Made by a program: the position numbers and the translations under genes | Part shown: piece by piece, positions 1 through 64,000 of the stretch | How positions within the stretch are numbered: position 1 is the stretch's first letter | Layout: every line of letters begins with the position of its first letter | Notes under the pieces: generated by a model | What the model saw: only the letters and a program-made list of their open reading frames with translations | Told to the model about the DNA's origin: nothing | The model's database searches: none | Virus record (IMG/VR): IMGVR_UViG_3300042558_004148 | Span: 309,486-373,485 of that record | DNA: 64,000 nucleotides | Direction: 5' to 3' (one strand)

Positions 1-200
1 GAACAGGTGTTACACCAGGTGGTATTAAAAAGACAGGGACATATCTTCTAAATATTGGTCTTCCTATGATGAAGAGATTCTATAAGCCGGAGGACATAGA
101 GAAAATGAAGATGATAACAAGCGGACAGTTAATAGATGCTGCTAAAGCTAAAGAACTTCTTGCTGGTGGAGCAAAAGGGGGAGAATTATCTCTGGATTAA
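1..200 (+). CDS. 3' end of a hypothetical protein (partial)
   Basis: Open frame from position 3 (TGVTPGG...GELSLD) to TAA at 198-200. Confidence 0.6.
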   Translation, partial: TGVTPGGIKKTGTYLLNIGLPMMKRFYKPEDIEKMKMITSGQLIDAAKAKELLAGGAKGGELSLD

Positions 201-231
201 GAATATATAGATTATAAAAATATAAAAAAAT

Positions 232-1092
232 ATGAACAATAAACACATTAAATTATTCGAAGCTTATGTCTCTGAAACTAGCGACATTATAAATGAAGCT
301 TATGATGATATGATGGCTAACCATGCTGATGGTGATTTTAATATCGATGAAGACACTATGACTTATGACTTATCAGAAGATGACGAGGATATGGATTGGC
401 TGGATGACGAAGAATTAGGAAGTGGAGAAAAAGCAGCACTTGCTAGGGATTTTCAAATTCTAACTAAACCACAATTAGCAGCACTTTACCTAAGGGCATT
501 AGGAAAAGCTCAGGAAAATGATCCAGGTAAATATTTGGTAATGGTTGATGGTATCGATCAGTTCGGTGAATATGATGATGACAGCAGAGCATTTAAAGTT
601 AGTACTGCAGCTCTTGGTGATGCCATTGGACTTGATTCAATCAGAACAGTTGGACGTACAGTTAACAAATTTGTTAATCTAATTAATGGTACTGGTGAAA
701 CTTCTTCTGAGACAATCTACCCTAAATTACTTAGAGCATACGAATTTTTCCAAAATAAACCGGTTTCTCAAGTAGCTAATTTGGCATCTGAAGCAGTTCA
801 GGATCCTACAGTTTCTACTAAACACAGAGAGGAAGCTATTGCAGCAGGACCTAGAGCAGCAGCTCAAAGAGCAGCTCAAAAGAAAATGCAATTGGAAGTT
901 GGATCTAAAGTTTTTGCTCTTATTAATTCACTAAGAAGAAACGAAATCTTCAGAGACATCACTAAAGCTCATAGAGCGGCAGTTAATAAGATGGCAGCTG
1001 AAACTGGATTAACAGCAGAGAGAATTAATCTTGCTTATAGAACATTCTTAACAGATAAAGGAATTATGTCAGGTGCTAATTACGCTATGTAA
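232..1092 (+). CDS. hypothetical protein, putative head-packaged (N-term KHIKLFEAY)
   Basis: 286-aa ORF with acidic N-region; GAATATATA motif at 201-209 upstream. Confidence 0.75.
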   Translation: MNNKHIKLFEAYVSETSDIINEAYDDMMANHADGDFNIDEDTMTYDLSEDDEDMDWLDDEELGSGEKAALARDFQILTKPQLAALYLRALGKAQENDPGKYLVMVDGIDQFGEYDDDSRAFKVSTAALGDAIGLDSIRTVGRTVNKFVNLINGTGETSSETIYPKLLRAYEFFQNKPVSQVANLASEAVQDPTVSTKHREEAIAAGPRAAAQRAAQKKMQLEVGSKVFALINSLRRNEIFRDITKAHRAAVNKMAAETGLTAERINLAYRTFLTDKGIMSGANYAM

Positions 1093-1556
1093 TTATGCAA
1101 TAGTATATAAAAGATTATAAAAGAGGCCATCGTATTTAATATAGAAATTCGATGGCTTTTTAGTGTTTCCTTAATACCTGGAGGAGAAACCTGATAAACA
1201 GCATCAGAAAAAATATATTCCCGATCTGCTTCAGTTACATATACAGGATCGTCCGGAAATTCTTTGCTTTTTCCATTTACTGCGAAATCATCAGTAAGTA
1301 ATATCTCGTCAACAAGACAGACATCCAATAACTTGATCCTCGTTGATCTCACTGAATAATATTCAAACAATAAAACTAATAATAGGATAGTAAATAATAC
1401 AATAGCTCCAGTTACAACAGATAGAAGCAGAGTCATAAATAATGAAGATATTATTAATACTGTTGGATTTATCTTAGGGAACTTAAGTATGTTGAATAAT
1501 CTCCCCATCGAGACTGAGTCAAGTTTACTATTATAATAAGATATAGAATTTGTCAT
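1080..1556 (-). CDS. hypothetical membrane protein
   Basis: Hydrophobic stretch at about aa 33-66 plus a C-terminal hydrophobic segment. Confidence 0.55.
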   Translation of the reverse strand: MTNSISYYNSKLDSVSMGRLFNILKFPKINPTVLIISSLFMTLLLSVVTGAIVLFTILLLVLLFEYYSVRSTRIKLLDVCLVDEILLTDDFAVNGKSKEFPDDPVYVTEADREYIFSDAVYQVSPPGIKETLKSHRISILNTMASFIIFYILLHNYIA

Positions 1557-1608
1557 ATTTATATTTTTTATAAAAATAGTGATAATATTCGGTTTAAAAA
1601 AATATTAA

Positions 1609-2505
1609 TTAAAATATGTCGTGTTCCTTTATGGATAATCTTCTTGCCTGTATTTTTAATTTTCTCATTGCCTTCTGGTATTTGACTCTTATATTCTCAC
1701 CCGACATGGAATAAATTTTACCCATATCAGGGAATGAATGTGGATCACCATCATATTCACCAACACCATGTCTTCTAAAAACTATATCCTTCTCTGTTGG
1801 TGTTAACTTGTCAACGAGGTCATTTAGAATTCTATTAAAATCGTTCTGTAAAACAGAGTCATCCGAGCTTTTTTCTCCTGATTCTATTATATCCAATAAC
1901 GTCATTGAATCTGATTCTGATGATATTGGATTACTAAAAGAACTTGGTCTATAGTCCGCAACAGTAGCTGAAAATAGAGCATCTCTTCTTAATGACTTGT
2001 ATTTTTCTTTCTTCTCTTTTATCGAAGCAAAAGCTTCATCGAAGGTTGCATCTCTACCCTCCCGCATAGATATTTCATTAGAAGCTTCCCTCATTGCTCT
2101 TAAAACACCAATCTGATTCATTGGTAATCTAACTAATTTTTTAGATTCGCTCATGTGTGCTAGCATTTCTTTTCTGATATGCCATACAGCAAAAGAGATG
2201 AATTTGAATCCTCTAGTGGGATCGAATTTTCCGGAGGCTTCCACTAAACCTATGTTTCCTGCCGCAACTAGATCTGCATAATCTTCTGGACTGCTCGAAT
2301 ACATCTTAGCAACGGATAGCACAAATCTTAAATTAGCCTTAACCAATGTATCCCTTGCTTCCTGATCTCCTTCAGCAGCTAGATAAGCAATCTCAGCTTC
2401 TTTATCTGGACTCATCATCTTGTGTTGCTCAACTTCGTTGAAATAATCACCGGATGACCTGGTTAGTCTCGGTGTGAATTTTTCTGAAATTTTAAATTGT
2501 CTCAT
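1609..2505 (-). CDS. RNA polymerase sigma70 factor, Bacteroidota SigA-like (no region 1.1)
   Basis: LVKANLRFVLSVAKMY, GNIGLVEASGKFDPTRGFKFISFAVW, and a region-4 HTH-like C-terminus. Confidence 0.93.
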   Translation of the reverse strand: MRQFKISEKFTPRLTRSSGDYFNEVEQHKMMSPDKEAEIAYLAAEGDQEARDTLVKANLRFVLSVAKMYSSSPEDYADLVAAGNIGLVEASGKFDPTRGFKFISFAVWHIRKEMLAHMSESKKLVRLPMNQIGVLRAMREASNEISMREGRDATFDEAFASIKEKKEKYKSLRRDALFSATVADYRPSSFSNPISSESDSMTLLDIIESGEKSSDDSVLQNDFNRILNDLVDKLTPTEKDIVFRRHGVGEYDGDPHSFPDMGKIYSMSGENIRVKYQKAMRKLKIQARRLSIKEHDIF

Positions 2506-2540
2506 ATTGAATTTTTAATACTTCTTCATTAATTTTTGAG

Positions 2541-2572
2541 CAAAGGTAACCACCTAATACGGATAAAAAAAA
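2541..2572 (-). promoter_or_regulatory. class-1 promoter (T-tract-CCG-N11-TACCTTTG) upstream of the sigma gene
   Basis: Reverse strand reads TTTTTTTATCCG-11nt-TACCTTTG. Confidence 0.75.
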
Positions 2573-2633
2573 TAATTTCATAATATTTTCGATATATAAT
2601 TAAATCGCGTATAAACAATAATATAATATACCA

Positions 2634-3218
2634 ATGAAATACATCACCACATACGAATCAATGTCTTATACACAAAGAAATCAATCAATAAGTGAGGGTT
2701 TATCATATCACATAGATAAAAATATACCACTTATGGAAAGTGTATATAGAATAGAATCTGAATCTTGGTTATCTATAATTAATGAGGCTAGGATTCTATG
2801 GGAGAACAACGTCATTGATCTATGTGAGGATGATCTATTCCTAATCAGTACAGATGCTGGCAGTAAAGGTGTATATGAAAACGAAACAGTATTGCTAGAT
2901 GTACCATTCTATGTTGATCATGAATTATACGAGGCAGAATATAGGGGCAGAGATGTTGATCTGAATAAACCATTCAGAACTCCTGGAGGTCCTAGAAAAT
3001 TCGCAGTGTATACAAAGAATGAATCAGGAAATGTAATAAAGCTTGGATTTGGTCAGCCTGGTATGAGGGTTAATAATAACGATCCAGCTAAATCAAGATC
3101 ATTTCAAAAAAGAATGAGGTGTGATAATCCTGGACCTAGATGGAAAGCTAGATGGTGGTCATGTAATGTTGCAAGGTATAGAAAATTACTTGGTATTAAA
3201 TCTAGCAGACCATGGTAA
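2634..3218 (+). CDS. conserved phage protein (LNKPFRTPGGPRKFAVY...KLGFGQPG...WWSC), putative virion protein
   Basis: 194-aa ORF; N-term MKYITTYES; GATATATA at 2591-2598. Confidence 0.7.
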   Translation: MKYITTYESMSYTQRNQSISEGLSYHIDKNIPLMESVYRIESESWLSIINEARILWENNVIDLCEDDLFLISTDAGSKGVYENETVLLDVPFYVDHELYEAEYRGRDVDLNKPFRTPGGPRKFAVYTKNESGNVIKLGFGQPGMRVNNNDPAKSRSFQKRMRCDNPGPRWKARWWSCNVARYRKLLGIKSSRPW

Positions 3219-3496
3219 AATCACCATTTATGGAATCAGTGGTTTCCAAGGGATCTATAGAAACCGTTGTTAGAAAATTTGATAGCAATATAGACCCAAA
3301 TGAACTCAAGTGGCACTGGGATAATGAGGATAGAATAGTTTATCCTATCGGTGAAAGTGATTGGATGTTTCAGTTCGATAATGAATTACCGATTAATATT
3401 AGAGCTAAAATAAAAATACCAAAAGGTACTTGGCATAGAATAATAAAAGGAACCAGTGATCTTCAGATAATAGTTGAGAAGATTAAGGATATATAA
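3212..3496 (+). CDS. cupin-like small protein
   Basis: KWHWDNEDR and IPKGTWHRIIKG resemble the two cupin motifs. Confidence 0.55.
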   Translation: MVKSPFMESVVSKGSIETVVRKFDSNIDPNELKWHWDNEDRIVYPIGESDWMFQFDNELPINIRAKIKIPKGTWHRIIKGTSDLQIIVEKIKDI

Positions 3497-3512
3497 TAAA
3501 AAAATAATAGAT

Positions 3513-3809
3513 ATGGATAATATTAAGGGTTATGAATCATTCAGATCCAGTGAATCTGATATAAACGAGAGCTTCTGGAATAGTATTTTTGGTAAGCCAA
3601 CAATAAAGGCTGCAACGAGAGATGCTCTAAAAACACAGGAATTTAGTGTTAGAGGAGAGGGTGAAAGATCCGAGGACAATTATATAGTTTTCAACGGAAA
3701 GAAGTTTTACCCAGATCAAATACAATATGACGATTATCACTCAACAAAGGAACTACCAAGAGTGGAAGGTAACTTACTTATAATTGCAAATCCCGCTTGG
3801 AGTCTCTAA
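3513..3809 (+). CDS. hypothetical protein (probable start MDNIKGYESF)
   Basis: ATG at 3513 follows GATATATA at 3488-3495 and fits the shared N-terminal motif. Confidence 0.65.
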   Translation: MDNIKGYESFRSSESDINESFWNSIFGKPTIKAATRDALKTQEFSVRGEGERSEDNYIVFNGKKFYPDQIQYDDYHSTKELPRVEGNLLIIANPAWSL

Positions 3810-3840
3810 TTTAATCATATAACATAAATAACAAATAACA

Positions 3841-4044
3841 ATGGAACACTTAAAGGAATACAACGAATATCTTCTTGAAAAGAAAGGAATCAGCCCAGCA
3901 ATATACAAAGAACTTGAAATGTTTTTTGGATCTGTTAAAAGCCCTTCATATAAGGATGCTAAATTATTTATAGCTAAAACTAATGATGGTTGGGAACTTT
4001 CGGAAGAGGATTATAAAGAGGCTAAATCTAAATTTAAAGGATAA
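3841..4044 (+). CDS. small hypothetical protein (MEHLKEYNEYLLE)
   Basis: ORF with A-rich initiation region. Confidence 0.65.
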   Translation: MEHLKEYNEYLLEKKGISPAIYKELEMFFGSVKSPSYKDAKLFIAKTNDGWELSEEDYKEAKSKFKG

Positions 4045-4047
4045 AAT

Positions 4048-4629
4048 ATGAAATTTGTAAAATTATACGAAGATTTCGATCTGGATGATTTTATGAAAAA
4101 TCCTGGTACATATTTTCATTCCGACGATTCAAAGGAAGTCGAGGATGGCGATTATATAACTTCATATAGAGGTATAGGTCAGGTTCTTGGTAAGGAGGGT
4201 GATTTTTTAAGGATACAGCTTATGGATGGTCCTAGAAATGTGGTAAGGGTTCCTTATGATATGGTAAGAAAAATAAAAAAATCAGAAGCTGAGGAGGCTG
4301 CTAATTCACTACCAAAAACGAAGGATGAATTGAAGCTTATGAATAGCGAACTTTCTAAATATACTGAAACTGTAGTAACCACTGACGATAATGATAATGA
4401 GGTACTATCTGGAAATATAACATCATCCATAGAATATCTTGAAGCAATACTGATTGATGTCATTTCATTATCGAAGAAAGACGCATATACAACATTCTAT
4501 CCAGAGTATTCGCTTCTGGTATCAAATGTTGCAGAACTAGCACAGCTTATACTACAAACTACAAACGACGAAACAAAACAAAATTCGGTTGATGTTATTC
4601 TGGATAAATTCTATGAAATCTCCAATTAA
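4048..4629 (+). CDS. hypothetical protein (MKFVKLYEDF), possible SH3/KOW-like segment
   Basis: Operonic ORF; GDYITSYRGIGQVLGKEGDFLRIQL is a KOW-like pattern. Confidence 0.65.
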   Translation: MKFVKLYEDFDLDDFMKNPGTYFHSDDSKEVEDGDYITSYRGIGQVLGKEGDFLRIQLMDGPRNVVRVPYDMVRKIKKSEAEEAANSLPKTKDELKLMNSELSKYTETVVTTDDNDNEVLSGNITSSIEYLEAILIDVISLSKKDAYTTFYPEYSLLVSNVAELAQLILQTTNDETKQNSVDVILDKFYEISN

Positions 4630-4641
4630 TTAAAATTAAAT

Positions 4642-4881
4642 ATGTCAAGAACATTTTACTCTAGATACGTCAAGGGTGATAATACAATTATTGAGGTATC
4701 TTCCTCCGATACTCAATATATTGAATCTTTAAAAAATTTTACAGATTCGTACAACAGGGAAAAAATCAGGACAGAAATTGTTAACGAGGGTAGAATTAAA
4801 TCAATCCAAATTATTTTAGATAATGAAACATGTGTGGATGCTGAATCTATCATTCACGAAATAATGGAATATGTCCCATGA
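4642..4881 (+). CDS. hypothetical protein
   Basis: 79-aa operonic ORF. Confidence 0.55.
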   Translation: MSRTFYSRYVKGDNTIIEVSSSDTQYIESLKNFTDSYNREKIRTEIVNEGRIKSIQIILDNETCVDAESIIHEIMEYVP

Positions 4882-5039
4882 AAAAAATATCTATTGATAG
4901 TCTAAGAAAAATTAATCTGGATCATCTCATATTTTTAGCATTTGCTGGGCCAGAAGCTTTGGATGGCTATATACACATTAGAAACATAGCTAAAGAAAAA
5001 GCTAAAAAAATAATACTAACAAAAAAGCCGATTAAATAA
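4878..5039 (+). CDS. 53-aa hypothetical protein not in the ORF track (MKKISIDSLRK...KKPIK)
   Basis: ATGA overlap with the previous stop; ends TAA at 5037-5039. Confidence 0.5.
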   Translation: MKKISIDSLRKINLDHLIFLAFAGPEALDGYIHIRNIAKEKAKKIILTKKPIK

Positions 5040-5057
5040 TTTAATCGGCTTTTTCTT
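5022..5057. terminator. bidirectional intrinsic terminator
   Basis: AAAAAAGCCGATTAAAT-A-ATTTAATCGGCTTTTTT between convergent genes. Confidence 0.85.
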
Positions 5058-5073
5058 TTATGTGAAATTTAAT

Positions 5074-6468
5074 TTATGCTAATTCGATGTCCCATACAAG
5101 ATCTTCAAATATAAAATGTGAATCCTCGAATGAATTACATGTTGATTCCCAAACTGCTTTACCTGTATTGTACATCTGAGTAAAGAAATCTGTAGTTGCT
5201 TTAGCAGCTTCGTCATATGCGCTACTAAGTGCTTTACCTGCATCTGATAGCATTTTCTTACCTCCATTGTAAGCATTGGTAGTAAATTTAACTGATGCAT
5301 CCCAACCAGCTTTAATAGTTTTGGCGAAATCTGCTGCTCCGTCCTTAACATTCTTACCAATCCAAGCCATTCCTCCAGCAATCACTGCTGCTCCGTCCTT
5401 AGCTCCCTGAACTATTGTTTTTAATGCTGGTGACAAGAAAGTAGCTACTGATTTAAAAGCACTAACTGCTAGACCAGTAAGAACATATCCCAATGTTTTA
5501 GCTCCTGCTTTAATACCATCGAAAAAGGCTGTTGCCCCTTGTACTGTTGATTTAAGTGCCTTAGCTGAATCCTGAGCAAATTTGGTGAAGAATGCATTAG
5601 CTTTATCTGAAACCTTTTTATAGATGGCTGCACCTTTTATAGAAGCCCAATTCGCGATAGAAGCTAATCCTTGAATAGCTGCACCTGCCGTGTACATAAC
5701 ACCATCTGCAAGGAATTTAGAAGCAGATGCTACAGCAGATAAAATAGCCATTGCACCATCCAAAGCCATAACAACAGCTCCAGTTACAGTATAAACTATA
5801 GCCTTACCAACTGCAGTTGCTGCATTTTTAATAAATGCTAAGTTAGCATCCAATAGTGTTGTACCCTCTAGTGCTTTTACTTGTGTGGCTGCATCTTTTT
5901 TAGGTATACATATAACTAATGTTTTGCTACCGTATTTAACAACCGTTATAGATTGATAGATTTTAAGAAGAATTGGGTTAATCCCAGCTTTTTTAGCATC
6001 TTCAGCAGTTTTTACATTGTATCTTTTCACTATATCAGCATCTTGCTTAGCAGTATCCTTTATTGATTTAGATAATTCTAATAATTTTCTAAGCGTTTGA
6101 ACTCCAACAATACCATCAACGGTAAGTTTGTTAGTTTTCTGGAATTCCTTAACCTTAGCTTCAGTAGCTGAACCGAATGCTCCATCAGCCTCTTTAGCGC
6201 TCATTCCTAGGTCCTTTTGTAATTCAGTAACCCTCTTACTCTTCTCGCCTTTTTTTAGAGGTTTGAATTCACTTGGTGTTGGTCCAGCCTCATCAACAGG
6301 CTTTTCTTCGGTTGGTGCTAATAGGTCTGCAATTTTTTCCGCATCAGCAGCGGGAGCAAATGGATCGAATAATAAAGGATCCTCTGCTTTTACTTCTGAT
6401 TCGTTAATAAATCCATATGATTCATATAGGTGCTCGAAATCAGAAAATGATAATAATTTGTTTTCCAT
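5074..6468 (-). CDS. peptidoglycan-binding-domain protein with Ala-rich helical C-terminus
   Basis: LKKGEKSKRVTELQKDLG...DGAFGSATEAKVKEFQK...VDGIVGVQT (PG_binding_1 pattern); GATATATA on the minus strand at 6495-6502. Confidence 0.8.
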   Translation of the reverse strand: MENKLLSFSDFEHLYESYGFINESEVKAEDPLLFDPFAPAADAEKIADLLAPTEEKPVDEAGPTPSEFKPLKKGEKSKRVTELQKDLGMSAKEADGAFGSATEAKVKEFQKTNKLTVDGIVGVQTLRKLLELSKSIKDTAKQDADIVKRYNVKTAEDAKKAGINPILLKIYQSITVVKYGSKTLVICIPKKDAATQVKALEGTTLLDANLAFIKNAATAVGKAIVYTVTGAVVMALDGAMAILSAVASASKFLADGVMYTAGAAIQGLASIANWASIKGAAIYKKVSDKANAFFTKFAQDSAKALKSTVQGATAFFDGIKAGAKTLGYVLTGLAVSAFKSVATFLSPALKTIVQGAKDGAAVIAGGMAWIGKNVKDGAADFAKTIKAGWDASVKFTTNAYNGGKKMLSDAGKALSSAYDEAAKATTDFFTQMYNTGKAVWESTCNSFEDSHFIFEDLVWDIELA

Positions 6469-6520
6469 GTCTAAATTTATTTTTTACTATAAACTATATA
6501 TCAAAAATAAATTACAAATA

Positions 6521-6553
6521 TTTTTTTTATACCGGGAAGGTTTAATATATTTG
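6521..6553 (+). promoter_or_regulatory. class-1 promoter
   Basis: TTTTTTTTATACCG-11nt-TATATTTG. Confidence 0.7.
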
Positions 6554-6557
6554 CAAT

Positions 6558-7232
6558 ATGAAAAAACAAATATTATTACTTGTCGTGTTTTTATCTTGTA
6601 CATTATTATATGCACAGAATAGAACTTTCAGCTCCTCTGATGTTGATATAGCTACAATAGGATTTTCAAATGATCTGTCCGTGTATACTTCATATGGATC
6701 TAATGAAATTCATCGCGAACATTTTTTAGATAGTGTTGCTAAGGTTAGGGTTAATTATTTTTCCAGTGTCCTTATAGAAACTGGCAGAAGATTTTCATTA
6801 TGTAGTTTAGTTGAAAATATACCGGCAAATAATTATGGGCATTCTAGATATTTCGGAAACGATAAACTATTTAAAGAACCAGCTGGTTGCAGATATCCTA
6901 ATCCTTTACCTTTAATAGAAAACGCGAATACAAAGGTAACCGCAGAAATTATGCAGCAAACATCATGGACAAAATCAAGCGAATATAAATATACAGATGC
7001 GCAACTTATAAAGATGTCGTTGCTTGCTATCGGTAATAAATTCGGTAAAGATTTTATTTTGGATGGTTATAAGGAATCATCTTCCCATAGGAATGCAATA
7101 AAGAAATATGCAAAAGGTGCATATGGTTCTTATACGAAAGCTATAATCTCAAGAAAAAGAAATGAATTAGAAAATGTTTGGATTTATGAGGTAGTTATCT
7201 ATAATCTAACTGTTTTTTCCAAACCCGCTTAA
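6558..7232 (+). CDS. exported hypothetical protein
   Basis: Signal peptide MKKQILLLVVFLSCTLLYAQ. Confidence 0.7.
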   Translation: MKKQILLLVVFLSCTLLYAQNRTFSSSDVDIATIGFSNDLSVYTSYGSNEIHREHFLDSVAKVRVNYFSSVLIETGRRFSLCSLVENIPANNYGHSRYFGNDKLFKEPAGCRYPNPLPLIENANTKVTAEIMQQTSWTKSSEYKYTDAQLIKMSLLAIGNKFGKDFILDGYKESSSHRNAIKKYAKGAYGSYTKAIISRKRNELENVWIYEVVIYNLTVFSKPA

Positions 7233-7730
7233 TTATCTTAGCGTAAGTAGATATCTAGTTTGATCAACCAATGCTACAATTTCATCTAATATATTAAATA
7301 TTTCGCTATCTGAATTCTCGTCTAATAATGCTCTACAATCAATAGCATAGCATTTATGCATAACATCCATAAATTTTTTAAGATCACATTTTTCAGGATC
7401 ATTAAAATTCATTATTTTAATGCTAAGATTATCGTCAGATAAAACTGGCTTACCATACTTACCCATTATAACTTCAGCAAGACTGTCGCTGAGATCAAGG
7501 AATTTTCCAAATAACTTATCTAATGCCTTGTGCTGTCCGTAAGTATATGCTTGCCAATGTAGCAATTTTATCTGGGCAGTATTTTGCATTATCATCTTAA
7601 ATATATGGCCATATTTATTTGCTTCCTCAGATGAAACGTTATCTTCTGGCTTCTTATTAGCAACCATATCCATATTTGCTGGATTCTTAATCACGTCTCC
7701 AAATGCGCTAAGGTTTAAAATTCCGTCCAT
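7233..7730 (-). CDS. ferritin/Dps-like four-helix protein (DUF5856-like)
   Basis: QIKLLHWQ...HKALDKL...DSLAEVIMGKYG; GATATATA at 7751-7758 (-). Confidence 0.7.
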   Translation of the reverse strand: MDGILNLSAFGDVIKNPANMDMVANKKPEDNVSSEEANKYGHIFKMIMQNTAQIKLLHWQAYTYGQHKALDKLFGKFLDLSDSLAEVIMGKYGKPVLSDDNLSIKIMNFNDPEKCDLKKFMDVMHKCYAIDCRALLDENSDSEIFNILDEIVALVDQTRYLLTLR

Positions 7731-7749
7731 TATTTAATGTATATTTTAA

Positions 7750-8163
7750 CTATATATCACCAATTGGATTTATTTTATTTACTATTGATGTTGTTGATAA
7801 ATTGGGGATTTTGGTAAAAAATTCAACATTGCATAAATTTGATCCGGTTATCTTTCTCCCAATATATTCATCGCCTATTATTATCAGATCCACATTTTTT
7901 TCGACCAGCTTATCGCACATTTCAATTTCACTAGAAAAAACGACGACCTCATCAACATATCGTATCGATTCAAGTATAATCTTTCTGTTATTTTGGTTGT
8001 TTATAGGTCTATCCTTACCCTTCAGAATTGATACTCTTTCATCGGAATCTATACCAACAATAAGTAGATCCCCCCTGGATCTTGCATATTTTAGAATCTC
8101 TATATGCCCGGGATGTATTATATCGAAGCATCCGTTGACCCATATTATTTTCTTTTTCTCCAT
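7750..8163 (-). CDS. cytidylyltransferase-family protein (RfaE domain II/TagD-like)
   Basis: NGCFDIIHPGH (HxGH), VGIDSDERV, KGKDRPIN, STTSIV. Confidence 0.88.
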   Translation of the reverse strand: MEKKKIIWVNGCFDIIHPGHIEILKYARSRGDLLIVGIDSDERVSILKGKDRPINNQNNRKIILESIRYVDEVVVFSSEIEMCDKLVEKNVDLIIIGDEYIGRKITGSNLCNVEFFTKIPNLSTTSIVNKINPIGDI

Positions 8164-8213
8164 GCAGGAAACTTTTTATTGTTATAGATCTTATATAGAT
8201 ATATTATTTCACT

Positions 8214-8666
8214 ATGGGATGGCGTAATTTTTCAACGCATAAAGAGATTGAGCTAAAAGAATATTTAGAGGAGTGGTTATTCGAAAATCCGGATCATCTA
8301 ATTTACATTGGCTGTGATTCTCATAATGATATGGCTAATACAAATTTTGCAACTGTCATAGTACTTCATCATTATTCCAAAGGCGGACACGTTTTATATA
8401 ATAAGGAGATAATACCAAGGGTCACTTCAGCACACGAAAGACTATGGAAAGAGGTTGAGTATAGTGTAAATGCTGCTAAAAAATTAATAGAGTGGGGAAT
8501 ACAATCTCCTGAATACATAGACATTGATATGAATCCAGACCCTAAATATCAGTCAAATCAAATGCTTAGAGCTGCGGTTGGATTGGTTGAATCTGAGGGA
8601 ATGAAAGCAAGATATAAAACACTTTCCCCATGGTCAATATCAATAGCTGATGTTATCTGTAGATAA
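8214..8666 (+). CDS. RNase H-like YkuK (DUF458) family protein
   Basis: YIGCDS, RLWKEVEYS, IDIDMN, SIADVI pattern. Confidence 0.75.
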   Translation: MGWRNFSTHKEIELKEYLEEWLFENPDHLIYIGCDSHNDMANTNFATVIVLHHYSKGGHVLYNKEIIPRVTSAHERLWKEVEYSVNAAKKLIEWGIQSPEYIDIDMNPDPKYQSNQMLRAAVGLVESEGMKARYKTLSPWSISIADVICR

Positions 8667-8674
8667 ATACCATT

Positions 8675-9142
8675 ATGGAGGTAGAAAAGGGCATAGTAAC
8701 ATTTAGTTCACAAATAGATAGCGAATATACGGTTTTCATAGTATATGAGGAAAGCGAAAAATATCCAGCATTCAGAGAAATTTTCGAGCTACTTGATGAT
8801 AGTGTTGGATTCCTAGATTTCAAGGGTAAGCTTATTTTCATAGATGGCGAGTGTAAAGATCTAACATTGGACCATATCATAGCAGTACAAGCACATGAGA
8901 TATGTCATTTTATACTCCAGCATAATAATGGTGATTATAGTGAGGATAGAATGGAAATAGAAGCTGATATGGCATCAATAGAAATGCTTAATTGTATGGA
9001 AATGTATATTCCGGCAGATCTTATAAAGGAGAGGCTGCTTGAGAGGTATGGAATATTATACTCAACTGATAGCTTAGATTTTATATTATCTCCAGATAAA
9101 AGACTCATATTCAATGAATATCTAAAAAAAATTAAAAAATAG
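8675..9142 (+). CDS. HExxH zinc metallopeptidase-like protein
   Basis: AHEICHF followed by EIEADMAS. Confidence 0.7.
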   Translation: MEVEKGIVTFSSQIDSEYTVFIVYEESEKYPAFREIFELLDDSVGFLDFKGKLIFIDGECKDLTLDHIIAVQAHEICHFILQHNNGDYSEDRMEIEADMASIEMLNCMEMYIPADLIKERLLERYGILYSTDSLDFILSPDKRLIFNEYLKKIKK

Positions 9143-9151
9143 GATAAATAA

Positions 9152-9183
9152 TTTTTTTATATCGTGAAATATTATTATCTTTA
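9152..9183 (+). promoter_or_regulatory. class-1 promoter for the first tRNA cluster
   Basis: TTTTTTTATATCG-11nt-TATCTTTA. Confidence 0.65.
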
Positions 9184-9215
9184 CGTCATACAAATAAGAC
9201 ACAATGAAAACTAAA

Positions 9216-9289
9216 GGCCCCGTAGCTCAGCTGGATAGAGCAATTCACTTCTAATGAATAGGTCACACGTTCGAATCGTGTCGGGGTCA
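9216..9289 (+). tRNA. tRNA-Arg(TCT)
   Basis: Cloverleaf; anticodon arm ATTCA-CTTCTAA-TGAAT. Confidence 0.95.
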
Positions 9290-9297
9290 CAAAAAAT

Positions 9298-9379
9298 GCT
9301 CCTTTGGTGGAATTGGTAGACACGCTAGACTTAGGATCTAGTGCCGAGAGGTGTGAGAGTTCGAGTCTCTCAGGGAGTA
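9298..9379 (+). tRNA. tRNA-Leu(TAG)
   Basis: CTAGA-CTTAGGA-TCTAG; long variable arm. Confidence 0.95.
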
Positions 9380-9433
9380 CAACGGCTTTGATGGAGAGCC
9401 AAAAGTAGGTGATGAACCTACGTCCATCAAAAA

Positions 9434-9507
9434 GGTCTTGTAGCTCAGTTGGTTAGAGCACCGCACTCATAATGCGTAGGTCCCTGGTTCGAGTCCAGGC
9501 TGGACCA
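9434..9507 (+). tRNA. tRNA with CAT anticodon, probably Ile2 (lysidine)
   Basis: CCGCA-CTCATAA-TGCGT; lacks initiator features; Ile2 versus Met is inference. Confidence 0.85.
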
Positions 9508-9510
9508 CTA

Positions 9511-9540
9511 AATCCCGCCCAATAAGGGTGGGATTTTTTA
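9511..9540 (+). terminator. intrinsic terminator
   Basis: AATCCCGCCC-AATAA-GGGTGGGATT followed by a T run. Confidence 0.8.
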
Positions 9541-9557
9541 TTAAAAATAATTTTAAT

Positions 9558-9983
9558 ATGATATCAATTTATTTAGACGATTTTAGAACGCCCACCGAAC
9601 ATCCTAATAACGGGGAATGGATTATAGTAAGAAATTATGAGGAGTTCGTTAATAAGATATTAGAGGTTGGACTAGATAACATAGATATTCTCTCGCTGGA
9701 CCATGACTTGGATCATTCAGCAACATCCCACTATTTTGAATATGTTAAAAAAAATTACTCAATAGACTATTCACAAATACTAGAACCCACAGGAATGGAC
9801 GTAGCTAAATGGCTTATCTTGCATTCTAGAGCAACTGGTCACAAAATACCCAAATGTTATATACACTCTCATAATCCAATAGGATCCGGAAATATGTTGG
9901 GTCAAATAAATCTATATTTAAAGGAAAAGAAATTACCGGAAAGCTGCGAGATTAAAAGATGGAAGTATATAAATAAGGAATAG
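9558..9983 (+). CDS. cyclic-phosphate-processing receiver-like domain protein (probable start at 9558)
   Basis: IYLDDFRTP, IVRNYEEF, LSLDHDL, TGMDVAKWL, IHSHNPIG. Confidence 0.75.
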   Translation: MISIYLDDFRTPTEHPNNGEWIIVRNYEEFVNKILEVGLDNIDILSLDHDLDHSATSHYFEYVKKNYSIDYSQILEPTGMDVAKWLILHSRATGHKIPKCYIHSHNPIGSGNMLGQINLYLKEKKLPESCEIKRWKYINKE

Positions 9984-10028
9984 CAAAACCCGATTCCTTG
10001 ATTTGAATATATATAAAAAAAGGAATCC

Positions 10029-11861
10029 ATGTCAAATCCAGTAAAATATTCAATAACACCACTACCATATACTATAGGGAGAAATAACATGAACCTAGGG
10101 GTTGGCGTAACGGGATATGGATCAACACCGGAAACTAATTTTTGGCAAGGCTATGACGTTACACCATCGGGATATGTCATCTATATAAATAAGGCAGAAC
10201 AAGGACCTTCGATATATTCACCAGAATCTGATTTGGATCTCGTTGGATTAATCTCAATTAATGCATTTGGTGGATCATCGATAACAACAGTATCTGATGC
10301 ATTATTATGGTTATATGATCAGGACGATACAATATGTATCAATATGGAATACCCCTCGATACCAACTGAAGGCCTTAATATGCTTCTGGATGCAGGATTT
10401 ACTGCATCATATCCAAGAACAGGTAATGAGTGGTATGACCTCTCCAGAAATGGTAATTCAGGAAATCTAATGGGATCGACATTCAGTAATTTACAAAAAG
10501 GTAATATTGTATTTAATGGGGCAAGTGATTATGTAGATATAAACAATGGTTCACCCGTATTATCAAATAACGAATACACCAAGATAATCTGGTTTTATGT
10601 TAATAGCTTTTCTAATGCAAATAATCTAATAAGTGGAGGATCTGGATCTGGTCAGGGACAGCATGCTTTTTGGCTGGGCGCAACAAATAAATTACAATCT
10701 GGACATAATGGTTCCTGGAATATAGTTGAATCATCAACCACTCTTAACCTTAATACTTGGTATTGTGGTGCAGTAACCTTTAGTTCGGCAGCAGGATGGA
10801 AACTATATCTGAATGGTGTATTGGAAGATAGTTCAGCTGATAATATTACATTTTCTGGTGACGGTAACGTTTTTATAGGTTCATATGATACAGGTTCAAA
10901 TTTATTTAATGGATCCATATCCAATGCTATTATATACGACAGAACATTAAGTGATTCCGAAATAACATCAATATATAATTCATTCTTGCCGAGATTCATA
11001 ATACCGACGACTAGCACGACTACGACTAGCACCACAAGCACCACAACTACGACGACTATAGCTCCTACGACTACGACTACGACTACAACTAGCACCACGA
11101 CTACGACGACTATAGCCTCAACAACGACAACAACGACAACTATAGCTCCAACAACGACAACAACGACAACTATAGCTCCCGGTATAATTACCAGTAGTTT
11201 ATTCATGAAGCTTGATGCTAGTAATTATACATCAGGTACATGGACGGATGAGACTGGTAACGGAAATAATGCGACTATTAATGGGGCGACTTGGTCGTCA
11301 ACGGACGGTGGTATTTTTGATTTAAATGGTACTAGTAACACAATTAGTATTCCACACACTTCAAATCTTAGTTTAAATACCACGACACAAAGAACGATTC
11401 AGGTTTGGGTTAAATTCGATGTGTTACCTGCACTGAATACACAGATACCGGTCTTTGGTAAATTATCGGGATCGTTTGGGTTTGATGGATACTGGGGGGG
11501 TTTATTTTCTAATGGTGGTAAAGTTAGGTCAGTAACAAATGGAACAGGTGTTCAAAGAATTGTTGATTCTACTTTAACCGTCACAACAAATACTTGGTAC
11601 TTATTTACTTTTATATCACAAATTACAGCAACAGCAAATACAACTAAAGTTTATATTAATACTACGGAATATATTACAACGGCACACGGGACAGATGGGT
11701 ATTCGGAATCGAATCCTCTATACCTAGGATATATTGGGGCGGGTATTGGATCAACATATCTAAATGGTAAAATCGGTGCATCATATTTCTATACTAGAGG
11801 GTTGAGCGCTTCGGAAATTTCAACTAATTATAATTCAACAAAATCAAAATATGGTTTATAA
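10029..11861 (+). CDS. two LamG/concanavalin-like domains joined by a Thr-rich linker; putative virion fibre or decoration protein
   Basis: LLDAGFTASYP...WYDLS...VFNGASDY; second domain KLDASNY...WTDETGNGNNAT; about 55-aa poly-Thr linker. Confidence 0.85.
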   Translation: MSNPVKYSITPLPYTIGRNNMNLGVGVTGYGSTPETNFWQGYDVTPSGYVIYINKAEQGPSIYSPESDLDLVGLISINAFGGSSITTVSDALLWLYDQDDTICINMEYPSIPTEGLNMLLDAGFTASYPRTGNEWYDLSRNGNSGNLMGSTFSNLQKGNIVFNGASDYVDINNGSPVLSNNEYTKIIWFYVNSFSNANNLISGGSGSGQGQHAFWLGATNKLQSGHNGSWNIVESSTTLNLNTWYCGAVTFSSAAGWKLYLNGVLEDSSADNITFSGDGNVFIGSYDTGSNLFNGSISNAIIYDRTLSDSEITSIYNSFLPRFIIPTTSTTTTSTTSTTTTTTIAPTTTTTTTTSTTTTTTIASTTTTTTTIAPTTTTTTTIAPGIITSSLFMKLDASNYTSGTWTDETGNGNNATINGATWSSTDGGIFDLNGTSNTISIPHTSNLSLNTTTQRTIQVWVKFDVLPALNTQIPVFGKLSGSFGFDGYWGGLFSNGGKVRSVTNGTGVQRIVDSTLTVTTNTWYLFTFISQITATANTTKVYINTTEYITTAHGTDGYSESNPLYLGYIGAGIGSTYLNGKIGASYFYTRGLSASEISTNYNSTKSKYGL

Positions 11862-11880
11862 TAAATAATACGTAAATTAT

Positions 11881-11911
11881 TTTTTTTATCCGATTACATA
11901 TATTACATTTG
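11881..11911 (+). promoter_or_regulatory. class-1 promoter
   Basis: TTTTTTTATCCG-11nt-TACATTTG. Confidence 0.75.
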
Positions 11912-11915
11912 ATAT

Positions 11916-12512
11916 ATGAAAAAAATGATTCTATTCCTATTATTAACTCTAGTTCAAAATGTTCTATATGCTCAGACCAATTTAGAAGGATTGGTCTTAA
12001 AAGAACTTAATGCTTATAGAAAATTAAATAAGCTAAAACCGGTAAAATATTCAGATACCATAAATAAAGCTGCTTATCACCACACCCAATGGATGTCCAG
12101 AGTTAGCTTTAATAAAATGAAGCAAATAATGGAGGTTGATGATGGATCAGAGCAAATGGATGCACACACTGAAACAATCGACGTCCCGAACTTTAAGGAA
12201 TTAAAAACCCCCGAGGATAGAGGAAAGGAATTCGGTATAATTAAGGAAAGTACCAATTATACTTTAGGTGAGATCTGTAATATGGCAAATGCAAACGGCG
12301 GAAACTATTTCACTGCTTCTCAAAAATCCGATGATATGCTCGCTAAGGATATAATAACAAAATTTTCAAAATCACCAGGCCACGATGCGGTAATGAGATT
12401 GGACCTTGATAATTGTTATGTCGGTATTTGTGTAATTGTTAAGAGTGTTATTATCGGTGGACAGGAGAATAAAATTGCATATACCACAATATATTTTATT
12501 GAAAAATACTAA
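11916..12512 (+). CDS. exported CAP/SCP-domain protein
   Basis: Signal peptide; LNAYRK...AAYHHTQWM...GEI...SPGHDAVM. Confidence 0.75.
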   Translation: MKKMILFLLLTLVQNVLYAQTNLEGLVLKELNAYRKLNKLKPVKYSDTINKAAYHHTQWMSRVSFNKMKQIMEVDDGSEQMDAHTETIDVPNFKELKTPEDRGKEFGIIKESTNYTLGEICNMANANGGNYFTASQKSDDMLAKDIITKFSKSPGHDAVMRLDLDNCYVGICVIVKSVIIGGQENKIAYTTIYFIEKY

Positions 12513-12553
12513 TATTGCTATTGGATATATAGTTAAAATAAATCCAAATAAGA

Positions 12554-13858
12554 ATGTCTAAGAAATTTGTTTTCGAATCATTAAGTGATTTCATAAATTA
12601 TAAGCTTTTAACAGAGACTCCAAACGGAACTCTAAATGAGGCTGACTCTAAATCCTCCCCTTGGGATTTTAAATTTGATAGCGGTGAATTTAAAAAAGAT
12701 GACGTAAGTCCAGATCAGATAAAAAAATTAGAGGTAGATTTTAAAAATAGGATAATTCCAGTTTTAAATAATCAGAACTACATCGGTCAGAAACTTAATG
12801 TAACAATATCTTCAGCATCAAGTAAGGTTCCTGTCAATCCATCAGGATCTGTTGCAAAAGCATTAAAGGCTGCAGGTTATTCAACAGATAATGACGGCCT
12901 ATGTAAAGCTAGAGGTAATACTGTTGTTGAGTTGATAAAAGACCTAATGTACAATACATTCGGTGAAGGTATGGACAGGAAGGAATTTCTTAAGTCCGCC
13001 GAAAAGAAAATGGAATTCATAAATAAGCCAATGCCTAATATTGGACCAGATTATGATAAATCTAAAGGTGATAATCCGGATGATCAGAAATTTAAGGACA
13101 ATCAATTTATTTCTGCGACACTCGTAGCAAGTGGTGAACCAATTGGTGATGATATAAAGATATCATGTAAAATGGATAAAAGTTTCTCTGGTAGAAAGGC
13201 TGATGCTAGCAACGGATATGCAGGTTATGATAAAACAGTTTACCTTACAGCTAAGGCTGGCCAGAAAATGGAGATATTCTTTGATCCATTAGTTATACCA
13301 GATGCTATATTATTTTCATACTCAGGAAAGGAGATTAAACTTTCACCATTTATGGGTGCATTCGGTGCTAAATATATTAGAGGTGAATATAGCAAGGAAA
13401 AAGAGGATGCGTTAAATGCAGATGCTAAAGCGGGTAAAAATGCTCCTGGTAAAAGAGAGAACATTGGAGGAAAAAATTATTTAGTTATTGATTATAAGGA
13501 TTACCTTAATAATGTTATCAATAAAGGTGGTTCATTGGTTAAAGCAATAGAGACTAAACTATCTTCGCTTGGTCTAAAACCTATCAAAGAACTTTGTCCG
13601 GAATTTTTTGATTCAGCAGGAAAAATAGAGGTCTATAGAAATAAGGATCTTAGTGAAATTAAAATAGATGACACCAATAAAGTTTGGGAATGGACATACG
13701 ATCTGCTTAAATCTGGTGCATTAAAAGAATCTCCAAAGGCTGACATAAAGAGTTTAAGTATAGAGGTTACTAAAAATGCAGTAAGAGACGCAGTTAAATT
13801 AGTTGCTTTCTCACCGGTAGCTGGAACCCAATTTAAAATAAGAACAGTTTGTAAATAA
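12554..13858 (+). CDS. hypothetical protein, putative head-packaged (FVFESLSDF...LLTE)
   Basis: 434-aa ORF; GATATATA at 12524-12531. Confidence 0.7.
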   Translation: MSKKFVFESLSDFINYKLLTETPNGTLNEADSKSSPWDFKFDSGEFKKDDVSPDQIKKLEVDFKNRIIPVLNNQNYIGQKLNVTISSASSKVPVNPSGSVAKALKAAGYSTDNDGLCKARGNTVVELIKDLMYNTFGEGMDRKEFLKSAEKKMEFINKPMPNIGPDYDKSKGDNPDDQKFKDNQFISATLVASGEPIGDDIKISCKMDKSFSGRKADASNGYAGYDKTVYLTAKAGQKMEIFFDPLVIPDAILFSYSGKEIKLSPFMGAFGAKYIRGEYSKEKEDALNADAKAGKNAPGKRENIGGKNYLVIDYKDYLNNVINKGGSLVKAIETKLSSLGLKPIKELCPEFFDSAGKIEVYRNKDLSEIKIDDTNKVWEWTYDLLKSGALKESPKADIKSLSIEVTKNAVRDAVKLVAFSPVAGTQFKIRTVCK

Positions 13859-14253
13859 TGAGCAATAATATAAAAACTTTCGAAAGTTTCTCGTATCCAA
13901 TTAACGAGGAGGCAGCTTTACCAAAGATGCCGGATTTTCTTAAAAAAGCTGGAGCTAAAGAAGACCACTTCCATGGAGGAGGACCTGTTAGGATGAACCC
14001 ACCAAATAATTCTTGGATAATCGAGGTAAAATCGCCCAAAGGTATATTTAAGAAAGAGCATACATGGGGATTAGTATTTTTTCCTAACGGTACATTCACA
14101 ACCGGAATAACCCCAGAGGATTCAAACGGTCCATTCAATAGCGGTGGTAAATGGAAGGCTAGTCCTTCGGATTCATTTACTATGCTGAATAAAAAAATAC
14201 AGGGAGTATCTATGACATTCAATAGCTTATTTTCTCCTACCACATATATGTAA
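13858..14253 (+). CDS. hypothetical protein (MSNNIKTFESF)
   Basis: TAATG coupling with the upstream gene. Confidence 0.7.
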   Translation: MSNNIKTFESFSYPINEEAALPKMPDFLKKAGAKEDHFHGGGPVRMNPPNNSWIIEVKSPKGIFKKEHTWGLVFFPNGTFTTGITPEDSNGPFNSGGKWKASPSDSFTMLNKKIQGVSMTFNSLFSPTTYM

Positions 14254-14284
14254 ATAATAAAAATCAAAAAAAAATCAAAAAATA

Positions 14285-14316
14285 TTTTTTTTAATCGAAA
14301 CTTTATTATAAATTTG
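14285..14316 (+). promoter_or_regulatory. class-1 promoter for tRNA array A
   Basis: TTTTTTTTAATCG-11nt-TAAATTTG; late-type GATATATA at 14339-14346. Confidence 0.75.
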
Positions 14317-14369
14317 CATAAAATATTAAAATCAATTAGATATATAGTCTATTAAACATTAAAAACAAA

Positions 14370-14498
14370 ATGAAAACATTCTTCGGAAATATCGCCATTA
14401 ATTTTATGCCACAAGGCAATAACCCGTTTGTACAGGTGGGGATTGCAAAATGGTATAATGGCCAATACGAGAAACCGGAAGATGTAATAGTAGGTTAA
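14370..14498 (+). CDS. 42-aa putative leader peptide (MKTFFGNIAINFMPQGNNPFVQVGIAKWYNGQYEKPEDVIVG)
   Basis: A-rich initiation region, between a promoter and a terminator hairpin. Confidence 0.6.
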   Translation: MKTFFGNIAINFMPQGNNPFVQVGIAKWYNGQYEKPEDVIVG

Positions 14499-14521
14499 GA
14501 TAATAATAAAACTTAAATATT

Positions 14522-14558
14522 AAAAACTCCGATTCTCAAAAAGAATCGGAGTTTTTTT
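14522..14558 (+). terminator. terminator/attenuator hairpin directly before tRNA-Phe
   Basis: AAAAACTCCGATTCT-CAAAA-AGAATCGGAGTTTTT plus TT. Confidence 0.85.
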
Positions 14559-14562
14559 ATTG

Positions 14563-14635
14563 GGTGAGGTAGCAAAGTTGGTCTATGCAGCGGACTGAAA
14601 ATCCGATGATGACGGTTCGATCCCGTCCCTCACCA
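14563..14635 (+). tRNA. tRNA-Phe(GAA)
   Basis: GCGGA-CTGAAAA-TCCGA. Confidence 0.9.
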
Positions 14636-14720
14636 CAGAATAAATTAAATATTAAAATGAAGCGAAAACAGTAAGGTCCTCTAGCTTAGATTAAGCTATG
14701 GCCATTAATTAAAAAATAAT

Positions 14721-14795
14721 GATCCCGTAGCTCAGTTGGTTTAGAGCACCTCACTTTTAATGAGGGAGTCGTGAGTTCGAATCTCACCGGGATCA
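14721..14795 (+). tRNA. tRNA-Lys(TTT)
   Basis: CCTCA-CTTTTAA-TGAGG. Confidence 0.95.
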
Positions 14796-14821
14796 CTCAT
14801 AAATGAATTTCATTTATATAA

Positions 14822-14894
14822 CGGGGTGTAGATCAGTTGGTAGATCGCCTGGTTTGGGACCAGGAGGCCGTCAGTTCGAGCCTGGCCACCCCGA
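14822..14894 (+). tRNA. tRNA-Pro(TGG) copy 1
   Basis: CCTGG-TTTGGGA-CCAGG. Confidence 0.92.
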
Positions 14895-14903
14895 CAGAAT
14901 AAA

Positions 14904-14979
14904 CGGGAAATAGAGGAGTTAGGTCGTCCTCGCCTGCCTTGGACGCAGGAGCTCGCAGGTTCGAATCCTGCTTTCCCGA
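14904..14979 (+). tRNA. tRNA-Pro(TGG) copy 2
   Basis: CCTGC-CTTGGAC-GCAGG. Confidence 0.9.
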
Positions 14980-14985
14980 CAAAAT

Positions 14986-15058
14986 GGGGCCGTAGTTTAA
15001 TTGGCTAAAATTTCTGACTTGCACTCAGAGGACCCGGGTTCGATCCCCGGTAGCTCCA
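14986..15058 (+). tRNA. tRNA-Ala(TGC)
   Basis: TCTGA-CTTGCAC-TCAGA; G3:U70 pair. Confidence 0.9.
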
Positions 15059-15068
15059 CTATTAAAAT

Positions 15069-15141
15069 ACGTCGGTAGCTCAATTGGTAGAGCACTGGTC
15101 TCCAAAACCAGGGGTTGTAGGTTCGATTCCTGCCCGGCGTG
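15069..15141 (+). tRNA. tRNA-Trp(CCA)
   Basis: CTGGT-CTCCAAA-ACCAG. Confidence 0.93.
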
Positions 15142-15151
15142 CAAATTAAAT

Positions 15152-15222
15152 TGTCCTTTGGTCTAATGGCAGGACACGTGGTTTTGGTCCACGCGGTGGA
15201 GGTTCGAATCCTCCAGGGACAA
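15152..15222 (+). tRNA. tRNA-Gln(TTG)
   Basis: CGTGG-TTTTGGT-CCACG. Confidence 0.93.
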
Positions 15223-15325
15223 CAAATTGTTCATTGACATATGGAATAGCAAGGTACGTAATACGTAAAGTGCATTTGCAAAAAGTTATTGGTTCGAATA
15301 GATATATAGATAAAAAATCTATTTT

Positions 15326-15985
15326 ATGCAAAGTTGTGAAAATTGTGGGAATGTACATAATGGTGAATTGGGTAGCGGGAGATTTTGCTCTCTAAAATGC
15401 TCTAGAGGATTTAGTACTAAATCTAAAAGATCGGAAATAAATTATAAGGTTTCGAAAACATTGACAGGAAAGGGAAACCCGCCAGAAATAAAAGAATGTG
15501 GCCACTGTAAAAATAAATTTGAAATTTCTTGGTCAAAACGTCTACAGACATGTTGTTCAAGAAAATGCGCCGCACAATTAAAATGGCTGGATGATGATTA
15601 TAGAAAAAATATAACGGAAGCTTCTTCAAAATCAGCTTATGAAAAACACAAAAATCCAGACATTAAGTTCGGGTGGAGAACAAGGTCAAAATTTGAGATG
15701 TCATATCCTGAAAGTATAGCAAAATCAATTCTTGATGAATATGGCATACAATATGAATATGAATATCCATTTCATCCATATTTTATAGATTTTGCAATCG
15801 TTGATCATAAAATTGCTATCGAGATAGACGGAAGACAGCATAATCAAAACGAGAGAATGTTAATAGATATTAAAAAAGATAAAAAATTGATGGAGAATGG
15901 ATGGAGAATATTTAGAATAAAGTTTCCAGAGGATAATATTAAAAATAGCATTAAAAATATATTGGCAGATATACCCTCCGCCTGA
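15326..15985 (+). CDS. free-standing endonuclease: Zn-finger modules plus DUF559/Vsr-like PD-(D/E)xK domain
   Basis: CENC...FCSLKC; CGHC...CCSRKC; YFIDFAIVDHKIAIEIDGRQH...DKKLMENGWRIFRI; GATATATA at 15301. Confidence 0.85.
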   Translation: MQSCENCGNVHNGELGSGRFCSLKCSRGFSTKSKRSEINYKVSKTLTGKGNPPEIKECGHCKNKFEISWSKRLQTCCSRKCAAQLKWLDDDYRKNITEASSKSAYEKHKNPDIKFGWRTRSKFEMSYPESIAKSILDEYGIQYEYEYPFHPYFIDFAIVDHKIAIEIDGRQHNQNERMLIDIKKDKKLMENGWRIFRIKFPEDNIKNSIKNILADIPSA

Positions 15986-16040
15986 TACGCGGTAGAAAGG
16001 TTAACTGGTTATATGTGGGTTCGAATCCCATTCTGCCAAC
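15962..16040 (+). ncRNA. tRNA-like RNA without a canonical D arm (GAT anticodon-like loop)
   Basis: TTGGCAGA/TCTGCCAA acceptor; GTGGG-TTCGAAT-CCCAT T arm; CCGC-CTGATAC-GCGG. Confidence 0.65.
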
Positions 16041-16072
16041 ATAAGATTTGTAAAAAATCGACAACTAAAAAT

Positions 16073-16146
16073 TCTCCTGTAGCTCAGTTGGTTAGAGCAT
16101 CTGACTGTTAATCAGAGGGTCACTGGTTCGAGTCCAGTCGGGAGAG
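16073..16146 (+). tRNA. tRNA-Asn(GTT) copy 1
   Basis: TCTGA-CTGTTAA-TCAGA; G73. Confidence 0.95.
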
Positions 16147-16152
16147 CAATAA

Positions 16153-16224
16153 GGATCTGTAGCTCAGTGGTAGAGCAGCGCACTGTTAATGCGCTGGTCG
16201 TAGGTTCGAATCCTACCGGGTCCT
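16153..16224 (+). tRNA. tRNA with GTT anticodon (Asn) copy 2, atypical U73
   Basis: GCGCA-CTGTTAA-TGCGC; discriminator T. Confidence 0.88.
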
Positions 16225-16248
16225 CAAAAATAATATATTAACAATAAA

Positions 16249-16512
<264 letters not shown>

Positions 16513-16552
16513 TGTAGGTGCCTCAAGGGACTGCAGCCCTACTACACTCTAT

Positions 16553-16624
16553 GCAGGTATCGTATAACGGCTATTACTCCAGACTTCCAATCTGGAGATT
16601 GGGGTTCGATTCCCCATACCTGCT
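16553..16624 (+). tRNA. tRNA-Gly(TCC)
   Basis: CCAGA-CTTCCAA-TCTGG. Confidence 0.95.
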
Positions 16625-16686
16625 CAGAATGTGGAACCACATCGATCCCGTAATGCCACGGCTTGTGCACAAGTAACGGGATGCAT

Positions 16687-16760
16687 GGCGAGATAGCTCA
16701 GATGGTTAGAGCGCGGGAGTCATAACCCCGAGGCCGTAGGTTCGATTCCTACTCTCGCTA
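16687..16760 (+). tRNA. tRNA-Met(CAT), elongator type
   Basis: GGCGAGA/TCTCGCT acceptor; CGGGA-GTCATAA-CCCCG. Confidence 0.85.
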
Positions 16761-16820
16761 CTAAAAAATAAATTAATATGAAAAAGAAATTCGACGCTCA
16801 TTAGGTTTAATAACCTAAAA

Positions 16821-17018
16821 ATGAGTAAAATGAGTAAAAACACAAACAGAGCAAAATTGAATAAGGCAACTTGTTCTAGAGACTACCGATTAATTTGGTT
16901 AAAATGGGAATTTCCTATGTATTGGGATGAAGGATTAAATTTTAAAAAAGGTCATCCCTCAATAAAATATAGAAGTTATAAAACATGGAAACATAGCAGA
17001 AAAACCAGATGGAAATAA
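16821..17018 (+). CDS. small basic hypothetical protein
   Basis: 65-aa ORF whose start lies inside a hairpin. Confidence 0.55.
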   Translation: MSKMSKNTNRAKLNKATCSRDYRLIWLKWEFPMYWDEGLNFKKGHPSIKYRSYKTWKHSRKTRWK

Positions 17019-17030
17019 TTATCTTATTAT

Positions 17031-17061
17031 TTTTTAATCCCGTAGTATTTTATTAATCTTG
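17031..17061 (+). promoter_or_regulatory. class-1 promoter
   Basis: TTTTTAATCCCG-11nt-TAATCTTG. Confidence 0.6.
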
Positions 17062-17075
17062 TAAAAAATAAAAAG

Positions 17076-17597
17076 ATGAAAACAAAATTCTATGAACTGT
17101 CACAAAACAACAGCGGAGGATCATTCGTAGTTGATGATAAACTTTGTCACCGACTTTTCATTGAGGCTGAATCTGAGGAAGAAGCAATCAATATAGCGGA
17201 AGATCTTGGGTGCTATTGGGATGGTGTAGATGAAGGTTCGGATTGTCCGTGTTGCGGAGATAGATGGTACAGATCCGGGAATTTAGTAGATCTAGAAAAT
17301 ATCAACTCCAAATGGGGAGGTTACGAGATCTCCGAATGGTTGACAGATCCCAAGGGTGCAAATGGCGATGATGCTATCAAGAAAATCAAAGCAGAATATG
17401 GTAAATCTGTATGGCTTACAGAACCTATTATAGAAAAAAAATACGGATCTGATAGAATCATAGGTAAAATCAGGCTCGATTCAATAGAGCAATATGCACA
17501 GATTATGGCCAATCTTTATGGATGGACTAAACCTGACTGTCGTATTTTCTATAAAGACGGTAGAATTAAAAACGTATACTCAAAGAAGCTGAAATAA
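17076..17597 (+). CDS. conserved phage hypothetical protein (SQNNSGG...CPCCGDRW)
   Basis: 173-aa ORF with a CxCC motif. Confidence 0.75.
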   Translation: MKTKFYELSQNNSGGSFVVDDKLCHRLFIEAESEEEAINIAEDLGCYWDGVDEGSDCPCCGDRWYRSGNLVDLENINSKWGGYEISEWLTDPKGANGDDAIKKIKAEYGKSVWLTEPIIEKKYGSDRIIGKIRLDSIEQYAQIMANLYGWTKPDCRIFYKDGRIKNVYSKKLK

Positions 17598-17613
17598 AAA
17601 TCAGCTTCTCTAC

Positions 17614-17688
17614 AGTCCCTTAGCTCAGTTGGTTTAGAGCGATTGTTTTACACACAATAGGTCGTCGGTTCGATTCCGGCAGGGACTA
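17614..17688 (+). tRNA. tRNA-Val(TAC)
   Basis: ATTGT-TTTACAC-ACAAT. Confidence 0.95.
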
Positions 17689-17691
17689 CAA

Positions 17692-17884
17692 AAGATCCAA
17701 TTAGTCCGAAAGGATAAAAAAGGAGGAATAAGATGAACAGACAAAAGTCATCTCCAAAGAGTAGAATTAAGCCGGTGTGAGCGCACGCGGAGGCATCCGA
17801 GGGAGGGTATGGAAACCTTCAGCTAGAAATTCAAGGGTATGGAATCAAGGTGTTAGTAGCGGTCTAAAGTCTGAATTGGATCTT
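17692..17884 (+). ncRNA. putative 193-nt structured RNA
   Basis: 11-bp terminal helix AAGATCCAATT/AATTGGATCTT; internal TCC-GAAA-GGA hairpin. Confidence 0.45.
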
Positions 17885-17890
17885 ATATAA

Positions 17891-17977
17891 GGGAATGCGC
17901 CAGAGTTGGAGAGTTGGGACGGACTGTAAATCCGTTGGCTTGCGCCTGAGTAGGTTCGAATCCTACCATTCCCACCA
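17891..17977 (+). tRNA. tRNA-Tyr(GTA) copy 1 (CCA encoded)
   Basis: ACGGA-CTGTAAA-TCCGT. Confidence 0.95.
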
Positions 17978-17989
17978 ATAAAAAAATAA

Positions 17990-18205
17990 ATGGTTATGGA
18001 ATTAAATGAAATTAAAAAATCACTGTATAAGGAAAATCCACATGCAGTTTTGAGGATGATTAGAAAGAGTGTTGCTTATTATTCTGCGCATTTAGTTTCG
18101 AATGACTCCATTGTGCAATTTCAAGTTCCTATTGAAGACATGGGTGATGCTGATTTCTTATCATCGATGGACTCGAAACTTTTAATCCGCTGGATAACTA
18201 TATAA
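17990..18205 (+). CDS. small hypothetical protein
   Basis: EIKKSLYKENP...VPIEDMGDADF...KLLIRWI. Confidence 0.7.
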   Translation: MVMELNEIKKSLYKENPHAVLRMIRKSVAYYSAHLVSNDSIVQFQVPIEDMGDADFLSSMDSKLLIRWITI

Positions 18206-18225
18206 TATCGAAACATCCCTTAATC

Positions 18226-18308
18226 GGGTCAGTTGAGCAACTGGTTGGCTCGCCGGACTGTAAATCCGGTCCCTTCGGGGCGTGTAGGTTCGAATCCTAC
18301 CTGGCCCA
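18226..18308 (+). tRNA. tRNA-Tyr(GTA) copy 2
   Basis: CCGGA-CTGTAAA-TCCGG. Confidence 0.93.
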
Positions 18309-18323
18309 CTAAATTTTTTAAAA

Positions 18324-18716
18324 ATGAACAAAGAAAGATTATCAAAATTAGCGGGTGATTTATTAGATATCCCATCAAGAATTTCTGAAATTCAAGGAAG
18401 AATCCTTGATCATAACGAGGAGATTCAAACAACGAACAATGAGATTTCTCAGATCGAGGCAACAATAAAAAGCGAGATTGGCGCTCAGTTGGACGATAAT
18501 GGGAAGAAACTTTACACTAATGCAGAATCAAGAGAAGCTGCTTTCGTCGAGATTTCAAATTCCAATCAGGAATTAGTTTCTAAAAGAAATAGATTAAGTT
18601 CTTTACAGGGATATGTTTCTATCGAAAGAATAAAAATGGAATCTCTAAGTAATGAACAAAGAAATATTAGAGCAGTTCTATATTTCTTCGGAGGTAGCTT
18701 CGAGGATGTAGTATAA
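18324..18716 (+). CDS. coiled-coil hypothetical protein
   Basis: 130 aa with a heptad pattern. Confidence 0.7.
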   Translation: MNKERLSKLAGDLLDIPSRISEIQGRILDHNEEIQTTNNEISQIEATIKSEIGAQLDDNGKKLYTNAESREAAFVEISNSNQELVSKRNRLSSLQGYVSIERIKMESLSNEQRNIRAVLYFFGGSFEDVV

Positions 18717-18721
18717 TAAAT

Positions 18722-18847
18722 GGGTAACCTTCCGGGGTGGGAACCGGAGCCAACGCGTAATTTTGGCGTCATCCATGACTAAGGTTAATAAGGAAACAGC
18801 AAGACTCGAGTAATTGCAAATCCAGGGTTCGATTCCCCTGTTACCCA
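18722..18847 (+). ncRNA. 126-nt tRNA-like RNA with a multibranched interior
   Basis: GGGTAA/TTACCC-A acceptor; CAGGG-TTCGATTC-CCCTG; TTCCGG-GGTGGGAA-CCGGAG hairpin. Confidence 0.6.
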
Positions 18848-18879
18848 CAAAAATAATGAAGATTAATAATTAAAAGATT

Positions 18880-19338
18880 ATGACAATTAGAGAACAGATA
18901 AATGCAGATTTCGTAACTGCAATGAAAGCAAAGGACGAAAATGCTAAAATGGCTTTAAATAGCATCAAGGCTTCTATTACTAATTCAGAAAAGGCAAGTC
19001 CAACATGGATTGCAACTGACGATGAGGTAATTAAAATTGTCAGCAAAGGAATCAAACAACGTGAGGAATCTATTAAAATGTATGATTTGGCAAATAGACC
19101 AGAATTGGTTACTAAAGAACAGGATGAAATTAGTATTCTGAAAAAATACATGCCTGCTCAGATGAGTGAACAAGAGATTGCGGATGCCTTGACAGTAATC
19201 ATGCAAGGTTTTGCTGGAGTAATTACAAATTCTCAAGCACTTGTTGGTAAAACTATTGGAGAATTCAATAAACAATACCAAGGTCGTGCAGATATCGGAA
19301 CAGTTAAAATGCTAGTTAATTCATTAGTTGAATGTTAA
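18880..19338 (+). CDS. GatB/YqeY domain protein
   Basis: IREQINADFVTAMKAKD...IKQREESIKMYDLANRPELVTKEQDEISILKKYMPAQMSE. Confidence 0.9.
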   Translation: MTIREQINADFVTAMKAKDENAKMALNSIKASITNSEKASPTWIATDDEVIKIVSKGIKQREESIKMYDLANRPELVTKEQDEISILKKYMPAQMSEQEIADALTVIMQGFAGVITNSQALVGKTIGEFNKQYQGRADIGTVKMLVNSLVEC

Positions 19339-19360
19339 TTAGTTAATTTTTGCTAAATAA

Positions 19361-19392
19361 TTTTTTTACCCCGTATCTATGTGATACATTTG
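19361..19392 (+). promoter_or_regulatory. class-1 promoter
   Basis: TTTTTTTACCCCG-11nt-TACATTTG. Confidence 0.75.
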
Positions 19393-19434
19393 CAGAAATA
19401 ATAAAAATATAGTTAATCTTTAAAGATAATAAAT

Positions 19435-20352
19435 ATGAGAAGAAATTCATTAGAATCAAAGGGTCTTTCAATGTCACAGGCTCAGTCAGTATCAAATCTT
19501 TGTAACCAAAGAGCTAGAGACATCAACTTTAAATTAGCTGATATAAATAATATCAGCAAATCGATCACTGTCGATGGAATGGAATATCATGAAGTTGAGG
19601 CTAAACCAATCCCGGTGAATGTTAATGAGCTTCTTGATCAAAAGTCTAAGCTGCATGCAACCCAATCATTTCTTATGGAGAATATCAAAGCCAAGGAGGA
19701 AATGCTAAACGATGTCAAATGGGATGAATTTGAATTCGATAGGGACCAGCCTGTTAAGGGAGAATTAAAATCAATCAAGAAGTTAAACGAGGTTGATGAA
19801 AAATGGGGATGGGAACAGTTATCGACTGCCGAATATAATGAATATTTGGAGGCTGAAGCATATGCTTCCCATGTTGGTCAATTCATCCACAAAGGTGGTA
19901 AATTAGATCAATTAAGAAGTGAGCTTCCGAATATTAAGAAATTGGAATGGATGGAAATCGAGGCTGGAAAAAAGACTCCGGTTAAGGTTGAGATTCATCA
20001 CACAAGTGATGATCTTTTAAAAATCCATGAAGATCTTGCTTCTACCCACAGAAAGCATGAACAAAGGGTTAACTACTTTAAAGCAAAAATAAAGAACCTT
20101 GTTACTTCGGAAAATGCAAGGATTGCTAAAGAAAATGCAGTTGCTCAGGCTGGAATAAAAGAACACAACGATAATGTTCTTGATGCTTATAATAAAGCAA
20201 TGGAAGAATACAGATCTAGCTATAGAGAAGCTTCGGATTTATTCGAAGAAAAAAGACAAAAAGAGATCGCTCGAATCTCAGCTCTAAGAATTGAGGTTGA
20301 TCCAAGATTTAAAGAAACAATTGATATGTTTCTATCTGAGGTTTCAGAATAA
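19435..20352 (+). CDS. coiled-coil-rich hypothetical protein (GLSMSQAQSVSNLCNQ)
   Basis: 305-aa ORF downstream of a promoter. Confidence 0.75.
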   Translation: MRRNSLESKGLSMSQAQSVSNLCNQRARDINFKLADINNISKSITVDGMEYHEVEAKPIPVNVNELLDQKSKLHATQSFLMENIKAKEEMLNDVKWDEFEFDRDQPVKGELKSIKKLNEVDEKWGWEQLSTAEYNEYLEAEAYASHVGQFIHKGGKLDQLRSELPNIKKLEWMEIEAGKKTPVKVEIHHTSDDLLKIHEDLASTHRKHEQRVNYFKAKIKNLVTSENARIAKENAVAQAGIKEHNDNVLDAYNKAMEEYRSSYREASDLFEEKRQKEIARISALRIEVDPRFKETIDMFLSEVSE

Positions 20353-20360
20353 TTAAAAGT

Positions 20361-20709
20361 GGGGTTGGTTATGGATAGTCAGGAGACGATTCCATAACCA
20401 TTTGATTGAAGGTGGTAATGTTTTATATAAAATCTTATCGATGATAGTTATAAACTAATTTAAGTGTTTCTACGGAAACAGATAAAACAGCAACCGCTTC
20501 CTTTACAAAAACAAAAAAAACTGAGATAGAACTCAATTGTTAAACAAGTTACTGAAATCTCATAGAGAAAGAGGAATCTTTACCACTAGACAGATAATTG
20601 GTTAGCAAAAAGAGACTTGGTTTTTGACTTTGCCTTTGTAGTAAAGGAAGGTCTTTGACGTTGGCATTGTCGTTAGCATAGTCTATACACTTTATCATTT
20701 TCATAACCC
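20361..20709 (+). ncRNA. putative ~350-nt structured RNA or 3' UTR element
   Basis: GGTTATGGA/TCCATAACC; CTTCCTTTAC (20497)/GTAAAGGAAG (20641); TGTTTC-TACG-GAAACA. Confidence 0.4.
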
Positions 20710-20715
20710 ATAATA

Positions 20716-20787
20716 TTACCAGTTGGCGTATTGGCATACGCACCCGATCGTAAGGGAGATATTAGGTTCGATTCCTATGCTGGTAGC
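20716..20787 (+). ncRNA. tRNA-like/pseudo-tRNA with an irregular anticodon arm
   Basis: TTACCAG/CTGGTAG; GCGTA-TTGGCA-TACGC; TAGG-TTCGATT-CCTA; CCC-GATCGTAA-GGG. Confidence 0.55.
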
Positions 20788-20792
20788 AAATA

Positions 20793-20972
20793 GAGTTTGT
20801 CGGTCCGTGATGATGATTAATTCTTTTATGGATGCAGTAGGAGTAAACGTGTTGTTGGCGTAAACCACATTGCTATAAACCACATTAGTAGACCTGTAGA
20901 TGGTGATAATTAATTATCCCGTAGGGTTATAATAATAAATCAATCCATAGTGAATACAGCGTCGGCAAGCTC
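20793..20972 (+). ncRNA. putative 180-nt structured RNA
   Basis: GAGTTTGTCG/CGGCAAGCTC closing helix; TATGGAT/ATCCATA inner helix. Confidence 0.45.
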
Positions 20973-20979
20973 CATTTAT

Positions 20980-21094
20980 GTTACTGTAGCTTAGCGGAAG
21001 AGCAGTCTCCCTGTAACCGTGCGTAGGGTTCGATTCCCTTTCAGATTGGATGCGAGACGTGGGATTGGCATAGGTTCGAATCCTATCAGTAACT
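20980..21094 (+). ncRNA. tRNA-like RNA with a 44-nt anticodon loop that contains a second T-arm motif
   Basis: Perfect acceptor GTTACTG/CAGTAAC, anticodon stem GTCTC/GAGAC and T arm ATAGG-TTCGAAT-CCTAT; inner AGGG-TTCGATT-CCCT. Confidence 0.7.
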
Positions 21095-21099
21095 CAAAA

Positions 21100-21298
21100 G
21101 TGTTGTTAGCTCAATTTGGTCAGAGCTTCCGATGGGTAGATATTAAGAAGATTCTAGACACTATCTTAAAAAGGGCCACAGGGACACGGAGTGCTAGGTG
21201 ATATGCGTAATGAAATTAATTACTTCATGTAACAGGTCATAGGGTCCGTAAACGGTACATAAGGCCGTTGGGTATAGGTTCGAATCCTGTACAACACA
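21100..21298 (+). ncRNA. 199-nt tRNA-like RNA with large internal expansions
   Basis: GTGTTGT/ACAACAC-A; D arm GCTC-AATTTGGTCA-GAGC; ATAGG-TTCGAAT-CCTGT. Confidence 0.7.
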
Positions 21299-21415
21299 CG
21301 ATGTGGCGTTGACCTGTCTGCTGCCACAATGGATAAGAGGAATAGCTTTTAGGAAGTAGATCCAATTTGATGCGCAAAAAAGTGGAGGGTGACGAACGGG
21401 GAGAGACTCGTCCAT

Positions 21416-21487
21416 AGTTCCATAGTTTAACGGATAGAATTTCCCACTACGGATGGGAAGATGAGGGTTCGAATCCTTCTGGGACTA
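21416..21487 (+). tRNA. tRNA-Arg(ACG)
   Basis: TCCCA-CTACGGA-TGGGA. Confidence 0.9.
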
Positions 21488-21525
21488 CTAATTATCGAAT
21501 AATATTTAGAAAATAATAGAAAATA

Positions 21526-21557
21526 TTTTTTTTATCCGAAACTTTTCCCTATTTTTG
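21526..21557 (+). promoter_or_regulatory. class-1 promoter for tRNA array B
   Basis: TTTTTTTTATCCG-11nt-TATTTTTG; GATATATA at 21580-21587. Confidence 0.75.
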
Positions 21558-21606
21558 CATAGAAATTAAAAGGGAGAAAGATATATAAATCTCAAAATAA
21601 CATAAA

Positions 21607-21708
21607 ATGAAACAAGTACAATACACATTATCGTCACTGCATTTAGATACAACAAGTACATCTTGTGAGTTATCACTGTGCGTTGAAAAGGAGAAGGTAT
21701 TGGTATAA
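21607..21708 (+). CDS. 33-aa putative leader peptide (MKQVQYTLSSLHLDTTSTSCELSLCVEKEKVLV)
   Basis: Same position as the 14370 leader: promoter, ORF, terminator, tRNAs. Confidence 0.6.
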   Translation: MKQVQYTLSSLHLDTTSTSCELSLCVEKEKVLV

Positions 21709-21728
21709 GTATATAAAAACTTAAATCT

Positions 21729-21760
21729 AAAAGGTCTCCTCTAAAAAGGAGACCTTTTTT
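21729..21760 (+). terminator. terminator/attenuator hairpin before the tRNA-Ser array
   Basis: AAAAGGTCTCCT-CTAAAA-AGGAGACCTTTT plus TT. Confidence 0.85.
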
Positions 21761-21797
21761 ATTTTACGAGATCTTTGACATATTGGAAGCCAAAAAA

Positions 21798-21881
21798 GGA
21801 GGAGTAATTAAGCTGGCGCTTGACCTAGTCTTGAAAACTAGCGGTACCCTCGGGTATGGGGATCGATACCTCACTCCTCCG
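21798..21881 (+). tRNA. tRNA-Ser(TGA) copy 1
   Basis: CTAGT-CTTGAAA-ACTAG; long variable arm; T loop ATCGATA. Confidence 0.85.
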
Positions 21882-21890
21882 CAAATGAAT

Positions 21891-21977
21891 GGAAAGTTGT
21901 CCGAGTGGCTTAAGGAGCACGCTTGGAAAGCGTGTGCATCCGAAAGGGTGCCATAGGTTCGAATCCTATACTTTCCG
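21891..21977 (+). tRNA. tRNA-Ser(GGA)
   Basis: CACGC-TTGGAAA-GCGTG. Confidence 0.95.
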
Positions 21978-21982
21978 CACAT

Positions 21983-22055
21983 TCCTCCGTGGCTCAATTG
22001 GTAGAGCAGCTGATTTGTAATCAGCAGGTTGCAGGTTCGATCCCTGTCGGAGGAT
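21983..22055 (+). tRNA. tRNA-Thr(TGT)
   Basis: GCTGA-TTTGTAA-TCAGC. Confidence 0.93.
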
Positions 22056-22070
22056 CTAATAAATAAAAAT

Positions 22071-22142
22071 GGCACTGTGGTCGATTGGCTCAGGCGTCCG
22101 CCTGCAAAGCGGAAGAGATAGGTTCGATTCCTATTGGTGCCT
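22071..22142 (+). tRNA. tRNA-Cys(GCA)
   Basis: TCCGC-CTGCAAA-GCGGA; U73. Confidence 0.92.
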
Positions 22143-22160
22143 CTAATTAATAACTTGCTT

Positions 22161-22583
22161 ATGAATGATATAGAAAAAATAGCTTTAGCAAAAGCTAAGA
22201 TCGAGGAGGAAAGAGCTAACAGGAAAGAAGCTATGATTAAATACTGGAATAATTTAAAGAAATTTGAAAATCCATGCGACGTTCCAGGTATTCCTAGAGT
22301 TGAAGAAAAGGAGTATAAAGAATTCTATGTACCCAGACTTATAGCTGCTGGAGCAATACCGAAAGCAGATCTTGTAGATGGACAATTTTACTTCGGTGAA
22401 TATAGAAATGCTAATGTTGGTAAATGGATAGCTGAAAAAAACTTATTTGAACACTGGAGATATAAATTCGGATTTCGTTTAGATACTTGTAATCACTTCG
22501 AGGATGATAATGGATTTGCATTATTCGTTCCTATTAGATTAGCAAATGATGCTGAAATAGAGGAATACCTCAGCACAAAATAA
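22161..22583 (+). CDS. hypothetical protein (probable start MNDIEK)
   Basis: The track start at 22134 lies inside tRNA-Cys; ATG at 22161 is outside it. Confidence 0.7.
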   Translation: MNDIEKIALAKAKIEEERANRKEAMIKYWNNLKKFENPCDVPGIPRVEEKEYKEFYVPRLIAAGAIPKADLVDGQFYFGEYRNANVGKWIAEKNLFEHWRYKFGFRLDTCNHFEDDNGFALFVPIRLANDAEIEEYLSTK

Positions 22584-22588
22584 TACAT

Positions 22589-22663
22589 GGTGGCCGTAGT
22601 TCAGTTGGTTAGAACGTCTGGTTGTGGTCCAGAAGGTCGTCGGTTCGATCCCGACCGGTCACC
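22589..22663 (+). tRNA. tRNA-His(GTG)
   Basis: G-1; TCTGG-TTGTGGT-CCAGA; C73. Confidence 0.95.
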
Positions 22664-22794
22664 CTTTTTTATTACTAAGATTATGGCTTTTATTAAGATC
22701 CATCAAAGGTTTTGAATTAGTTTAGATTCTCAGGGCTAATATAGTCGACGATTCGAAATCAACTTTAGAATATATAATTATAAAAATAAAATTT

Positions 22795-23478
22795 ATGTGG
22801 AATGAAACCGAGTCTATTCTTGCTAAAAAATTACTAGAGGATGGAAAAAAATATAGAGAAATATCAGAAGTAATAGGTAAAAGTTACAATTCAATTAAAA
22901 ACCATCTTTTGAAAAAATATGGAATAAATCAATCTCAATTCGACAACTTAAGAAATATCGATATTCTAATTTGCCTTTGTTGTGGAGATGAGTTCGATAA
23001 TGAGAAATCTGGCAAGACAAGAAAATATTGCTCAGTGACGTGTTCAAATATAAGTAGAGGGAAAAAAAATCTAAAAAATTGTCCGATCTGTTTTAATACA
23101 GTAGATAAAGAAAAAAGAACCAAATACTGTTCACCAGAATGTCATAGTAAATCTATAACAAAAATAAATCAGGAAAAATTAGACGGCGGGATTTTTACTG
23201 ATTCAAACAGAAAAACTATTAAGAAGTTTTTAATATTAAAAAGAGGACACTGCTGTGAAATTTGTAAAAATGAAAGTTGGAATGGCGTAAATATACCATT
23301 AATATTGGATCACATTGACGGAAATCCCCAAAATAACCTAGAAAATAATTTTAGGTTGATTTGTCCAAATTGTGACGCACTAACACCAACTTATATGGGG
23401 AGAAATATAAAAAATATAAAAAGAAAACCCCGACAAAGAGATTTAGATAGGGATATAAAAATACAGAAGAATTCGTGA
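22795..23478 (+). CDS. free-standing HNH endonuclease with an N-terminal HTH and Zn-finger modules
   Basis: CEIC...LILDHIDGNPQNNLENNFRLICPNCDA; YCSVTC and YCSPEC; GAATATATA at 22768. Confidence 0.9.
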   Translation: MWNETESILAKKLLEDGKKYREISEVIGKSYNSIKNHLLKKYGINQSQFDNLRNIDILICLCCGDEFDNEKSGKTRKYCSVTCSNISRGKKNLKNCPICFNTVDKEKRTKYCSPECHSKSITKINQEKLDGGIFTDSNRKTIKKFLILKRGHCCEICKNESWNGVNIPLILDHIDGNPQNNLENNFRLICPNCDALTPTYMGRNIKNIKRKPRQRDLDRDIKIQKNS

Positions 23479-23495
23479 TTATGATCGGATCAATT

Positions 23496-23576
23496 GCTTG
23501 AGTGGTGGAATTAGGTAGACACGCTAGATTTAGGATCTAGTGCTTCGGCGTGAGGGTTCGATTCCCTCCTTGAGTA
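23496..23576 (+). tRNA. tRNA-Leu(TAG) copy 2
   Basis: CTAGA-TTTAGGA-TCTAG. Confidence 0.92.
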
Positions 23577-23581
23577 CAAAT

Positions 23582-23667
23582 GCCCCGGTGGTGAAACTGG
23601 TAGACACGCTGGACTTAAAATTCAGTGGGCCGTAAGGTCCGTGCGGGTTCGACTCCCGCCCGGGGTA
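23582..23667 (+). tRNA. tRNA-Leu(TAA)
   Basis: CTGGA-CTTAAAA-TTCAG. Confidence 0.93.
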
Positions 23668-23672
23668 CAATT

Positions 23673-23758
23673 GGAGAGTGATCCGTGATGGCGATCGGGT
23701 CCGCCTGCTAAGCGTGACGTACGGGAAACCGTATGAGGTTCGATTCCTCCGCTCTCCG
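23673..23758 (+). tRNA. tRNA-Ser(GCT)
   Basis: CGC-CTGCTAA-GCG; long variable arm; GGAGAG/CTCTCC-G. Confidence 0.82.
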
Positions 23759-23784
23759 CTTTTAATTAAAAAAATTAGATATTA

Positions 23785-23816
23785 TTTTTATTACCCGTGA
23801 AACATTATTATATTTG
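23785..23816 (+). promoter_or_regulatory. class-1 promoter for tRNA array C
   Basis: TTTTTATTACCCG-11nt-TATATTTG. Confidence 0.75.
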
Positions 23817-23863
23817 CAGAGTAATAAAAATAACATATAATAAACAGTTCATTGAAAATATAT

Positions 23864-23936
23864 CGTGGGGTAGAGCAGTAGGTAGCTCATTGGGCTCATA
23901 ACCCAAAGGTCGTCGGTTCGAGTCCGGCCCCCGCTA
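23864..23936 (+). tRNA. initiator tRNA-fMet(CAT) copy 1
   Basis: Unpaired 1:72; GGG/CCC in the anticodon stem. Confidence 0.92.
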
Positions 23937-23941
23937 CTAAA

Positions 23942-24089
23942 GGTTGCGAAAGCTATAGGTCAGTATGTAATGCTGATTGGCCAATGGATTAATGATGATT
24001 TAGTATTACTGCCCGAGATACCGGTTAAGCAGCATGGTAAGTGACTAAGTAAGTAATTGATATAGTAGGTTCGATTCCTACCGTGACCA
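23942..24089 (+). ncRNA. 148-nt tRNA-like RNA (acceptor and T arm only)
   Basis: GGTTGCG/CGTGACC-A; GTAGG-TTCGATT-CCTAC. Confidence 0.65.
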
Positions 24090-24094
24090 CATAT

Positions 24095-24167
24095 TGCGGA
24101 GTAGAGCAGTTGGTAGCTCAGTGGGCTCATAACCCAAAGGTCGCAGGTTCGAGTCCTGCCTCCGCTA
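24095..24167 (+). tRNA. initiator tRNA-fMet(CAT) copy 2
   Basis: TGCGGAG/CTCCGCT; GGG-CTCATAA-CCC. Confidence 0.9.
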
Positions 24168-24356
24168 CGAGTCGCTTTTAGTTATCCCTGTAGAAGATAG
24201 AGGTTTGGGTAGTGAAGTAAACCAGTGGAATTCTACAACTTTAAAAGTTTGTGTGACAAAGTAAGGTCTAATTTTCCTGACAAGGGGGCTTCCCGACGAA
24301 AAATAGAAGCTCAACTAATTAAGTAGAATCTGAATCGCTCAATTCAGATTCGAAAC

Positions 24357-24457
24357 GGTCCGGTGGTGAAGTTGGTAAACACTAAGGTGGATGTATTCGA
24401 AGGCCAAGAATAACTAACATCTACTAGGCGTCGCAGGTTCGAATCCTGCCCGGTCCA
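24357..24457 (+). ncRNA. 101-nt tRNA-like RNA with an elongated anticodon arm
   Basis: GGTCCGG/CCGGTCC-A; GTG-AAGTTGGTAAA-CAC; GTGGATGT/ACATCTAC; GCAGG-TTCGAAT-CCTGC. Confidence 0.7.
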
Positions 24458-24507
24458 CAAATCTCAAGATTAATTACCTTGAGGCTGTCAGGTTCGAAAC
24501 TGACGAT

Positions 24508-24611
24508 TGGCTATAGTGTATTGGAGCACAGCAGAACGGAGTACAAGAATAGTGCTTAGCACTCACGGAAAGGGGACGCAGGTTTAAGGTTCGAATCCTT
24601 ATTAGTCACCA
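24508..24611 (+). ncRNA. 104-nt tRNA-like RNA with an expanded anticodon region, ending ACCA
   Basis: TGGCTA/TAGTCA; GTG-TATTGGAG-CAC; TAAGG-TTCGAAT-CCTTA. Confidence 0.65.
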
Positions 24612-24735
24612 AATTTAAAAGTACACCGGAACGCTCTGATTTGTCGAAAGACTTTTCAACGACGGTACGAGGCAGTCTCTGTTTATTCGCGGTACAGAGA
24701 AAGAGAGGTTCATCCCGCTGCGTCCTCGTTATAAT

Positions 24736-24807
24736 GGTCCTGTAGTTAAACGGCTATAATGCTGCCCTGTCACGGCAGAGTTCGGAGTTCGATTCTCCGT
24801 GGGACCG
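24736..24807 (+). tRNA. tRNA-Asp(GTC)
   Basis: CTGCC-CTGTCAC-GGCAG. Confidence 0.95.
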
Positions 24808-24809
24808 CA

Positions 24810-24951
24810 AAAAGATAATGGTTCTTTCTACGTAGGTTGTCGACAAACCGAAATAGGTAAAAAAAGTTCACCACCCCTTGTGCCTGGATCCAGTAAAACT
24901 CAGGAAAGCACTTAAGATTGGAGCGAGAAGGGTACTCCATCATTATCTTTT
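24810..24951 (+). ncRNA. putative 142-nt structured RNA
   Basis: AAAAGATAATG/CATTATCTTTT closing helix; GTGC-CTG...CAG-GAAA-GCAC. Confidence 0.45.
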
Positions 24952-24956
24952 TAACC

Positions 24957-25043
24957 GGAGGAGTCGCATAGTGGTTTAGTGCACCGGTCTTGAAAACCGG
25001 CGATCCTGAAAGGGGTCCGTGAGTTCGAATCTCACCTCCTCCG
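24957..25043 (+). tRNA. tRNA-Ser(TGA) copy 2
   Basis: CCGGT-CTTGAAA-ACCGG. Confidence 0.95.
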
Positions 25044-25047
25044 CAAA

Positions 25048-25342
25048 GGGTAAGAGATACCCTCCATGTTTAGATCTCATTAAAGGATCTCGGTTAATGT
25101 CCAGGTGGTAACCGAAAGCTGGTTTGGAAAGCAATCATCTCATGGGTGGTAATGAGTCAAATTAGTTAAAATACTGGAACTGAGAACAAAGGCAGGTAGC
25201 AGAGCCTCTCAGTAGCTTGACAGGTTTTTATGTGGTAAGACACTAATGAAAAGCTTCGCATGGCTCGTACCCATGGGAGTGATGGTTCTCGAAACAGCTA
25301 GAGTAACCCGTTAAAATCTAGCTTAGCACATCTCACTAAGTG
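25048..25342 (+). ncRNA. putative ~295-nt structured RNA
   Basis: Several hairpins (CTCAT/ATGAG, CTGAGA/TCTCAG, AGCTAGA/TCTAGCT, CTTAG/CTAAG); no long ORF; richer in GC than the coding background. Confidence 0.45.
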
Positions 25343-25347
25343 AACAT

Positions 25348-25419
25348 GGCCCGTTCGACTATCGGTTAGGTCGTCAGGTTTTCATCCTGGAAAGAGGGGT
25401 TCGATTCCCCTACGGGCTA
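25348..25419 (+). tRNA. tRNA-Glu(TTC)
   Basis: TCAGG-TTTTCAT-CCTGG. Confidence 0.95.
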
Positions 25420-25489
25420 CTATGTGTTAGATACTGTAATATTTAACACAGAGCCAATGAAAGTGATTTACAGATTGCTTGAATTGGTT

Positions 25490-25558
25490 GAAGCTTTCGT
25501 CTAGCGTTCTAGGACTCCGCGTGTAGCGGGAACATCGGTTAGAATCCGATATGCTTTA
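25490..25558 (+). pseudogene. tRNA pseudogene or tRNA-like element with a shortened anticodon loop
   Basis: GTC-TAGCGTTCTAG-GAC; CCGC-GTGTA-GCGG; ATCGG-TTAGAAT-CCGAT. Confidence 0.5.
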
Positions 25559-25567
25559 CTAAACATT

Positions 25568-25603
25568 TAAAAGTCGGTACATTTAAAAGTATCGACTTTT
25601 TTT
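25568..25603 (+). terminator. terminator closing the tRNA region
   Basis: AAAAGTCGGTAC-ATTTAAAA-GTATCGACTTTT plus T run. Confidence 0.8.
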
Positions 25604-25667
25604 GTGGCCTAAAAAAGAGCAATTTCAGATAAATATTCCGAACCAAAATAAACCAAAATAAACATCT

Positions 25668-27569
25668 ATGAAAAAATTACTCATTCTCATTTTTGGAATC
25701 CTGCTGATACCATATCTAGGATTCTCACAATGTCCAACAGCTCCGGGAAATGGAGTCTATGTTATGGTCAATTCACAATATCAGGTAGGTACTGTAGCAT
25801 CAGGAAAAACCAATATAGGTCTATGTTATCAAAACACGACATCTACCTTGATCACCGGTTTGCAATACAGAGTTTGGTATGATAAGAATGCATTCGGCGG
25901 TGGAGCTCCTATAGTAACATCAACAAATACATCATTTGCACAGGTACTTCAATACGAGAATAATCTATCGGAAGGTAGCATTACAGTAACTATCGTTTAC
26001 ACTGGTAGTAGTAGCACTTTTACTATTCCATCAGGTGCATTATTTAATATAGAATTACAACATTCAGCAAACTTTCAAACCTTCACTAATAATATAACTA
26101 ATATTGAGGTAACTGGAACAACAACATTCAATAATCTAAGCTCAAATATAGATGGTCTTGATGATCTATTAACCCTTCATAATTACGGTGGGGTTATTAA
26201 TTCTGTAATGTTTAATTACCAGGGTAACTTTGTTAACGTTACCGGATCGCCAGCTAAGAATCTAACTCTTGCTCTAGAGAAGAAACCTAAAACCGGATCG
26301 ACTTGGTCTATAGATGAGATTGACACTACTGATCTTAATGGTGAATTCAATTTTTCAAAATCGATAGACACCACATACTATGACGTTAGACTTGCAGTTC
26401 AGGGTGATACATTATCAGTAGGTAATATAGTTACTGTGGCCGATGCGCAAAGAGTTAATCAATATGTTCTTGGACAACTTCAACCATCCGGATTTGATTA
26501 TTATTCTTCCGATGTAAATAATTCAGGTAACATTACAATGTCGGACGTTTACGGAATATATGGTAGAATAGCGGGAAGATTTAGTGCTTGGCCAAATAAC
26601 GTACCTGACATCAGATTCTTTAGTGCTTCCGAATATGCATCGATCAATGGATCTTCAACAAATCAGACACAATCAATACCAGGGGTAACTAATCTAACGT
26701 TCGATATATTACCAGGCCAACCAGATTCGGTCACATTTTATGTACTTGGATATGGAGATGCCAATGGTACAGGATATAACATGGCTCGTTTAGTTCCGAT
26801 AACTATTATAAATCCGAACAACACACCAAATTATATAATGGACGTGACAACGCAATATGATGACACTACATTGTCTACGATTGAAATTAACATGCCTAAG
26901 GTGACTGTAGATGAAGCAAATCTTGTAACGATACCTGTTACATTAAAATCTAATTCAGGTCCAATAGGATCGCTACAAATGGCATTATACTACGATCCAT
27001 CTTTATTAGAATTTAAGGAAATAGTTAATAGTGAAAAATCAATGGATTGGATGAGTTTCGTTAATCCAGTTGAAAATACGATCGAATGGGGAGGATTTGA
27101 TATCTCAGGAAATCAACATCCAATAAATGATGGTGAAAACCTATTTAATCTTAAGTTTCTTGCACTTGAACCACAGTCAGATTGGAATGCTAGTCCATTA
27201 TGGGTAACAAGGAAATATGCGGGTAATTCTATTGCAACTGATCTGATCATAAATCCAACCCACGGTGAAGTTAAAATAATGAATATCTCATCAGGCTACT
27301 TAAATCTACTCGGTAACAAGATAATAGTATATCCAAATCCAGTAGACGATAAAATAATGGTTGCTTTTGAGGTTTCAGAGAAAGAAAATATAACACTATC
27401 GATTTACGATATAAACGGAAAACTTGTAGTTGATTTAATGAAAACTAATATGCCAAAGGGAAAATATCAGTACACTTATGATATTGGTGAACTATCAGCT
27501 GGTTTATATGTTGCAACATTAAATATCAAAGCAAGCCAAATAGCGACAGCTAAAATAATTAAAAAGTAA
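25668..27569 (+). CDS. secreted cohesin-like / Ig-like / dockerin-like / cohesin protein with a T9SS type-A C-terminal sorting domain
   Basis: Signal peptide; ITGLQYRVWYDKNAF; SDVNNSGNITMSDV; VTIPVTL...GSLQMALYYDPSLLEF; VYPNP...LSIYDINGKLV...AGLYVATL...KIIKK. Confidence 0.85.
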   Translation: MKKLLILIFGILLIPYLGFSQCPTAPGNGVYVMVNSQYQVGTVASGKTNIGLCYQNTTSTLITGLQYRVWYDKNAFGGGAPIVTSTNTSFAQVLQYENNLSEGSITVTIVYTGSSSTFTIPSGALFNIELQHSANFQTFTNNITNIEVTGTTTFNNLSSNIDGLDDLLTLHNYGGVINSVMFNYQGNFVNVTGSPAKNLTLALEKKPKTGSTWSIDEIDTTDLNGEFNFSKSIDTTYYDVRLAVQGDTLSVGNIVTVADAQRVNQYVLGQLQPSGFDYYSSDVNNSGNITMSDVYGIYGRIAGRFSAWPNNVPDIRFFSASEYASINGSSTNQTQSIPGVTNLTFDILPGQPDSVTFYVLGYGDANGTGYNMARLVPITIINPNNTPNYIMDVTTQYDDTTLSTIEINMPKVTVDEANLVTIPVTLKSNSGPIGSLQMALYYDPSLLEFKEIVNSEKSMDWMSFVNPVENTIEWGGFDISGNQHPINDGENLFNLKFLALEPQSDWNASPLWVTRKYAGNSIATDLIINPTHGEVKIMNISSGYLNLLGNKIIVYPNPVDDKIMVAFEVSEKENITLSIYDINGKLVVDLMKTNMPKGKYQYTYDIGELSAGLYVATLNIKASQIATAKIIKK

Positions 27570-27583
27570 AAAAAAGTAAAAAA

Positions 27584-27916
27584 ATGTCAGAAGAAACAAA
27601 CAACGTTGAGACCAACGATGGTACTTGGTCGGGATTAAAGAAAACCATAATCGGTACTCTAACAACTGTTATCGCAGGTGGTGGGGTTTGGATTTCTACA
27701 CTATTATTCGGCGGAAACGAGGATAAGGAAGAAACTAAAACCGAGCAGGTAGCTCCGGCTCCAGTTGTAGTTAACGTACAGCAAAACCAGGAAAACACTC
27801 AGAAACAACAAAACAATGGTGGAACACACACTATTATCAAAGAACGTGTTGTAGAAAAACCTGTTGAAAAGAAAGAGGAAAAGAAAAAGGACGAATCAAC
27901 TGATGCTCCTTGGTAA
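27584..27916 (+). CDS. small single-TM membrane protein
   Basis: TIIGTLTTVIAGGGVWISTLLFGG followed by a charged low-complexity tail. Confidence 0.75.
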   Translation: MSEETNNVETNDGTWSGLKKTIIGTLTTVIAGGGVWISTLLFGGNEDKEETKTEQVAPAPVVVNVQQNQENTQKQQNNGGTHTIIKERVVEKPVEKKEEKKKDESTDAPW

Positions 27917-27934
27917 TTAAAATAAATTAAATTT

Positions 27935-28285
27935 ATGTCATTAAAAAAATCACTAGGCTTTGGTAAAGAAGATCTGACTAAAGTGGCAGACAACAATAGA
28001 TTCTATCATATGCTTCAGCAGATGCAATCTAATAGATGGAGAATTACTGCTATAGTACTTGGATTATTTACATTAATAATAGTTGGTATCAATGCAGGAG
28101 TTTTTCTTGGAGCTACTATTAACGAGGACTGGAAAGAAATGTTACTTATACTATTAGGTGCTTTTGTTGGTAATCTAAATAAAGTTGTTGATTATTGGTT
28201 TAACTCTGAAGACAGGGATAAAATGCTCATCCAGAAGGTGGATGAAGAAGATGGTGTTGCTTTATCTAACACTATAGAAAAATAA
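27935..28285 (+). CDS. two-TM membrane protein (holin-like topology)
   Basis: ITAIVLGLFTLIIVGINAGVFLG; MLLILLGAFVGNLNKVVDYWF. Confidence 0.75.
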   Translation: MSLKKSLGFGKEDLTKVADNNRFYHMLQQMQSNRWRITAIVLGLFTLIIVGINAGVFLGATINEDWKEMLLILLGAFVGNLNKVVDYWFNSEDRDKMLIQKVDEEDGVALSNTIEK

Positions 28286-28296
28286 TAAAATTAAAA

Positions 28297-28530
28297 ATGA
28301 AAAAGTTTTTTAGCCAAATTTTCCAAGATGAAAAGGGAAATTATTCATCCAACAGATTTGTTGGTATCATGTGTGCAGTTTCACTTTGTGTTACAATGTA
28401 TCACAATTCATTCTCAACTGAGGATGTAGCACCAGCTCCAGCACTAATTAATGCAGTTGCAGCTCTTGCTTTTGGTGCACTTGGTTTAGGTGCAGCTAAT
28501 AAGATCTTCTCTAAGAAGAAAGAAGATTAA
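28297..28530 (+). CDS. small two-TM membrane protein
   Basis: SSNRFVGIMCAVSLCV; ALINAVAALAFGALGLGAA. Confidence 0.75.
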   Translation: MKKFFSQIFQDEKGNYSSNRFVGIMCAVSLCVTMYHNSFSTEDVAPAPALINAVAALAFGALGLGAANKIFSKKKED

Positions 28531-28546
28531 TTAAAATTAAATTTAT

Positions 28547-29266
28547 ATGAGATTCTCACTAATACTACTATCTTTAATTCTTGCTACTTCAAGTATTTAT
28601 GCACAGCCGGGTTCAGTAAAAACTGAACAGTATCAAGCTGAGTTTGAAAAGAAGCAATCAATAGATGTTGTAGCTGAATATACGGACACAATAAAAATAC
28701 CAATACAAATATTAAAGATTGGTATTAGTGAGGAACTCTATGAATTTTATCCGGAATTAAAAGATAAGAGAGTCGGCCTTGGTGTAACCAATATAGTTTT
28801 AGAATATCTTGAGATGACAAACAGATTTGTGTTCACTGAGGATAAGTTGGAGATTAAGGAAAGGATGATCCAGCAATTTAAGGCTTCGGATAAGGGGTTT
28901 ACTGAAAATAAAATGGACGGCAGAGGAAAAATTAAGTTAGCTAAATATTTTGTTTATATAGAGGTTTATGACTTTTCGGTATCTGATGATGAGGTTCTTA
29001 AATTGAACGGAGAATCTAAAACAACACAAGTAACAAGATTAGGACTTCAAGTTAAATTTGTAGATTCCGAAACTGGTGAGGTCTTAATGGGATCTGGATT
29101 AGGTGAGGCAACTACAATTAAAACAGCATCAATATTGGATGGCGTTGATGATAGTGATATTAAATTCAACCAATCCACAATAGGAACAACAACAAAAAAA
29201 TCACTAGAGACAGCTTCCTCAAGAATAGTATCTAGAATGATCAAAAAAGGAATTTTTAAATCGTAA
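28547..29266 (+). CDS. CsgG/HfaB-like exported protein
   Basis: Signal peptide; GLGVTNIVLEYL...RFVFTE; YFVYIEVYDFSV; LGLQVKFVDSETGEV...GLGEA. Confidence 0.7.
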   Translation: MRFSLILLSLILATSSIYAQPGSVKTEQYQAEFEKKQSIDVVAEYTDTIKIPIQILKIGISEELYEFYPELKDKRVGLGVTNIVLEYLEMTNRFVFTEDKLEIKERMIQQFKASDKGFTENKMDGRGKIKLAKYFVYIEVYDFSVSDDEVLKLNGESKTTQVTRLGLQVKFVDSETGEVLMGSGLGEATTIKTASILDGVDDSDIKFNQSTIGTTTKKSLETASSRIVSRMIKKGIFKS

Positions 29267-30850
29267 ATGTATGCTAAAACCATATCAACATTATTTCTTA
29301 TTCTCGCATTCAATGTAATTGGATATGGGCAAACATTCACGTATTCTTATACCGATCCATGTACAGGGTCAATAAAATCTCTACAGGTTCCTTCCAATGG
29401 GATCACAGTTAATTATTACGGAGAAATCCAAACATTCCAGCCAATAGATTTTTATAATGGCGGATTTGAAACATGGACACAAAATGTTTATTCCAATTAT
29501 GGGGGGAACAATCCATGCGCAACTATAGTTGGCTTATCGTCAACAGTTAATATTGCACAGAACACCGCTATAAATTTTATAGGTATAGTTAATTCATTAT
29601 CTGCACTTAGCGATATGGCTGCTACTGCAGGATCAACTAATATATTATCCGGCGTGGGGAGTGTACAGAATTCATCAAATGGTGGGAACAATAAAGGTAA
29701 GAATAAACAAACAGGATCTGGAGGAACAACAGGATCTGGTGGTTCTCAAAATCAGGGAGGTAATAATGGAAACAACAGCAGCAATAACGGAAATAGTAAT
29801 GCTAACGGTAGTAATAATACCGGGGGCTCTACAGCTACTAACGGGTCTACGCAATCTAATGACCAAACAACAGGATCTGGAGGAACAACAGGATCTGGAG
29901 GAACAACAGGATCTGGAGGAACAACAGGATCTGGAGGAACAACAGGATCTGGAGGAACAACAGGATCTGGAGGAACAACAGGATCAGGTCAGACAGGCAC
30001 TTCAAGCGGATCAAGTGGATCTACTGGTCAGAATAGCAGCAATACTAATGGGAGCGGGGGTTCCACAGAAGGAGGCAATGGAAAAAGCGAATCTACTACT
30101 ACCACAGAAACCCCTACAGAAAGCGAAGGAAAAACGAATATAGTTGGTGGATCTGTTGCTTCAGTACAAAATTCAACAAACAGCGGTGGCTCACCGTCTA
30201 ATAAAAATGGAAACAGACCAACGATATTAGCCAGTAGTGATTTTGTTGGATTCAATTTCAAGGATTCGGATGTAACCGCAGGTGGTAAAGTAACGGGAGG
30301 TTATACCTCGATGAGATGGGATGGTGCAAGATCATGGGGAATTAATGCAGATTATACAACAGCTATAAAAGGGCCAAACATAACAGGATTCTATGCTTTC
30401 ATTAAAAAGAAAAGAATAGATCTTATATCAGGTACAGTAACATTAGGATTCGATAGAAGATCATCATTGTATGGTACATTAGCTCTTGGTCAAATGTGGA
30501 ATATAGGCAAACGTGGTAAATTTAAAGCAGTTTATATGCTAACTGGATCTTACGGTAATGTATATGGTGAGGAATTTGTAGGTACTGCAGCAATAGCTGG
30601 TACCATGTATGATTTTAAAGTTTCAAAGAGAATAGACATTAAACTTCTGGGATTATATGTTTATGCTCCTTATGTTAGTTATTATAACGATATACTATTA
30701 AAATCACCGCACGTGGTTTTACCTATAGTTGGTACTAATGTAAGTTTAAGTAAGAGATTTAAACTTAACGTAAACTGTGGAGGTGCATGGGCTCTTAATG
30801 AGAATGCACTTAATTATACCATAATGCTAGGAACAAGAATGTTATTATGA
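29267..30850 (+). CDS. exported protein with a Gly/Ser/Thr/Asn linker and a predicted beta-barrel C-terminus
   Basis: Signal peptide; GSGGTT repeats; alternating hydrophobic strands ending YTIMLGTRMLL. Confidence 0.7.
   Translation: MYAKTISTLFLILAFNVIGYGQTFTYSYTDPCTGSIKSLQVPSNGITVNYYGEIQTFQPIDFYNGGFETWTQNVYSNYGGNNPCATIVGLSSTVNIAQNTAINFIGIVNSLSALSDMAATAGSTNILSGVGSVQNSSNGGNNKGKNKQTGSGGTTGSGGSQNQGGNNGNNSSNNGNSNANGSNNTGGSTATNGSTQSNDQTTGSGGTTGSGGTTGSGGTTGSGGTTGSGGTTGSGGTTGSGQTGTSSGSSGSTGQNSSNTNGSGGSTEGGNGKSESTTTTETPTESEGKTNIVGGSVASVQNSTNSGGSPSNKNGNRPTILASSDFVGFNFKDSDVTAGGKVTGGYTSMRWDGARSWGINADYTTAIKGPNITGFYAFIKKKRIDLISGTVTLGFDRRSSLYGTLALGQMWNIGKRGKFKAVYMLTGSYGNVYGEEFVGTAAIAGTMYDFKVSKRIDIKLLGLYVYAPYVSYYNDILLKSPHVVLPIVGTNVSLSKRFKLNVNCGGAWALNENALNYTIMLGTRMLL
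29870..29977 (+). repeat. 6 x 18-nt perfect tandem repeat ACAGGATCTGGAGGAACA (TGSGGT)
   Basis: Read directly; a further copy near 29710. Confidence 0.95.
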
Positions 30851-32520
30851 GAAAGTTTATAACCAGTCTAATCGTAATTCTGATAACATGTGCTACTTAT
30901 GCGCAAACGTTTTCCTATTCGGGATACATCTATAACGCGAATGGTACAGGAGCAGTAAATGTTCCAGTAAAGCTATATAAAAGAACAACCCCAACTTTAA
31001 CCGGATTTACCTCACAAACTAATTACAATGGTCACTCATATTATCGTTCAACAGGTTCTATGACATGGACTGCTGCTAAAACTGCTTGTGAAAATATGGG
31101 TGGACATCTTGCTACAGTTTCAAATGCAGCTGAGAATAATTTTCTCTTTAATACATGGCCATCAGGTTGGATTGGATATTATCAAGATAAAGTTGCTGGA
31201 TATACTTATTCTGAACCTTTAGGTGGATATCGATGGACAGAAACTCAAGTAACTGCAAATAGAGTAGCAGATTATGACGTTTCATCATATTCTTCAGGTT
31301 CGACCCTAGTTGATATCAAAGGAGGATTTAATGCTACTTTATACAATTCACCGACATATACAAGTACTGGTGGTAAGTATCTAAGCTTCAATGGAGCTAA
31401 TCAATATGCAATAACCGGAAACTTGGCTTCGGCAATGGGAAATACCAATCACATCACTTTGTTTGCTTGGGTTTATCCTACAGGGAATGGCGTTATTGTT
31501 AACGAACTAGGAACTGGAAGTCCTACATCCGGTTGGCATGAATCTGTTATAGAAATTACTGGAGGAAACACATTGAGAGTTGGATTTTGGACAGGAATTG
31601 GAATTCAACAATTAAGTACTACTATTACACTTAATGCTTGGCATTTAGTAGCAATAACTTATAATGGAACAACCATGAAAGGTTATTTAGATAATGTTAA
31701 TTTCGGATCTGTTAATTTTCAGAGAGAAGCTGCACATTTATATTCAGGAAATGGAGAATTTTTTGGAATAGGATTGACTGAAACTACTAATATGGGAAGT
31801 GGTGCTTATGGATCTTTTAGATTAGGAGATTTTCAAGTTTTTAATAGAGCTTTAACTGCCGATGAATTAGATAGAACATACAATTTATATGCATATAGAT
31901 ACAAGCTAAATCAATATGTTAATTGGAATGGCGGAGAACCTAATAACTCAGGAAATGAAGATTACGCTCAATTCGTAGGTAATGGACAATGGAATGATCT
32001 ACCGAACACTACTCTCCCTTATGTAATTGAATTTGATTATATCAACGATTTTACTCCTTGGGCTTTATATCAAACGGTCTATACAAATTCTAATGGATAT
32101 TATTCTTTTAGTCAATCAACGAATCCTGCAACTGAATGGTATATAAAAGTTGATGCACCTACTCCAATTACTACTCACCAAACATCAGATTTAAGTTCAA
32201 TAGGCAATATTGTAATTGGAACAACCACAAGAAAATCTATACATTGGAATATGTTTGACGTAAACAATGATGGCAAAATTACAATATCCGATTCATATTA
32301 TGTTTGGGGAAAGAAAAACGGGATATTTCCTAGCTGGATTGGATCTCAACCATCCTCACTTTATACTGTTTCCCAATTTAACTCATTGAATTCAGGAACA
32401 GTAAATTTAAAATCAATCTACCCCGGAGTAAGTTCATTTACGATATCCACCCCGGTCAGTGGGGGGTCTACAAATTATTATCTAATCGCTCCTGGATTTT
32501 CGGGACAGGTAACATATTAA
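30847..32520 (+). CDS. secreted C-type lectin with an inserted LamG domain and a C-terminal dockerin-like motif
   Basis: GHSYYRS...TWTAAKTACENMGGHLATV; WNGGEPNNSGNEDY...GQWNDL; LGDFQVFNRALT; DVNNDGKITISDS. Confidence 0.85.
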   Translation: MRKFITSLIVILITCATYAQTFSYSGYIYNANGTGAVNVPVKLYKRTTPTLTGFTSQTNYNGHSYYRSTGSMTWTAAKTACENMGGHLATVSNAAENNFLFNTWPSGWIGYYQDKVAGYTYSEPLGGYRWTETQVTANRVADYDVSSYSSGSTLVDIKGGFNATLYNSPTYTSTGGKYLSFNGANQYAITGNLASAMGNTNHITLFAWVYPTGNGVIVNELGTGSPTSGWHESVIEITGGNTLRVGFWTGIGIQQLSTTITLNAWHLVAITYNGTTMKGYLDNVNFGSVNFQREAAHLYSGNGEFFGIGLTETTNMGSGAYGSFRLGDFQVFNRALTADELDRTYNLYAYRYKLNQYVNWNGGEPNNSGNEDYAQFVGNGQWNDLPNTTLPYVIEFDYINDFTPWALYQTVYTNSNGYYSFSQSTNPATEWYIKVDAPTPITTHQTSDLSSIGNIVIGTTTRKSIHWNMFDVNNDGKITISDSYYVWGKKNGIFPSWIGSQPSSLYTVSQFNSLNSGTVNLKSIYPGVSSFTISTPVSGGSTNYYLIAPGFSGQVTY

Positions 32521-32542
32521 ATAAAAAATAAAATACTAACTA

Positions 32543-32998
32543 ATGAGAAATTTATTATTTTTACTACTTCTGATGCCAGTTATGGCATTTACACAAACAG
32601 AAATATGTGTTAAGATTGATTCGGTTTATTCTACTGCTAAATTAAGGGAGATGGGAAATAGAGATATCAGATTTGGTATCCAACAAATAGCTGAGGATAT
32701 ATTATCCGAAAAATATTGTCTTTCAGAAAAAGGAAATCCTATGGAAATAGAGGTTTATTATTTCGGTATACCTAAAAAATCATTAAGGATAGCAGGCATG
32801 GAAAAAACCAATCAAATAACACAGGTTGGTATTAGAATATATTACAATGGGATTAAATACGAGGGTCTGGGTGAATCAGATACCGAGGTTAGAGCAGTAA
32901 TGATAGAACTGGTTGATGGACAAGTACCATTCTCTAAGATGACAGTATCGAATGCTATAAAAAAAGCAATAATAGATGCTGTAAACAAGATAGAATAA
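32543..32998 (+). CDS. exported protein, distant paralog of the CsgG-like ORF at 28547
   Basis: RFGIQQIAEDIL vs GLGVTNIVLEYL; EGLGES vs GSGLGEA; FSKMTVSNAIKKAI vs FNQSTIGTTTKKSL. Confidence 0.6.
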   Translation: MRNLLFLLLLMPVMAFTQTEICVKIDSVYSTAKLREMGNRDIRFGIQQIAEDILSEKYCLSEKGNPMEIEVYYFGIPKKSLRIAGMEKTNQITQVGIRIYYNGIKYEGLGESDTEVRAVMIELVDGQVPFSKMTVSNAIKKAIIDAVNKIE

Positions 32999-33033
32999 TA
33001 AAGATATATACAGAAAGAAAATAAAGAACCGAA

Positions 33034-33708
33034 ATGGCTTATCGAATAATATTAAGAAGAGACACCACTCAAAATTGGGAATCTAATAATCCCGTATTAC
33101 TTTCGGGCGAACCTGGGTATGAAACGGACACTGGAATACTAAGAGTCGGTGATGGACTAACAACTTGGAAGGATCTAAATCCATATTATGGTGTTACAGG
33201 ACCGATTGGTGTTACAGGTTCCACTGGAGCTACTGGAGCAATGGGAGTTACTGGAGCTACTGGACCTTCAGGAGGACCGGTTGGAGCTACTGGACCGGTT
33301 GGAGCTACTGGAGCAATAGGAGCTACTGGAGCAATAGGAGCTACTGGAGCAATAGGAGCTACTGGAGAAGTTGGAGCTACTGGAGCAATAGGAGCTACTG
33401 GAGCAATAGGAGCTACTGGAGCAATAGGAGCTACTGGAGCAATAGGAGCTACTGGAGCAATAGGAGCTACTGGAGCAATAGGAGCTACTGGAGCAATAGG
33501 AGCTACTGGAGCAATAGGAGCTACTGGAGAAGTTGGAGCTACTGGAGAAGTTGGAGCTACTGGAGCAATAGGAGCTACTGGAGCAATAGGAGCTACTGGA
33601 GCATCTATAGAATTTTCTTCTACTCAACCTGGCAATACTGCTTCGCCCTCCACATGGGGAGAAATAACGATAGGAGCTACAGCATATTACATACCTCTGT
33701 ATTTATAA
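33034..33708 (+). CDS. Mtd_N/hyaluronidase-N-like domain plus a collagen-like (GATGAI)n fibre
   Basis: [38 protein letters not shown]; GATATATA at 33003. Confidence 0.85.
33301..33603 (+). repeat. about 16 x 18-nt repeat GGAGCTACTGGAGCAATA (variant ...GAAGTT)
   Basis: Read directly. Confidence 0.95.
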
Positions 33709-33724
33709 TATAATTAGAAACCAG

Positions 33725-33753
33725 AAAAACCCGATATTATATGTCGGGTTTTT
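33725..33753 (+). terminator. intrinsic terminator
   Basis: AAAAACCCGATAT-TAT-ATGTCGGGTTTTT. Confidence 0.8.
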
Positions 33754-33821
33754 CGTGTTTCTAATTTAAGTATATGTTAATATGGATATATACTTAATCA
33801 TAAATAAAATACATCAAAAAG

Positions 33822-35381
33822 ATGCCTTATAGAATATTACTTAGAAGAGATAACGCATTAAGCTGGGCATATAATGACCCGGTTTTAATGACAGGTGAAC
33901 CTGGATACGAAACAGATACCAATAAATTTAAAATCGGAGACGGACAGGCACCTTGGTCGCAATTGCCATATTATTCTGGAGTAACTGGAGGTACCGGTCC
34001 GATCGGACCCATTGGTATAACAGGAGCTACGGGTGCTAATGGATCTAGCGGTACCTCAGGTAGTTCTGGTACTAGCGGTACTAGCGGTACTAACGGTACT
34101 TCCGGAGTGAATGGTGCTGGATTAAGTTCTAAATCTGGAACCGTTTCATCTGGTGATACCGGATGGGTTGGTCCTGTCTATGATGTTGTCTTCGCTCAGT
34201 CATTCGGGTCTACAAATTATTCCATTTCTGTTGATGTTACAAATAGTGGTCCAATAACAATAACAAATAAGACCTCTTCCGGGTTTAGAGTTGCGACGGG
34301 GATGTTTGCCGAGAATTTTGATTGGATTGCGATTGCTAATGGTGAAAGTGTGGTACCAAGTTCAAGTGGCACATCAGGTTCAAGCGGTACCTCAGGTTCA
34401 AGCGGTACATCAGGTTCATCGGGAACTGCTGGTACTAGTGGTACTTCAGGAACTAATGGATCTTCAGGTACTGATGGATCATCTGGAACTAATGGATCAT
34501 CGGGAACTAATGGTACCTCAGGCACAGACGGAACTTCAGGAACATCTGGTACTAGTGGAAGTAGTGGAACATCAGGAAGCAGTGGAAGCAGTGGAACTAA
34601 TGGAAGCAGTGGAACTAATGGAAGTAGCGGGGTTTCACCTGGATATAATCCAATCCCATATAAATACGAAAATGCAGGGGATGTAACTATAAACAGTGAC
34701 GGGACGGATCCATTAAATACCGGAAGAATGATAGGGTCCGGTATTACATATACTCCATCCAGTATAGGAACTATTGGCATCTCATTTTCATTTGGTGTAA
34801 ATATCACATCAGATTTTGTACCTCTTGATAATTATGCATTCTCTATACGATATGGGACTGGAACACCTCCAATAACTAGTGATCAATTAACAGGAACACC
34901 GATAGCTACCCAAATATACGAAACATTCAATGGACAGTCCGCAGTAACTAATATGTATATAAATTCGGTACTTACCGGATTAACTATAGGTACAGATTAC
35001 TGGTTTGATTTATCAGTAACTTCAACAGAACAGAATCCACCAACAGCAAGATTCAATGGTTCGAATATAACATGTAGTATATTGGAATTAAGTGGTGGAA
35101 TTGGAGCAACTGGTCCTATTGGTGGATCAGGTACCGGAGCAAATATATATTACGGTGACCAAACAATAACATCAGGAAATAAGGTAATTGTAAATACCAT
35201 AGAGGTATATTCAGGCAATATATTAACACTTAATTCACCTATAGTGGATGTACCAGCAATATTTAAAATCTCCGATTATTCAGCTCTTAACTTTACTGAT
35301 GATATAGGTGCCTCCGCAGGTGGTGTACCAACAGGAGGTATCTATCATAATGCTGGAGCAGTAAGGATAAGATTAACTTAA
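33822..35381 (+). CDS. Mtd_N-like fibre protein with GTSGSS repeats
   Basis: [30 protein letters not shown]; GATATATA at 33785. Confidence 0.85.
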   Translation: MPYRILLRRDNALSWAYNDPVLMTGEPGYETDTNKFKIGDGQAPWSQLPYYSGVTGGTGPIGPIGITGATGANGSSGTSGSSGTSGTSGTNGTSGVNGAGLSSKSGTVSSGDTGWVGPVYDVVFAQSFGSTNYSISVDVTNSGPITITNKTSSGFRVATGMFAENFDWIAIANGESVVPSSSGTSGSSGTSGSSGTSGSSGTAGTSGTSGTNGSSGTDGSSGTNGSSGTNGTSGTDGTSGTSGTSGSSGTSGSSGSSGTNGSSGTNGSSGVSPGYNPIPYKYENAGDVTINSDGTDPLNTGRMIGSGITYTPSSIGTIGISFSFGVNITSDFVPLDNYAFSIRYGTGTPPITSDQLTGTPIATQIYETFNGQSAVTNMYINSVLTGLTIGTDYWFDLSVTSTEQNPPTARFNGSNITCSILELSGGIGATGPIGGSGTGANIYYGDQTITSGNKVIVNTIEVYSGNILTLNSPIVDVPAIFKISDYSALNFTDDIGASAGGVPTGGIYHNAGAVRIRLT

Positions 35382-35402
35382 AATAAAAATAGTATATAAT
35401 AC

Positions 35403-35429
35403 AAAATCCGGATATCCGGATTTTTTTTT
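35403..35429 (+). terminator. intrinsic terminator
   Basis: AAAATCCGGATATCCGGATTTT followed by a T run. Confidence 0.8.
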
Positions 35430-35448
35430 GAAATAAACTCCCTTTTAT

Positions 35449-35480
35449 TTTTATATTGCCGGAATATTACACTACTTTTG
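35449..35480 (+). promoter_or_regulatory. class-1 promoter for the ClpC-like gene
   Basis: TTTTATATTGCCG-11nt-TACTTTTG. Confidence 0.7.
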
Positions 35481-35515
35481 CATAAAATAAAGGATCTAAT
35501 CTTATTATATAAAAT

Positions 35516-37582
35516 ATGAATTACAACGAAAACGAGGATGATGATTTAGCATCAGCATACAAATCAAAGAAGGGGGTAAAAACTCCCATATTAGATTCTT
35601 ATTCTAGAGACTTAACAGAGATGGCGATTAGAGGTGAATTAGATCCAATAATCGGTAGAGACGAAGAAATAGAGAGAGTTTCACAGATCCTCTCCAGGAG
35701 AAAGAAAAATAATCCAGTTTTAATTGGAGAACCCGGTGTTGGTAAATCAGCAATTGCCGAAGGATTAGCATTAAAAATAGTACAAAGGAAGGTTTCAAGA
35801 AGTCTACTCAATAAAAGGGTACTTACTTTGGATTTAGGTTCAATGGTGGCAGGAACCAAATATAGAGGCCAATTTGAGGAAAGAGTAAAGGGGATACTAG
35901 AGGAGCTCAGAAACAATAAGGATATAATAATCTTCATAGATGAAATTCATACCATGGTCGGAGCTGGCGGTGCATCGGGTTCATTGGATGCTTCCAATAT
36001 GTTTAAGCCACCATTAGCTAGAGGCGAGATACAATGCATCGGGGCAACCACGCTGAATGAATATAGACAGAACATAGAAAAGGATGGTGCACTAGAAAGA
36101 AGATTTCAGAAAGTTATTGTAAATCCTCCAGATGCAGAAACTACCATAGAGATACTAGAAAACATAAAAAGTAAATATGAGGATTATCATAATGTAAAAT
36201 ATACGGATGAAGCCATATTAAATTGTGTGAAACTTACTGAAAGATATATTACTGATCGAAATTTTCCCGATAAGGCATTAGATGCACTTGATGAAGCAGG
36301 AAGTAGAACACAGCTTAGCGATGTTAAAATTCCAGACAGCATAACTAATTTGGAAACCAGCCTTATTAAAGTAACTGAGGAAAAAGATAAATCTGTAAAA
36401 AAGCAAGATTATGAGGGTGCTGCTAAATACAGAGATCAGGAAAGAAAAATTAGATTATCTCTGGATCTTGAAATAAAGTCATGGGAAGAAAAACTTAAGG
36501 CGAAAAGAAAAGTTGTTGATGGTGAAAGAGTAGCGGAAGTAGTTTCGATGATGTCAGGGGTTCCTCTTAAGAAAGTTTCAGAGGTTGAAAACGAAAGGCT
36601 CTACAGGATGAATGATGAATTACGTGGAAAAGTAATAGGTCAAGATCATGCTATAGAAAAAATTGCTAGGGCTATCCTTAGAAATAGAATGGGACTGAAA
36701 GATCCAAATAAACCAATAGGATCATTTATGCTATTAGGACCTACCGGAGTTGGTAAAACCCAATTGGCGAAAGAATTATCTAAATATATGTTTGGAGATA
36801 CTGACTCATTAATAAGAGTTGATATGAGTGAATATATGGAAAAATTTGACGTATCTAAATTAACGGGAGCTCCTCCAGGATACGTTGGACACGAAGACGG
36901 AGGACAATTAACCGAGAAAATAAGAAGAAAACCATATTCAATAGTACTTTTTGATGAAATTGAAAAGGCACACCCCGAGATATTTAATACACTACTCCAG
37001 ATACTGGATGAAGGTCATATCACAGATAGTATGGGGAGAAAAATAAACTTCAAGAATACGTTAATCATATTGACCTCTAATATAGGCCAAAGAAAATTGC
37101 AAGAATTTGGTGGCGGTGTCGGGTTTTCAACAGCAACAAAGGAAAACTATGCTGAAATGGAAAATGAAATGTTTCTTAGAAAAGAACTTGAGAAGAAGTT
37201 TTCCCCTGAATTTATAAATAGATTGGATGATATAGTTTATTTTAAAACATTAGAAAAGAAAGATCTACTTCAAATACTTGATGTTGAATTGGATAAGGTT
37301 ATTCCTAGATTAGAATCACTAGGATTTAAAGTTAAAATAGCTGATGATCTTAAAGATAAAATATGTGAAGCTGGATATAATCCAAAATTTGGTGCTAGAC
37401 CATTAAAAAGAATAGTACAGAAATATATTGAGGATACATTAGCTGATCTGATGGTACAAAATAAAATACCACAGGAAAGCACAGTTACATTATCATATGA
37501 CAAAGAGAAAGATGGTGGTATACAGAATCCAGTAAAATTTAAGATACTACAGAAAAGGAAAAGAAAAGATGATATGGCATAG
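35516..37582 (+). CDS. clpC: ClpC-like AAA+ chaperone lacking the N-terminal Clp_N domain
   Basis: GEPGVGKS and GPTGVGKT Walker A motifs; UVR-like KQDYEGAAKYRDQE; GGVGF loop; FGARPLKR. Confidence 0.92.
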   Translation: MNYNENEDDDLASAYKSKKGVKTPILDSYSRDLTEMAIRGELDPIIGRDEEIERVSQILSRRKKNNPVLIGEPGVGKSAIAEGLALKIVQRKVSRSLLNKRVLTLDLGSMVAGTKYRGQFEERVKGILEELRNNKDIIIFIDEIHTMVGAGGASGSLDASNMFKPPLARGEIQCIGATTLNEYRQNIEKDGALERRFQKVIVNPPDAETTIEILENIKSKYEDYHNVKYTDEAILNCVKLTERYITDRNFPDKALDALDEAGSRTQLSDVKIPDSITNLETSLIKVTEEKDKSVKKQDYEGAAKYRDQERKIRLSLDLEIKSWEEKLKAKRKVVDGERVAEVVSMMSGVPLKKVSEVENERLYRMNDELRGKVIGQDHAIEKIARAILRNRMGLKDPNKPIGSFMLLGPTGVGKTQLAKELSKYMFGDTDSLIRVDMSEYMEKFDVSKLTGAPPGYVGHEDGGQLTEKIRRKPYSIVLFDEIEKAHPEIFNTLLQILDEGHITDSMGRKINFKNTLIILTSNIGQRKLQEFGGGVGFSTATKENYAEMENEMFLRKELEKKFSPEFINRLDDIVYFKTLEKKDLLQILDVELDKVIPRLESLGFKVKIADDLKDKICEAGYNPKFGARPLKRIVQKYIEDTLADLMVQNKIPQESTVTLSYDKEKDGGIQNPVKFKILQKRKRKDDMA

Positions 37583-37604
37583 AGTCATTAGAATCATGTG
37601 ATCC

Positions 37605-37642
37605 AAAAAAACCATTCAATTTATATATTGAATGGTTTTTTT
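37605..37642. terminator. bidirectional terminator
   Basis: AAAAAACCATTCAAT-TTATAT-ATTGAATGGTTTTTT. Confidence 0.8.
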
Positions 37643-37688
37643 GTATATTTCTTTATATCAGTTATATATCTTAAAATATAGATAATTA

Positions 37689-37889
37689 ATGAACAATAAA
37701 AAATATAAAGATGATGTAATAAAAGAAAATGTTATACTAAAAAGTAAAATAGCATATTCTATAGGGTCTCTTGAAACGGTAAGTTATTTATTGAAAAATG
37801 ATGATCCTGAAACGATAGTTAAAAATACGGAGCATCTTAAATTTACAGTGTCAAGAATACTCGAGGATCTTAAAAAAGATATAGCTTAG
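37689..37889 (+). CDS. small hypothetical protein
   Basis: 66-aa ORF. Confidence 0.5.
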   Translation: MNNKKYKDDVIKENVILKSKIAYSIGSLETVSYLLKNDDPETIVKNTEHLKFTVSRILEDLKKDIA

Positions 37890-38437
37890 CCCACTTTTAC
37901 TAATTTTATTTTAGCCCCTCTATATCCATTAACCTCCATGGCTAATCTAAGATTTTCATCATTATCATCGAAAAATGTGAGATTGGTATAACCGGAATCT
38001 ATTATATCTGATATAGCTTTTTGCTTTCTTTCCGCTATATTTCCGCTATAATTAAATTTGGGATCATTAATTGCTATTACGAGATCGGGATGTATGTCTA
38101 TCCTATTACAAAGAAAGAAATCCCTAACCAGATCGGATGAACTTCTTGCGGTAAGTATAGATACGGGTATACCCCTCCTATAGTAATTTTTTAATTTATT
38201 GAATATAAAATGAATAAATTCACCCTGCCTTAATATTTCCGGGCAATCAAAATCGTCGAAATTTAATATATGGGAGGAGCTATTCTCGAAGCTATTGAAC
38301 TCATCCGGAGTCATTTCTCGTATAACTTTTTTAGTTACTCTACTGACTATTTTAATTTTAGCGTCAGTTTTAATCAGAGTGTCATCCAGGTCAAATATAA
38401 CTATACGGTCCCCTTTGATATCTTTAAGTTTATTCAT
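37886..38437 (-). CDS. HAD-superfamily phosphatase (capless, polynucleotide 3'-phosphatase-like)
   Basis: FDLDDTL, ILTARS, ERKQ, FFDDNDEN. Confidence 0.8.
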   Translation of the reverse strand: MNKLKDIKGDRIVIFDLDDTLIKTDAKIKIVSRVTKKVIREMTPDEFNSFENSSSHILNFDDFDCPEILRQGEFIHFIFNKLKNYYRRGIPVSILTARSSSDLVRDFFLCNRIDIHPDLVIAINDPKFNYSGNIAERKQKAISDIIDSGYTNLTFFDDNDENLRLAMEVNGYRGAKIKLVKVG

Positions 38438-38441
38438 CCGA

Positions 38442-39101
38442 TTAGATAATTACATTAATCATCCTGGTTTTATTTGTTATTTTCTCCTCACTTAACTTAT
38501 CATATCTTAGATCCGATAATCCATCCTTAGATATCTCATCAGCAGTTGGATTTACCTGGAATTCTCTAAGTTTTTGTATATTTAGCATATATTGAGTCTG
38601 CTCTATGTCCCTTGTATGATCCAATGATTTATATCTACATTTTTTTCTATATGTTTGAATCCCCATTATGACACATCTAAGTAGAACGTCATCATCTTCA
38701 GCTCCCCATCCCCAATATGAATTTGAATATCCATTTATTTTAACAAAGCTGTCCTTATCGAATAGTGTAACTCCTCCGAAATATCCATCATAAGGCAATT
38801 TATATCCGAACTGTTCAGCCTCCGTAGCTAAATGTGTTGGTCCATCGGGATATGAATAATCAGAATCCAATGGAAGCATATCAACATCATGGAAAGCGTA
38901 ATAGTCGCTATCGGGTGATTCATTAAATCCTATATTAAGAAGCTTTGCTCTATTGAATTTCTTATCATCCGATTGATGAACTATTACAATTTCAAAATCT
39001 ATATTTTCTGAATTTAGTGTTTTTTCCATGTGAGGTATGAATTGTTCCATATGCTCCTCCCGGTTTCTATAAGGTACTATTACCGATAGCTTTTTAGACA
39101 T
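38442..39101 (-). CDS. GT7 beta-1,4-galactosyltransferase-like protein
   Basis: IVPYRNREEH, FNRAKLLNIGF, FHDVDMLP, YFGGV, NGYSNSYWGWGAEDDD. Confidence 0.9.
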   Translation of the reverse strand: MSKKLSVIVPYRNREEHMEQFIPHMEKTLNSENIDFEIVIVHQSDDKKFNRAKLLNIGFNESPDSDYYAFHDVDMLPLDSDYSYPDGPTHLATEAEQFGYKLPYDGYFGGVTLFDKDSFVKINGYSNSYWGWGAEDDDVLLRCVIMGIQTYRKKCRYKSLDHTRDIEQTQYMLNIQKLREFQVNPTADEISKDGLSDLRYDKLSEEKITNKTRMINVII

Positions 39102-39172
39102 TGTTTTATCTTTAATATGCCAAAATTGGACTTTTGTTTCGAAACCTGTCCTATTTTTTAACTATAATTAGT

Positions 39173-39931
39173 ATGATAAAAGACAGTGATATAATTTTCG
39201 TAACCACCTCTTTAAATACAAAATGGATAGGTATACAAAAAAAAATAGTCAGAGATAAATTCCCTGGTAGCGAGCATATTATAATGGACGGGCGGGGTAA
39301 CTGGCCAAACTCCTGGTTCTATTGGATAAATGAAATAAAAGATAGAAATGAAAGGTGGTTTATCCATGTGGATGAAGATTTTTTCATAGAAAGTCGGGAA
39401 GAAATATTAAGATTATTGGATATTATGGAATCCGGTAACTATGGAATATCTGCAATATCTGAAGCATATTGTCATTATAGGGGAAGCAATCCTGTTGCAA
39501 TGAATTCTTTCTTCATGGTTGGAAGAATATCAGATCTAAGTAATTTCAATTTCGACCCTTCAGAAATGGAATTTTATATAGGATCCGATGGATGGAAGAA
39601 TAATATGGGACTGGAGTATTCCGATGAATATTACAATGACTTCGATTACCCCCACGAAAAACAAACTACCGGTGAATGGAGCCAAAAAGAGAGTGAACCG
39701 TACTATGCCTTTTTCTGGTATCTGAAAAATCTCGGAGTTAAATTCCATTATTTATATCCATATTTTGACAAAAGATTCATGTCAACTAATCCCAGAATAT
39801 CCGGAGATTCCGATGATATCGGTATTCATATGTGGTACACTAGAATATGGGAAAGTAATATGGATGTACATGGAATGCCCAATATAGAGAGATATCTATT
39901 AGTAGAGAATTATTTAAAAAATAAAAATTAA
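39173..39931 (+). CDS. putative glycosyltransferase (DxD motif), probable start at 39173
   Basis: WFIHVDEDFF; first gene of the glycan island. Confidence 0.5.
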   Translation: MIKDSDIIFVTTSLNTKWIGIQKKIVRDKFPGSEHIIMDGRGNWPNSWFYWINEIKDRNERWFIHVDEDFFIESREEILRLLDIMESGNYGISAISEAYCHYRGSNPVAMNSFFMVGRISDLSNFNFDPSEMEFYIGSDGWKNNMGLEYSDEYYNDFDYPHEKQTTGEWSQKESEPYYAFFWYLKNLGVKFHYLYPYFDKRFMSTNPRISGDSDDIGIHMWYTRIWESNMDVHGMPNIERYLLVENYLKNKN

Positions 39932-40782
39932 TGATAACATTAAGACAAATAGGTTATGCAGGAAGGCTTGGTAACCAAATGTTCCAATTTGCATCAGCAT
40001 TGGGTATTGCAAATAAAATAAGTTCTGATGTGAAATTTCCGATAGAGAATACGAAGAATTATTTAAACAATGGTCCTATTGACTCGAAAACCGGCAAATC
40101 AATGGATGTTAAATGTGATCTATTGGATTGCTTCAGTGGTAAGATAGAAACATATTTTATAGAATCAAGTTTAATAGAATCAAGATATCAATTTACGGAG
40201 AGTGGATTTGAATATGATCCAGCTATCTCAAATATAATACCTTACACAAACATAAATGGCTATTATCAAACTGATCTATATTTTAATTTCATACAGGAAA
40301 AAATAAAAGAAATATTTAACTTCAAAGACGAATATAAGTATATAGGCAATGCAATCTACGAGAGCATAAATGGCAAGAATCCCAAAGATGAAATAATATC
40401 AATGCATGTAAGGAGAGGAGATTATGTACTTTACCCAGATCATCATCCCCCATGTGACATTAATTATTATAAAAATGCTATAGAAATAATTAAGTCTGAG
40501 TCACAATCACCCAAAAAAATACTAATATTTTCCGATGATAAGGAATGGTGCAGAATTAATTTTACAGGTGATGAATACATTATATCAGAAAACGATAATC
40601 CGTATATAGATTTATATCTCATGTCATTATGTGATTATCATATAATAGCAAATAGCTCCTTCAGTTGGTGGGGATCATGGTTAGCAAAATCTAAAAAAAC
40701 TATAGCACCCTTAAAGTGGTTTGGACCTATGCTAAGAAATAACACAAAAGACATATATAAAAAGGAATGGATAATATTATAG
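39931..40782 (+). CDS. GT11 alpha-1,2-fucosyltransferase
   Basis: GRLGNQMFQFA, HVRRGDY, FSDDKEWC, IANSSFSWWG. Confidence 0.92.
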   Translation: MITLRQIGYAGRLGNQMFQFASALGIANKISSDVKFPIENTKNYLNNGPIDSKTGKSMDVKCDLLDCFSGKIETYFIESSLIESRYQFTESGFEYDPAISNIIPYTNINGYYQTDLYFNFIQEKIKEIFNFKDEYKYIGNAIYESINGKNPKDEIISMHVRRGDYVLYPDHHPPCDINYYKNAIEIIKSESQSPKKILIFSDDKEWCRINFTGDEYIISENDNPYIDLYLMSLCDYHIIANSSFSWWGSWLAKSKKTIAPLKWFGPMLRNNTKDIYKKEWIIL

Positions 40783-41597
40783 AGAAAATTAATTTTTGCG
40801 TATATTCAAATGAAAAATACTCAAAACCTAGAAAATCCATATTGAACCTAGCTAAGAGAAGCCTTATATTTAATAGTATCTTTGAATATGATAGGGAATG
40901 GTTAGAAAAAACAAAATTTTATTCGGACAATATTGGTATATTGGGAGACACTAACGGCAAAGGTGATGGATGGTGTTTATGGAAACCGTATGTTATATTG
41001 GAATCTCTTAAAAAAATAGAGAATGGTGAAATATTAATCTATATGGATTCCACTGATACGTTTAGCTCCGGATTCAAGGAATTCATAATAGAGCATTTTA
41101 ATTCTAATGAATTCTTATTATCGCAAATGGGTGACAATAAGAATTCAGTCTACACAAAAAGAGATACATTTCATTATATGGGATGTGATTCAATTGAATA
41201 TTGGGAAACTCCTCAGTTGGAGGCAGGAATAATAGGTGTAAGGAAAAATGAGAATACTATCAGATTCATGGAGGAATATTTAAAATATTGTCAAGACGAG
41301 AGGATAATAAAGGATTCACCCAATATTTGTGGAAAGGATAATTTAGGGAATTATATTGGACATAGGTATGACCAAAGTGTATTGACTAATTTAAAAGTTA
41401 AATATTCAATAAAACCGTGCACCGATATTAGATATTATGTGGAATGTAATATATGGGAGGCATTACATTACTGGAATAATATAGGTGAATTTAATAGAAA
41501 AATTAACCTAATAGAAAGCAGATTTGAAGAAAGACCCGAGAATAATATGGATATTAAGTTCTGGAGAATTAATTATTTAGAGCATCTTATAAAATAA
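40767..41597 (+). CDS. putative nucleotide-diphospho-sugar transferase
   Basis: WCLWKPYVI, IYMDS, HRYDQSVLT. Confidence 0.65.
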   Translation: MDNIIEKINFCVYSNEKYSKPRKSILNLAKRSLIFNSIFEYDREWLEKTKFYSDNIGILGDTNGKGDGWCLWKPYVILESLKKIENGEILIYMDSTDTFSSGFKEFIIEHFNSNEFLLSQMGDNKNSVYTKRDTFHYMGCDSIEYWETPQLEAGIIGVRKNENTIRFMEEYLKYCQDERIIKDSPNICGKDNLGNYIGHRYDQSVLTNLKVKYSIKPCTDIRYYVECNIWEALHYWNNIGEFNRKINLIESRFEERPENNMDIKFWRINYLEHLIK

Positions 41598-41604
41598 AAG
41601 TCTC

Positions 41605-42417
41605 ATGTTAAGCATAAATCTAACCGTACATAATAAGGAGAATCTACTACTGGAGTGTCTTGAGAGAATAAAAAAACATACTACAGGGACATATGAGATA
41701 GTAACTGTTCTGGATGGATGTACTGACAGATCTGAATTAATTTTGGATAATTTCATCAAAAATAATACATCAATCAGAATAGAAAAAATACATGCACCAA
41801 ACGTATTTGAAACCAAATCCAATAATATAGCAGCAAGAGCAAGCTCAGGAGAACATATTGTAATAATTCAGGATGATATGTTAATTAACGAAACCTGCTG
41901 GAATGAGAGGATGCTTAAGCCCTTTATTTTATTCGATGATGTTTTTTCAGTAACTGCAAGGACCTCACATAATTGGATAATTAATAAGGATTCTGTCCAT
42001 TCCAACTGTGAATCTATACCTCCAGGAATATGGTCAGATATATTAATACATACCGATCATGCAAATAGAAACAATACCGGGAGAGATGAATTTTCAATAA
42101 GAGACAGTTCAAACAGAGGACCGCTAATTATAAATCATAAAGATCTAGAAACACTTAATTATTTCGACGAATCATTCTATCCTCAGGATATGGATGATCA
42201 TGATCTACATTACAGAATGAAGAAACTTCTAGGGAAGGTTACTGGGATTTATTGGATAGACTATATAAGCGACAATGAGTGGGGAGGAACAAGAGAAAAT
42301 GGGGTAACTAAACAATGGATGTTAGATGCAAATCATAAAAACTCTGGTATATTGAGAGATAGACATCTGGATATTTTATCATCTCCCGGTAAAATGGAGG
42401 TTCGGAAATGTATATAA
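41605..42417 (+). CDS. GT2-family glycosyltransferase
   Basis: LTVHNKE, VLDGCTDRS, IIQDDM, DMDDHDL. Confidence 0.85.
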   Translation: MLSINLTVHNKENLLLECLERIKKHTTGTYEIVTVLDGCTDRSELILDNFIKNNTSIRIEKIHAPNVFETKSNNIAARASSGEHIVIIQDDMLINETCWNERMLKPFILFDDVFSVTARTSHNWIINKDSVHSNCESIPPGIWSDILIHTDHANRNNTGRDEFSIRDSSNRGPLIINHKDLETLNYFDESFYPQDMDDHDLHYRMKKLLGKVTGIYWIDYISDNEWGGTRENGVTKQWMLDANHKNSGILRDRHLDILSSPGKMEVRKCI

Positions 42418-42421
42418 AAAA

Positions 42422-43399
42422 ATGGACCATATTATGAAAAAAATAATTATCACCGGTGACATATCAACGAGGGATAAATTAAAGATGGAGGGATTCATAA
42501 AAGCATTCTCGAAAATAGGACATGTCGAGTATGTCGAGCCAAATCTTAGAGATAATATAATAAATCGAGGACCTTGTGATATATTATTTGGTGAATCGGC
42601 AGATTGGTTTCATGTTGATTATACTAATATAAAAAACGTCTTTATGTGGTGTATAATTGACCCATATAAATTTTTAGAAATATCTGAAAAATATACAAAT
42701 ACTAATTTTTTCATATGTTCAAAAAGTGTAATACACATTGATTCGGTATCGAAGGAATATATAAAAAGATACGATACTCCCATATACATGGAGGGAACTT
42801 TTGAGGAAATAGATCTATTGAAGTTCAGTGAATTCATAGGAGAATGTGAACTTATGGACGAAAACTTATACAAGTTTAAGGAAAATCTATATTATATGTA
42901 TTTACCATGTTCCCTTTCTTCATCACATATAGCTAATCATGAAAAAAGGGATATTGATATCACATATTTCGGAACTAGAGAGAATAGACCAGGCGTAACA
43001 GATATAATAAATCAAATGAGTTCGCTCGGATATAAAGTTACGTATAATCATACTGGAATTTATATTGGTCCCGATGAATGCATAGAATATTACAAGAGGT
43101 CCTTAATAACCCTACATGAGCAGGTGGGTCCAGTGCATTTAGAATTTCCGGTCAGATTTGGCGAAGCATCATATTGTGGTTCCACTATTTTTTCATTAGG
43201 TATGATGGGGAAATTAGCAGAATTTGCACAGTCGAATGATAATGTTCCCGCATTTAGATCTTTCAATAATAAAGAGGAACTCATTAAAGAGGCAATATGT
43301 TATATAGATACATACGGAAAAAAGGAAGATCCAGTGGTAGTTAAAGATGGTTATACTTATGATACATATTGTAAAAAAATAATAGATTTATCAATATGA
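42422..43399 (+). CDS. putative GT-B glycosyltransferase (CgeB-like C-terminus)
   Basis: DITYFGTREN-R...YKRSLITLH...VRFGEASYCG. Confidence 0.5.
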   Translation: MDHIMKKIIITGDISTRDKLKMEGFIKAFSKIGHVEYVEPNLRDNIINRGPCDILFGESADWFHVDYTNIKNVFMWCIIDPYKFLEISEKYTNTNFFICSKSVIHIDSVSKEYIKRYDTPIYMEGTFEEIDLLKFSEFIGECELMDENLYKFKENLYYMYLPCSLSSSHIANHEKRDIDITYFGTRENRPGVTDIINQMSSLGYKVTYNHTGIYIGPDECIEYYKRSLITLHEQVGPVHLEFPVRFGEASYCGSTIFSLGMMGKLAEFAQSNDNVPAFRSFNNKEELIKEAICYIDTYGKKEDPVVVKDGYTYDTYCKKIIDLSI

Positions 43400-44505
43400 A
43401 AAAATATGATTTTCTTATAGTTGGTGCTGGCCTTTTCGGATCGGTATTTGCTCAACAAGCCATTGAAAATGGATATACCTGTCTAATAATAGATAAAAGA
43501 AACCATAATGCAGGAAATGTATACACTGAGAATGTAAATGGCATAGATGTACATAAATATGGTGCACATATATTCAGAACATCGAGTAGCGATATATGGA
43601 ATTATGTTAATAGGTTCACTAAATTTAATCATTATACAAATAGGGTTAAGGTAAAATATGAAGAAAAGGTTTTCTCCTTTCCTATAAATCTTCTAACATT
43701 TAATCAGGTTTTTGGGTGTATTACACCAGAGGATGCCATAAATAAACTCAAAGAAAAAAAAATTAATATAGAGAATCCAAAAAATCTGGAGGAACATCTA
43801 TTATCTACCATAGGCGAGGATCTATATAAAATTTTTTTCCACGGCTATACTAAAAAACAGTGGGGGAGAGAACCGAGGGATTTGCCAAAGAGCATAATAT
43901 CAAGAATACCCATAAGGACTAATTTCGACGATAATTATTTTAATGACTGCTATCAGGGTATACCAGTTAATGGATATACCGATATGATAGAAAATATGCA
44001 AAAAGGAGCAGATATTTTACTAAACGAGAACTATTTGGATGATGTAGAAAAATGGAATTCAATTTGTGAAAAGGTTGTATATACGGGACCAATAGACGAA
44101 CTCATGGGATTTTGTTTCGGTGAATTAGAATATAGAAGTCTCAGATTCGAGGAGCATCTAATCAATACACCAGATTATCAGGGTTGCGCGGTTGTTAATT
44201 TTACTAGCGAATCGATAGAATATACAAGAATTATAGAGCATAAACATTTCACATTTGGCAAGCAAGATTTTACTATAATATCCAAAGAATTTCCGGAAAA
44301 ATGGGATAATACTAAGGAAAGATATTATCCGGTAAATGATGAAGGAAACAATATCAAATATAATCAATATAAAAATATGATTGAATCTGATCCCAAATAT
44401 ATTTTAGGCGGGAGACTTGCTGAATATAGATATTATGATATGAATCAAGTTATAGGATCAGCAATTAGCAAATTTTCCAAATTCATCAAAAAAAATAATA
44501 AGTAA
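43396..44505 (+). CDS. glf: UDP-galactopyranose mutase
   Basis: IVGAGLFGS, HKYGAHIF, YQGIPVNGY, RYYPVN, GRLAEYRYYDM. Confidence 0.95.
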   Translation: MKKYDFLIVGAGLFGSVFAQQAIENGYTCLIIDKRNHNAGNVYTENVNGIDVHKYGAHIFRTSSSDIWNYVNRFTKFNHYTNRVKVKYEEKVFSFPINLLTFNQVFGCITPEDAINKLKEKKINIENPKNLEEHLLSTIGEDLYKIFFHGYTKKQWGREPRDLPKSIISRIPIRTNFDDNYFNDCYQGIPVNGYTDMIENMQKGADILLNENYLDDVEKWNSICEKVVYTGPIDELMGFCFGELEYRSLRFEEHLINTPDYQGCAVVNFTSESIEYTRIIEHKHFTFGKQDFTIISKEFPEKWDNTKERYYPVNDEGNNIKYNQYKNMIESDPKYILGGRLAEYRYYDMNQVIGSAISKFSKFIKKNNK

Positions 44506-44506
44506 A

Positions 44507-45160
44507 ATGGTATCATATTCACAAGCAGGACAGGATATATTTGTAATCAATATATTAAAAAACGCAGGGAAGTTTTTAGATCTAGGATGCTATTTACCAG
44601 ATAAAATAAATAACACTTATCTATTAGAAAAAAATGGCTGGGACGGAGTTTCGGTTGATATATTTGATTATTCTAATGAGTGGAAATTAAGGAGTAGTAA
44701 ATTCATACAGATGGATTGTTTATCTGTTAACTATAAGGAATTTCTAGATTTACACTATCCTAATTCAAATAATATAATAGATTATCTTTCGATAGATATG
44801 GAGTTGTTGGGTGACAGATATACTCTCCTTAATAAGGTTATGCTTAGCGGATATGAATTTAAAATAATCACGATAGAGCATGATTCTCATCTAGGTAACG
44901 ACTACATAGAGGGAGAAAAAAATAAACAAGCTGAGCTTCTAAATAATATGGGATATTATTTATTATGTAACGATGTGGCAAATTATAAAAATCCGGATAT
45001 GTTTTATGAAGATTGGTGGATAAACCCAAAACATATAAATCCCGATGAGTATAATATGCTAAAATCATCCAGAATCAGCTGCGACCAGATATTTTTAAAA
45101 GCAGGAATAGAATATAAAATAAGCGACATCTCTAAAAATTGGGATGATTATAAAATATAG
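44507..45160 (+). CDS. FkbM-like methyltransferase
   Basis: SYSQAGQD, FLDLGC, NNTYLLEKNGWDG, IDYLSID, ITIEHD. Confidence 0.75.
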   Translation: MVSYSQAGQDIFVINILKNAGKFLDLGCYLPDKINNTYLLEKNGWDGVSVDIFDYSNEWKLRSSKFIQMDCLSVNYKEFLDLHYPNSNNIIDYLSIDMELLGDRYTLLNKVMLSGYEFKIITIEHDSHLGNDYIEGEKNKQAELLNNMGYYLLCNDVANYKNPDMFYEDWWINPKHINPDEYNMLKSSRISCDQIFLKAGIEYKISDISKNWDDYKI

Positions 45161-45162
45161 AA

Positions 45163-45753
45163 ATGATTAAAATACTACCATCAGACTCAACACAATGGTA
45201 TCTCGATAACGGAGATAATACATTAAGAATAGATTATCCCGAAATTAATCAAAAATCCACGGTTGTTGATATTGGGGCAAGACATGGATCTTGGTCGGAC
45301 CAAATAAAAACAAAATATTCACCTAATATATTTTGTTTTGAAGTTGTACCAAGTTTTTGTGAAGAATTGAAAGTCAAGGGGTATACAGTTTTTCAAAACG
45401 CAGTATATAATAGGGACGGGAAAATAATGATAGGAATAGACGGCGACGAGGGATCGGTATACCATACTAATAATACATTTGAGGTTGAATCAATACAAGC
45501 AAATAGTATATTTAATATAATAGGATCCGACGTAATAGATCTGATTAAAATTAATGTAGAGGGAGCAGAGTATTCGATACTAAATGATTTAATATTATCC
45601 AATACTATAGGTAAAATAAAAAACATACAGGTACAATTTCATCTAATAGAGAACCACGAGGAACAATATGATAATATAGTAAAAGAACTAGAAAAAACAC
45701 ATAGACTCACCTGGAGATATCCGTTCGTTTGGGAAAACTGGGAAATAAAATAA
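45163..45753 (+). CDS. FkbM-family methyltransferase
   Basis: VDIGARHG, IDLIKINVEGAEY, IQVQFH. Confidence 0.85.
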   Translation: MIKILPSDSTQWYLDNGDNTLRIDYPEINQKSTVVDIGARHGSWSDQIKTKYSPNIFCFEVVPSFCEELKVKGYTVFQNAVYNRDGKIMIGIDGDEGSVYHTNNTFEVESIQANSIFNIIGSDVIDLIKINVEGAEYSILNDLILSNTIGKIKNIQVQFHLIENHEEQYDNIVKELEKTHRLTWRYPFVWENWEIK

Positions 45754-45785
45754 AGTAAAGTAAAGCAGATTATATAATATTAGAA

Positions 45786-46718
45786 ATGAAAGATTTAACT
45801 AAAACAACATTAATAATACCAGTAAAGGTAGAACATAATGATAGATACAGAAATGCAAAGAATGTTCTTAATTTTCTAAACTCCAATATAAAAACAAATG
45901 TCTTTATATATGAGATATCTGATAACGGTGAAAGTAAATTAGACTTCATAAACGAATTGGGTAATCTGAAAATAAGTCACTGGGTACTACCGAACGAATC
46001 ACCATTTCATCGTACAAAATATCTTAATATTATGTTGGATAAAGTAGAAACTCCCGTTGTTGTTAATTATGATATAGATGTTCTATTAGATCCAAATAAT
46101 ATGTTGGAATGTCAGAATATCATATTGAGAGGGGAATCTTCAGTAATATATCCATACGAGCTTGGTCTCGGACAAATCCAAGTATACGAAACTTTTGATT
46201 ATAGTGGATTTGAAAAATCTGGATATTCCATAGATTTTATAAATAATTCAGATAAAATCAATACTTGGTATGCTGAATGCGGGCATTGTATATTTTTTAA
46301 TACCGAGATATACAGAGATTTTGGTGGAGAGAATGAGAATTTCATATCATATGGACCAGAAGATAAGGAAAGATTATACAGGTTCCAAATATTATCAAAT
46401 AGTGTTTCTTGGAGGGATGGACAAAAGGTATACCATCTTGAACATTATAGAGGAAATGATAGTTGGACAACAAATCCAAGCTTCAGTCACAATTGGAATA
46501 TATTCGATTCTCTTAAAGGAATGTCGGGAGAAGACCTCATGGAATACTATAAAAAATCGGATTACACAAAGAAATATTCAACGATAAGCAAGAATCACCC
46601 TATATTAACTGAATTGGGAGAAATAGGAAATGCTATAGAGAAAATAGTAAGTCCGCCAAAAATAATACAGAATTCGAATATCCAGATAAATCAAAACGAT
46701 CCCTCCACACTTAGATAA
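45786..46718 (+). CDS. GT2/GT7C-like glycosyltransferase
   Basis: FHRTKYLN, NYDIDV, FGGENENFISYGPEDKE. Confidence 0.8.
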   Translation: MKDLTKTTLIIPVKVEHNDRYRNAKNVLNFLNSNIKTNVFIYEISDNGESKLDFINELGNLKISHWVLPNESPFHRTKYLNIMLDKVETPVVVNYDIDVLLDPNNMLECQNIILRGESSVIYPYELGLGQIQVYETFDYSGFEKSGYSIDFINNSDKINTWYAECGHCIFFNTEIYRDFGGENENFISYGPEDKERLYRFQILSNSVSWRDGQKVYHLEHYRGNDSWTTNPSFSHNWNIFDSLKGMSGEDLMEYYKKSDYTKKYSTISKNHPILTELGEIGNAIEKIVSPPKIIQNSNIQINQNDPSTLR

Positions 46719-46783
46719 TATTGGTTTCTAAATATAATGGAATATAAATCCACAATTGGACTACAATATCATAAATATATTAA

Positions 46784-47695
46784 ATGGGAAAAATAATAAT
46801 AACCGGTGGAAGCGGATTAGTAGGTAGTGCTTTTAAGGGTGATGAATTTATACATCTTTCATCAAAAGACGGGGATCTTAGAAATATCGATTCGATAAAA
46901 CCAATACTGGAAAAAAATAAACCGGAGGGAATAATACACTGTGCTGCTAAAGTTGGTGGTGTTTTAGGTAATACTAAATATCCTGGGAATTTCTATAGGG
47001 ATAATATTCTTATGAACACCAACGTTATAGAGGAAGCAAGAAAACATGAAATCAAAAAACTTGTATTTTTCTCCTCAACATGTGTATTTCCTGATAATGT
47101 CGAATACCCATTATCACCAGAAAAAATTCATCTTGGACCACCACATAAATCAAACTATGCTTATGCTTATGCTAAAAGAATGGGGCAAGTTCAGATACAA
47201 GCATACAAGGATCAGTATGATCTTGATTATTTTACAGTTATACCTACCAATATTTACGGACCTAACGATTTTTATAATCTGGAAAACGGACATGTTCTAC
47301 CCTCACTAATACATAAAATGTATTTAGCAAAAGAAAATGGGACGGATTTCGTAGTATGGGGATCCGGTAATCCTCTAAGAGAGTTTATATTTTCCGAAGA
47401 TGTGGCTAGATTAACAATGAATCTATATAATGACTACAGAGGAAATGATCCAGTTATATTATCAACGTCGAATGAAATAAGTATAAAGGATGTCGTACTT
47501 ATGATCGCAGATATTTTTGAATTTAAAGGTAATATAAAATTTGATTCGACTAAACCGGAGGGTCAATACAGAAAGCCCAGCGATAATTCGGTGATAAAGG
47601 GGATGTATCCGGATTTTAAATTTACCCCGATGGAGGAAGGATTAAAAAAATCAATACATTGGTTTATAGAAAATTATGAAAATATTAGAAAGTAA
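46784..47695 (+). CDS. fcl: GDP-L-fucose synthase
   Basis: TGGSGLVG, HCAAKVGG, SSTCVFP, YAYAKR, PTNIYGPND, WGSGNPLREF. Confidence 0.95.
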   Translation: MGKIIITGGSGLVGSAFKGDEFIHLSSKDGDLRNIDSIKPILEKNKPEGIIHCAAKVGGVLGNTKYPGNFYRDNILMNTNVIEEARKHEIKKLVFFSSTCVFPDNVEYPLSPEKIHLGPPHKSNYAYAYAKRMGQVQIQAYKDQYDLDYFTVIPTNIYGPNDFYNLENGHVLPSLIHKMYLAKENGTDFVVWGSGNPLREFIFSEDVARLTMNLYNDYRGNDPVILSTSNEISIKDVVLMIADIFEFKGNIKFDSTKPEGQYRKPSDNSVIKGMYPDFKFTPMEEGLKKSIHWFIENYENIRK

Positions 47696-48678
47696 TGGAA
47701 AAGAAAAGAGCATTAATAACCGGAATTAACGGACAGGATGGTAGTTATCTTGCTGAATTACTTATAGATAAAGGATATGAGGTATTTGGTACAATCAAAA
47801 GAAACTCAGTATCTGAAAATCAAACAGCAAGATTAGATTCGGTGTATGAAGAAATAAAAGATAACCTGATATATGCGGATTTATTGGATGTTCCTTCATT
47901 ACTGCATGCTTTAAAGATATCAGATCCCTGCGAAGTATATAATTTAGCTGCGCAATCACACGTGAGGATATCCTTCGACCAACCAGTTTATACAGCACAA
48001 GCAACAGGCATAGGTACACTCAATCTACTGGAAGCAATAAGATTACATAATCAGGAAATAAAAATGTACCAGGCATCCTCATCGGAAATGTTTGGTAATT
48101 CCATAGATGATGATGGATACCAAAGGGAAACGACACCCATGAACCCGGTTAGTCCATATGGATGCGCTAAGGTATTTTCATATAATATATGTAGAAATTA
48201 TAGGAATTCATACGGAATGTTTATAAGTAACGGCATTCTATTCAATCACGAATCTCCGCGTAGGGGCACAAACTTTGTCACTAACAAGGTAGTAAAGACA
48301 GCAGTAAGGATTAAGCTAGGTTTGGAAAATAAACTCGTTTTAGGTAACCTAGATGCCACTAGAGACTGGGGACACGCAAAGGATTATGTGGAAGCTATGT
48401 GGATGATGCTCCAACAGGATAAATCTGGTGACTATATCTGTTCAACCGGTATATCACATTCTGTTCTTGACTTAGTTGAATATGTCTTTGATAAATTGGA
48501 TCTTGATTGGAAAGAATACGTCGGAACTGATAGCAAATTTTTAAGGCCAGAAGAACTTGAAGATCTAAAAGGAGATTCAAGAAAACTTAGAAATGATACT
48601 GGATGGTCACCCAAGTATAATTTCGAATCGATGTTAGATGAAATGATTGAGCATTGGCTGGAACATTATTCCAAATAA
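47695..48678 (+). CDS. gmd: GDP-mannose 4,6-dehydratase
   Basis: ITGINGQDGSYLAE, YNLAAQSHV, QASSSEMFG, SPYGCAK, NHESPRRG, RDWGHAKDY. Confidence 0.97.
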   Translation: MEKKRALITGINGQDGSYLAELLIDKGYEVFGTIKRNSVSENQTARLDSVYEEIKDNLIYADLLDVPSLLHALKISDPCEVYNLAAQSHVRISFDQPVYTAQATGIGTLNLLEAIRLHNQEIKMYQASSSEMFGNSIDDDGYQRETTPMNPVSPYGCAKVFSYNICRNYRNSYGMFISNGILFNHESPRRGTNFVTNKVVKTAVRIKLGLENKLVLGNLDATRDWGHAKDYVEAMWMMLQQDKSGDYICSTGISHSVLDLVEYVFDKLDLDWKEYVGTDSKFLRPEELEDLKGDSRKLRNDTGWSPKYNFESMLDEMIEHWLEHYSK

Positions 48679-48699
48679 ACTAATAACTACCAATAATAA

Positions 48700-48728
48700 T
48701 AAAAGCCGCTATATGCGGCTTTTATTTT
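48700..48728 (+). terminator. intrinsic terminator
   Basis: AAAAGCCGC-TATAT-GCGGCTTTT. Confidence 0.8.
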
Positions 48729-48761
48729 GATATATAGAGAAAATAAATAAAATAATATATC

Positions 48762-50036
48762 ATGGATAGAGTATTAAGTTTTTCAAGCTATCATAAATTA
48801 AATGAAGCTGAGGAAGTAAATAAATCTGCTAGCGCAGCTGAACAAATAGTCGATCTTTTCTTTCAGGCTTATGGTTCACTTGTTACTAAAATAGGTGATT
48901 ATAAGGATGCAATTAGCGATTTACTTGAAGTTGCAGAGGAAAAAGAAGCAGGTAAGAAAGGTGAAATTATGGATTCAATTTTAAGAAAAGTTGTTTCTAA
49001 AATAGACCCAACTTACAAAGAAATTGGTGGCGACATAACACAAGCTGGTAAACAAATAAAAGAAGTTTATGCAACTTTATTAGACACAGAAGAGGGTAAA
49101 AAATCTCTGGAAGAAATTAATAAAGCAATCTATAGAAAAATTATAGAAAAGCAAAAAGGTTTAGAAACTTCTTCTAAGGAACTTAAACCTAACGAAGAAA
49201 AAGTTGAGAAGGATAATAATTCATTTGATGCCAATTATTCTGATTCAGATTATATCTTTGAAAAAAATACTTTCGTGGATGAGAGAAACGCATTAATAAG
49301 TAAAATAAAACCTTTCTATGCAGAAAGTGTTCAACAGGCTAAAAATGCAGTATCAGCAAATCTTAAGTCAAAATCAGTTGAGACCGCTAAAAGTTTAAAA
49401 ACGATGTATGACTTACTTTCGGATGAGACCAAATGGGAATCTATGAAAAGAAGAACTAGAAAAGAAGAACTAGAAAGAATCAATTCAGAAATGGATAAAT
49501 TAAATTCTGATATGAATGATGTTAGAAAATCGGAGCTTCTTAAAATTGGCATAGATAAAAAAGTTTCTGATGGAATATCAGGAATCATAGAATTGATAAA
49601 TTCAGCAATTGGTAAAATATCCGAGATTGACTCTAAGAAAATTGAGGATGAAAAATTAGTAAAAACTGACGGCAAGGAAGAAGAAGAAGCTAAAAAAGAG
49701 GAGGATAAAAAAGAGGAGGATAAACCTGAATTAATATCGTCAGGTAATGTAGATAAGAAAAATCTAACCAAGAAAGGTCCAAATCTAGAAAAAATTAAAG
49801 CTTTCCAGGAAAAATTCAACACATTGTTTCCTAACGATAATATAAAAGCTGATGGACTTTATGGAAAAAATACTGAGACTTCCATAGTTAAAGTTGCTAA
49901 GATGATCGGTGGACTAATCGGTGAAGATTTAGCTAAGGCTACTGAGGACGGTAAAAAATTAACACCTGAATTGCAATCAGCAATAAATAAATTTGATTCT
50001 AATAAGGATAAAATAAAGGAGCTTATTTCTAAATAA
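48762..50036 (+). CDS. coiled-coil putative head-packaged protein with a C-terminal PG-binding-like segment
   Basis: VLSFSSYHKLNE; KAFQEKFN...ADGLYGKNTE; GATATATA at 48729. Confidence 0.7.
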   Translation: MDRVLSFSSYHKLNEAEEVNKSASAAEQIVDLFFQAYGSLVTKIGDYKDAISDLLEVAEEKEAGKKGEIMDSILRKVVSKIDPTYKEIGGDITQAGKQIKEVYATLLDTEEGKKSLEEINKAIYRKIIEKQKGLETSSKELKPNEEKVEKDNNSFDANYSDSDYIFEKNTFVDERNALISKIKPFYAESVQQAKNAVSANLKSKSVETAKSLKTMYDLLSDETKWESMKRRTRKEELERINSEMDKLNSDMNDVRKSELLKIGIDKKVSDGISGIIELINSAIGKISEIDSKKIEDEKLVKTDGKEEEEAKKEEDKKEEDKPELISSGNVDKKNLTKKGPNLEKIKAFQEKFNTLFPNDNIKADGLYGKNTETSIVKVAKMIGGLIGEDLAKATEDGKKLTPELQSAINKFDSNKDKIKELISK

Positions 50037-50040
50037 TTGT

Positions 50041-50739
50041 ATGCAAGTAAATAATTTTCATAAATTTAAAGTAAATTCAATTTTAGAGAAAGACGGTGAA
50101 TCTAAATCTGGAATTAAATATAAGGAAAATATAGGATACATTAAAAGTGATACTGGTAAAACATCAGCAATATCATATAAAATGGCTATTGGTGAAGCAC
50201 TAGCTGCTATAGATGATATGGCAGGTAACATATCAGTAAAAACCCCTTCCGTTCTAAGAGATGTTAGCGACAGAAAATATTCATTAGCAGATTCTTTAAA
50301 ACCTGATTTACAATCACATCTTAAGATGCTCAAGGGATTAAATTCAATAGCATCTTATCTAGAAACTAAAGCTCCTAAAAGCGAAGCTAATAATAAAGTA
50401 GTAACCTCGTACAATGACGGGATTAAAGAAATAGATGATGAACAAAAAGCAGGCAAAATTTCTAAAGAAATAGCTGATGGTAAAAAAGCAGATCTTAAAA
50501 AAGCAGCTCAAAAAGATTTAGACGAAGCCAAGGAAATTTATTACACACAAATACAAAAAGCATTACCGTATTATAAGGAAGCGGTTTTTGCATTTACTCA
50601 AGCAGCATCTAATGAGATATCTAATATAGACAAGGAAGAGGCTAAAGTTGATGATTTAAAATCAGAAGAAAACTATACAGATTGGCTATCTGGTGTAACT
50701 AAATTTGTGGAGTCTATATTATACGGGGCTAATAAATAA
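50041..50739 (+). CDS. hypothetical helical protein
   Basis: Operonic; N-term VNNFHKF...ILE. Confidence 0.7.
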   Translation: MQVNNFHKFKVNSILEKDGESKSGIKYKENIGYIKSDTGKTSAISYKMAIGEALAAIDDMAGNISVKTPSVLRDVSDRKYSLADSLKPDLQSHLKMLKGLNSIASYLETKAPKSEANNKVVTSYNDGIKEIDDEQKAGKISKEIADGKKADLKKAAQKDLDEAKEIYYTQIQKALPYYKEAVFAFTQAASNEISNIDKEEAKVDDLKSEENYTDWLSGVTKFVESILYGANK

Positions 50740-50749
50740 TTAATTAAAA

Positions 50750-51604
50750 ATGCTAATAGAAAATTTCGGTGGATTTCTAAATACTGCTAAAAAAATAATA
50801 TCCGGTGATAAGTCATCAGCTCAAATGGGATCTGATGTTCCTGCTGATTTATATTCTGCCGAAGCCATAAGAAATATGGTTATAACAACAGCCAATAAGG
50901 TTGATAATATAATTGGAATGGCAAACGAAAAGGATAGGGACGCAGCAAAATCATCTGCTGGGGAGATTGTATCATTTCTTAGAGATTCATTTGTTAAGCT
51001 GGAAGAGATCATAAAGGAACAGGGTAAAGGTGATATGACAGGAAAGGAGAGATCCTCCACGCTGTCTAAAATATCGTCACAACTGGATATTATAAACAGA
51101 AACGGTGGTGTTATTGATAAATGGAAAACTGAGTTTCTTGGCAAAGGAGGATCCAAAATAGCAGGATCCGCACTTTTTGATAAAGGTAAATCTCTAGTTG
51201 AAAAGGCAAGATCTATAATGAAGGTTGTTGAAGACACCAAGGCAATAAAGGATAAAATTAAATCTACTGAATTTGATCAAATCATAAAAAGAAGTATTGA
51301 TGCTGCATCAGGAACTGATATGAGAGGATTTAAACCTAAGCAAGATGTATTTACTAACGATACAAATAATAATCCAGAAGTTGTACAAAGATACAGAGAG
51401 AGATTAAAGAAAATAGGTGTGGATGCAAATCAAGAGGGTAAATATACTGCTTCAGATAAACCAAGCACCACTCAAGCTATGCAATACATAGGGACAGTAA
51501 CCGGTAAAACATATGGAGATGGCGACGAAGCCCTAGCAGATTTTCAAAAAGATCTAGGTGCATATACTGATAAGCAGGATGATATAAAAAAATTATTCAA
51601 GTAA
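50750..51604 (+). CDS. hypothetical helical protein
   Basis: Operonic; N-term MLIENF. Confidence 0.7.
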   Translation: MLIENFGGFLNTAKKIISGDKSSAQMGSDVPADLYSAEAIRNMVITTANKVDNIIGMANEKDRDAAKSSAGEIVSFLRDSFVKLEEIIKEQGKGDMTGKERSSTLSKISSQLDIINRNGGVIDKWKTEFLGKGGSKIAGSALFDKGKSLVEKARSIMKVVEDTKAIKDKIKSTEFDQIIKRSIDAASGTDMRGFKPKQDVFTNDTNNNPEVVQRYRERLKKIGVDANQEGKYTASDKPSTTQAMQYIGTVTGKTYGDGDEALADFQKDLGAYTDKQDDIKKLFK

Positions 51605-52095
51605 TGCTAAATATAAATTCATATGAGGATTTCTTATTCGAAAGCACTGACGATGGAGGATTTATACCAAATAATGTTTATCATAACAGTCCGGTAGCAA
51701 TCAACATTCTTGGGGAATCGCCAATGTGGTTTTCTTTAGATCTTGAACACGGTAACGAATATTATAATAATATGATATTTGACAGGGGTGAATCATATCT
51801 GTATGAAGGAGTAGTTAGAGATACTATTCCACACATCTACTCCGATGTAATATCGAATCTATTTAGCGACAATGGCATAGATACGGAAGACTGGATAGGT
51901 AGCATAGTAGGAAATCCTGACGAGGAAGAAGTTATGTCTCTGGATGGAACAAAAATACTAATGGAAAATAACTACTCCGGTATAGTTTATCCTGATTATG
52001 ATCCATTTGATCCGAGCGATGATGTTGACACATTATTAATATTCAACCCAAGAAAAACAATAACAGGATTTAGATTAATTAGGTCATCAAATTAA
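51604..52095 (+). CDS. putative ADP-ribosyltransferase-fold protein (ART-PolyVal-like), head-packaged N-terminus
   Basis: VYHNS...WFSLD...YSGIVYPD...LIFNPRKTI pattern; N-term INSYEDFLFE. Confidence 0.45.
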   Translation: MLNINSYEDFLFESTDDGGFIPNNVYHNSPVAINILGESPMWFSLDLEHGNEYYNNMIFDRGESYLYEGVVRDTIPHIYSDVISNLFSDNGIDTEDWIGSIVGNPDEEEVMSLDGTKILMENNYSGIVYPDYDPFDPSDDVDTLLIFNPRKTITGFRLIRSSN

Positions 52096-52302
52096 AAATT
52101 CGTTAAAGTTAATAATTATTGAAACAAATTTGCGTAACTTTGCTAAGATAATTATCTAATGGGACCCGGGGTTAATACTATCTAAGAGACTCTTAAGAGC
52201 CCAAAACCAAAAACTACTAATAACAATACCCAGATTTCAGATTAAAAAGAAACATATCCCCAACCTAGCTGTATGATAATGAAATAAATATCATAAAATA
52301 AT

Positions 52303-53499
52303 ATGGCTAAAGCAACGACATCATCAGTATCAGAAGGTTTTTCATTTGCTTCATTGGATAAACAACTTTCAAAAATAAGTGGTTTTGAAACTGGATCATT
52401 ATTAGAAACAAATACATTTAGCGAGGTTGATGAATGGATACCTACTGGTAACTATTTATTAAATGCACAGATATCAGGAACGTTATTTGGAGGTGTACCT
52501 AACTCAAGATCATTTGGAGTTATGGGAGATCCGGGAACAGGTAAATCCTTCTTCTGTTTAAATGTAGTTAGAGAAGCACAAAAAATTGGATATCATATTA
52601 TATATTGTGATACCGAGGGAGCTATTGATAAATCAAGTGCTATTAAATTTGGTATCGATTCTACAAATATAAGATATCAACCAATACAGACAGTTTCACA
52701 ATTTCAAACGTTTGTATCTAATATACTCGATCTTGTAAAGAAAGCTAAAGCTAAAGGAGAAAATCCTAAAATATTGATTGTACTAGATTCATTAGGAATG
52801 TTAAGTACTGATAAGGAATTGGCAGATGCTATGAAAGGACATAATGCATCTGATATGGGGGCTAAGGCTAAGGAATTAAGAAAATTATTCCGTGTAATTA
52901 CTCTTGATCTAACTGCAGCTAAAATACCCCTAATCTGTACAAACCACGTATATGCAGGGGGTGGAGCTTATATTCCAACGAAGGAAAGTTCAGGTGGTGA
53001 CGGCCCTATATTCGCTATGTCTGTTGTCTCTTTCCTATCTAAAGCACAATTAAAAGATGGTGCTGGTACAAAGACCGGTATAGTCGTTACATCCACTCTT
53101 AAGAAAAGCAGATTTACTATACCAGAACCTGTTAAATTTCATATATCATTTTCTAATGGTATGAATCCTTATGTTGGCTTACAAGACTACGTTTCTTGGG
53201 AAGTGTGTGGGATAGAAAGAGGTAAATTCGAGGAAGTTAAAAATGCGGAGGGTAAAAAAGAATCCGTTTTTAAACCAAGTGCTACCGCAACCAGATGGGG
53301 TGTTAAACATTTAGGTAAAACAGTAGCTTCAACTGAACTATTTACCGAGAAGGTATTTACAAGAGAAGTATTAGAGCAAATAGACGCTAAAGTTATTCAG
53401 GATAAATTCAAATTTCCTGATCTTGCTGATCATAGCGATATTTTAGATTCTATGAATATAGAATCAGATACTGATACGGATACTGATGAACAAGAATAA
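52303..53499 (+). CDS. uvsX: RecA/UvsX-like recombinase
   Basis: PTGNYLLNAQISG, GDPGTGKS, YCDTEGA, LDSLGML, TNHVY. Confidence 0.9.
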   Translation: MAKATTSSVSEGFSFASLDKQLSKISGFETGSLLETNTFSEVDEWIPTGNYLLNAQISGTLFGGVPNSRSFGVMGDPGTGKSFFCLNVVREAQKIGYHIIYCDTEGAIDKSSAIKFGIDSTNIRYQPIQTVSQFQTFVSNILDLVKKAKAKGENPKILIVLDSLGMLSTDKELADAMKGHNASDMGAKAKELRKLFRVITLDLTAAKIPLICTNHVYAGGGAYIPTKESSGGDGPIFAMSVVSFLSKAQLKDGAGTKTGIVVTSTLKKSRFTIPEPVKFHISFSNGMNPYVGLQDYVSWEVCGIERGKFEEVKNAEGKKESVFKPSATATRWGVKHLGKTVASTELFTEKVFTREVLEQIDAKVIQDKFKFPDLADHSDILDSMNIESDTDTDTDEQE

Positions 53500-53782
53500 T
53501 ATAAAATTCAAATATTTATTGGGGCTTTGGAAAACAATGCCCCAATATCCAACTAAAGAGGATGTCGTCTATGAAATTAGCCTATATCTATTAAAAGATA
53601 AAAGACCCAATGGGGATTTTTCTGAACAAACATTTAATTCCATATTTGGAAAAAATTGGAAGAGCGAAAAATCAGGCGAGATTATATCGGAGATGCTGGA
53701 AAATAATGATATAATGGAAACTAAAAAGAGTACACCATCTAAAAAATGGTATACAATAAAAAATAACCCTTATTATAATTAG
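53486..53782 (+). CDS. hypothetical protein
   Basis: 98-aa operonic ORF. Confidence 0.65.
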   Translation: MNKNNIKFKYLLGLWKTMPQYPTKEDVVYEISLYLLKDKRPNGDFSEQTFNSIFGKNWKSEKSGEIISEMLENNDIMETKKSTPSKKWYTIKNNPYYN

Positions 53783-53785
53783 TAA

Positions 53786-55087
53786 ATGGATTTATCACAT
53801 TCGGAAAATGTAATACTTAGATATGCACTAGAAAGTGCAACATATCTGGAAACTTGTAAAAGAGAATTCTTTAAGAATGAATCTTTTGGTGAAATGTTTG
53901 TTGCAGTTAAGGAATTTTGGGACAAGTACCACGAAATGCCTAGCTCAGATCAGTTGATAGAAGCTTTCAAACTTTCCGGTAATGTAGACAAGGTTAATGC
54001 TACAGAAATTCGTTCCATTTATGATATTGATTTAAGTAGATATGAGGATTCTTGGTTAAAGGAAACCACCGAATTTTTTATAGAATATAAGAACTTAACA
54101 AAATCCGCTGTTGATGCTCTTAAATATATTCAATCAACTCCAGTATCTTCGGAGAATATAAAAACAGTAATAGACACATTCAAAAATATAATAGTTGAGC
54201 GAAACAATATAGATTTTTCATTTGATGAGGGTCTGGATTTTTTCAAAGCTGAAAACCACAAGCAGTTAACACATAATACTTTCTCGAGCGGATATCCTTT
54301 CATAGATACTGTGCTTGGTGGGGGTTTCTCCGCTAAGGCTCTTTATGTATTCATGGGTATGCCTAAAGTTGGTAAATCTTTATGGTTAGGTAATATCGCT
54401 GCACAGGCAGTTAAGAGTGGTCATAATGTTGCTGTATTATCTTTGGAGATGTCAGATAGGAAATACGTGAAGAGAATGGGAGCTAATATTCTTGGTATTC
54501 CTGTTAAAGAATACGAGGCATTAAGTAACGATGAGCAGGCTATTAAGAAAAAATTAGGTTCAATTACTTATGAGAATTTAAGAGTTCCCGGTCAATTATT
54601 GATTAAGGAATTTCCTACCTCACAGGCATCTGTTAATGACGTTGAGAATTACTTGAAGAAGATGGAGGAAATTAAAGGTATTAAATTTAAGGTAATTATT
54701 ATTGATTATATTAACATTATGAAGAATTGGAGAAATCCGAATTCGGAAAACACTTATATGAAGATTAAACAGTTAGCGGAGGATTTAAGAGGTATGGCAA
54801 TGTCAAATCAATGGTCCATTATTACTGCTACACAAACAAAACAAGGTGATTTCGATGCTTCTGATTTAAGCATAAATTCCGCAGCGGAATCTTCTGGTTT
54901 AGTTGCAACCGTTGATGGTATGTTTGGTATAATCCAAGACCCACTTATGTATGCTAATAAGGAATATAAGCTTAAGATTCTAGCCAATCGTGATGATGGC
55001 TATAAAAATGCATACAAGGTATTTTCTGTTGATTACAAATACATGAGAATATCCGAAGATATCAATGTTGCTATGCACGTTGAGTAA
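53786..55087 (+). CDS. DnaB-like replicative helicase (T4 gp41-like)
   Basis: GMPKVGKS, SLEMS, IIIDYINI, TATQT, AAESSGL. Confidence 0.92.
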   Translation: MDLSHSENVILRYALESATYLETCKREFFKNESFGEMFVAVKEFWDKYHEMPSSDQLIEAFKLSGNVDKVNATEIRSIYDIDLSRYEDSWLKETTEFFIEYKNLTKSAVDALKYIQSTPVSSENIKTVIDTFKNIIVERNNIDFSFDEGLDFFKAENHKQLTHNTFSSGYPFIDTVLGGGFSAKALYVFMGMPKVGKSLWLGNIAAQAVKSGHNVAVLSLEMSDRKYVKRMGANILGIPVKEYEALSNDEQAIKKKLGSITYENLRVPGQLLIKEFPTSQASVNDVENYLKKMEEIKGIKFKVIIIDYINIMKNWRNPNSENTYMKIKQLAEDLRGMAMSNQWSIITATQTKQGDFDASDLSINSAAESSGLVATVDGMFGIIQDPLMYANKEYKLKILANRDDGYKNAYKVFSVDYKYMRISEDINVAMHVE

Positions 55088-55104
55088 AAATAATCCATAA
55101 AGAA

Positions 55105-55569
55105 ATGGACGAAAATGAAAACAATGAAGCCCCTAAGAAACAATTAGGTGATAAAATATTCGGAGCACATAACAATCCGACAAAAGATAATGATTATAAT
55201 GATAGTTTCGAACTGGATCAGACCCATAATATATTAAGTGAGTCTTATGATGAGGAGGATTATGTTTATAGAAAAAAATTAGAGGAACTTATATATCAGG
55301 CATTTCAGGATTCCAGATGGTTCCCACTTAGTTATAAGAAAAAAATACCAAAGGATTTGGTGCCTCATTTATTTCAGGAAGTTCTTGAAAAACTGGAGGA
55401 AACAGAATATACATTTTCCGAAAAATTTGTTTCTATATGTGACTATATACAAATTTCATATACCAAGGCGTATGAAATTGCACCTATAAAATACAAGGAG
55501 TTAATAATTAATGAATTGGAAGTTAAGTATAGTATTTTAACTAAAAGAAAAATAAGTAGACTTTTTTAA
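55105..55569 (+). CDS. hypothetical protein; C-terminal half weakly gp33-like
   Basis: FSEKFVSICDY...KYKELIINEL; similarity judged by eye only. Confidence 0.55.
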   Translation: MDENENNEAPKKQLGDKIFGAHNNPTKDNDYNDSFELDQTHNILSESYDEEDYVYRKKLEELIYQAFQDSRWFPLSYKKKIPKDLVPHLFQEVLEKLEETEYTFSEKFVSICDYIQISYTKAYEIAPIKYKELIINELEVKYSILTKRKISRLF

Positions 55570-55582
55570 ATTTGATAATAGA

Positions 55583-56698
55583 ATGGATAACCAAATAATT
55601 ACTAACGCTGAAGCCAAAAGAGTTTGGTTTATTACTGATACACATTTAGGAGTACGTAATAATTCGAATGAATGGATAGAACAGATTAGAGAATATTTTT
55701 TTGATTGGTTTTTCCCTTTAGTTAGAAATAATTATAAAGAAGGTGATGTTCTTGTACATCTTGGAGATTTTTTCGACTCAAGACAGAGTATAAATCTTAA
55801 AGTACTTAATTTAGGTATAGATGTTGCGGAGGAATTTTCTAAGATATTCCAGGATGGCGTATATTTTATAGTGGGCAATCATGATATATGGGGGAGAACA
55901 GCAAATGATGTAAATTCATTGAAGACCATAAAATGGATACCTGGTATAACCGTCTTCGAAGAACCTAGATCTGCAATTCTTAATGACAAGAAGTTTTTCT
56001 TTATGCCGTGGAGAAAGGATCACGAAGAGGAGATTGACACTCTAGAAAGCTCGCTACCACACGATGTTCTATGTTGCCATACTGATATCAGGGGTTTAAA
56101 GTTTAATCGCTATACGACTGTAGAAACAGGTGCTAGCACAGAAAAATTCAACAAATTTGGAAGAGTTTATTCGGGTCATATTCATTATGCGCAAAAACAG
56201 GATAATATAAATATGTTAGGATCTCCTTATGAGATAACGAGATCTGATATGGATAACCAAAAGTCCATAACTATGTTGGATCTTAATACAATGGAGGAGA
56301 CAGTTTTTGTTAATGATTTCTCTCCTAAATTCAAGAAAATATTTTTCTCACAGATCCTCGAATCCACAATAGATCAGCTTGAACCCATATTTAGAAATAA
56401 TTTTATAGATATTATGATCGATCCCATCATGTCTTTAAAAGCTCCTCTAAGTATTTTAACTGATACCATAACTTCACAGAGATCTTTAAAGTTTCATCCA
56501 TATGATCCTGATCAATCCAATAATCTATCGCAGCAGATGATTGATGCTGATGGCAGACAATTTAATGTTATGAGTTTTATAAAGGAATATGTTGGTGCTC
56601 TAGATAAGGATGACGAAACAAAGGAAAAATTGGTCAGTAGCATTAATAAATTACATCAACTAGTAATAACTCAGAATCAAGATCAAAAAATATCATGA
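55583..56698 (+). CDS. Mre11/SbcD-like nuclease (T4 gp47-like)
   Basis: ITDTHLG, HLGDFFD, GNHD, CHTD, SGHIH. Confidence 0.93.
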   Translation: MDNQIITNAEAKRVWFITDTHLGVRNNSNEWIEQIREYFFDWFFPLVRNNYKEGDVLVHLGDFFDSRQSINLKVLNLGIDVAEEFSKIFQDGVYFIVGNHDIWGRTANDVNSLKTIKWIPGITVFEEPRSAILNDKKFFFMPWRKDHEEEIDTLESSLPHDVLCCHTDIRGLKFNRYTTVETGASTEKFNKFGRVYSGHIHYAQKQDNINMLGSPYEITRSDMDNQKSITMLDLNTMEETVFVNDFSPKFKKIFFSQILESTIDQLEPIFRNNFIDIMIDPIMSLKAPLSILTDTITSQRSLKFHPYDPDQSNNLSQQMIDADGRQFNVMSFIKEYVGALDKDDETKEKLVSSINKLHQLVITQNQDQKIS

Positions 56699-58359
56699 AA
56701 ATAATTAAGATTGAATGGAAGAACTTTTCTTCGTACGGAAATAAAAAACAAATTCTCGAATTTCCTTCTGATTCTTCTTTGTTCCAGATAGTTGGTGAAA
56801 ATGGTGCGGGTAAGACAACAATCTCCCAAGTTATAGCATTTGGCCTATATGGAAAAGTAGAGGGTAAAAAATTAGGCGACATTCCGAATCGTATAAACGG
56901 TCACGCCTGGGTTAAAATTGAATTTGAAAATAACGGAAAGGTTGTTACGGTTGAACGTGGATTAGAACCATCAGTTTTTAATCTTTATATAAATGGTATC
57001 CTTTATGAGCAAGCAGGAAAAAATCCAGTGCAGGATTATTTAACTGATGATCTTATCGGTATACCGTACTATGTTTTTAATAATACCATATCTTTATCCA
57101 TCAACGATTTTAAATCTTTTATTAAAATGAGTGCTCAAGATAAGAGAGCCATAGTTGATAAAATATTTGGATTCCATATACTTAACCAGATGAGAGAGAT
57201 CTTAAAAGGTGAAGTAAAAAGAATAAAAGAGTCACTAGATATACTTGTTGGTAAAATTGAATCGACCAAGAAAAGCATCGACCATTCAAATAACGAGATG
57301 GAATCCTTATTAGCTGAGATAGAAAAGGAATCAACTGAAGAAATATCCAAGCTAAATGGTGCATTGGATAAATTTAAAACCCTCCAGATTGAACACTCTA
57401 AAGTGGTTGGAGATTTTAAAAAAAATGAGGATGAACTAACCGCATTGATATATGACTCGAATAGGAATCTAATAGAGACCAGAAGTAAATATCAGGATTT
57501 GGAAAGAAGATTGAAGCTTTATGATTCTGATAAATGTCCGACCTGTGAAAGCGATCTATCCGGAGAACATCACGAAGCATTAAAGGAATCTTTAAAAACG
57601 GAGAGTGAAATTAGATTTTCCGAATTGGGTGAATATGAGAACACATTGATTAGTCTTAAAAGAAGAGAATCAGAGAACAGAACACTTAAATCTGAACTTT
57701 CTGAGAAGAGTCAAAAAATTGATCTTAGAATAAAAGCAATACTTGCTGAGATCAAAAACATGGAGGATAAAAAAGACGGGAAGGAAATTAATTCATTGGA
57801 AAGGATAATCAATAAATTAGAATCCGATAAGAGTACACTTGAGGCTTCTAGCTTTACTACAATAGAAAAAAACAATTGGTTAAAGACAATAGATGATATA
57901 TTAAGCGAAAAGGGGGTTAAACAAATGGCAATAAAAACTATATTACCCTCATTAAACACCGAAATATCTGAATTGCTATTGGATCTTCAGCTCGAATATA
58001 GAGTTGTATTTGATGAGGAATTTAAAGCTATAATTTACCATATGGGAATAGAAATACCCCCGCAGACACTTAGTACTGGTGAAATGAAAAAAGTCGATTT
58101 TGTGGTACTTATTGCAGTAATGAAATTAATGAAGCTTAAATTTAGTTCTATTAATTTGCTGTTTCTGGATGAGCTTTTTAGCTCTGTTGATCCGGAGGGG
58201 GTTAATTCCATATTATCGATATTGAGAAAAAATTCCAGAGAAATGGGATTAAATATATTTGTAATAAACCATGCACCAATGCCCCATGAGATATTCGATT
58301 GGAAGCTAGAGGTTAAGAAAACTAATAATTTTTCATCCATACTTATAAATAAATTCTAG
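56695..58359 (+). CDS. Rad50/SbcC-like ATPase (T4 gp46-like)
   Basis: KNFSSYG, GENGAGKTT, CPTC hook, LSTGE, LFLDELFSSVD. Confidence 0.94.
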   Translation: MKIIKIEWKNFSSYGNKKQILEFPSDSSLFQIVGENGAGKTTISQVIAFGLYGKVEGKKLGDIPNRINGHAWVKIEFENNGKVVTVERGLEPSVFNLYINGILYEQAGKNPVQDYLTDDLIGIPYYVFNNTISLSINDFKSFIKMSAQDKRAIVDKIFGFHILNQMREILKGEVKRIKESLDILVGKIESTKKSIDHSNNEMESLLAEIEKESTEEISKLNGALDKFKTLQIEHSKVVGDFKKNEDELTALIYDSNRNLIETRSKYQDLERRLKLYDSDKCPTCESDLSGEHHEALKESLKTESEIRFSELGEYENTLISLKRRESENRTLKSELSEKSQKIDLRIKAILAEIKNMEDKKDGKEINSLERIINKLESDKSTLEASSFTTIEKNNWLKTIDDILSEKGVKQMAIKTILPSLNTEISELLLDLQLEYRVVFDEEFKAIIYHMGIEIPPQTLSTGEMKKVDFVVLIAVMKLMKLKFSSINLLFLDELFSSVDPEGVNSILSILRKNSREMGLNIFVINHAPMPHEIFDWKLEVKKTNNFSSILINKF

Positions 58360-58398
58360 ACTAATATTCTATATCGAATATATAGAATAAAAAAAGTT

Positions 58399-59328
58399 TT
58401 GAAAGAAGGAATTCCTAGAAAAGTAATAAGGGGAAGACAAACTATAGATGCTGATAAAATCAGAATAGCTCCTACACCTAGACAGGAGGTAAAGGATATA
58501 GTTAATTCTAAAGATAAGATACCGGAGCTTGTTAGTGTTCCATCAACATCATTTGTTCCTAGCACTAGCGGGGAGGGAATACTCGGAATAGGATTACTTA
58601 AGCCCAGACCACAGATAAGAGAAATATATCCAACCGATGTAGTTTCATCTGCTAATATTCCTATAATAAATAAACCTGTTACCTACTCATATTTTTTCAT
58701 TAAATATGATAATATGAATGTTCAATTAGGCATAGAGGGAAAATTATTAGCTTTTGCTGTTGTCATTACTCTAAGCCCAATGAGTGTTAAAACGTGTTCT
58801 GAGCTTTTGGGTATGTCCGACACTAAGATAACACCATTAACTAAGGATCAATATACTAACGATTCATTTTCACATCCAAAATATGTTAATGATTCAGGTA
58901 CACCACTTCAAATAAGATATTCTGAAATAACTATTCTTGTACAGGTCACCCCAGGAAGGCTGGACAACATACCAATTGGATATCCAGATTTTGATTCAAC
59001 ACCAGACGGGGTAACAAGCAGAAAAGGACCTATACCAACCCCACCATATACCGATTTTATAAGCTCCACTGGTGCAACATCCAGTGTTTCTATAATTCCT
59101 GGAGGTACTGTTGCATTTATAGATAACTCAGTTAGAAGCCCTTGGCAGTTTGCACCAACCGGATGGAATTGGCAATTTGGACCTAGCGCAAATCCAACGG
59201 GAAGTACCGCTCAGAATCCAATAGTTGCTTATGGTGCCACTGGAAATTATACTGTTACTTTAACAGCTTCTAATTCTGCAGGATCCACAGCAAAAACAAA
59301 AAATAACTTTGTGATAGTAACAAATTAA
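58399..59328 (+). CDS. structural protein with a C-terminal PKD domain
   Basis: VAFIDNS...WNWQFG...QNPIVAY...GNYTVTLTASN; TTG start; GAATATATA at 58376. Confidence 0.8.
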   Translation: MKEGIPRKVIRGRQTIDADKIRIAPTPRQEVKDIVNSKDKIPELVSVPSTSFVPSTSGEGILGIGLLKPRPQIREIYPTDVVSSANIPIINKPVTYSYFFIKYDNMNVQLGIEGKLLAFAVVITLSPMSVKTCSELLGMSDTKITPLTKDQYTNDSFSHPKYVNDSGTPLQIRYSEITILVQVTPGRLDNIPIGYPDFDSTPDGVTSRKGPIPTPPYTDFISSTGATSSVSIIPGGTVAFIDNSVRSPWQFAPTGWNWQFGPSANPTGSTAQNPIVAYGATGNYTVTLTASNSAGSTAKTKNNFVIVTN

Positions 59329-59330
59329 CT

Positions 59331-60077
59331 ATGTCAGGATTTTTAGAAAAATATAACACGGATGATGTATTTTTAAGAGGTGTAATTATGGGTCTGATAA
59401 GATCTTTTAATGATAAGCTAACTTATATACAAGTAAATGATAAACAGGAAGTTTTAGAGGTCTTTGTTCCTTTCTTTTATTCAATGACCGGTGATGAATC
59501 TTTTTTACAAGATTTCTTTATAGAATACAAGGAATGTCTAACGGATAAAACTATTGCCGAGGGTAACTATGATGTACTTCCTAGAGGTATAGTTACCATG
59601 CAATCATCTGAAATTAATACGGGAGGTCTAGGTAATAAATTTACCAGGATGACATACGCTAAAGAATCCCTTGAGGGCGAGATGAAAACATATTCATCAT
59701 ATACAAATTCTGTACCTCTTAATTTATCATTTAACGTTGCTATGAAGGTCGACACTATGCTCGATGCATTTAAGATATATCAATCAGTTATATCAACTTT
59801 TTATAAAACATACACATATAGTTTTGAGTATCAGGGATTCAGAATACCCGTTCAGGTTGGATTTCCGGAAAGTTATGAAATCAATAAGCAATTAGAATTT
59901 AGTTATGCCAGTAACGATTATATACAATTTAATTTTTCGGTTGCTATGGAGACATATTTTCCAGAGAAGGATTTATCAACTGAAAGATTTAGAGGTAATC
60001 TTATGCAAGCTGGTATAAAAATGAATGAGGTTATTAGTAAAAAATCTATAGATTCTGAAAATAGAGAGATTTTATAA
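59331..60077 (+). CDS. tail completion / sheath stabilizer protein (T4 gp15-like)
   Basis: VPFFYS...FL, LPRG, VPLNLSF...MKVD...DAFKI pattern. Confidence 0.65.
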   Translation: MSGFLEKYNTDDVFLRGVIMGLIRSFNDKLTYIQVNDKQEVLEVFVPFFYSMTGDESFLQDFFIEYKECLTDKTIAEGNYDVLPRGIVTMQSSEINTGGLGNKFTRMTYAKESLEGEMKTYSSYTNSVPLNLSFNVAMKVDTMLDAFKIYQSVISTFYKTYTYSFEYQGFRIPVQVGFPESYEINKQLEFSYASNDYIQFNFSVAMETYFPEKDLSTERFRGNLMQAGIKMNEVISKKSIDSENREIL

Positions 60078-60199
60078 ACTGCATTCAATACTTTTTTTGG
60101 AGTAAATATTAGTAATATTGAACATATCCGGAAAAGGATATAATATCAGGTAGATTAGTATTTTGGAAATGAATATATACACTAAAGAATTATTAAAAA

Positions 60200-60493
60200 G
60201 TGGCTTCCAATTACGATATAAATTTACTCCCATTAACATCTAGAATAATAGATGGTAGTAACAGCCAGACTGAAGATCAGCTTTATTTCGTTGGTACTGG
60301 TAAAAATTATGTTAAGAAATCAGATTCAGGTGCATCCATAGAGGTTAAAGCATCTGGTAATTTCTATAGCAACACTAACCCGGTGGGTGATTCATTTAGA
60401 GATATATTGGATGGTGGTGACTCAGGTGATAGTTCGCAATTTATTGCACCTATTGTCGGCGGTGTATTTCCTGCAAGAAAAAATGGAATATAA
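60200..60493 (+). CDS. small hypothetical protein
   Basis: GTG start; GAATATATA at 60171. Confidence 0.6.
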   Translation: MASNYDINLLPLTSRIIDGSNSQTEDQLYFVGTGKNYVKKSDSGASIEVKASGNFYSNTNPVGDSFRDILDGGDSGDSSQFIAPIVGGVFPARKNGI

Positions 60494-60507
60494 AAAAATA
60501 GAATAAA

Positions 60508-61296
60508 ATGGCATTTAGAATACAAATAAGAAGAGACGTAGCTCTTAAATGGTCTATAAACAATCCTATTTTATTGGATGGTGAAATTGGATACGAAACG
60601 GATACCACCTATATAAAAATAGGAGATGGAACAACATACTGGAATGACCTATCTTATTGGACAGGTGGAGTTACTGGTGCTGGTTTAATAGTTAAAAAAG
60701 GTGGTGCTACGATACTATCACCGACAAATACTATTAACTTCAGCGACGATTTTAATGTTAGTGTTACAACATCAACGGAAGCTACAGTATCTCTGGCTAA
60801 TGGAGCTGGAGGATCTAGTTCATTTAATATATTTGTTAATGGGGAAGGAGTTACCGGTGCTACTGGTTTAGATTTTAACGGATTTGGATTAACTGCTAGC
60901 GATAAGTTTGTTACTTTAACACCTTATTATACTCCATATTTTTCAGTTAGCCTTGAACTAAATGGATCTGACTTTAGCCAATTTACTAGTAGTAGAGGAC
61001 CTGATGGAGAGCCTTTAACTGGACCAAGTTGGAATTATAGCCTTACTAATTCAGGTAATAATATAACAATTACCCATAATGAGGGAACATCACCTATGAG
61101 TCTAGCTACACATGCTACCAATGCTTCTAATATATTTATTAAATCCCCGGTGGGTACTTCACCTGCACAGTTTACATTAGCTAGTAACCCAACCAAAAAT
61201 GCTTTCACCGTATATGGTGTAAATAGTTCAAATACCGGTGCAGCGAGTAGCTCGGGTACGGTAGATATCGTTTGGGCTTTTGGTTTGACCCTTTAA
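60508..61296 (+). CDS. Mtd_N-like domain fibre-associated protein
   Basis: RIQIRRDVALKWSINNPILLDGEIGYETDT...KIGDG. Confidence 0.85.
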   Translation: MAFRIQIRRDVALKWSINNPILLDGEIGYETDTTYIKIGDGTTYWNDLSYWTGGVTGAGLIVKKGGATILSPTNTINFSDDFNVSVTTSTEATVSLANGAGGSSSFNIFVNGEGVTGATGLDFNGFGLTASDKFVTLTPYYTPYFSVSLELNGSDFSQFTSSRGPDGEPLTGPSWNYSLTNSGNNITITHNEGTSPMSLATHATNASNIFIKSPVGTSPAQFTLASNPTKNAFTVYGVNSSNTGAASSSGTVDIVWAFGLTL

Positions 61297-61352
61297 TAAA
61301 TAATATATGGCTAATTTTTTTAGACCTTTAATAGACAATATAAAACTGATAA

Positions 61353-64000
61353 ATGGATTTTGATAGATCTTTAATATTACCACCTAAATTAATCACTGGA
61401 TATGCTATATCAGGAGGAGCTTCTGTTAACCAGACATATAGTGATGTAACCAGTCCTTATTATGGAACTGCATATAGATGGAATGTTAATCTAAGAGTAA
61501 ATATACAGCAGCATTCCAATCCAAATACTCCTACTCCATATGTTTACAGAGCAGCGGATTTATCTGCAGGAATGTGGATAGGTCAGATTAATGGATATAC
61601 ATATCAGATTATAGATATAGTTTCGGTTAGTGGCGATTCAAATTTAACTGTTATATTAGAAGATACGGATTTTCTAAATCTTATAACTTCACCAGATCAG
61701 ATAGGTACAAATGCTCCTTTAGAGGATTCACCTATAATTATATTCGACCTAGATGATAATGGTGATCCTATAATAAATCCTATACAGCTACAGAGTAGTA
61801 AACTTCCGGATTACACATACTGGCTCCATGACATACAGTCTAGATTTAAGTTTAGAAATTATTATCAGAAGTTTTTCTATATAAACCCAGGTGACAACAC
61901 TACTGGATTAACTGGTGGTGATCCTGTTTATCTTTCGACTGATTCAACTTTTGTTAAGGTTACGTCCACATCTCAATTAGAGGTTGATAAATTATTTGGG
62001 TATGTTTCAGGTGGTAATCTACCTTATCCCGGACATCTAACTGTAATGCCTTCTGGTAAGTACGTTAGTGATTTACCTAATCTTCCTGGTCCTACTGGTA
62101 GCGTTCTTTATCTTGATACTGTAAATGGCGTTAATAATTTAAGTAATACTGCACCTGCCACTGGTCCAGTTAAACCAGTTTATATAAAGATAAGTGATAA
62201 TAGTGCTATATTAATAAGTTCTGGTGGAGGATCTGGATCTGGCTCTGGTGATTTACCAATATATGGAACATCCGGTGAAATAATTAGCACAGGAGCTACA
62301 GGATTACAATTTTCTGGAGATGGCATAGATTCTATAACAAATATCGATAATTATGTCACTGTATCAATAAATGGTGGATCATCAGGAACTTCAGGTACTA
62401 ATGGAACCGATGGAACTTCAGGTACTAATGGAACCGATGGAACATCGGGTACTAGTGGTACTAATGGAACATCAGGTACTAGTGGTACTAATGGAACATC
62501 TGGAACCAATGGAACATCGGGAACCAATGGTACTAACGGAACTTCAGGAACCAATGGTACTAACGGAACTTCAGGAACCAATGGTACTAATGGATCTTCA
62601 GGAACCGATGGAACATCAGGTACTAACGGTACTAATGGAACTTCGGGTACTAACGGATCATCAGGAACCGATGGTACCAGTGGATTAAGTGGTGCGTCGG
62701 GTACCAGTGGAACTTCAGGTACTAATGGAACATCAGGTACTAACGGTACTAATGGATCTTCAGGAACCGATGGAACATCAGGTACTAATGGTACTAATGG
62801 AACATCAGGAACCGATGGTACTAACGGATCTTCAGGAACTGATGGAACATCAGGTACTAACGGATCTTCAGGAACTGATGGAACATCAGGTACTAATGGA
62901 ACATCAGGAACCGATGGTACTAACGGATCTTCAGGAACCAATGGTACTGATGGAACAAGTGGTACTGATGGAACAAGTGGATCTTCAGGAACCAATGGTA
63001 CTGATGGAACAAGTGGAACCGATGGAACAAGTGGAACCGATGGAACAAGTGGAACCGATGGAACATCAGGTACTGATGGAACAAGTGGAACCGATGGGAC
63101 TTCTGGTACCGATGGAACAAGTGGAACCTCAGGAACTGATGGAACATCTGGAACCTCAGGAACTGATGGAACCTCAGGAACTGATGGAACAAGTGGAACT
63201 GATGGAACAAGTGGAACTGATGGAACAAGTGGTACTGATGGAACAAGTGGTACTGATGGAACAAGTGGAACCGATGGGACTTCTGGTACCGATGGAACAA
63301 GTGGAACCTCAGGAACTGATGGAACATCTGGAACCTCAGGAACTGATGGAACCTCAGGAACTGATGGAACAAGTGGAACTGATGGAACAAGTGGAACTGA
63401 TGGAACAAGTGGTACTGATGGAACAAGTGGAACCGACGGAACTTCGGGAACAAGTGGTACTGACGGAACCTCTGGAACAAGCGGTACTGATGGAACTTCA
63501 GGTACTGATGGAACAAGTGGTACTGATGGAACAAGTGGTACTGATGGAACAAGTGGTACTGATGGAACTTCTGGAACAAGTGGTACCGATGGAACAAGCG
63601 GAACCGATGGAACAAGCGGAACCTCAGGCACTGACGGAACAAGCGGAACTTCAGGTACTGATGGAACTTCTGGAACAAGTGGTACTGATGGAACTTCAGG
63701 TACTGATGGAACTTCAGGTACTGATGGAACTTCAGGTACCGATGGAACAAGCGGAACAAGTGGTACCGATGGAACTTCTGGAACAAGTGGTACTGATGGA
63801 ACTTCTGGAACAAGTGGTACTGATGGAACTTCAGGTACCGATGGAACAAGCGGAACTTCAGGTACTGATGGAACTTCAGGTACTGATGGAACTTCAGGTA
63901 CCGATGGAACAAGCGGAACAAGTGGTACCGATGGAACTTCTGGAACAAGTGGTACTGATGGAACTTCTGGAACAAGTGGTACTGATGGAACTTCAGGTAC
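61353..64000 (+). CDS. large structural/fibre protein with a very long (GTS/GTD/GTN)n tract; runs off the window and is absent from the ORF track
   Basis: ATG at 61353 (MDFDRSLILPPKLITGY...); I traced the frame open into GGSSGTSGTNGTDG..., with no stop before 64000. Confidence 0.85.
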   Translation, partial: MDFDRSLILPPKLITGYAISGGASVNQTYSDVTSPYYGTAYRWNVNLRVNIQQHSNPNTPTPYVYRAADLSAGMWIGQINGYTYQIIDIVSVSGDSNLTVILEDTDFLNLITSPDQIGTNAPLEDSPIIIFDLDDNGDPIINPIQLQSSKLPDYTYWLHDIQSRFKFRNYYQKFFYINPGDNTTGLTGGDPVYLSTDSTFVKVTSTSQLEVDKLFGYVSGGNLPYPGHLTVMPSGKYVSDLPNLPGPTGSVLYLDTVNGVNNLSNTAPATGPVKPVYIKISDNSAILISSGGGSGSGSGDLPIYGTSGEIISTGATGLQFSGDGIDSITNIDNYVTVSINGGSSGTSGTNGTDGTSGTNGTDGTSGTSGTNGTSGTSGTNGTSGTNGTSGTNGTNGTSGTNGTNGTSGTNGTNGSSGTDGTSGTNGTNGTSGTNGSSGTDGTSGLSGASGTSGTSGTNGTSGTNGTNGSSGTDGTSGTNGTNGTSGTDGTNGSSGTDGTSGTNGSSGTDGTSGTNGTSGTDGTNGSSGTNGTDGTSGTDGTSGSSGTNGTDGTSGTDGTSGTDGTSGTDGTSGTDGTSGTDGTSGTDGTSGTSGTDGTSGTSGTDGTSGTDGTSGTDGTSGTDGTSGTDGTSGTDGTSGTDGTSGTDGTSGTSGTDGTSGTSGTDGTSGTDGTSGTDGTSGTDGTSGTDGTSGTDGTSGTSGTDGTSGTSGTDGTSGTDGTSGTDGTSGTDGTSGTDGTSGTSGTDGTSGTDGTSGTSGTDGTSGTSGTDGTSGTSGTDGTSGTDGTSGTDGTSGTDGTSGTSGTDGTSGTSGTDGTSGTSGTDGTSGTDGTSGTSGTDGTSGTDGTSGTDGTSGTSGTDGTSGTSGTDGTSGTSGTDGTSG
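62370..64000 (+). repeat. 9-nt-period Gly-Thr-X coding repeat, including a ~180-nt tandem duplication (about 63068-63427)
   Basis: Lines starting 63121 and 63301 are identical; a 162-nt-offset duplication near 63731/63893. Confidence 0.9.

Follow-up and report, generated by a model that had tools for sequence, protein, structure and literature searches.

A putative leader-peptide gate upstream of tRNA genes in Bacteroidota phages

A short leader open reading frame (ORF), followed by a terminator and a competing antiterminator, precedes a tRNA gene array in a phage genome fragment and is rich in the amino acids whose tRNAs follow, so that the phage probably turns these tRNA genes on when those tRNAs run short. 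The same design recurs in dozens of Bacteroidota phages, and we found no prior description of it. The fragment analyzed (the window) is a 64,000-nucleotide stretch of IMG/VR record IMGVR_UViG_3300042558_004148 (positions 309,486 to 373,485), and the leaders and array B described here lie on its plus strand. A sequence-only reading had proposed a leader-peptide attenuator whose ORF tail competes with the terminator and whose codons match the downstream tRNAs. The features it described are all present and its interpretation is supported, although it was wrong in describing the two leaders of the window as unrelated in sequence and in the promoter type.

The leader of array B (leader B) is a 33-codon ORF running from an ATG at 21607 to a TAA at 21706 to 21708 and encoding MKQVQYTLSSLHLDTTSTSCELSLCVEKEKVLV, of whose 33 residues six are Ser, four Thr, six Leu, and two Cys. 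The candidate control codons (Thr, Leu, Ser, His, Cys) lie at 21625 to 21681. An intrinsic terminator (21729 to 21765) begins 20 nt downstream of the stop codon and comprises a 5′ arm (21729 to 21740), a 6-nt loop (21741 to 21746), and a 3′ arm (21747 to 21758), with 12 pairs (5 G-C), followed by a T-rich tract, TTTTTTATTTT. The hairpin alone folds at −16.9 kcal/mol, and the full leader fold has a z score of −4.4. Within the ORF tail, in the codons E-K-E-K, AAAAGGAGA occurs at 21686 to 21694, ending 11 nt before the stop codon, and occurs again at 21744 to 21752, spanning the loop and 3′ arm. Its core AGGAGA (21689 to 21694) can pair with TCTCCT in the 5′ arm, and in a local fold lacking the 3′ arm this pairing is in the minimum-energy structure. 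However, a 9-nt repeat appears by chance in 1.8% of shuffles of the upstream 166 nt, so the window by itself is only suggestive, and the proof comes from related loci. The antiterminator of leader B is also weak, with 6 base pairs and a duplex energy of −8.7 kcal/mol, ranking 3 of 24, and in a fold that includes the whole 5′ UTR, the 5′ arm prefers GGGAGA at 21572 to 21577.

The promoter of leader B (21520 to 21561) comprises an A/T-rich upstream run and the motif CGAAACTTT-N4-TATTTTTG-CATA (21537 to 21561), in which the Bacteroidota-type −7 box TATTTTTG lies at 21550 to 21557, about 45 nt before the ORF. A consensus scan found no sigma-70 promoter at 21500 to 21600, and overall sigma-70 counts equaled chance. 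The bare −7 box TAnnTTTG is also at chance frequency in the window, but the extended 25-nt motif occurs 3 times against 0.07 expected. Across 39 leader clusters, 18 have TAnnTTTG 27 to 101 nt upstream of the ATG, against 2.7 expected, whereas a looser promoter pattern scan returned mostly chance matches. The transcription start is inferred at about 21563 to 21566. Upstream of array A lies a paralogous leader (leader A; 14283 to 14562), with a promoter motif at 14296 to 14320, a 42-codon ORF at 14370 to 14498, an antiterminator strand at 14469 to 14481 that is in the minimum-energy fold, and a hairpin at 14522 to 14556 with a T-run. tRNA-Phe starts at 14563, 4 nt after the T-run, so no promoter fits between them, and there is no boxA. 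The two leaders share an 87-nt block (14260 to 14346 and 21501 to 21587) that is 70% identical, as well as AAAACTTAAAT ahead of the hairpin; only the ORFs and the hairpin arms differ. A 5′-UTR motif of unknown role, GATATATAAAT (21580 to 21590 in leader B), is conserved in leaders A and B and in three homologous leaders, L005, L009, and L010.

The first gene of array B is an atypical class II tRNA-Ser(UGA) at 21798 to 21882, which ARAGORN misses by default but finds at a lowered threshold, which Rfam finds at 46 bits, and which is 88% identical to a 642-kb uncultured phage. tRNA-Ser(GGA), tRNA-Thr(UGU), and tRNA-Cys(GCA) follow at 21891 to 22143, and the array continues to about 25420 with His, Leu, Leu, Ser, Met, Met, Asp, Ser, and Glu. 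No close relatives were found among GenBank phages, with only tRNA-sized matches returned. Between terminator and tRNA lies a boxA-like element, (A)TCTTTGACATATTGGAA (21771 to 21788), present as a single copy in the window and equal to a motif found in the 16S-23S spacer of Bacteroidota rRNA operons: in bacterial genomes, 92 of 123 instances lie in rRNA operons upstream of 23S. In phage contigs, about 45% of distinct instances lie 3 to 10 nt before a tRNA. The element matches the consensus GYTCTTTAANA (PMC5725501) at 9 of 10 specified positions here and in L010, with A at position 2 of the window copy where the consensus requires a pyrimidine, and is closer in L009. It is a candidate NusB/NusE loading site that would make read-through transcription processive. 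The TTGACA after the terminator was rejected as a −35 box for the array, as the −10 would fall inside the tRNA, the element is the host rrn spacer boxA, and several phages have a canonical −7 promoter upstream of it. A composite promoter formed from T-run and boxA was likewise rejected because the spacing between them varies from 4 to more than 35 nt.

Comparison with other phages decides the case. Divergent homologues of leader B (L009, MKNLFHTTTSSSTSTSSCDEDTRALLRDR; L010, MKNLFHIDLSLLTSLSTCDETNCAMLRDK; and L190), all preceding tRNA-Ser/Thr/Cys arrays, and of leader A (L005, L013, and L015) have different hairpin arms, and in each an ORF-tail segment copies the new 3′ arm. In IMG/VR phage contigs, 67 of 76 hairpin and T-run sites within 140 nt upstream of phage tRNAs have an ATG ORF of 15 to 70 codons ending 10 to 45 nt before the hairpin, compared to 11.1 ± 3.0 in shuffles and 6 in the reverse complement. 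Over the 39 leader clusters, the ORF tail pairs with its own 5′ arm at −13.25 kcal/mol, compared to −7.94 kcal/mol with the arms of other loci (P < 1e-5); the own arm is the best partner in 20 of 39 clusters, and the ORF head gives −4.5. With an ORF-independent window, the values are −13.04 and −7.89 for tRNA-linked hairpins, whereas 120 ordinary terminators sampled from 316 in the same contigs show no such preference (−6.31 compared to −6.03; P = 0.07).

Leader peptides are also enriched in the amino acids of the downstream tRNAs. Residues cognate to those tRNAs make up a fraction of 0.283, compared to 0.182 ± 0.013 under permuted pairing (z = 7.6), and all 19 amino acids are enriched 1.1- to 2.8-fold. 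The clusters are not fully independent; with 18 stricter clusters z is 5.3 (minimum, 4.7); very permissive peptide clustering chained all leaders into one group and was uninformative. At the codon level, 64 codons match the anticodons of the array, against 52.2 expected (z = 2.7). Cognate codons are depleted in the last 6 codons (0.10 to 0.17) and enriched 7 to 24 codons before the stop (0.27 to 0.37), the position from which a stalled ribosome would leave the antiterminator strand free. Within the window, leader A has 32 residues from the set of amino acids whose tRNAs are found only in array A and 4 from the array B-only set, while leader B has 10 and 22, respectively (Fisher P = 1.1e-6; random partitions, P = 1.4e-4). 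Adding tRNA-Ile(GAU) at 15946 to 16040 to set A accounts for the 4 Ile residues of leader A.

We therefore propose, with reasonable confidence, that region 21520 to 21797 is a ribosome-mediated, three-segment transcription attenuator that gates array B. In this model, a host-type (Bacteroidota) promoter starts a transcript of about 200 nt. A ribosome that translates the leader smoothly reaches the stop codon and covers the antiterminator strand (segment 2), the terminator hairpin forms, and transcription stops before the tRNA genes. If the ribosome is held up at the Ser, Thr, Cys, Leu, or His codons in the middle of the leader, or does not translate at all, segment 2 stays free and pairs with the 5′ arm, the terminator cannot form, and RNA polymerase reads on through the boxA element, which probably recruits Nus factors and carries the polymerase through the structured, untranslated array. 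Translation of the ORF, the direction of the switch, and the Nus function of boxA are inferred. There are no transcript or ribosome data: the only public runs holding the sequence behave as DNA, and one further run covers only conserved tRNA parts from other organisms. No conserved anti-antiterminator (segment 1) was found, as segment 2 pairs with its own upstream ORF at −7.49 kcal/mol compared to −7.15 for others (P = 0.16); this feature belongs to the trp type and is not required for attenuation as such, but without translation the default would be read-through, unlike in trp. Furthermore, extra tRNA does not cure amino acid starvation, and the logic only pays if tRNA, rather than amino acid, is limiting. 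In this model, the array is made on demand, for example when host tRNAs are scarce, mismatched to phage codon usage, or destroyed.

Other explanations are possible but appear unlikely. The cassette could be an independent small gene or small RNA whose hairpin also ends the upstream tRNA unit A, with the downstream tRNAs made by constitutive leak-through or from distant promoters. The canonical, strong terminator, the absence of expression data, and conservation of the leader A peptide between the window and L005 with synonymous changes would fit this view, but it does not explain why the ORF tail covaries with the 5′ arm only at tRNA-linked hairpins, why peptide composition follows the downstream tRNA set, why boxA sits downstream of the terminator with no room for a promoter in several phages, or why tRNA-Phe starts so close to the T-run in leader A. 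A switch driven by the nascent peptide, as with TnaC, in which a small molecule or the state of the tunnel arrests the ribosome and codon identity is secondary, is similarly doubtful. The peptide itself could matter, as peptide-level conservation is seen in leader A (QVGIAKWYNG, retaining AKW), and 19 of 39 leader clusters contain Trp, in 12 of them 12 to 19 codons before the stop in a K/R/H/I-W-F/Y context (L179, another leader, carries PWFNID), while only 6 of the 19 arrays hold tRNA-Trp. However, leader B and its homologues have no Trp, leader sequences are otherwise very diverse, and a fixed arrest motif would not produce an association that holds for all 19 amino acids.

Reversed logic dependent on ribosome-polymerase coupling, as in pyrBI, would have efficient translation give read-through and stalling give termination. 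Stop-to-hairpin distances of 19 to 37 nt (median, 24) lie in the range where a terminating ribosome can still partly repress a terminator in E. coli, in which termination efficiency is reduced below about 30 nt (PMC4824070). Against this, the covarying segment 2 would have no role and would be free to block the terminator exactly when the ribosome stalls, and the avoidance of the last 6 codons by cognate codons fits a requirement that segment 2 stay uncovered during a stall; we consider this reading improbable. Least likely is an RNA-only switch, T-box-like or protein mediated, with an incidental ORF. Although terminator/antiterminator alternatives also define such systems, no T-box matched at E ≤ 1 in 8000 to 27000, the best cis-regulatory Rfam hits being far below threshold (PyrR, 30.8 against 54; Phe_leader, 28.4 against 55, E = 0.4), the ORF is present 6 times more often than chance, and its composition tracks the tRNAs.

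Why phages carry tRNA genes, and when they use them, is still debated, with codon usage compensation, replacement of degraded host tRNAs, and escape from anticodon nucleases among the proposed reasons. We speculate, and consider it somewhat more likely than not, that phages of Bacteroidota carry a general, modular tRNA-demand sensor, in which each tRNA subarray is preceded by a leader peptide whose codons sample the tRNA species encoded behind it. The tRNA genes would then be expressed only when the infected cell's pool of those tRNAs cannot keep ribosomes moving, whether through codon usage mismatch in a new host, host shutoff, or tRNA-cleaving defense nucleases, and read-through would be locked in by a boxA taken from the host rRNA operon. 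This would be the first attenuator class whose output is tRNA itself, and would show that at least one large group of phages regulates its tRNA arrays by demand. The combination of short ORF, tail/arm complementarity, terminator, boxA, and tRNA also provides annotators with a simple signature for a class of small ORFs that gene callers ignore, and leader composition could even help predict the identity of atypical downstream tRNAs.

The closest known systems are the ribosome-mediated leader-peptide attenuators of amino acid biosynthesis operons, trpL, hisL, leuL, pheL, and the multivalent thrL and ilvL (PMC1183508). As in these, a promoter-proximal short ORF carries control codons and is followed by an intrinsic terminator and a mutually exclusive antiterminator helix using a segment that a ribosome at the stop codon would cover, and the thr and ilv leaders also read several amino acids at once. 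Here, however, the regulated genes are tRNAs rather than enzymes, and the element is phage-borne in a Bacteroidota setting, with no Shine-Dalgarno sequence and a −7/−33 type promoter. Control codons are a scattered mixture mirroring a whole tRNA array rather than a tandem run, although some relatives do have runs (TTTSSSTSTSSC in L009, YYYGKKSYKK in a further leader, L372), a boxA follows the terminator, and no Rfam leader family matches. The pheM leader of the pheST operon appears likewise to control a component of the translation machinery according to charged tRNA supply, but its target is a synthetase for one amino acid (phenylalanyl-tRNA synthetase) in a bacterial chromosome, and there is no sequence relation. 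T-box riboswitches also report on the state of specific tRNAs through a terminator/antiterminator choice and feed back on the translation apparatus, but they bind uncharged tRNA directly, have no leader ORF, and are mostly in Firmicutes. In pyrBI, a leader ORF also ends close to an intrinsic terminator and the outcome depends on where the ribosome is, but there is no antiterminator helix and close coupling prevents termination (PMC4824070), whereas here a covarying antiterminator strand is the conserved feature. Finally, the 11-nt core GTTCTTTGACA resembles the boxA of rrn antitermination and, as with the nut sites of phage lambda, a phage uses a host boxA (PMC5725501, PMC3177189), but in this case it sits 3 to 10 nt before tRNA genes and downstream of a putatively regulated terminator, and no N-like protein or boxB was identified.

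The window is a phage-like sequence with 34% G+C that carries more than 32 tRNA genes between 9.2 and 25.5 kb. A cohesin-domain protein (25668-27569) carries a type IX secretion (T9SS) sorting signal, which points to a Bacteroidota host, and identical stretches occur in IMG/VR contigs of 343-373 kb, so the window comes from a huge phage. No close relative was found among GenBank phages. Elsewhere in the window, a protein at 33822-35381 has an Mtd_N domain plus collagen repeats (a possible tropism or diversity-generating target), and a repeat with a 9-nt period lies inside a Laminin_G_3 protein (11007-11200). Several tRNA-like sequences (15946-16040, 20717-20787, 20980-21095, 24023-24090, 24357-24457 and 25490-25558) were missed or oddly called by ARAGORN at default settings; these include a low-scoring Ile(GAU), one with a 2-nt "anticodon", Rfam tRNA hits of 101-115 nt that may carry introns or insertions, and further T-arm-like repeats. 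The first small array (Arg, Leu, Met; 9150-9540) has a similar-looking promoter region but no leader ORF or terminator in front of it. A strong terminator lies directly behind it (9510-9536), and a tiny ATG ORF at 9205 runs into tRNA-Arg.

Every element listed in the sequence-only reading of the leader before the second array (leader B, array B) is present. A 33-codon ORF runs from 21607 to 21708 and is followed by a textbook intrinsic terminator at 21729-21758, with 12 pairs, a 6-nt loop and a T-tract. The sequence AAAAGGAGA appears at 21686-21694 and again at 21744-21752. A tRNA-Ser(UGA) lies at 21798-21882, which default ARAGORN misses but which both Rfam and a lowered ARAGORN threshold recover, and Ser(GGA), Thr and Cys follow. 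This first tRNA has an atypical D and T region and scores just under the tRNA-Sec model threshold. It is conserved in L010 and L190 (two divergent homologues of the leader B locus) and in a 642-kb uncultured phage (88% identity), although a canonical Ser(UGA) also exists at 24957-25044. Two protein ORFs (22134-22583 and 22795-23478) are embedded in array B, of which the second is Cys/His-rich and HNH-like by eye, but without a Pfam hit at E<=0.001.

Three points of that reading required correction. The promoter is not sigma-70-like, but a Bacteroidota -7 box inside a 25-nt motif found three times in the window against a chance expectation of 0.07: before leader A (the leader of the preceding array), before leader B, and, with 3 mismatches, at 35460-35484, 30 nt upstream of a ClpB-like AAA+ gene (35516-37582). 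The motif therefore looks like a general promoter class of this phage. In addition, leaders A and B, which had been described as unrelated in sequence, are paralogous in their promoter and 5'-UTR (87 nt at 70% identity) and in a short motif before the hairpin; only the ORFs and the hairpin arms are unrelated. A further motif, GATATATA(A/G), is conserved in the 5'-UTR of all A- and B-type leaders (21580-21590 and 14339-14347 in the window), about 25 nt after the -7 box. Finally, the 9-nt repeat alone would arise in about 2% of shuffles.

Scanning IMG/VR with the promoter motif returned identical copies of both leaders and divergent homologues of each. The B-type homologues L009 and L010 encode MKNLFHTTTSSSTSTSSCDEDTRALLRDR and MKNLFHIDLSLLTSLSTCDETNCAMLRDK, and their hairpin arms differ from those of the window. 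Each has, 4-5 nt before its stop codon, a 7-8 nt copy of its own 3' arm, and each precedes Ser/Ser/Thr/Cys tRNAs. The A-type homologues (L005, L013 and L015) keep the peptide core QVGIAKWYNG with synonymous changes, and have a different hairpin and a 9-10 nt ORF-tail segment matching it. In local folds lacking the 3' arm, the helix between ORF tail and 5' arm is in the minimum-energy structure for both leaders of the window and for L005, L009 and L010.

The 17-nt element between the terminator and tRNA-Ser is common in phage contigs, where in about 45% of distinct contexts it lies 3-10 nt ahead of a tRNA of any identity, often preceded by a hairpin with a T-run. We collected all retrieved viral loci and examined every strong hairpin plus T-run within 140 nt upstream of a tRNA, which gave 76 distinct sites. 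Of these, 67 have an ATG ORF of 15-70 codons ending 10-45 nt before the hairpin, compared to 11.1 +/- 3.0 in shuffled upstream sequence and 6 in the reverse complement. The median leader is 30 codons long, with a median stop-to-hairpin distance of 24 nt, and 18 of 39 peptide clusters have a perfect TAnnTTTG box 27-101 nt upstream of the ATG, against 2.7 expected.

To test the antiterminator, the best duplex between the last 42 nt of the ORF (plus 8 nt) and the terminator 5' arm was computed for 39 cluster representatives. Pairing with the locus's own arm averaged -13.25 kcal/mol, against -7.94 for arms of other loci (permutation P < 1e-5), and the own arm was the best of 39 in 20 cases; the first 50 nt of the ORF gave only -4.5. 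A window defined only by distance from the hairpin gave -13.04 versus -7.89 at tRNA-linked hairpins, whereas 120 ordinary terminators sampled from 316 in the same contigs gave -6.31 versus -6.03 (P = 0.07). The complementarity is therefore specific and is maintained by covariation across unrelated sequences.

The composition of the leaders is likewise linked to the downstream tRNAs. The fraction of leader residues whose amino acid has a tRNA in the downstream array is 0.283, compared to 0.182 +/- 0.013 when leaders and arrays are re-paired at random (z = 7.6), and all 19 amino acids are enriched, by 1.1-2.8 fold. Using the first tRNA alone gave z = 5.3, and stricter clustering (18 clusters, random representatives) gave z = 5.3, with a minimum of 4.7. 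Cognate residues are rare in the last six codons (0.10-0.17) and common 7-24 codons before the stop (0.27-0.37), a position at which a stalled ribosome would not cover the antiterminator strand. Codons decodable by the array's own anticodons number 64, against 52.2 expected from local codon usage (z = 2.7). Among the phage loci, for example, the leader or its key stretch reads YYYGKKSYKK before Lys, Tyr and Lys tRNAs (L372), VHIIHIWEHLLEEV before His, Glu, Val and Trp (L070), PQPQQHPQ before Pro, His, Pro and His (L350), WAADEDRLCSVG before Asp, Asp, Glu and Glu (L160), and TTYTTATTAPQQGAGQG before Thr, Gly, Ala, Gln and Pro (L354). Inside the window, the two leaders divide the amino acids as their arrays do: leader A has 32 residues from amino acids whose tRNAs lie only between 14.5 and 21.5 kb and 4 from the B-only set, whereas leader B has 10 and 22, respectively (Fisher P = 1.1e-6; random partitions of the amino acids, P = 1.4e-4). 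Leader A has no Ser, Leu, Cys or His at all, and its four Ile residues are matched by the low-scoring tRNA-Ile(GAU) at 15946-16040.

The element at 21771-21788 (GTTCTTTGACATNTTGGAA) corresponds to the boxA of the host rRNA-operon spacer. In GTDB genomes, the 19-nt pattern occurs almost only in Bacteroidota, and 92 of 123 instances lie in rRNA operons, in the 16S-23S spacer about 150 nt upstream of 23S. In Pedobacter hartonius, for example, 16S is at 510-2031, two tRNAs follow, the motif is at 2545 and 23S starts at 2714. None of the genomic instances lies directly before a tRNA. The core of the element resembles the gamma-proteobacterial boxA consensus GYTCTTTAANA (PMC5725501). The phages have therefore placed the host rrn boxA between the attenuator and the tRNA array, where we infer that its likely role is to load Nus factors on polymerases that pass the terminator, so that they traverse the long, structured, untranslated array. 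Because boxA works as RNA, its position downstream of the hairpin implies that productive transcription comes through the terminator, and in several phages there is no room for a promoter in between. Leader A has no boxA, and its tRNA-Phe starts 4 nt after the T-run. In locus L179, a 45-codon ORF with the motif PWFNID (about 212-347 of a 537-nt extract) ends before a hairpin, T-run and boxA, but no tRNA follows.

The best-supported model is a three-segment, ribosome-mediated attenuator, in which segment 2, in the last codons of the leader, pairs with the terminator 5' arm unless a ribosome sitting at the stop codon covers it. In this model, smooth translation gives termination, whereas stalling at the cognate codons, or no translation at all, gives read-through. 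No conserved segment 1 was found, so the default without ribosomes would be read-through, unlike trp. In the window's own copy, the antiterminator helix has only 6 base pairs (-8.7 kcal/mol), and a similar GGGAGA in the 5'-UTR competes for the 5' arm in the longer fold. The model is without expression evidence, as the public runs that contain the sequence look like DNA. They do, however, show a related strain, in freshwater metagenome contigs, with a 2,973-nt insertion between 21494 and 21521, exactly between tRNA-Arg and the leader B promoter, marking the upstream boundary of the module; the listed differences within the leader fall in the 5'-UTR, the spacer, the hairpin loop and behind boxA.

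In E. coli, a ribosome at a stop codon less than about 30 nt from a terminator can itself reduce termination (PMC4824070), which could modulate the response. Half of the leader clusters contain a Trp, mostly 12-19 codons before the stop in a K/R/H/I-W-F/Y context and whether or not a tRNA-Trp follows, as in the leader peptides of loci L105, L106, L150, L166, L206, L391 and L392 and in leader A (AKWY; 14445-14456). This could reflect common ancestry or a nascent-chain pausing motif. Taken together, the finding is real, and the proposal of the sequence-only reading, that the leader is an attenuator whose ORF tail competes with the terminator and whose residues match the tRNAs behind it, is supported and generalized. 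We consider it likely, although not certain, that this is a translation-sensing attenuator gating the tRNA array.

In the open-access papers and preprints searched, nothing was found on leader-peptide attenuators in front of tRNA genes, in phages or in Bacteroidota, and Rfam has no matching family. Leader-peptide attenuation is itself of a known kind: multivalent leaders such as thr and ilv are the nearest precedent, and pheM-pheST probably provides a precedent for control of the translation apparatus. What appears to be new here is the output, which is the tRNA genes themselves, along with a leader that mirrors a whole array, the coupling to a borrowed rrn boxA, and the phage setting.

What the first reader, a model, noticed from the sequence alone, without database searches (positions are those of the whole stretch)
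25668..32998. Phage-encoded cell-envelope export module: T9SS-secreted cohesin scaffold, dockerin-lectin, CsgG-like pair, barrel and small membrane proteins
Seen: eight co-oriented, tightly packed genes. Five carry N-terminal signal peptides and three are small membrane proteins. The first has cohesin-like domains, a dockerin-like Ca loop and a type-A T9SS CTD. The 30847 protein has a dockerin-like motif but no CTD. Established: the CTD routes proteins through the Bacteroidota T9SS; cohesin-dockerin pairs build cellulosome-type complexes; CsgG is an outer-membrane channel. Inference: the phage builds a lectin-displaying complex on or outside the infected cell, using the host T9SS and possibly its own CsgG-like channel. 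Possible roles are superinfection exclusion, receptor masking, aggregation of hosts or grazer defence. Signal peptides argue against a role in the virion. I know of no characterised system like this.
Basis: partly seen in the sequence, partly recalled or inferred. Interest (0 to 1): 0.88.

Follow-up and report, generated by a model that had tools for sequence, protein, structure and literature searches.

The report
Phage operon for host-envelope lectin complex
A large Flavobacterium-type phage carries a conserved eight-gene operon of exported proteins (a secreted scaffold, a sugar-binding lectin and an outer-membrane trio) that most likely re-dresses the envelope of the infected cell; what it achieves has not been tested.

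Summary
Window 25668-32998 has eight co-oriented genes with gaps of -4 to 22 nt, set between two terminator-like hairpins. Five products have signal peptides that end in a conserved Gln, and three are small membrane proteins.

- **g1:** carries a cohesin and a type-A T9SS C-terminal domain (CTD), both above Pfam and NCBIfam cut-offs, plus a dockerin-like module.
- **g7:** a C-type lectin with intact EPN/WND sugar-binding motifs and an inserted LamG domain. It has the same dockerin-like module as g1 and no CTD.
- **g5 and g8:** paralogs. The g5 model matches CsgG best, but I found no membrane hairpins, so a channel is not supported.
- **g6:** an N-terminal domain, a disordered linker and a predicted 12-stranded outer-membrane barrel.

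The cassette is syntenic in 49 viral contigs and in cultured Flavobacterium phage immuto, where it lies among replication genes. Only the lectin slot varies. Bacteria of several other phyla carry a trio built like g5-g6-g8.

The best reading is an envelope or surface complex exported partly through the host T9SS. Its purpose (receptor masking, superinfection exclusion or adhesion) is inferred, not shown. It is a new variant of phage host-surface modules.

The parts
25569..25604 (+). Terminator-like hairpin with a T-run that closes the upstream tRNA island. It marks the 5' boundary of the operon.
   Evidence: RNAfold gives -15.6 kcal/mol with a 12-bp stem. The consensus scan missed it because the loop has 8 or more bases.
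25668..27569 (+). g1 (633 aa), the T9SS-cargo scaffold. Residues 1-21 are the signal peptide and 22-172 an N-terminal domain. Residues 173-378 are a beta-sandwich plus dockerin-like module, with the Ca-loop DVNNSGNITMSD at 282-293 (nt 26511-26546). Residues 399-543 are the cohesin (nt 26862-27296) and 550-633 the type-A CTD (nt 27315-27566).
   Evidence: Pfam and NCBIfam. The family profile matches dockerin 4uyp_B (E 5e-4), T9SS CTD 8glj_D and cohesin 6kg8 in the PDB. More than 1430 metagenomic clusters match g1 (E <= 1e-5); all 120 best listed carry Por_Secre_tail, most also Cohesin, and three carry Dockerin_1.
27584..27916 (+). g2 (110 aa), a core single-pass inner-membrane protein. It has an acidic N-terminus, one membrane segment, a conserved periplasmic tail and an invariant C-terminal Trp.
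   Evidence: Present in 47 loci; the alignment shows conserved motifs. Library matches are weak only.
27935..28285 (+). g3 (116 aa), an accessory membrane protein with two membrane segments. It is about 80% identical wherever it occurs.
   Evidence: Found in 18 loci, 14 of them unique sequences. SLATT matches are weak and below cut-off.
28297..28530 (+). g4 (77 aa), an accessory membrane protein with two membrane segments and a charged C-terminus.
   Evidence: It lies inside the cassette only in the window's own clones. Copies 42-53% identical lie elsewhere in L017 and L019.
28547..29266 (+). g5 (239 aa), an exported protein with a CsgG/LpoB-type fold and the most conserved gene of the cassette. 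The window copy has no lipobox.
   Evidence: AF2 pLDDT 73.7. Foldseek best matches are CsgG 4uv2/4uv3, E 5e-8, TM 0.53-0.57. Remote relatives carry Pfam CsgG. 21 of 33 phage homologues have a lipobox, and the hairpin tip is polar.
29267..30850 (+). g6 (527 aa). Residues 23-120 form an N-terminal domain with two invariant Cys (nt 29333-29626). Residues 121-314 are a hypervariable Gly/Ser/Thr/Asn linker (nt 29627-30208). Residues 319-526 form a 12-stranded barrel (nt 30221-30844).
   Evidence: Alignment A5. AF2 model with barrel pLDDT mostly 70-89. Foldseek matches EstA, NalP, BrkA, NanC, KdgM, Tsx and FapF. None of the 87 homologues carries a Pfam domain.
30847..32520 (+). g7 (557 aa), the variable glycan-binding subunit. 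The C-type lectin is split into residues 58-132 and 357-400, with EPN at 364 and WND at 382. A LamG domain is inserted at 183-341. The C-terminal beta-sandwich plus dockerin-like module spans 403-552, with the Ca-loop DVNNDGKITISD at 471-482 (nt 32257-32292). There is no CTD.
   Evidence: Pfam. Comparison with the uninterrupted lectin of immuto gp013. EPN and WND are kept in 23 of 28 unique slot proteins. Slot diversity. The C-terminal module is homologous to g1 residues 196-361 (E 2e-32).
32543..32998 (+). g8 (151 aa), a small exported paralog of g5 with an invariant Cys just after the signal peptide.
   Evidence: hhalign A1 against A2 gives probability 96.5%, E 9e-10. Present in every locus that reaches the far end of the cassette (39 ORFs recovered).
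33724..33754 (+). Strong terminator-like hairpin (14-bp stem) after the next gene, a collagen-like fibre gene at 33034-33708. It is the likely 3' end of the transcription unit.
   Evidence: Inside the cassette, only two weak 6-bp candidates were found on the + strand.

Best explanation
This is a conserved, co-transcribed accessory operon of a clade of large phages of Flavobacterium-like Bacteroidota. Its products are exported into the envelope of the infected cell, where they assemble a glycan-binding complex.

**Shown**
- All five larger proteins have Bacteroidota-style Sec signal peptides.
- g1 carries a type-A T9SS sorting domain, a cohesin and a dockerin-like module.
- g7 carries the same dockerin-like module fused to a C-type lectin with intact Ca/sugar-binding motifs, and it occupies the one slot of the cassette that swaps heads between phages.
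- g5 and g8 are paralogous proteins with a CsgG/LpoB-type fold. g5 is a lipoprotein in most lineages.
- g6 is a predicted 12-stranded outer-membrane barrel with a tethered N-terminal domain.
- g2 is a conserved inner-membrane protein.

**Inferred**
- g1 is taken across the outer membrane by the host T9SS.
- g7 binds g1 through a cohesin-dockerin contact, either in the periplasm (so that it rides out with g1) or after release.
- g5, g6 and g8 form an outer-membrane platform that anchors or assists the complex rather than acting as a curli-type channel.
- The displayed lectin binds host-type surface glycans. My preferred purpose is to mask receptors, so that infected cells and debris stop taking up superinfecting phages or progeny. 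Sticking cells together or to particles is nearly as likely.
For: - **Operon structure:**
- **Export signals:** the Gln at the end of each signal peptide is invariant or nearly so. From memory, this fits the Bacteroidetes 'Q-rule' for signal peptidase I substrates.
- **g1 domains:** CTD and cohesin score above cut-offs. The dockerin is supported by a profile match to 4uyp_B (E 5e-4) and by Pfam Dockerin_1 in three family members.
- **Shared module:** the g1 and g7 modules are homologous.
- **Fusion/split:** immuto gp014 (dockerin module, no CTD) and gp015 (cohesin + CTD) are fused as g1 here.
- **Lectin:** EPN and WND are kept in 23 of 28 unique slot proteins. Heads vary between C-type lectin, lectin+LamG, lectin+Ig_7 and GEVED.
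- **g5, g8 and g6:** fold and paralogy of g5/g8; g6 barrel.
- **Linkage:** the genes stay together in 49 viral contigs even where their order is permuted, as in immuto, L053 and L068.
- **Non-virion setting:**
- **Host:** immuto infects Flavobacterium, a genus with a T9SS (established knowledge).
- **Why surface changes would matter:** Flavobacterium phage resistance maps to gliding and T9SS-linked genes (PMC9804748, title seen).
Against: - No experiment or expression data exist for any member of the cassette.
- The Dockerin_1 matches in the window proteins fall below Pfam's cut-off, and only one canonical Ca-loop per module is visible.
- g7 has no CTD and no lipobox, so nothing known takes it past the periplasm. 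Riding out with g1 is speculation.
- A 12-stranded barrel and a CsgG-fold protein without membrane hairpins could not pass a folded lectin.
- The role of g5, g6 and g8 is unknown. A trio of the same architecture occurs in phyla outside Bacteroidota (Spirochaetia, KSB1, Cloacimonadota; T9SS status not checked), so its function need not involve the T9SS.
- The cassette has no catalytic or obviously receptor-blocking part.
- The purpose rests on analogy alone.
Confidence: 0.5

Rival explanations
1. The complex acts inside the periplasm. g5, g6, g8 and g2 form a platform on the inner face of the outer membrane or across the envelope. The g7 lectin binds periplasmic glycans, such as O-glycosylated envelope proteins, peptidoglycan or polysaccharide in transit. 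The CTD of g1 serves to engage or jam the host T9SS rather than to deliver a surface coat. The effect would be host takeover: switching off gliding or secretion, removing receptors, or stabilising the envelope.
For: - g7, g5, g8 and immuto gp014 have signal peptides but no CTD or surface-export signal.
- Distant g5 relatives are periplasmic domains of Ser/Thr kinases and caspase lipoproteins.
- The g5 hairpin is polar.
- The g6 N-terminal domain has two invariant Cys 52 residues apart. From what I know of autotransporters, that spacing argues against threading the domain through its own barrel.
- The lipobox-bearing g5 homologues have no acidic residues after the Cys. From memory, such residues mark surface-exposed Bacteroidota lipoproteins.
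Against: - A well-conserved type-A CTD is most simply read as a real export signal.
- Variable lectin heads fit diverse external glycans better.
- I know of no precedent for a cargo that jams the T9SS.
Confidence: 0.2
2. The cassette is an auxiliary adhesion or nutrient-capture module. The secreted scaffold and lectin, joined in many relatives by a secreted nuclease, bind polysaccharides or particles and release nutrients that support the large phage's replication. It would resemble the T9SS-secreted glycoside hydrolases reported in 'Cryophage'.
For: - Phage-encoded T9SS cargo with glycan-active domains has been reported (PMC7468147).
- A signal-peptide-bearing Endonuclease_NS gene lies between g7 and g8 in 17 loci and next to the cassette in immuto.
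- Cohesin-dockerin systems classically organise polysaccharide utilisation.
Against: - The window's cassette has no catalytic domain and no nuclease.
- A lytic phage gains little from slow extracellular foraging.
- This reading gives no role to the outer-membrane trio or to g2.
Confidence: 0.12
3. The cassette is a lysis or egress accessory. The small membrane proteins g3 and g4 would act like holins. g2 (inner membrane) and g5 (outer-membrane lipoprotein) would act like a spanin pair, with g6 and g8 helping to breach the outer membrane.
For: - g3 and g4 have two membrane segments each, and g4 has a charged C-terminus.
- g2 gives a weak match to a 'hol-like' PHROG (E 0.002).
- The g2 plus g5 topology resembles inner- and outer-membrane spanins.
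- In L053 a variant cassette follows a gene whose N-terminus looks by eye like a peptidoglycan-binding domain (not scanned), together with small membrane proteins.
Against: - g3 and g4 are absent from most loci.
- No endolysin is adjacent in the window or in immuto, where the endolysin lies about 6 kb beyond gp019.
- A lectin, a cohesin, a dockerin and a CTD have no known role in lysis.
- g5 is a 239-aa folded protein, unlike outer-membrane spanins.
Confidence: 0.06
4. The proteins are virion components, such as decoration or fibre proteins with Ig-like and lectin domains, and the N-terminal hydrophobic segments are not signal peptides.
For: - g7 matches a PHROG named 'virion structural protein' through its LamG domain.
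- In the window, collagen-like fibre genes follow the cassette directly.
Against: - Five signal peptides with a conserved cleavage-site Gln, a T9SS CTD, lipoboxes and an outer-membrane barrel all point to the envelope.
- The fibre-gene neighbour is not conserved.
- In immuto the cassette lies among replication genes.
Confidence: 0.03

Closest known systems
Type-A CTD cargo of the Bacteroidota type IX secretion system, including the phage-encoded cargo of 'Cryophage' (PMC7468147)
   Same: g1 has a Sec signal peptide and a C-terminal Por_Secre_tail / TIGR04183 domain above cut-offs. A phage borrowing the host T9SS has been proposed before.
   Different: The cargo here is a non-enzymatic cohesin/dockerin scaffold. 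It sits in a fixed multi-gene cassette with an outer-membrane trio and is conserved across a large phage clade, whereas the Cryophage cargo genes are variable single genes.
Cellulosome-type cohesin-dockerin assemblies, including the X-module plus type II dockerin arrangement
   Same: There is a cohesin above Pfam's cut-off. The dockerin-like module has a Ca-loop of the DxNxDGxIxxxD type and is preceded by a beta-sandwich. One protein has cohesin plus dockerin and another has dockerin plus a functional head.
   Different: No enzymes are attached. Only one canonical Ca-loop is visible. The Dockerin_1 scores are below cut-off. The host is Gram-negative and export is through the T9SS. Binding has not been tested.
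CsgG (curli channel) and its fold relatives LpoB, PelC, GNA1162, FlgT and LptE
   Same: The g5 model aligns to CsgG over its full length (E 5e-8). Remote relatives hit Pfam CsgG and LpoB and are named CsgG/HfaB family. Most homologues have a lipobox. g5 is paired with an outer-membrane barrel, as PelC is with PelB and LptE with LptD.
   Different: g5 itself gives no Pfam CsgG hit. I found no amphipathic membrane hairpins. The window copy is not a lipoprotein. There are no CsgE, CsgF or CsgA partners. g8 is a shortened paralog.
12-stranded outer-membrane barrels with an N-terminal domain and linker: FapF and type Va autotransporters (EstA, NalP, BrkA)
   Same: The g6 C-terminal domain is predicted as a 12-stranded barrel. 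Its N-terminal domain, long flexible linker and barrel are laid out like FapF or an autotransporter.
   Different: There is no detectable sequence homology. The linker is a hypervariable Gly/Ser/Thr/Asn tract with no predicted plug helix. The conserved disulfide-type Cys pair argues against autotransport. The C-terminus does not end in an aromatic residue.
Phage-encoded envelope proteins for superinfection exclusion or receptor masking (such as the T5 Llp lipoprotein), and the 'Host-interface island' of Flavobacterium jumbophages (bioRxiv 10.64898/2026.04.22.720137)
   Same: These are accessory, non-virion phage genes that encode secreted and lipoprotein products thought to remodel the host surface.
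   Different: The known examples are single small proteins. The 'Host-interface island' is described as having acyl-carrier proteins and a phosphohydrolase, which are absent here. Whether it overlaps this cassette could not be checked.

Membership tests
T9SS type-A cargo | N-terminal Sec signal peptide | tested here: met
   The g1 N-terminus has a Lys pair, a hydrophobic stretch and FSQ. Gln21 is invariant in 19 homologues.
T9SS type-A cargo | C-terminal sorting domain matching PF18962 / TIGR04183 above the curated cut-off | tested here: met
   52.4 bits against 27 and 43.9 bits against 23, at residues 554-633. The family profile also matches solved CTD 8glj_D.
T9SS type-A cargo | T9SS-dependent secretion and removal of the CTD in a host that has a T9SS | not testable with these tools
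   The host of the cultured relative is Flavobacterium. Secretion itself needs an experiment.
Cohesin | Match to PF00963 above the gathering score | tested here: met
   35.8 bits against 24.1 at g1 residues 407-503. Precomputed in most of the 120 best family members listed. Weak PDB cohesin matches.
   hhalign of the N-terminal domain against the cohesin gives E 0.23. There is no Pfam hit.
Dockerin (type I-like) | Match to PF00404 above the gathering score | tested here: inconclusive
   g1 scores 19.4 and g7 scores 17.1 against a cut-off of 22.9. PF00404 is listed for three g1 homologues. The g1 family profile matches dockerin 4uyp_B at E 5e-4. The g7 module gives only E 0.014 to 2b59_B.
Dockerin (type I-like) | Two duplicated Ca-binding loop-helix segments | tested here: inconclusive
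   One canonical loop is present in each protein. The first segment is degenerate but conserved.
Dockerin (type I-like) | Ca-dependent binding to a cognate cohesin | not testable with these tools
A pull-down or a complex prediction is needed.
CsgG family (curli channel) | Sequence match to PF03783 | tested here: not met
   g5 and g8 give no hit at E <= 0.1. Only remote relatives reached through the g5 profile hit PF03783.
CsgG family (curli channel) | CsgG-type alpha/beta fold | tested here: met
   Foldseek E 5e-8, TM 0.53-0.57, about 230 aligned columns to 4uv2/4uv3. The model has pLDDT 73.7.
CsgG family (curli channel) | N-terminal lipidation (lipobox Cys) | tested here: not met
   The window g5 has no Cys in its signal peptide. 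21 of 33 unique phage homologues do.
CsgG family (curli channel) | Two amphipathic hairpins that build the membrane barrel | tested here: not met
   The one long hairpin tip (residues 144-165) is rich in charged residues and lacks an alternating hydrophobic face. The second hairpin is not predicted. This rests on sequence inspection only.
CsgG family (curli channel) | Nonameric channel with CsgE, CsgF and CsgA partners | not tested
   The oligomer was not modelled. The Pfam and PHROG scans of the cassette showed no curli partner genes.
12-stranded outer-membrane beta-barrel | Signal peptide plus a C-terminal domain that folds as a closed 12-stranded antiparallel barrel | tested here: met
   AF2 predicts 12 strands at residues 319-526 with pLDDT mostly 70-89. 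Foldseek matches NanC and KdgM (TM 0.66-0.71), NalP, EstA, Tsx and FapF.
12-stranded outer-membrane beta-barrel | C-terminal beta-signal ending in an aromatic residue | tested here: not met
   The family ends in ...TRMLL or ...LIGQ. The cellular counterparts end in ...RF.
C-type lectin (Ca-dependent sugar binding) | PF00059 match plus the EPN/QPD and WND motifs | tested here: met
   34.1 bits against 22.6. EPN is at residue 364 and WND at 382, and both are kept in 23 of 28 unique slot proteins. The meaning of the motifs is from established knowledge.
Holin / spanin lysis cassette | Adjacent endolysin, with small membrane proteins conserved alongside it | tested here: not met
   No endolysin is adjacent. 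g3 and g4 are absent from most loci.

The most novel reading that the evidence does not exclude
A clade of abundant freshwater and brackish Flavobacterium phages builds its own miniature cellulosome-like display system on the infected cell. In this reading, a cohesin-bearing scaffold exported by the host T9SS carries out dockerin-tagged, interchangeable lectins that have no secretion signal of their own for crossing the outer membrane. The complex would be anchored by a previously unrecognised three-protein outer-membrane machine: a pair of CsgG-fold lipoproteins and a tethered 12-stranded barrel. That machine also exists, uncharacterised, in several other bacterial phyla.
Probability: 0.25. 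Interest if true: 0.85.

Novelty: new variant of a known kind. Interest (0 to 1): 0.7.

Why it matters
- **Scale.** If the reading is right, phages of a major aquatic bacterial group routinely re-dress the surface of their hosts with a modular, swappable sugar-binding complex exported through the host's own secretion system. That would affect adsorption, superinfection, aggregation and particle attachment in freshwater carbon cycling.
- **Secretion biology.** It would be a natural test of whether the T9SS can carry a partner bound to a cargo protein.
- **A new bacterial system.** It points to a three-gene outer-membrane system (a CsgG-fold pair plus a tethered barrel) in diverse bacteria, for which I found no annotation beyond 'CsgG/HfaB family'.
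- **Abundance and tractability.** The g1 family has more than 1430 clusters at 90% identity. The cassette can be studied in a cultured pair, phage immuto and Flavobacterium sp. LMO8.

Tried and rejected
- **PDB sequence searches.** Profiles of g5 and g8 gave no meaningful match. The CsgG link came only from the fold and from remote relatives.
- **g1 N-terminal domain as a second cohesin.** hhalign gave E 0.23. Not supported.
- **Homology between g6 and the cellular 'middle' proteins.** hhalign gave probability 11-15%, E 0.002-0.003. I report this as the same architecture only.
- **Word-based search with the g6 barrel profile.** It found only phage-type relatives with no Pfam domain. The one distant hit, P0237, is another phage variant.
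- **More partners in the window.** I looked for further dockerin, cohesin or CTD proteins and found none beyond g1 and g7.
- **The module-associated secreted nuclease.** It is absent from the window.
- **Sigma-70 promoter scan.** No enrichment over shuffles, and the model does not suit Bacteroidota.
- **Megablast of 39-60 kb against cultured phages.** No match.
- **Pfam on cellular neighbours.** Nothing was found.
- **Literature.** I found no description of this cassette. The nearest are PMC7468147 and a 2026 preprint.

Full report
**1. What is in the window**

The window comes from a large phage. It has 32 tRNA genes at 9216-25420, about 34% G+C, and genes for a sigma factor, UvsX, DnaB, SbcCD and a Lon-like protease. 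It is identical across the cassette to IMG/VR contigs of 343-373 kb.

At 25668-32998 there are eight + strand ORFs with gaps of 14, 18, 11, 16, 0, -4 and 22 nt. A terminator-like hairpin at 25569-25604 (-15.6 kcal/mol) precedes them. The next strong + strand terminator, at 33724-33754, follows the adjacent collagen-like fibre gene. The eight genes, probably with that ninth, form one transcription unit.

**2. Export signals**

g1, g5, g6, g7 and g8 each begin with a basic residue, a hydrophobic stretch and a short motif ending in Gln. That Gln is invariant or nearly so in every family alignment. From memory, this fits the Bacteroidetes 'Q-rule', in which signal peptidase I substrates start with Gln. 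It argues that these are real signal peptides used in a Bacteroidota host.

g2 has one membrane segment, and g3 and g4 have two each.

**3. g1**

| Model | Score (bits) | Cut-off | Residues |
|---|---|---|---|
| Por_Secre_tail (PF18962) | 52.4 | 27 | 554-631 |
| TIGR04183 (type A) | 43.9 | 23 | 554-633 |
| Cohesin (PF00963) | 35.8 | 24.1 | 407-503 |
| Dockerin_1 (PF00404) | 19.4 | 22.9 | 255-294 |

- A profile of 19 homologues matches a solved dockerin (ScaB, 4uyp_B) over its whole length at E 5e-4. It also matches a solved T9SS CTD and cohesins.
- Three metagenomic homologues carry precomputed Pfam Dockerin_1.
- The loop DVNNSGNITMSD (residues 282-293) has the Asp, Asn and Asp positions invariant.
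- The N-terminal domain (residues 22-172) is conserved but not demonstrably a cohesin (hhalign E 0.23).
- The family is very common. More than 1430 clusters match at E <= 1e-5, and the 120 best listed are 598-670 aa long.

**4. g7**

- Lectin_C and Laminin_G_3 both score above cut-off.
- Comparison with the uninterrupted lectin of immuto gp013 shows that LamG (about residues 133-356) is inserted inside the lectin domain.
- The second lectin half keeps EPN (residue 364) and WND (residue 382). By established knowledge these mark Ca-dependent binding of mannose- or GlcNAc-type sugars. Both are kept in 23 of 28 unique proteins from this slot.
- The C-terminal 150 residues are homologous to g1 residues 196-361 (E 2e-32). 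They contain a near-canonical dockerin loop, DVNNDGKITISD.
- Matches of this module to solved structures are weak: EF-hands, and the X-module plus dockerin of CipA at E 0.014.
- No protein in this slot has a CTD.
- Across phages the head changes between lectin, lectin+LamG, lectin+Ig_7 and GEVED, while the docking module stays.

**5. g5 and g8**

- *No direct library match.* Neither protein matches Pfam, NCBIfam or PHROGs.
- *Paralogy.* They are paralogs (hhalign probability 96.5%, E 9e-10).
- *Remote relatives.* A g5 profile found 266 representatives among 1.84 billion proteins. Distant members carry Pfam CsgG and LpoB above cut-off. Others are fused to caspase domains or form the extracytoplasmic end of Ser/Thr kinases. 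One cluster is named CsgG/HfaB family by its sources.
- *Fold.* The AF2 model, built on a 40-sequence alignment with pLDDT 73.7, matches CsgG best (E 5e-8, TM 0.53-0.57). PelC, FlgT, GNA1162 and LptE follow. A phage protein annotated as CsgG is the best hit in the viral library.
- *Against a channel.* The long hairpin tip (residues 144-165) is charged. There is no second hairpin. The window's g5 lacks the lipobox that 21 of 33 phage homologues have. I therefore read g5 and g8 as periplasm-facing members of the CsgG/LpoB fold class, not as a curli-type channel.

**6. g6**

The alignment shows three parts:
- a conserved N-terminal domain with two invariant Cys;
- a hypervariable Gly/Ser/Thr/Asn linker, whose repeat number differs even between near-identical contigs (521 against 527 aa);
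- a conserved domain of about 210 residues at the C-terminus.

AF2 predicts 12 antiparallel strands at residues 319-526 with pLDDT mostly 70-89, and a disordered linker. Foldseek returns 12-stranded barrels: NanC and KdgM (TM 0.66-0.71), NalP, EstA, BrkA, Tsx and FapF. No relatives outside phage-type sequences were found, and none has a Pfam domain.

**7. Conservation**

- g5 homologues occur in 49 viral contigs. The order g1-g2-(g3)-g5-g6-[variable slot]-g8 is kept in every locus that is long enough.
- Cultured Flavobacterium phage vB_FspM_immuto has the same set in permuted order: gp013 lectin, gp014 (the N-terminal part of g1), gp015 (cohesin + CTD), gp016 (g2), gp017 (g5), gp018 (g6) and gp019 (g8). 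There it sits between ribonucleotide reductase and nuclease genes on one side and thioredoxin and QueC genes on the other.
- Other permutations occur in L053 and L068. Linkage that survives reshuffling argues for functional coupling.
- The split of g1 into gp014 and gp015 is a fusion/split pattern that links the dockerin-module protein to the cohesin+CTD protein.
- g3 occurs in 18 loci (14 distinct sequences). g4 lies inside the cassette only in the window's clones.
- In 17 loci a signal-peptide-bearing non-specific nuclease lies between g7 and g8. Immuto gp012 is the same gene. The window lacks it.

**8. Cellular counterparts**

Relatives of g5 at 25-36% identity occur in metagenome-assembled genomes of Ignavibacteriales, Rhodothermales, KSB1, Fibrobacterota, Spirochaetia, Cloacimonadota, Thermoanaerobaculia and others.
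- Most sit next to a second paralog that also matches the g8 profile.
- In about half of them a secreted protein of 350-415 aa lies next to the g5-like gene, flanked by the second paralog where the contig extends far enough. It has an N-terminal Cys-containing domain, an acidic linker and a C-terminal domain ending in ...RF.
- This mirrors g5-g6-g8. Homology of the middle proteins is not demonstrated and Pfam finds nothing in them.

**9. Reading**

- *Secure:* this is an accessory operon of envelope-targeted proteins, not virion genes.
- *Probable:* g1 leaves the cell through the host T9SS.
- *Plausible but untested:* g7, and in immuto gp014, docks on the cohesin. The outer-membrane trio anchors or assists the complex.
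- *Open:* how g7 would cross the outer membrane. Riding out with g1 is my inference, and a purely periplasmic role is the main rival.
- *Analogy only:* the purpose. Options are receptor masking or exclusion, adhesion or aggregation, and nutrient capture. Phage resistance in Flavobacterium maps to gliding and T9SS-linked genes (PMC9804748), which makes surface remodelling a sensible target.

**10. Prior work**

Phage-encoded T9SS cargo has been reported once, as variable single genes (PMC7468147). A 2026 preprint names a 'Host-interface island' of secreted and lipoprotein genes in Flavobacterium jumbophages, but with a different stated content. I found no description of this cassette.

Noticed in passing
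window 9216-25420: A tRNA island of 32 tRNA genes, including one with an undetermined anticodon at 20717-20787. It is interspersed with HNH/homing-endonuclease-like ORFs at 15326-15985 and 22795-23478.
   Followed up: partly
window about 25500-25560: A sequence with a T-arm-like motif (GGTTAGAATCC) lies between the last called tRNA and the hairpin at 25569-25604. It may be a tRNA remnant or a tRNA that ARAGORN missed.
   Followed up: no
window 33034-33708, 33822-35381 and 60508-61296: Three collagen-repeat 'tail-fibre-like' genes share a conserved N-terminal fibre/hyaluronidase-type domain of about 50 aa. The repeat length of the first differs between otherwise identical contigs (L047, L048). 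A strong terminator follows it at 33724-33754.
   Followed up: partly
window 29627-30208 (g6 linker); L048: The Gly/Ser/Thr/Asn linker of g6 contains tandem TGSGGT-type repeats. It is 6 aa shorter in the near-identical contig L048 and ranges widely in length across phages. This looks like a contingency-type hypervariable spacer.
   Followed up: partly
window 39134-51604: A run of + strand genes includes a glycosyltransferase (39931-40782) and a nucleotide-sugar epimerase (47695-48678). It may be a phage polysaccharide-modification cluster, and it could be functionally related to the lectin cassette.
   Followed up: no
window 35516-37582: A 688-aa Lon-like ATP-dependent protease (PHROG 4871, E 1e-242) lies directly downstream of the fibre genes.
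   Followed up: no
window 6558-7232 and 11916-12512: Two further ORFs have Bacteroidota-style signal peptides ending in YAQ, so the phage encodes other exported proteins. The first has a possible lipobox (LSC).
   Followed up: no
window 62001-64000: G+C rises to 0.45, against about 0.33 elsewhere, with long - strand ORFs at 62351-63631 and 62920-63975. I did not examine this region.
   Followed up: no
L020 13223-13804; 16 further loci; L001 8261-8839 (immuto gp012): A non-specific DNA/RNA endonuclease (Endonuclease_NS) with a signal peptide is inserted between the lectin gene and g8 in many related phages. It is absent from the window.
   Followed up: yes
L054-L067 (genomes of several phyla); P0095, P0098, P0104, P0120, P0143: Cellular relatives of g5 come as adjacent paralog pairs, often flanking a secreted protein with an N-terminal domain, a linker and a barrel-like C-terminus. 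This appears to be an uncharacterised outer-membrane trio. Other relatives are fused to caspase domains or form the periplasmic end of Ser/Thr kinases.
   Followed up: partly
L053 (Sediminibacterium MAG contig) 1918-7883: A variant cassette (g8-like, g1-like, g2, g5, g6-like) follows a gene whose N-terminus looks like a peptidoglycan-binding domain (judged by eye, not scanned) and several small membrane proteins. It is the only hint of a link to lysis genes.
   Followed up: no
L012, L040, L041, L043 (g3 homologues): Some g3 homologues carry a C-terminal extension of about 100 aa with acidic repeats and a Cys-rich motif (HRNC...ECQxCG). From the membrane topology it would be cytoplasmic.
   Followed up: no

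Follow-up and report, generated by a model that had tools for sequence, protein, structure and literature searches.

The window analysed here is a stretch of 64,000 nucleotides corresponding to positions 309,486 to 373,485 of the IMG/VR virus record IMGVR_UViG_3300042558_004148. A sequence-only reading had described positions 30847-32520 as encoding a C-type lectin domain (CTLD) that is interrupted by a LamG domain and is itself enclosed in an Ig-like domain. This interval is exactly one open reading frame of 557 amino acids (P0001), whose start codon and the stop codon of the barrel-protein gene before it overlap by 4 nt (ATGA). The gene belongs to a tight, operon-like cassette that is conserved in Flavobacterium-type phages of fresh and brackish water; synteny is seen in Flavobacterium phage vB_FspM_immuto (immuto), in relatives whose contigs measure 190-238 kb, and in one relative with a PA14 head. 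The three small membrane-protein genes keep the same positions in the cassettes of relatives. The relevant genes of the window are as follows.

25668..27569, + strand: P0272, 633 aa, with signal peptide, N-domain, headless transthyretin-like (TTR-like) plus dockerin-like scaffold, cohesin and type IX secretion (T9SS) type A C-terminal sorting domain (CTD)
27584..28530, + strand: three small predicted membrane proteins of 110, 116 and 77 aa, with hydrophobic segments in sequence
28547..29266, + strand: secreted 239-aa protein, a lead to CsgG/HfaB/LpoB-like proteins, 62% identical to immuto gp017
29267..30850, + strand: 527-aa barrel protein with signal peptide, long Gly/Ser/Thr/Asn-rich low-complexity region and C-terminal outer-membrane beta-barrel of ~200 aa
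30847..32520, + strand: P0001, the nested lectin, ATG at 30847, stop ending at 32520
32543..32998, + strand: secreted protein of 151 aa that ends the cassette, homologous to immuto gp019
33034-35381: Mtd_N/collagen fibre-like genes, directly downstream
39931-40782: GT11
46784-47695: GDP-fucose synthase-like
47695-48678: Gmd

NCBIfam contained no match to the lectin, to the 151-aa protein, or to the CsgG-like and barrel proteins. The earlier reading had overlooked this neighboring cassette of envelope proteins, as well as the signal peptide and a second, dockerin-like insertion within the lectin itself. Taken together, the lectin polypeptide comprises four domains arranged as nested insertions: a TTR-like host sandwich, a CTLD placed in its B-C hairpin, a LamG domain placed in the long-loop region of the CTLD, and a dockerin-like EF-hand module placed in the loop after sandwich strand E. 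The features of the gene, all on the + strand, are listed below.

30847..30903, + strand: signal peptide, residues 1-19, with basic N-region, hydrophobic core, YA-Q junction and Gln at +1
30904..30987, + strand: TTR-like sandwich strands A-B, residues 20-47 (strands 20-29 and 40-47, pLDDT 95-97)
31006..31245, + strand: CTLD N-half, residues 54-133, with beta0/beta1, alpha1, alpha2, WIG strand and the start of the long-loop region
31246..31905, + strand: LamG/ConA-like jelly-roll, residues 134-353, inserted in the CTLD long-loop region
31906..32043, + strand: CTLD C-half, residues 354-399, with W360, EPN, E371, WND and beta3-beta5
31936-31944, + strand: EPN, residues 364-366, within the CTLD C-half
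31990-31998, + strand: WND, residues 382-384, within the CTLD C-half
32053..32154, + strand: TTR-like sandwich strands C-E, residues 403-436, placed from the AF2 model, the headless paralogue and scaffold fold matches
32155..32346, + strand: dockerin-like helical, predicted Ca2+-binding insertion, residues 437-500, with sub-threshold Dockerin_1 and conserved Asp/Asn
32257-32292, + strand: EF loop D471-x-N473-x-D475-G-x-I-x-x-x-D482 in the dockerin-like insertion
32347..32517, + strand: last TTR-like sandwich strands, residues 501-557 (strands 504-507, 530-533 and 544-547)

The two inner insertions are each larger than the domain that receives them (LamG of ~220 residues in a CTLD of ~125 in a host of ~120). 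The lectin motifs quoted previously are all present (GHSYYRS 62-68, GGHLATV 85-91, WIG 108-110, EPNN 364-367, EDY 371-373, and WND 382-384), as are those assigned to the outer domain (YSGYIYNANG 24-33, VKLYK 41-45, and TVYTNSNGYYSF 410-421). Pfam Lectin_C (PF00059) scores 34.1 bits against a cut-off of 22.6 over residues 71-132, which correspond to profile positions 2-59 of 107, that is, to the N-half only. In phmmer searches against PDB sequences, the CRDs of MBP, DC-SIGN and CD23 match in two stretches, 58-133 and 355-399; the C-half matches MBP and DC-SIGN with an i-E of 2e-6, and residues 28-87 and 97-133 of the human MBP chain flank a 236-residue gap in the query. The gap is occupied by a match to Pfam Laminin_G_3 (PF13385; 50.6 bits against a cut-off of 27.6, 3e-13, residues 183-341). 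With both profiles above their cut-offs and the two-stretch phmmer matches, the claim that a full LamG domain parts the two halves of the lectin is borne out.

Structure prediction, which had been suggested as a check, leads to the same arrangement. In the AlphaFold model of the 557-aa lectin (AF2, mean pLDDT 84.3) the split halves rejoin, so that the CTLD fold is modelled as one unit across the split: langerin (5g6u_A) superposes with Z 13.2 and 119 of 131 residues aligned (model 50..403), and DC-SIGNR (1sl6_A) with Z 12.9, 115 residues aligned and 29% identity (model 49..402). The LamG part (132..356) resembles the ConA-like domain 5hon_B with Z 20.6 over 190 aligned residues (model 135..346). 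The pTM of the whole model is only 0.54, and therefore the position of LamG relative to the CTLD site is not fixed by the model; LamG could even occlude the predicted sugar site. The CTLD loops that form the predicted Ca/sugar site (113-132 and 362-371, the latter including the EPN loop) have pLDDT below 50.

The principal residues of the predicted Ca2+/sugar site are strictly conserved. Among 64 homologous sequences that are otherwise 44-92% identical, with a mean column identity of 54%, W360 and W382 are invariant, and E364, P365, N366, E371, N383 and D384 are invariant in 63, the exception being the diverged P0123, which has QPD. In CTLDs, QPD is the galactose-type motif and EPN is compatible with Fuc, Man or GlcNAc. 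The earlier inference of a Man/Fuc/GlcNAc-type site from EPN plus WND is consistent with this ligand invariance. The two canonical CTLD disulfides are absent, as only C81 is conserved and the other Cys positions are occupied by Y373, L385/P386 and I394, and the secondary Ca site seems altered, with G/A at the equivalent of MBP-A E165 (mapping by eye).

Natural variants provide a third line of evidence for the nested architecture, next to sequence and fold. The lectin gp013 of immuto aligns to residues 3-130 and 357-551 with 52% identity and carries an intact CTLD without LamG, and in another LamG-free homologue, P0124, positions 2-96 of the Lectin_C profile are matched in a single stretch. Conversely, stand-alone LamG proteins align as one block at ~131-352. 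In a search for the LamG-in-CTLD arrangement outside the lectin family, four proteins with matches past the LamG region (P0247, P0253, P0215 and P0216) turned out to be plain LamG-repeat proteins and were set aside.

As for the outer domain, which had been described as Ig-like with a CarboxypepD_reg-like pattern, its existence is supported by the paralogue P0272, where it is uninterrupted, but its fold looks TTR-like and not Ig-like. No match to Pfam CarboxypepD_reg or its kin was found in the lectin at E <= 10, apart from a single related match to SdrD_B at E 0.4. According to the models, the host domain is an 8-stranded transthyretin-like (prealbumin-like) sandwich. The scaffold of P0272, which carries no head at all, is modelled with pLDDT 89 and pTM 0.85; it aligns with an ESM Atlas model of the 557-aa family over 186 residues at rmsd 2.0, and reaches a TM of 0.81-0.84 (by query) with Atlas models of four families that are all viral, namely CTLD[LamG], CTLD, GEVED and Ig_7+CTLD. 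Its best PDB matches, at a moderate Z of 5-7, are transthyretin-like, CnaB and carboxypeptidase-D regulatory domains. The transthyretin-like protein 2igl_A reaches Z 6.9 with 96 of 116 residues aligned (Foldseek E 1.4e-4; E 0.01 with the scaffold profile), and the TTR-like domain of CPD, 5aq0_B, reaches Z 5.3 with 78 of 82 residues aligned. TTR-like chains align over scaffold-model residues 6..187, i.e. across the helical excursion, and in the lectin the last strands (501-557) close the host domain after it. These fold matches are mutually consistent, with Z below 8.

The helical excursion resembles a dockerin. Pfam Dockerin_1 (PF00404) remains below its cut-off of 22.9 in both P0001 (17.1 bits) and P0272 (19.4 bits), though a few homologues do carry a precomputed match to it. 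With a profile of the paralogous scaffold, the match to the ScaB dockerin 4uyp_B (E 0.0024) extends over both repeats. The second loop of the lectin's module (D471-N473-D475-D482) has the canonical form; the first repeat can be aligned with ScaB but lacks the loop consensus. D448, D471, N473, D475 and D482 are invariant among homologues. When residues 437-557 of the lectin were modelled in complex with the N-domain/cohesin of P0272 and Ca, the median score was 0.54, and a control with the cohesin replaced gave 0.77, an outcome that speaks neither for nor against docking. The N-domain of P0272 was also considered as a second cohesin and dropped, as its profile (A4) matched nothing among PDB sequences at E <= 10.

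Related phages share the scaffold but differ in what its B-C loop carries: no head, a CTLD, CTLD[LamG], PA14, GEVED or an unknown domain. The flanks of the LamG-free P0124 are 88% and 94% identical to those of the LamG form P0114, and only 77% and 59% identical to those of other short forms. A quick tree contains at least 8 changes between LamG and short labels, 6 of which are forced by well-supported branches; by this sequence comparison, at least 6 gains or losses of the LamG segment have taken place. Because related phages mount differing sugar-binding heads on one scaffold, this secreted, predicted sugar-binding protein of a giant freshwater phage looks like a modular surface-recognition device.

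A prefix of ~19 residues with A/G/S/T at -1 and Q at +1 is present in 197 of 244 proteins of the family, and a Sec-type signal with Q at +1 is found in all five secreted genes of the cassette. Cleavage before Gln, the Q-rule, has been described for signal peptides of Bacteroidota (PMC5837995). Considering this signal peptide together with the conserved cassette of T9SS cohesin, membrane, CsgG-like and barrel proteins, we conclude that the lectin is probably exported to the envelope of the infected cell and probably not a virion component. Its own sequence contains no T9SS CTD, lipobox or barrel for crossing the outer membrane, and therefore it may stay in the periplasm.

On balance, we lean towards the view that the nested lectin is exported during infection and recognizes glycans as the head of an envelope complex that the phage builds. 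The host Sec system would export the lectin, which would then act at the cell envelope or surface; the CTLD would bind a Man/Fuc/GlcNAc-type sugar via Ca2+, with LamG as a second carbohydrate site, and the dockerin-like module may tether the lectin to a cohesin protein placed on the surface by the T9SS. Such a complex could mask receptors against superinfection, keep progeny off doomed cells or debris, or stick infected cells to glycan-bearing particles or neighbors. Since the head is swappable, adaptation to strain-variable surface polysaccharides is suggested. A more speculative extension, which we put forward only tentatively as an unlikely one, is a cellulosome-like complex on the infected cell, in which the T9SS-exported cohesin anchors dockerin-bearing scaffolds with recombining heads (CTLD, CTLD[LamG], PA14, GEVED and others); if true, the host would wear a programmable lectin coat serving superinfection exclusion, progeny protection or particle attachment.

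The lectin might instead be a virion-attached adhesin, in a tail fibre or as a head decoration, that binds host glycans at adsorption and whose N-terminus is not a working export signal. Many phage virion proteins contain LamG_3 domains, and virion fibres typically bear LamG and lectin domains; in PHROGs the lectin matches, with its LamG part alone, a virion structural protein (E 5.9e-7), and in full-length Foldseek searches against PDB and BFVD, where the LamG domain dominates the matches, those in BFVD are cyanophage LamG virion proteins. The fibre-like genes directly downstream fit this explanation too, and swappable heads are also seen in receptor-binding proteins. We nevertheless consider it unlikely, given that the Q+1 signal is conserved, that the T9SS-sorted protein and the outer-membrane barrel of the cassette are not virion parts, and that recognizable tail genes (gp15-like, PKD) lie ~26 kb from the lectin gene. 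That the insertion put the CTLD out of action and left it as a mere structural connector for LamG seems highly improbable: the low pLDDT of the loops beside the insertion, the lost disulfides and the altered secondary site would agree with it, but the invariance of the principal ligands and both tryptophans, the switch from EPN to QPD in one lineage, and the interconversion of LamG-plus and LamG-minus forms among near-identical proteins speak against it.

Two further explanations concern the ligand. RegIII C-type lectins bind the GlcNAc backbone of peptidoglycan, and the CTLD could likewise act in the periplasm, on this backbone or on periplasmic/outer-membrane glycoconjugates, within a cassette that aids breaching of the envelope at lysis. 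The missing outer-membrane export signal would agree with this; cassettes of relatives adjoin endolysin-type genes (GH19+PG_binding_1 and glucosaminidase), and the three small membrane proteins could be holin- or spanin-like. However, the sole GH19 match in this genome is ~150 kb away, no match to a lysis family was obtained with the small membrane proteins, and a strain-variable head suits surface polysaccharides better than invariant peptidoglycan, so that we strongly doubt a role in lysis. It had also been proposed that the lectin reads glycans made by the phage itself, i.e. products of its fucose/galactofuranose pathway on host polymers or glycosylated phage proteins. The window does encode GDP-fucose synthesis and a fucosyltransferase, as stated (GT11, GDP-fucose synthase-like and Gmd, along with GT2, Glf, FkbM methyltransferase and GT7), the EPN motif would accommodate fucose, and a review reports cell-surface glycosylation genes in Immutovirus (PMC11500664). 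On the other hand, the glycan genes stand apart from the cassette, in a block of their own that lies 6-16 kb downstream (7-16 kb for GT11, GDP-fucose synthase-like and Gmd); immuto, the only relative searched, has the lectin cassette and no GT11 match; and non-CTLD heads such as PA14 fill the same slot in related phages. The idea thus found no specific support, and we regard it as decidedly unlikely.

The envelope-complex reading, which we prefer, can be compared with several known systems. The animal Ca2+-dependent CRDs (MBP, DC-SIGN/DC-SIGNR, langerin and CD23) share the fold (Z 12.5-13.2, 108-119 residues aligned, at most 29% identity) and the WIG, EPN, E and WND motifs, whereas the phage lectin lacks disulfides, holds a 220-residue LamG in its long-loop region, is itself an insert, and is phage-encoded with a bacterial signal peptide. 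Immuto gp013 (YP_010114425.1, annotated as 'lectin C-type domain-containing protein') and about 2000 metagenomic relatives have the same scaffold, CTLD position and cassette neighbors; gp013 differs in having 332 aa and no LamG, and in immuto the cohesin/T9SS partner is split into gp014 and gp015. LamG_3/ConA-like domains, including AbnA arabinanase domain 4 (5hon), the trans-sialidase lectin domain, clostridial neurotoxin Hcn and cyanophage virion LamG, share the jelly-roll (Z 17-20.6), but here it sits inside another lectin; the likeness to Hcn is at fold level only, with 13-19% identity, and implies no toxin function. With the cellulosomal type I dockerin-cohesin system (ScaB dockerin, 4uyp) the phage module shares the DxNxDGxIxxxD EF-hand-like loop and flanking helices, as well as a cohesin protein in the same cassette. 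The phage module differs in that its first Ca loop is degenerate, that it lies inside a beta-sandwich instead of at a terminus and scores below the Pfam threshold, and that it occurs in a phage whose host bears a T9SS and is not a cellulolytic Firmicute.

Nested insertions of the form A1-B1-C-B2-A2 have been documented up to six levels deep, and in most of them the insert is the smaller partner (median of 115 residues, against 199 for the host; PMC13114784). The phage lectin has the same topology with each insert larger than its host, and its CTLD/LamG/TTR-like combination was not found in the literature we searched. Phages of P. gingivalis encode Q-rule secreted proteins (PMC10367356), which are likewise adapted to the Bacteroidota Sec/SPase I and for which a role in modifying the host envelope has been proposed; their sequences show no relation to the lectin, and they have no assigned function and are not described as lectins or T9SS cargo. 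The searched literature on phage cohesin/dockerin/T9SS systems, phage EPN C-type lectins and immuto yielded no account of this lectin.

To our knowledge, there are hardly any descriptions of phage CRDs of the canonical animal type, with an EPN/WND site, and the C-type-lectin folds that we know of in phages are of the divergent Mtd/FGE type. The canonical CRD predicted here accommodates in its long loop a domain that exceeds it in size, needs no disulfides to fold in the model, and is itself a loop insert; it therefore offers a natural example of the limits of a CTLD "loop-in-a-loop" and a possible template for engineering by domain insertion. The interchangeable heads, the dockerin-like module and the neighboring T9SS cohesin point to a possible, so far undescribed, remodelling of the host surface by lytic Bacteroidota phages, which is open to experiment with the cultured phage immuto and its host Flavobacterium sp. 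LMO8. No RNA run contains the gene. Near-identical copies of it occur in metagenomes of lakes, rivers, estuaries and wastewater, in 18 studies, and the system is therefore ecologically widespread.

The coordinates 30847-32520, at which the sequence-only reading had placed a LamG domain inside a C-type lectin domain (CTLD) inside an Ig-like domain, correspond to exactly one open reading frame of 557 amino acids (P0001), and all of the motifs it quoted are found there. Pfam identifies Lectin_C at residues 71-132 (34.1 bits, cut-off 22.6), covering only profile positions 2-59 of 107, and Laminin_G_3 at residues 183-341 (50.6 bits, cut-off 27.6), of which the insert is a clear member. In a PDB sequence search, the CRDs of mannose-binding protein, DC-SIGN and CD23 match P0001 in two stretches, 58-133 and 355-399; for human mannose-binding protein these matches cover chain residues 28-87 and 97-133, leaving about nine long-loop residues there versus 236 in P0001. 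LamG sits between the W-x-W strand (R129-W130) and the Y-x-N-W-x-G-EPNN segment, a position that places the insertion inside the long-loop region of the CTLD.

We built an AF2 model of P0001 on 64 homologues (mean pLDDT 84.3, pTM 0.54), in which the inter-domain geometry is uncertain. Had the predicted fold failed to rebuild a lectin domain, the idea of a split CTLD would have to be given up; in the model the lectin domain is rebuilt, and whole CRDs align across the split. The langerin CRD aligns over model residues 50..403 (Z 13.2, 119/131 residues), that of DC-SIGNR over 49..402 (Z 12.9, 115 residues, 29% identity), and those of ASGPR, SRCL, CL-K1 and tetranectin do likewise at Z ~12.5. Local confidence falls below pLDDT 50 in CTLD loops 113-132 and 362-371, the latter containing EPN. 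In an exhaustive structural comparison, residues 132-356 resemble ConA-like/LamG domains, including 5hon_B (AbnA domain 4; Z 20.6, 190 aligned); the resemblance extends, in fold alone (13-19% identity), to the trans-sialidase lectin domain and the clostridial neurotoxin Hcn jelly-roll.

The sugar site was compared across the 64 homologues, whose mean column identity is 54%. Residues W360, G363, P365, E371, W382, N383 and D384 are invariant, as are E364 and N366 except in P0123, the most diverged homologue (41% identity), where the motif reads QPD. QPD is the galactose-type variant of the CTLD site motif. The same protein carries, together with this EPN to QPD switch, a second LamG domain at its C-terminus. 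A functional principal Ca2+/sugar site would be expected to show this residue pattern, and the earlier interpretation of EPN plus WND is consistent with the conservation of the site residues outside P0123; from these residues we infer that the CTLD would bind a Man/Fuc/GlcNAc-type sugar in a Ca2+-dependent manner. The secondary Ca site beside the insertion looks altered when mapped by eye. In contrast to canonical CTLDs, P0001 is without the disulfides, C81 being the only conserved cysteine among the 64 homologues. The domain is a CTLD by sequence, fold and site residues, and departs from the class in its disulfides.

The outer halves described earlier as Ig-like or CarboxypepD_reg-like (residues 20-47 and 403 onward) are real, but they belong to a larger domain, and Pfam calls no CarboxypepD_reg in P0001. 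The same module is uninterrupted in the paralogue P0272 (25668-27569), where residues 213-363 correspond to P0001 405-550 (E 8e-11) and residues 182-206, in a weak alignment, to P0001 22-46; a six-residue hairpin in P0272 takes the place of 358 residues in P0001. We folded P0272:176-374 with 58 homologues (pLDDT 89.1, pTM 0.85). The best PDB matches of this scaffold model are to transthyretin-related 2igl_A (Z 6.9, 96/116 aligned; Foldseek E 1.4e-4), and it also resembles CnaB/SdrD-B pilin domains and the transthyretin-like (TTR-like) domain of carboxypeptidase D (Z 5.1-5.3), the TTR-like Z values being moderate. All of these matches run over model residues 6..187, across a helical excursion (~72-138), and the host domain can therefore be viewed as a single prealbumin-like sandwich of eight strands that takes up a helical insert between E and F. 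The scaffold sequence profile matches the cellulosomal ScaB dockerin 4uyp_B over both repeats (E 0.0024) and the transthyretin-like protein 2igl (E 0.01); Pfam Dockerin_1 falls just under threshold in both P0001 and P0272, and the EF loop D471-N473-D475-D482 is invariant in the P0001 homologue alignment. When the model of the uninterrupted scaffold is superposed on that of the 557-aa CTLD+LamG family from the ESM Atlas, 186 residues agree at rmsd 2.0 (TM 0.83 by query), which indicates that sequence-distant parts of P0001 form one domain. A TTR-like fold class is likely for the modelled host; "TTR-like" and "dockerin" denote resemblance here, family membership not being established.

The order along P0001 is signal peptide, TTR-like strands A-B, N-terminal CTLD half, LamG, C-terminal CTLD half, strands C-E, dockerin-like module and strands F-H. 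The nested architecture proposed from the sequence is thus present, with the dockerin-like module as a further insert. By sequence and predicted fold, P0001 resembles a collectin/DC-SIGN-type CRD plus a LamG carbohydrate-binding module on a dockerin-bearing carrier. Nested domain insertions are documented, with inserts mostly smaller than their hosts (PMC13114784); in P0001 the size relation is the opposite. A survey of jumbo phages described LamG3 and discoidin lectin domains on virions and reported no C-type-lectin-fold (FGS) domains (PMC7824862). In the literature searched, neither a LamG-in-CTLD insertion nor this scaffold family nor a phage T9SS-cohesin cassette is described.

The N-terminus of P0001 reads MRKFITSLIVILITCATYA followed by Q. 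In 197/244 family proteins the first ~19 residues contain basic residues and a hydrophobic core and end in A/G/S/T (-1), with Q following at +1; a Q at +1 is the "Q-rule" of Bacteroidota SPase I (PMC5837995), and by its sequence the family pattern is such a signal. Q-rule secreted phage proteins have precedent in P. gingivalis phages (PMC10367356). The lectin gene stands fourth in a run of closely spaced genes, and its neighbors are as follows.

Genes of the cassette around the lectin gene
25668-27569, + strand: P0272, cohesin domain and T9SS type A sorting domain (Pfam 52.4 bits; TIGR04183)
27584-28530, + strand: three consecutive small predicted membrane proteins (110, 116, 77 aa), between the cohesin gene and the CsgG-like gene
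28547-29266, + strand: 239-aa secreted protein; nearest named Atlas clusters CsgG/HfaB/LpoB-like (0.94-0.95, a lead only); 62% identical to gp017 of Flavobacterium phage vB_FspM_immuto
29267-30850, + strand: 527-aa protein; signal peptide, ~250-residue Gly/Ser/Thr/Asn-rich low complexity with GSGGTT repeats, C-terminal outer-membrane beta-barrel of ~200 aa
32543-32998, + strand: small secreted protein conserved in the cassette; no family match

The gene at 28547-29266 abuts that at 29267-30850, which overlaps the lectin start codon by ATGA, and 32543-32998 follows the lectin. Q-rule-type signals are also found on P0272, the 239-aa protein and the 527-aa protein, and not on the three small membrane proteins. 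The latter may be holin- or spanin-like; they have no family match for either identity, and their position is kept in relatives, in which the cassette is flanked by endolysin-type genes. The barrel of the 527-aa protein resembles KdgM/Tsx/autotransporter barrels in Atlas structural matches (TM ~0.8 by query), and the layout of this phage protein is autotransporter-like. The 373-kb genome has no T9SS CTD gene other than P0272. This protein consists of a signal peptide, an unknown N-domain, a head-less TTR-like/dockerin-like scaffold, the cohesin domain and a Por_Secre_tail sorting domain, and its homologues number more than 1430 clusters.

Cassette synteny extends to immuto, to relatives on 190-238 kb contigs and to one relative with a PA14-head protein in the lectin slot. 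In those relatives the cassette has an endolysin-type gene (GH19 or glucosaminidase) next to it; in the source genome the GH19 gene lies ~150 kb away. Immuto encodes the scaffold and the cohesin/CTD part in two genes, gp014 and gp015 respectively, versus their fusion in P0272, a Rosetta-stone hint that the two parts may act together. The signal peptide and the cassette neighbors argue for export of P0001 to the envelope of the infected cell rather than incorporation into the virion. P0001 would then act at the envelope or surface, with its dockerin-like module possibly tethering it to the T9SS-displayed cohesin protein and LamG providing a putative second glycan site. It has no outer-membrane signal of its own and may remain periplasmic.

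An exhaustive representative search with Pfam scans identified proteins that share the N-terminal strands and the C-terminal module and differ in their inserts (heads).

Heads other than CTLD+LamG on the shared scaffold
CTLD-only head: P0124, P0203, immuto gp013
PA14 head: P0138, P0146
Head of no known domain: P0147, P0190, P0193

An Atlas search adds a GEVED head and an Ig_7+CTLD head, in clusters that are 97-100% viral. Across a sister-phage locus (L007:7001-8158) and the Atlas clusters, the scaffold loop and gene slot are unchanged while the head is PA14, GEVED, Ig_7+CTLD or an unidentified domain. At 90% identity, the CTLD+LamG form comprises more than 1789 clusters and the CTLD-only form ~2000. 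The flanks of the CTLD-only P0124, whose central loop has the canonical short form, are 88% (N) and 94% (C) identical to those of the LamG-bearing P0114, versus only 77% and 59% to those of other CTLD-only proteins. A quick ML tree built from the flanks (68 rows; P0123 and P0203, without anchor motifs, left out) requires at least eight changes between LamG and short labels, six of them forced by well-supported branches, and is indicative only, as the search is unfinished and recombination breaks the single-tree model. These sequence comparisons suggest that the LamG-bearing segment enters and leaves by recombination among otherwise similar genes.

As for the ligand, the sequence-only reading had noted GDP-fucose synthesis and a fucosyltransferase in the window. 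These genes are indeed present, within a glycan-synthesis block (38442-48678) interspersed with several ORFs without family match.

Glycan genes of the window
38442-39101, - strand: GT7, animal-type galactosyltransferase-like
39931-40782: GT11 fucosyltransferase
41605-42417: GT2
43396-44505: UDP-galactopyranose mutase
45163-45753: FkbM methyltransferase
46784-47695: GDP-fucose synthase-like epimerase
47695-48678: GDP-mannose 4,6-dehydratase

The suggestion that P0001 recognizes a phage-made glycan draws on GT11 and the GDP-fucose pathway being encoded in the same window, yet nothing beyond a shared genome ties these genes to the lectin. Immuto carries the lectin cassette but no GT11 match, and other phages use non-CTLD heads. 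We regard this as a minor alternative, which concerns the ligand only.

The source is a viral contig of 373,485 bp that carries direct terminal repeats and is estimated to be 100% complete; the window takes up its final 64 kb (309486-373485). The window also encodes 32 tRNAs, a T4 gp15-like tail-sheath stabiliser and Mtd_N/collagen fibre genes; the source phage is a jumbo myovirus. Near-identical copies of the P0001 gene occur across 18 studies, in metagenomes of lakes, rivers, estuaries and wastewater; no RNA run contains the gene. The closest cultured relative at the lectin locus is immuto, from the Baltic Sea, which is in culture with Flavobacterium sp. LMO8 as its host.

The tRNA array (9216-25420, + strand) represents most amino acids and includes four tRNA-Met(cat) and, at 20717-20787, an odd tRNA with the two-base anticodon 'cg' according to ARAGORN. 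Four fibre-like proteins carry collagen repeats and/or an Mtd_N head.

Fibre-like genes of the window
33034-33708, + strand
33822-35381, + strand
60508-61296, + strand
61353-63998, + strand

A full-length ClpB/ClpA-like double AAA+ chaperone (AAA_2, AAA_lid_9, ClpB_D2-small) lies directly after fibre genes at 35516-37582 (+ strand). The ORF at 61353-63998 extends beyond the window and lies in a 45% GC stretch, in which Gly-X-Y coding gives rise to long spurious ORFs on both strands.
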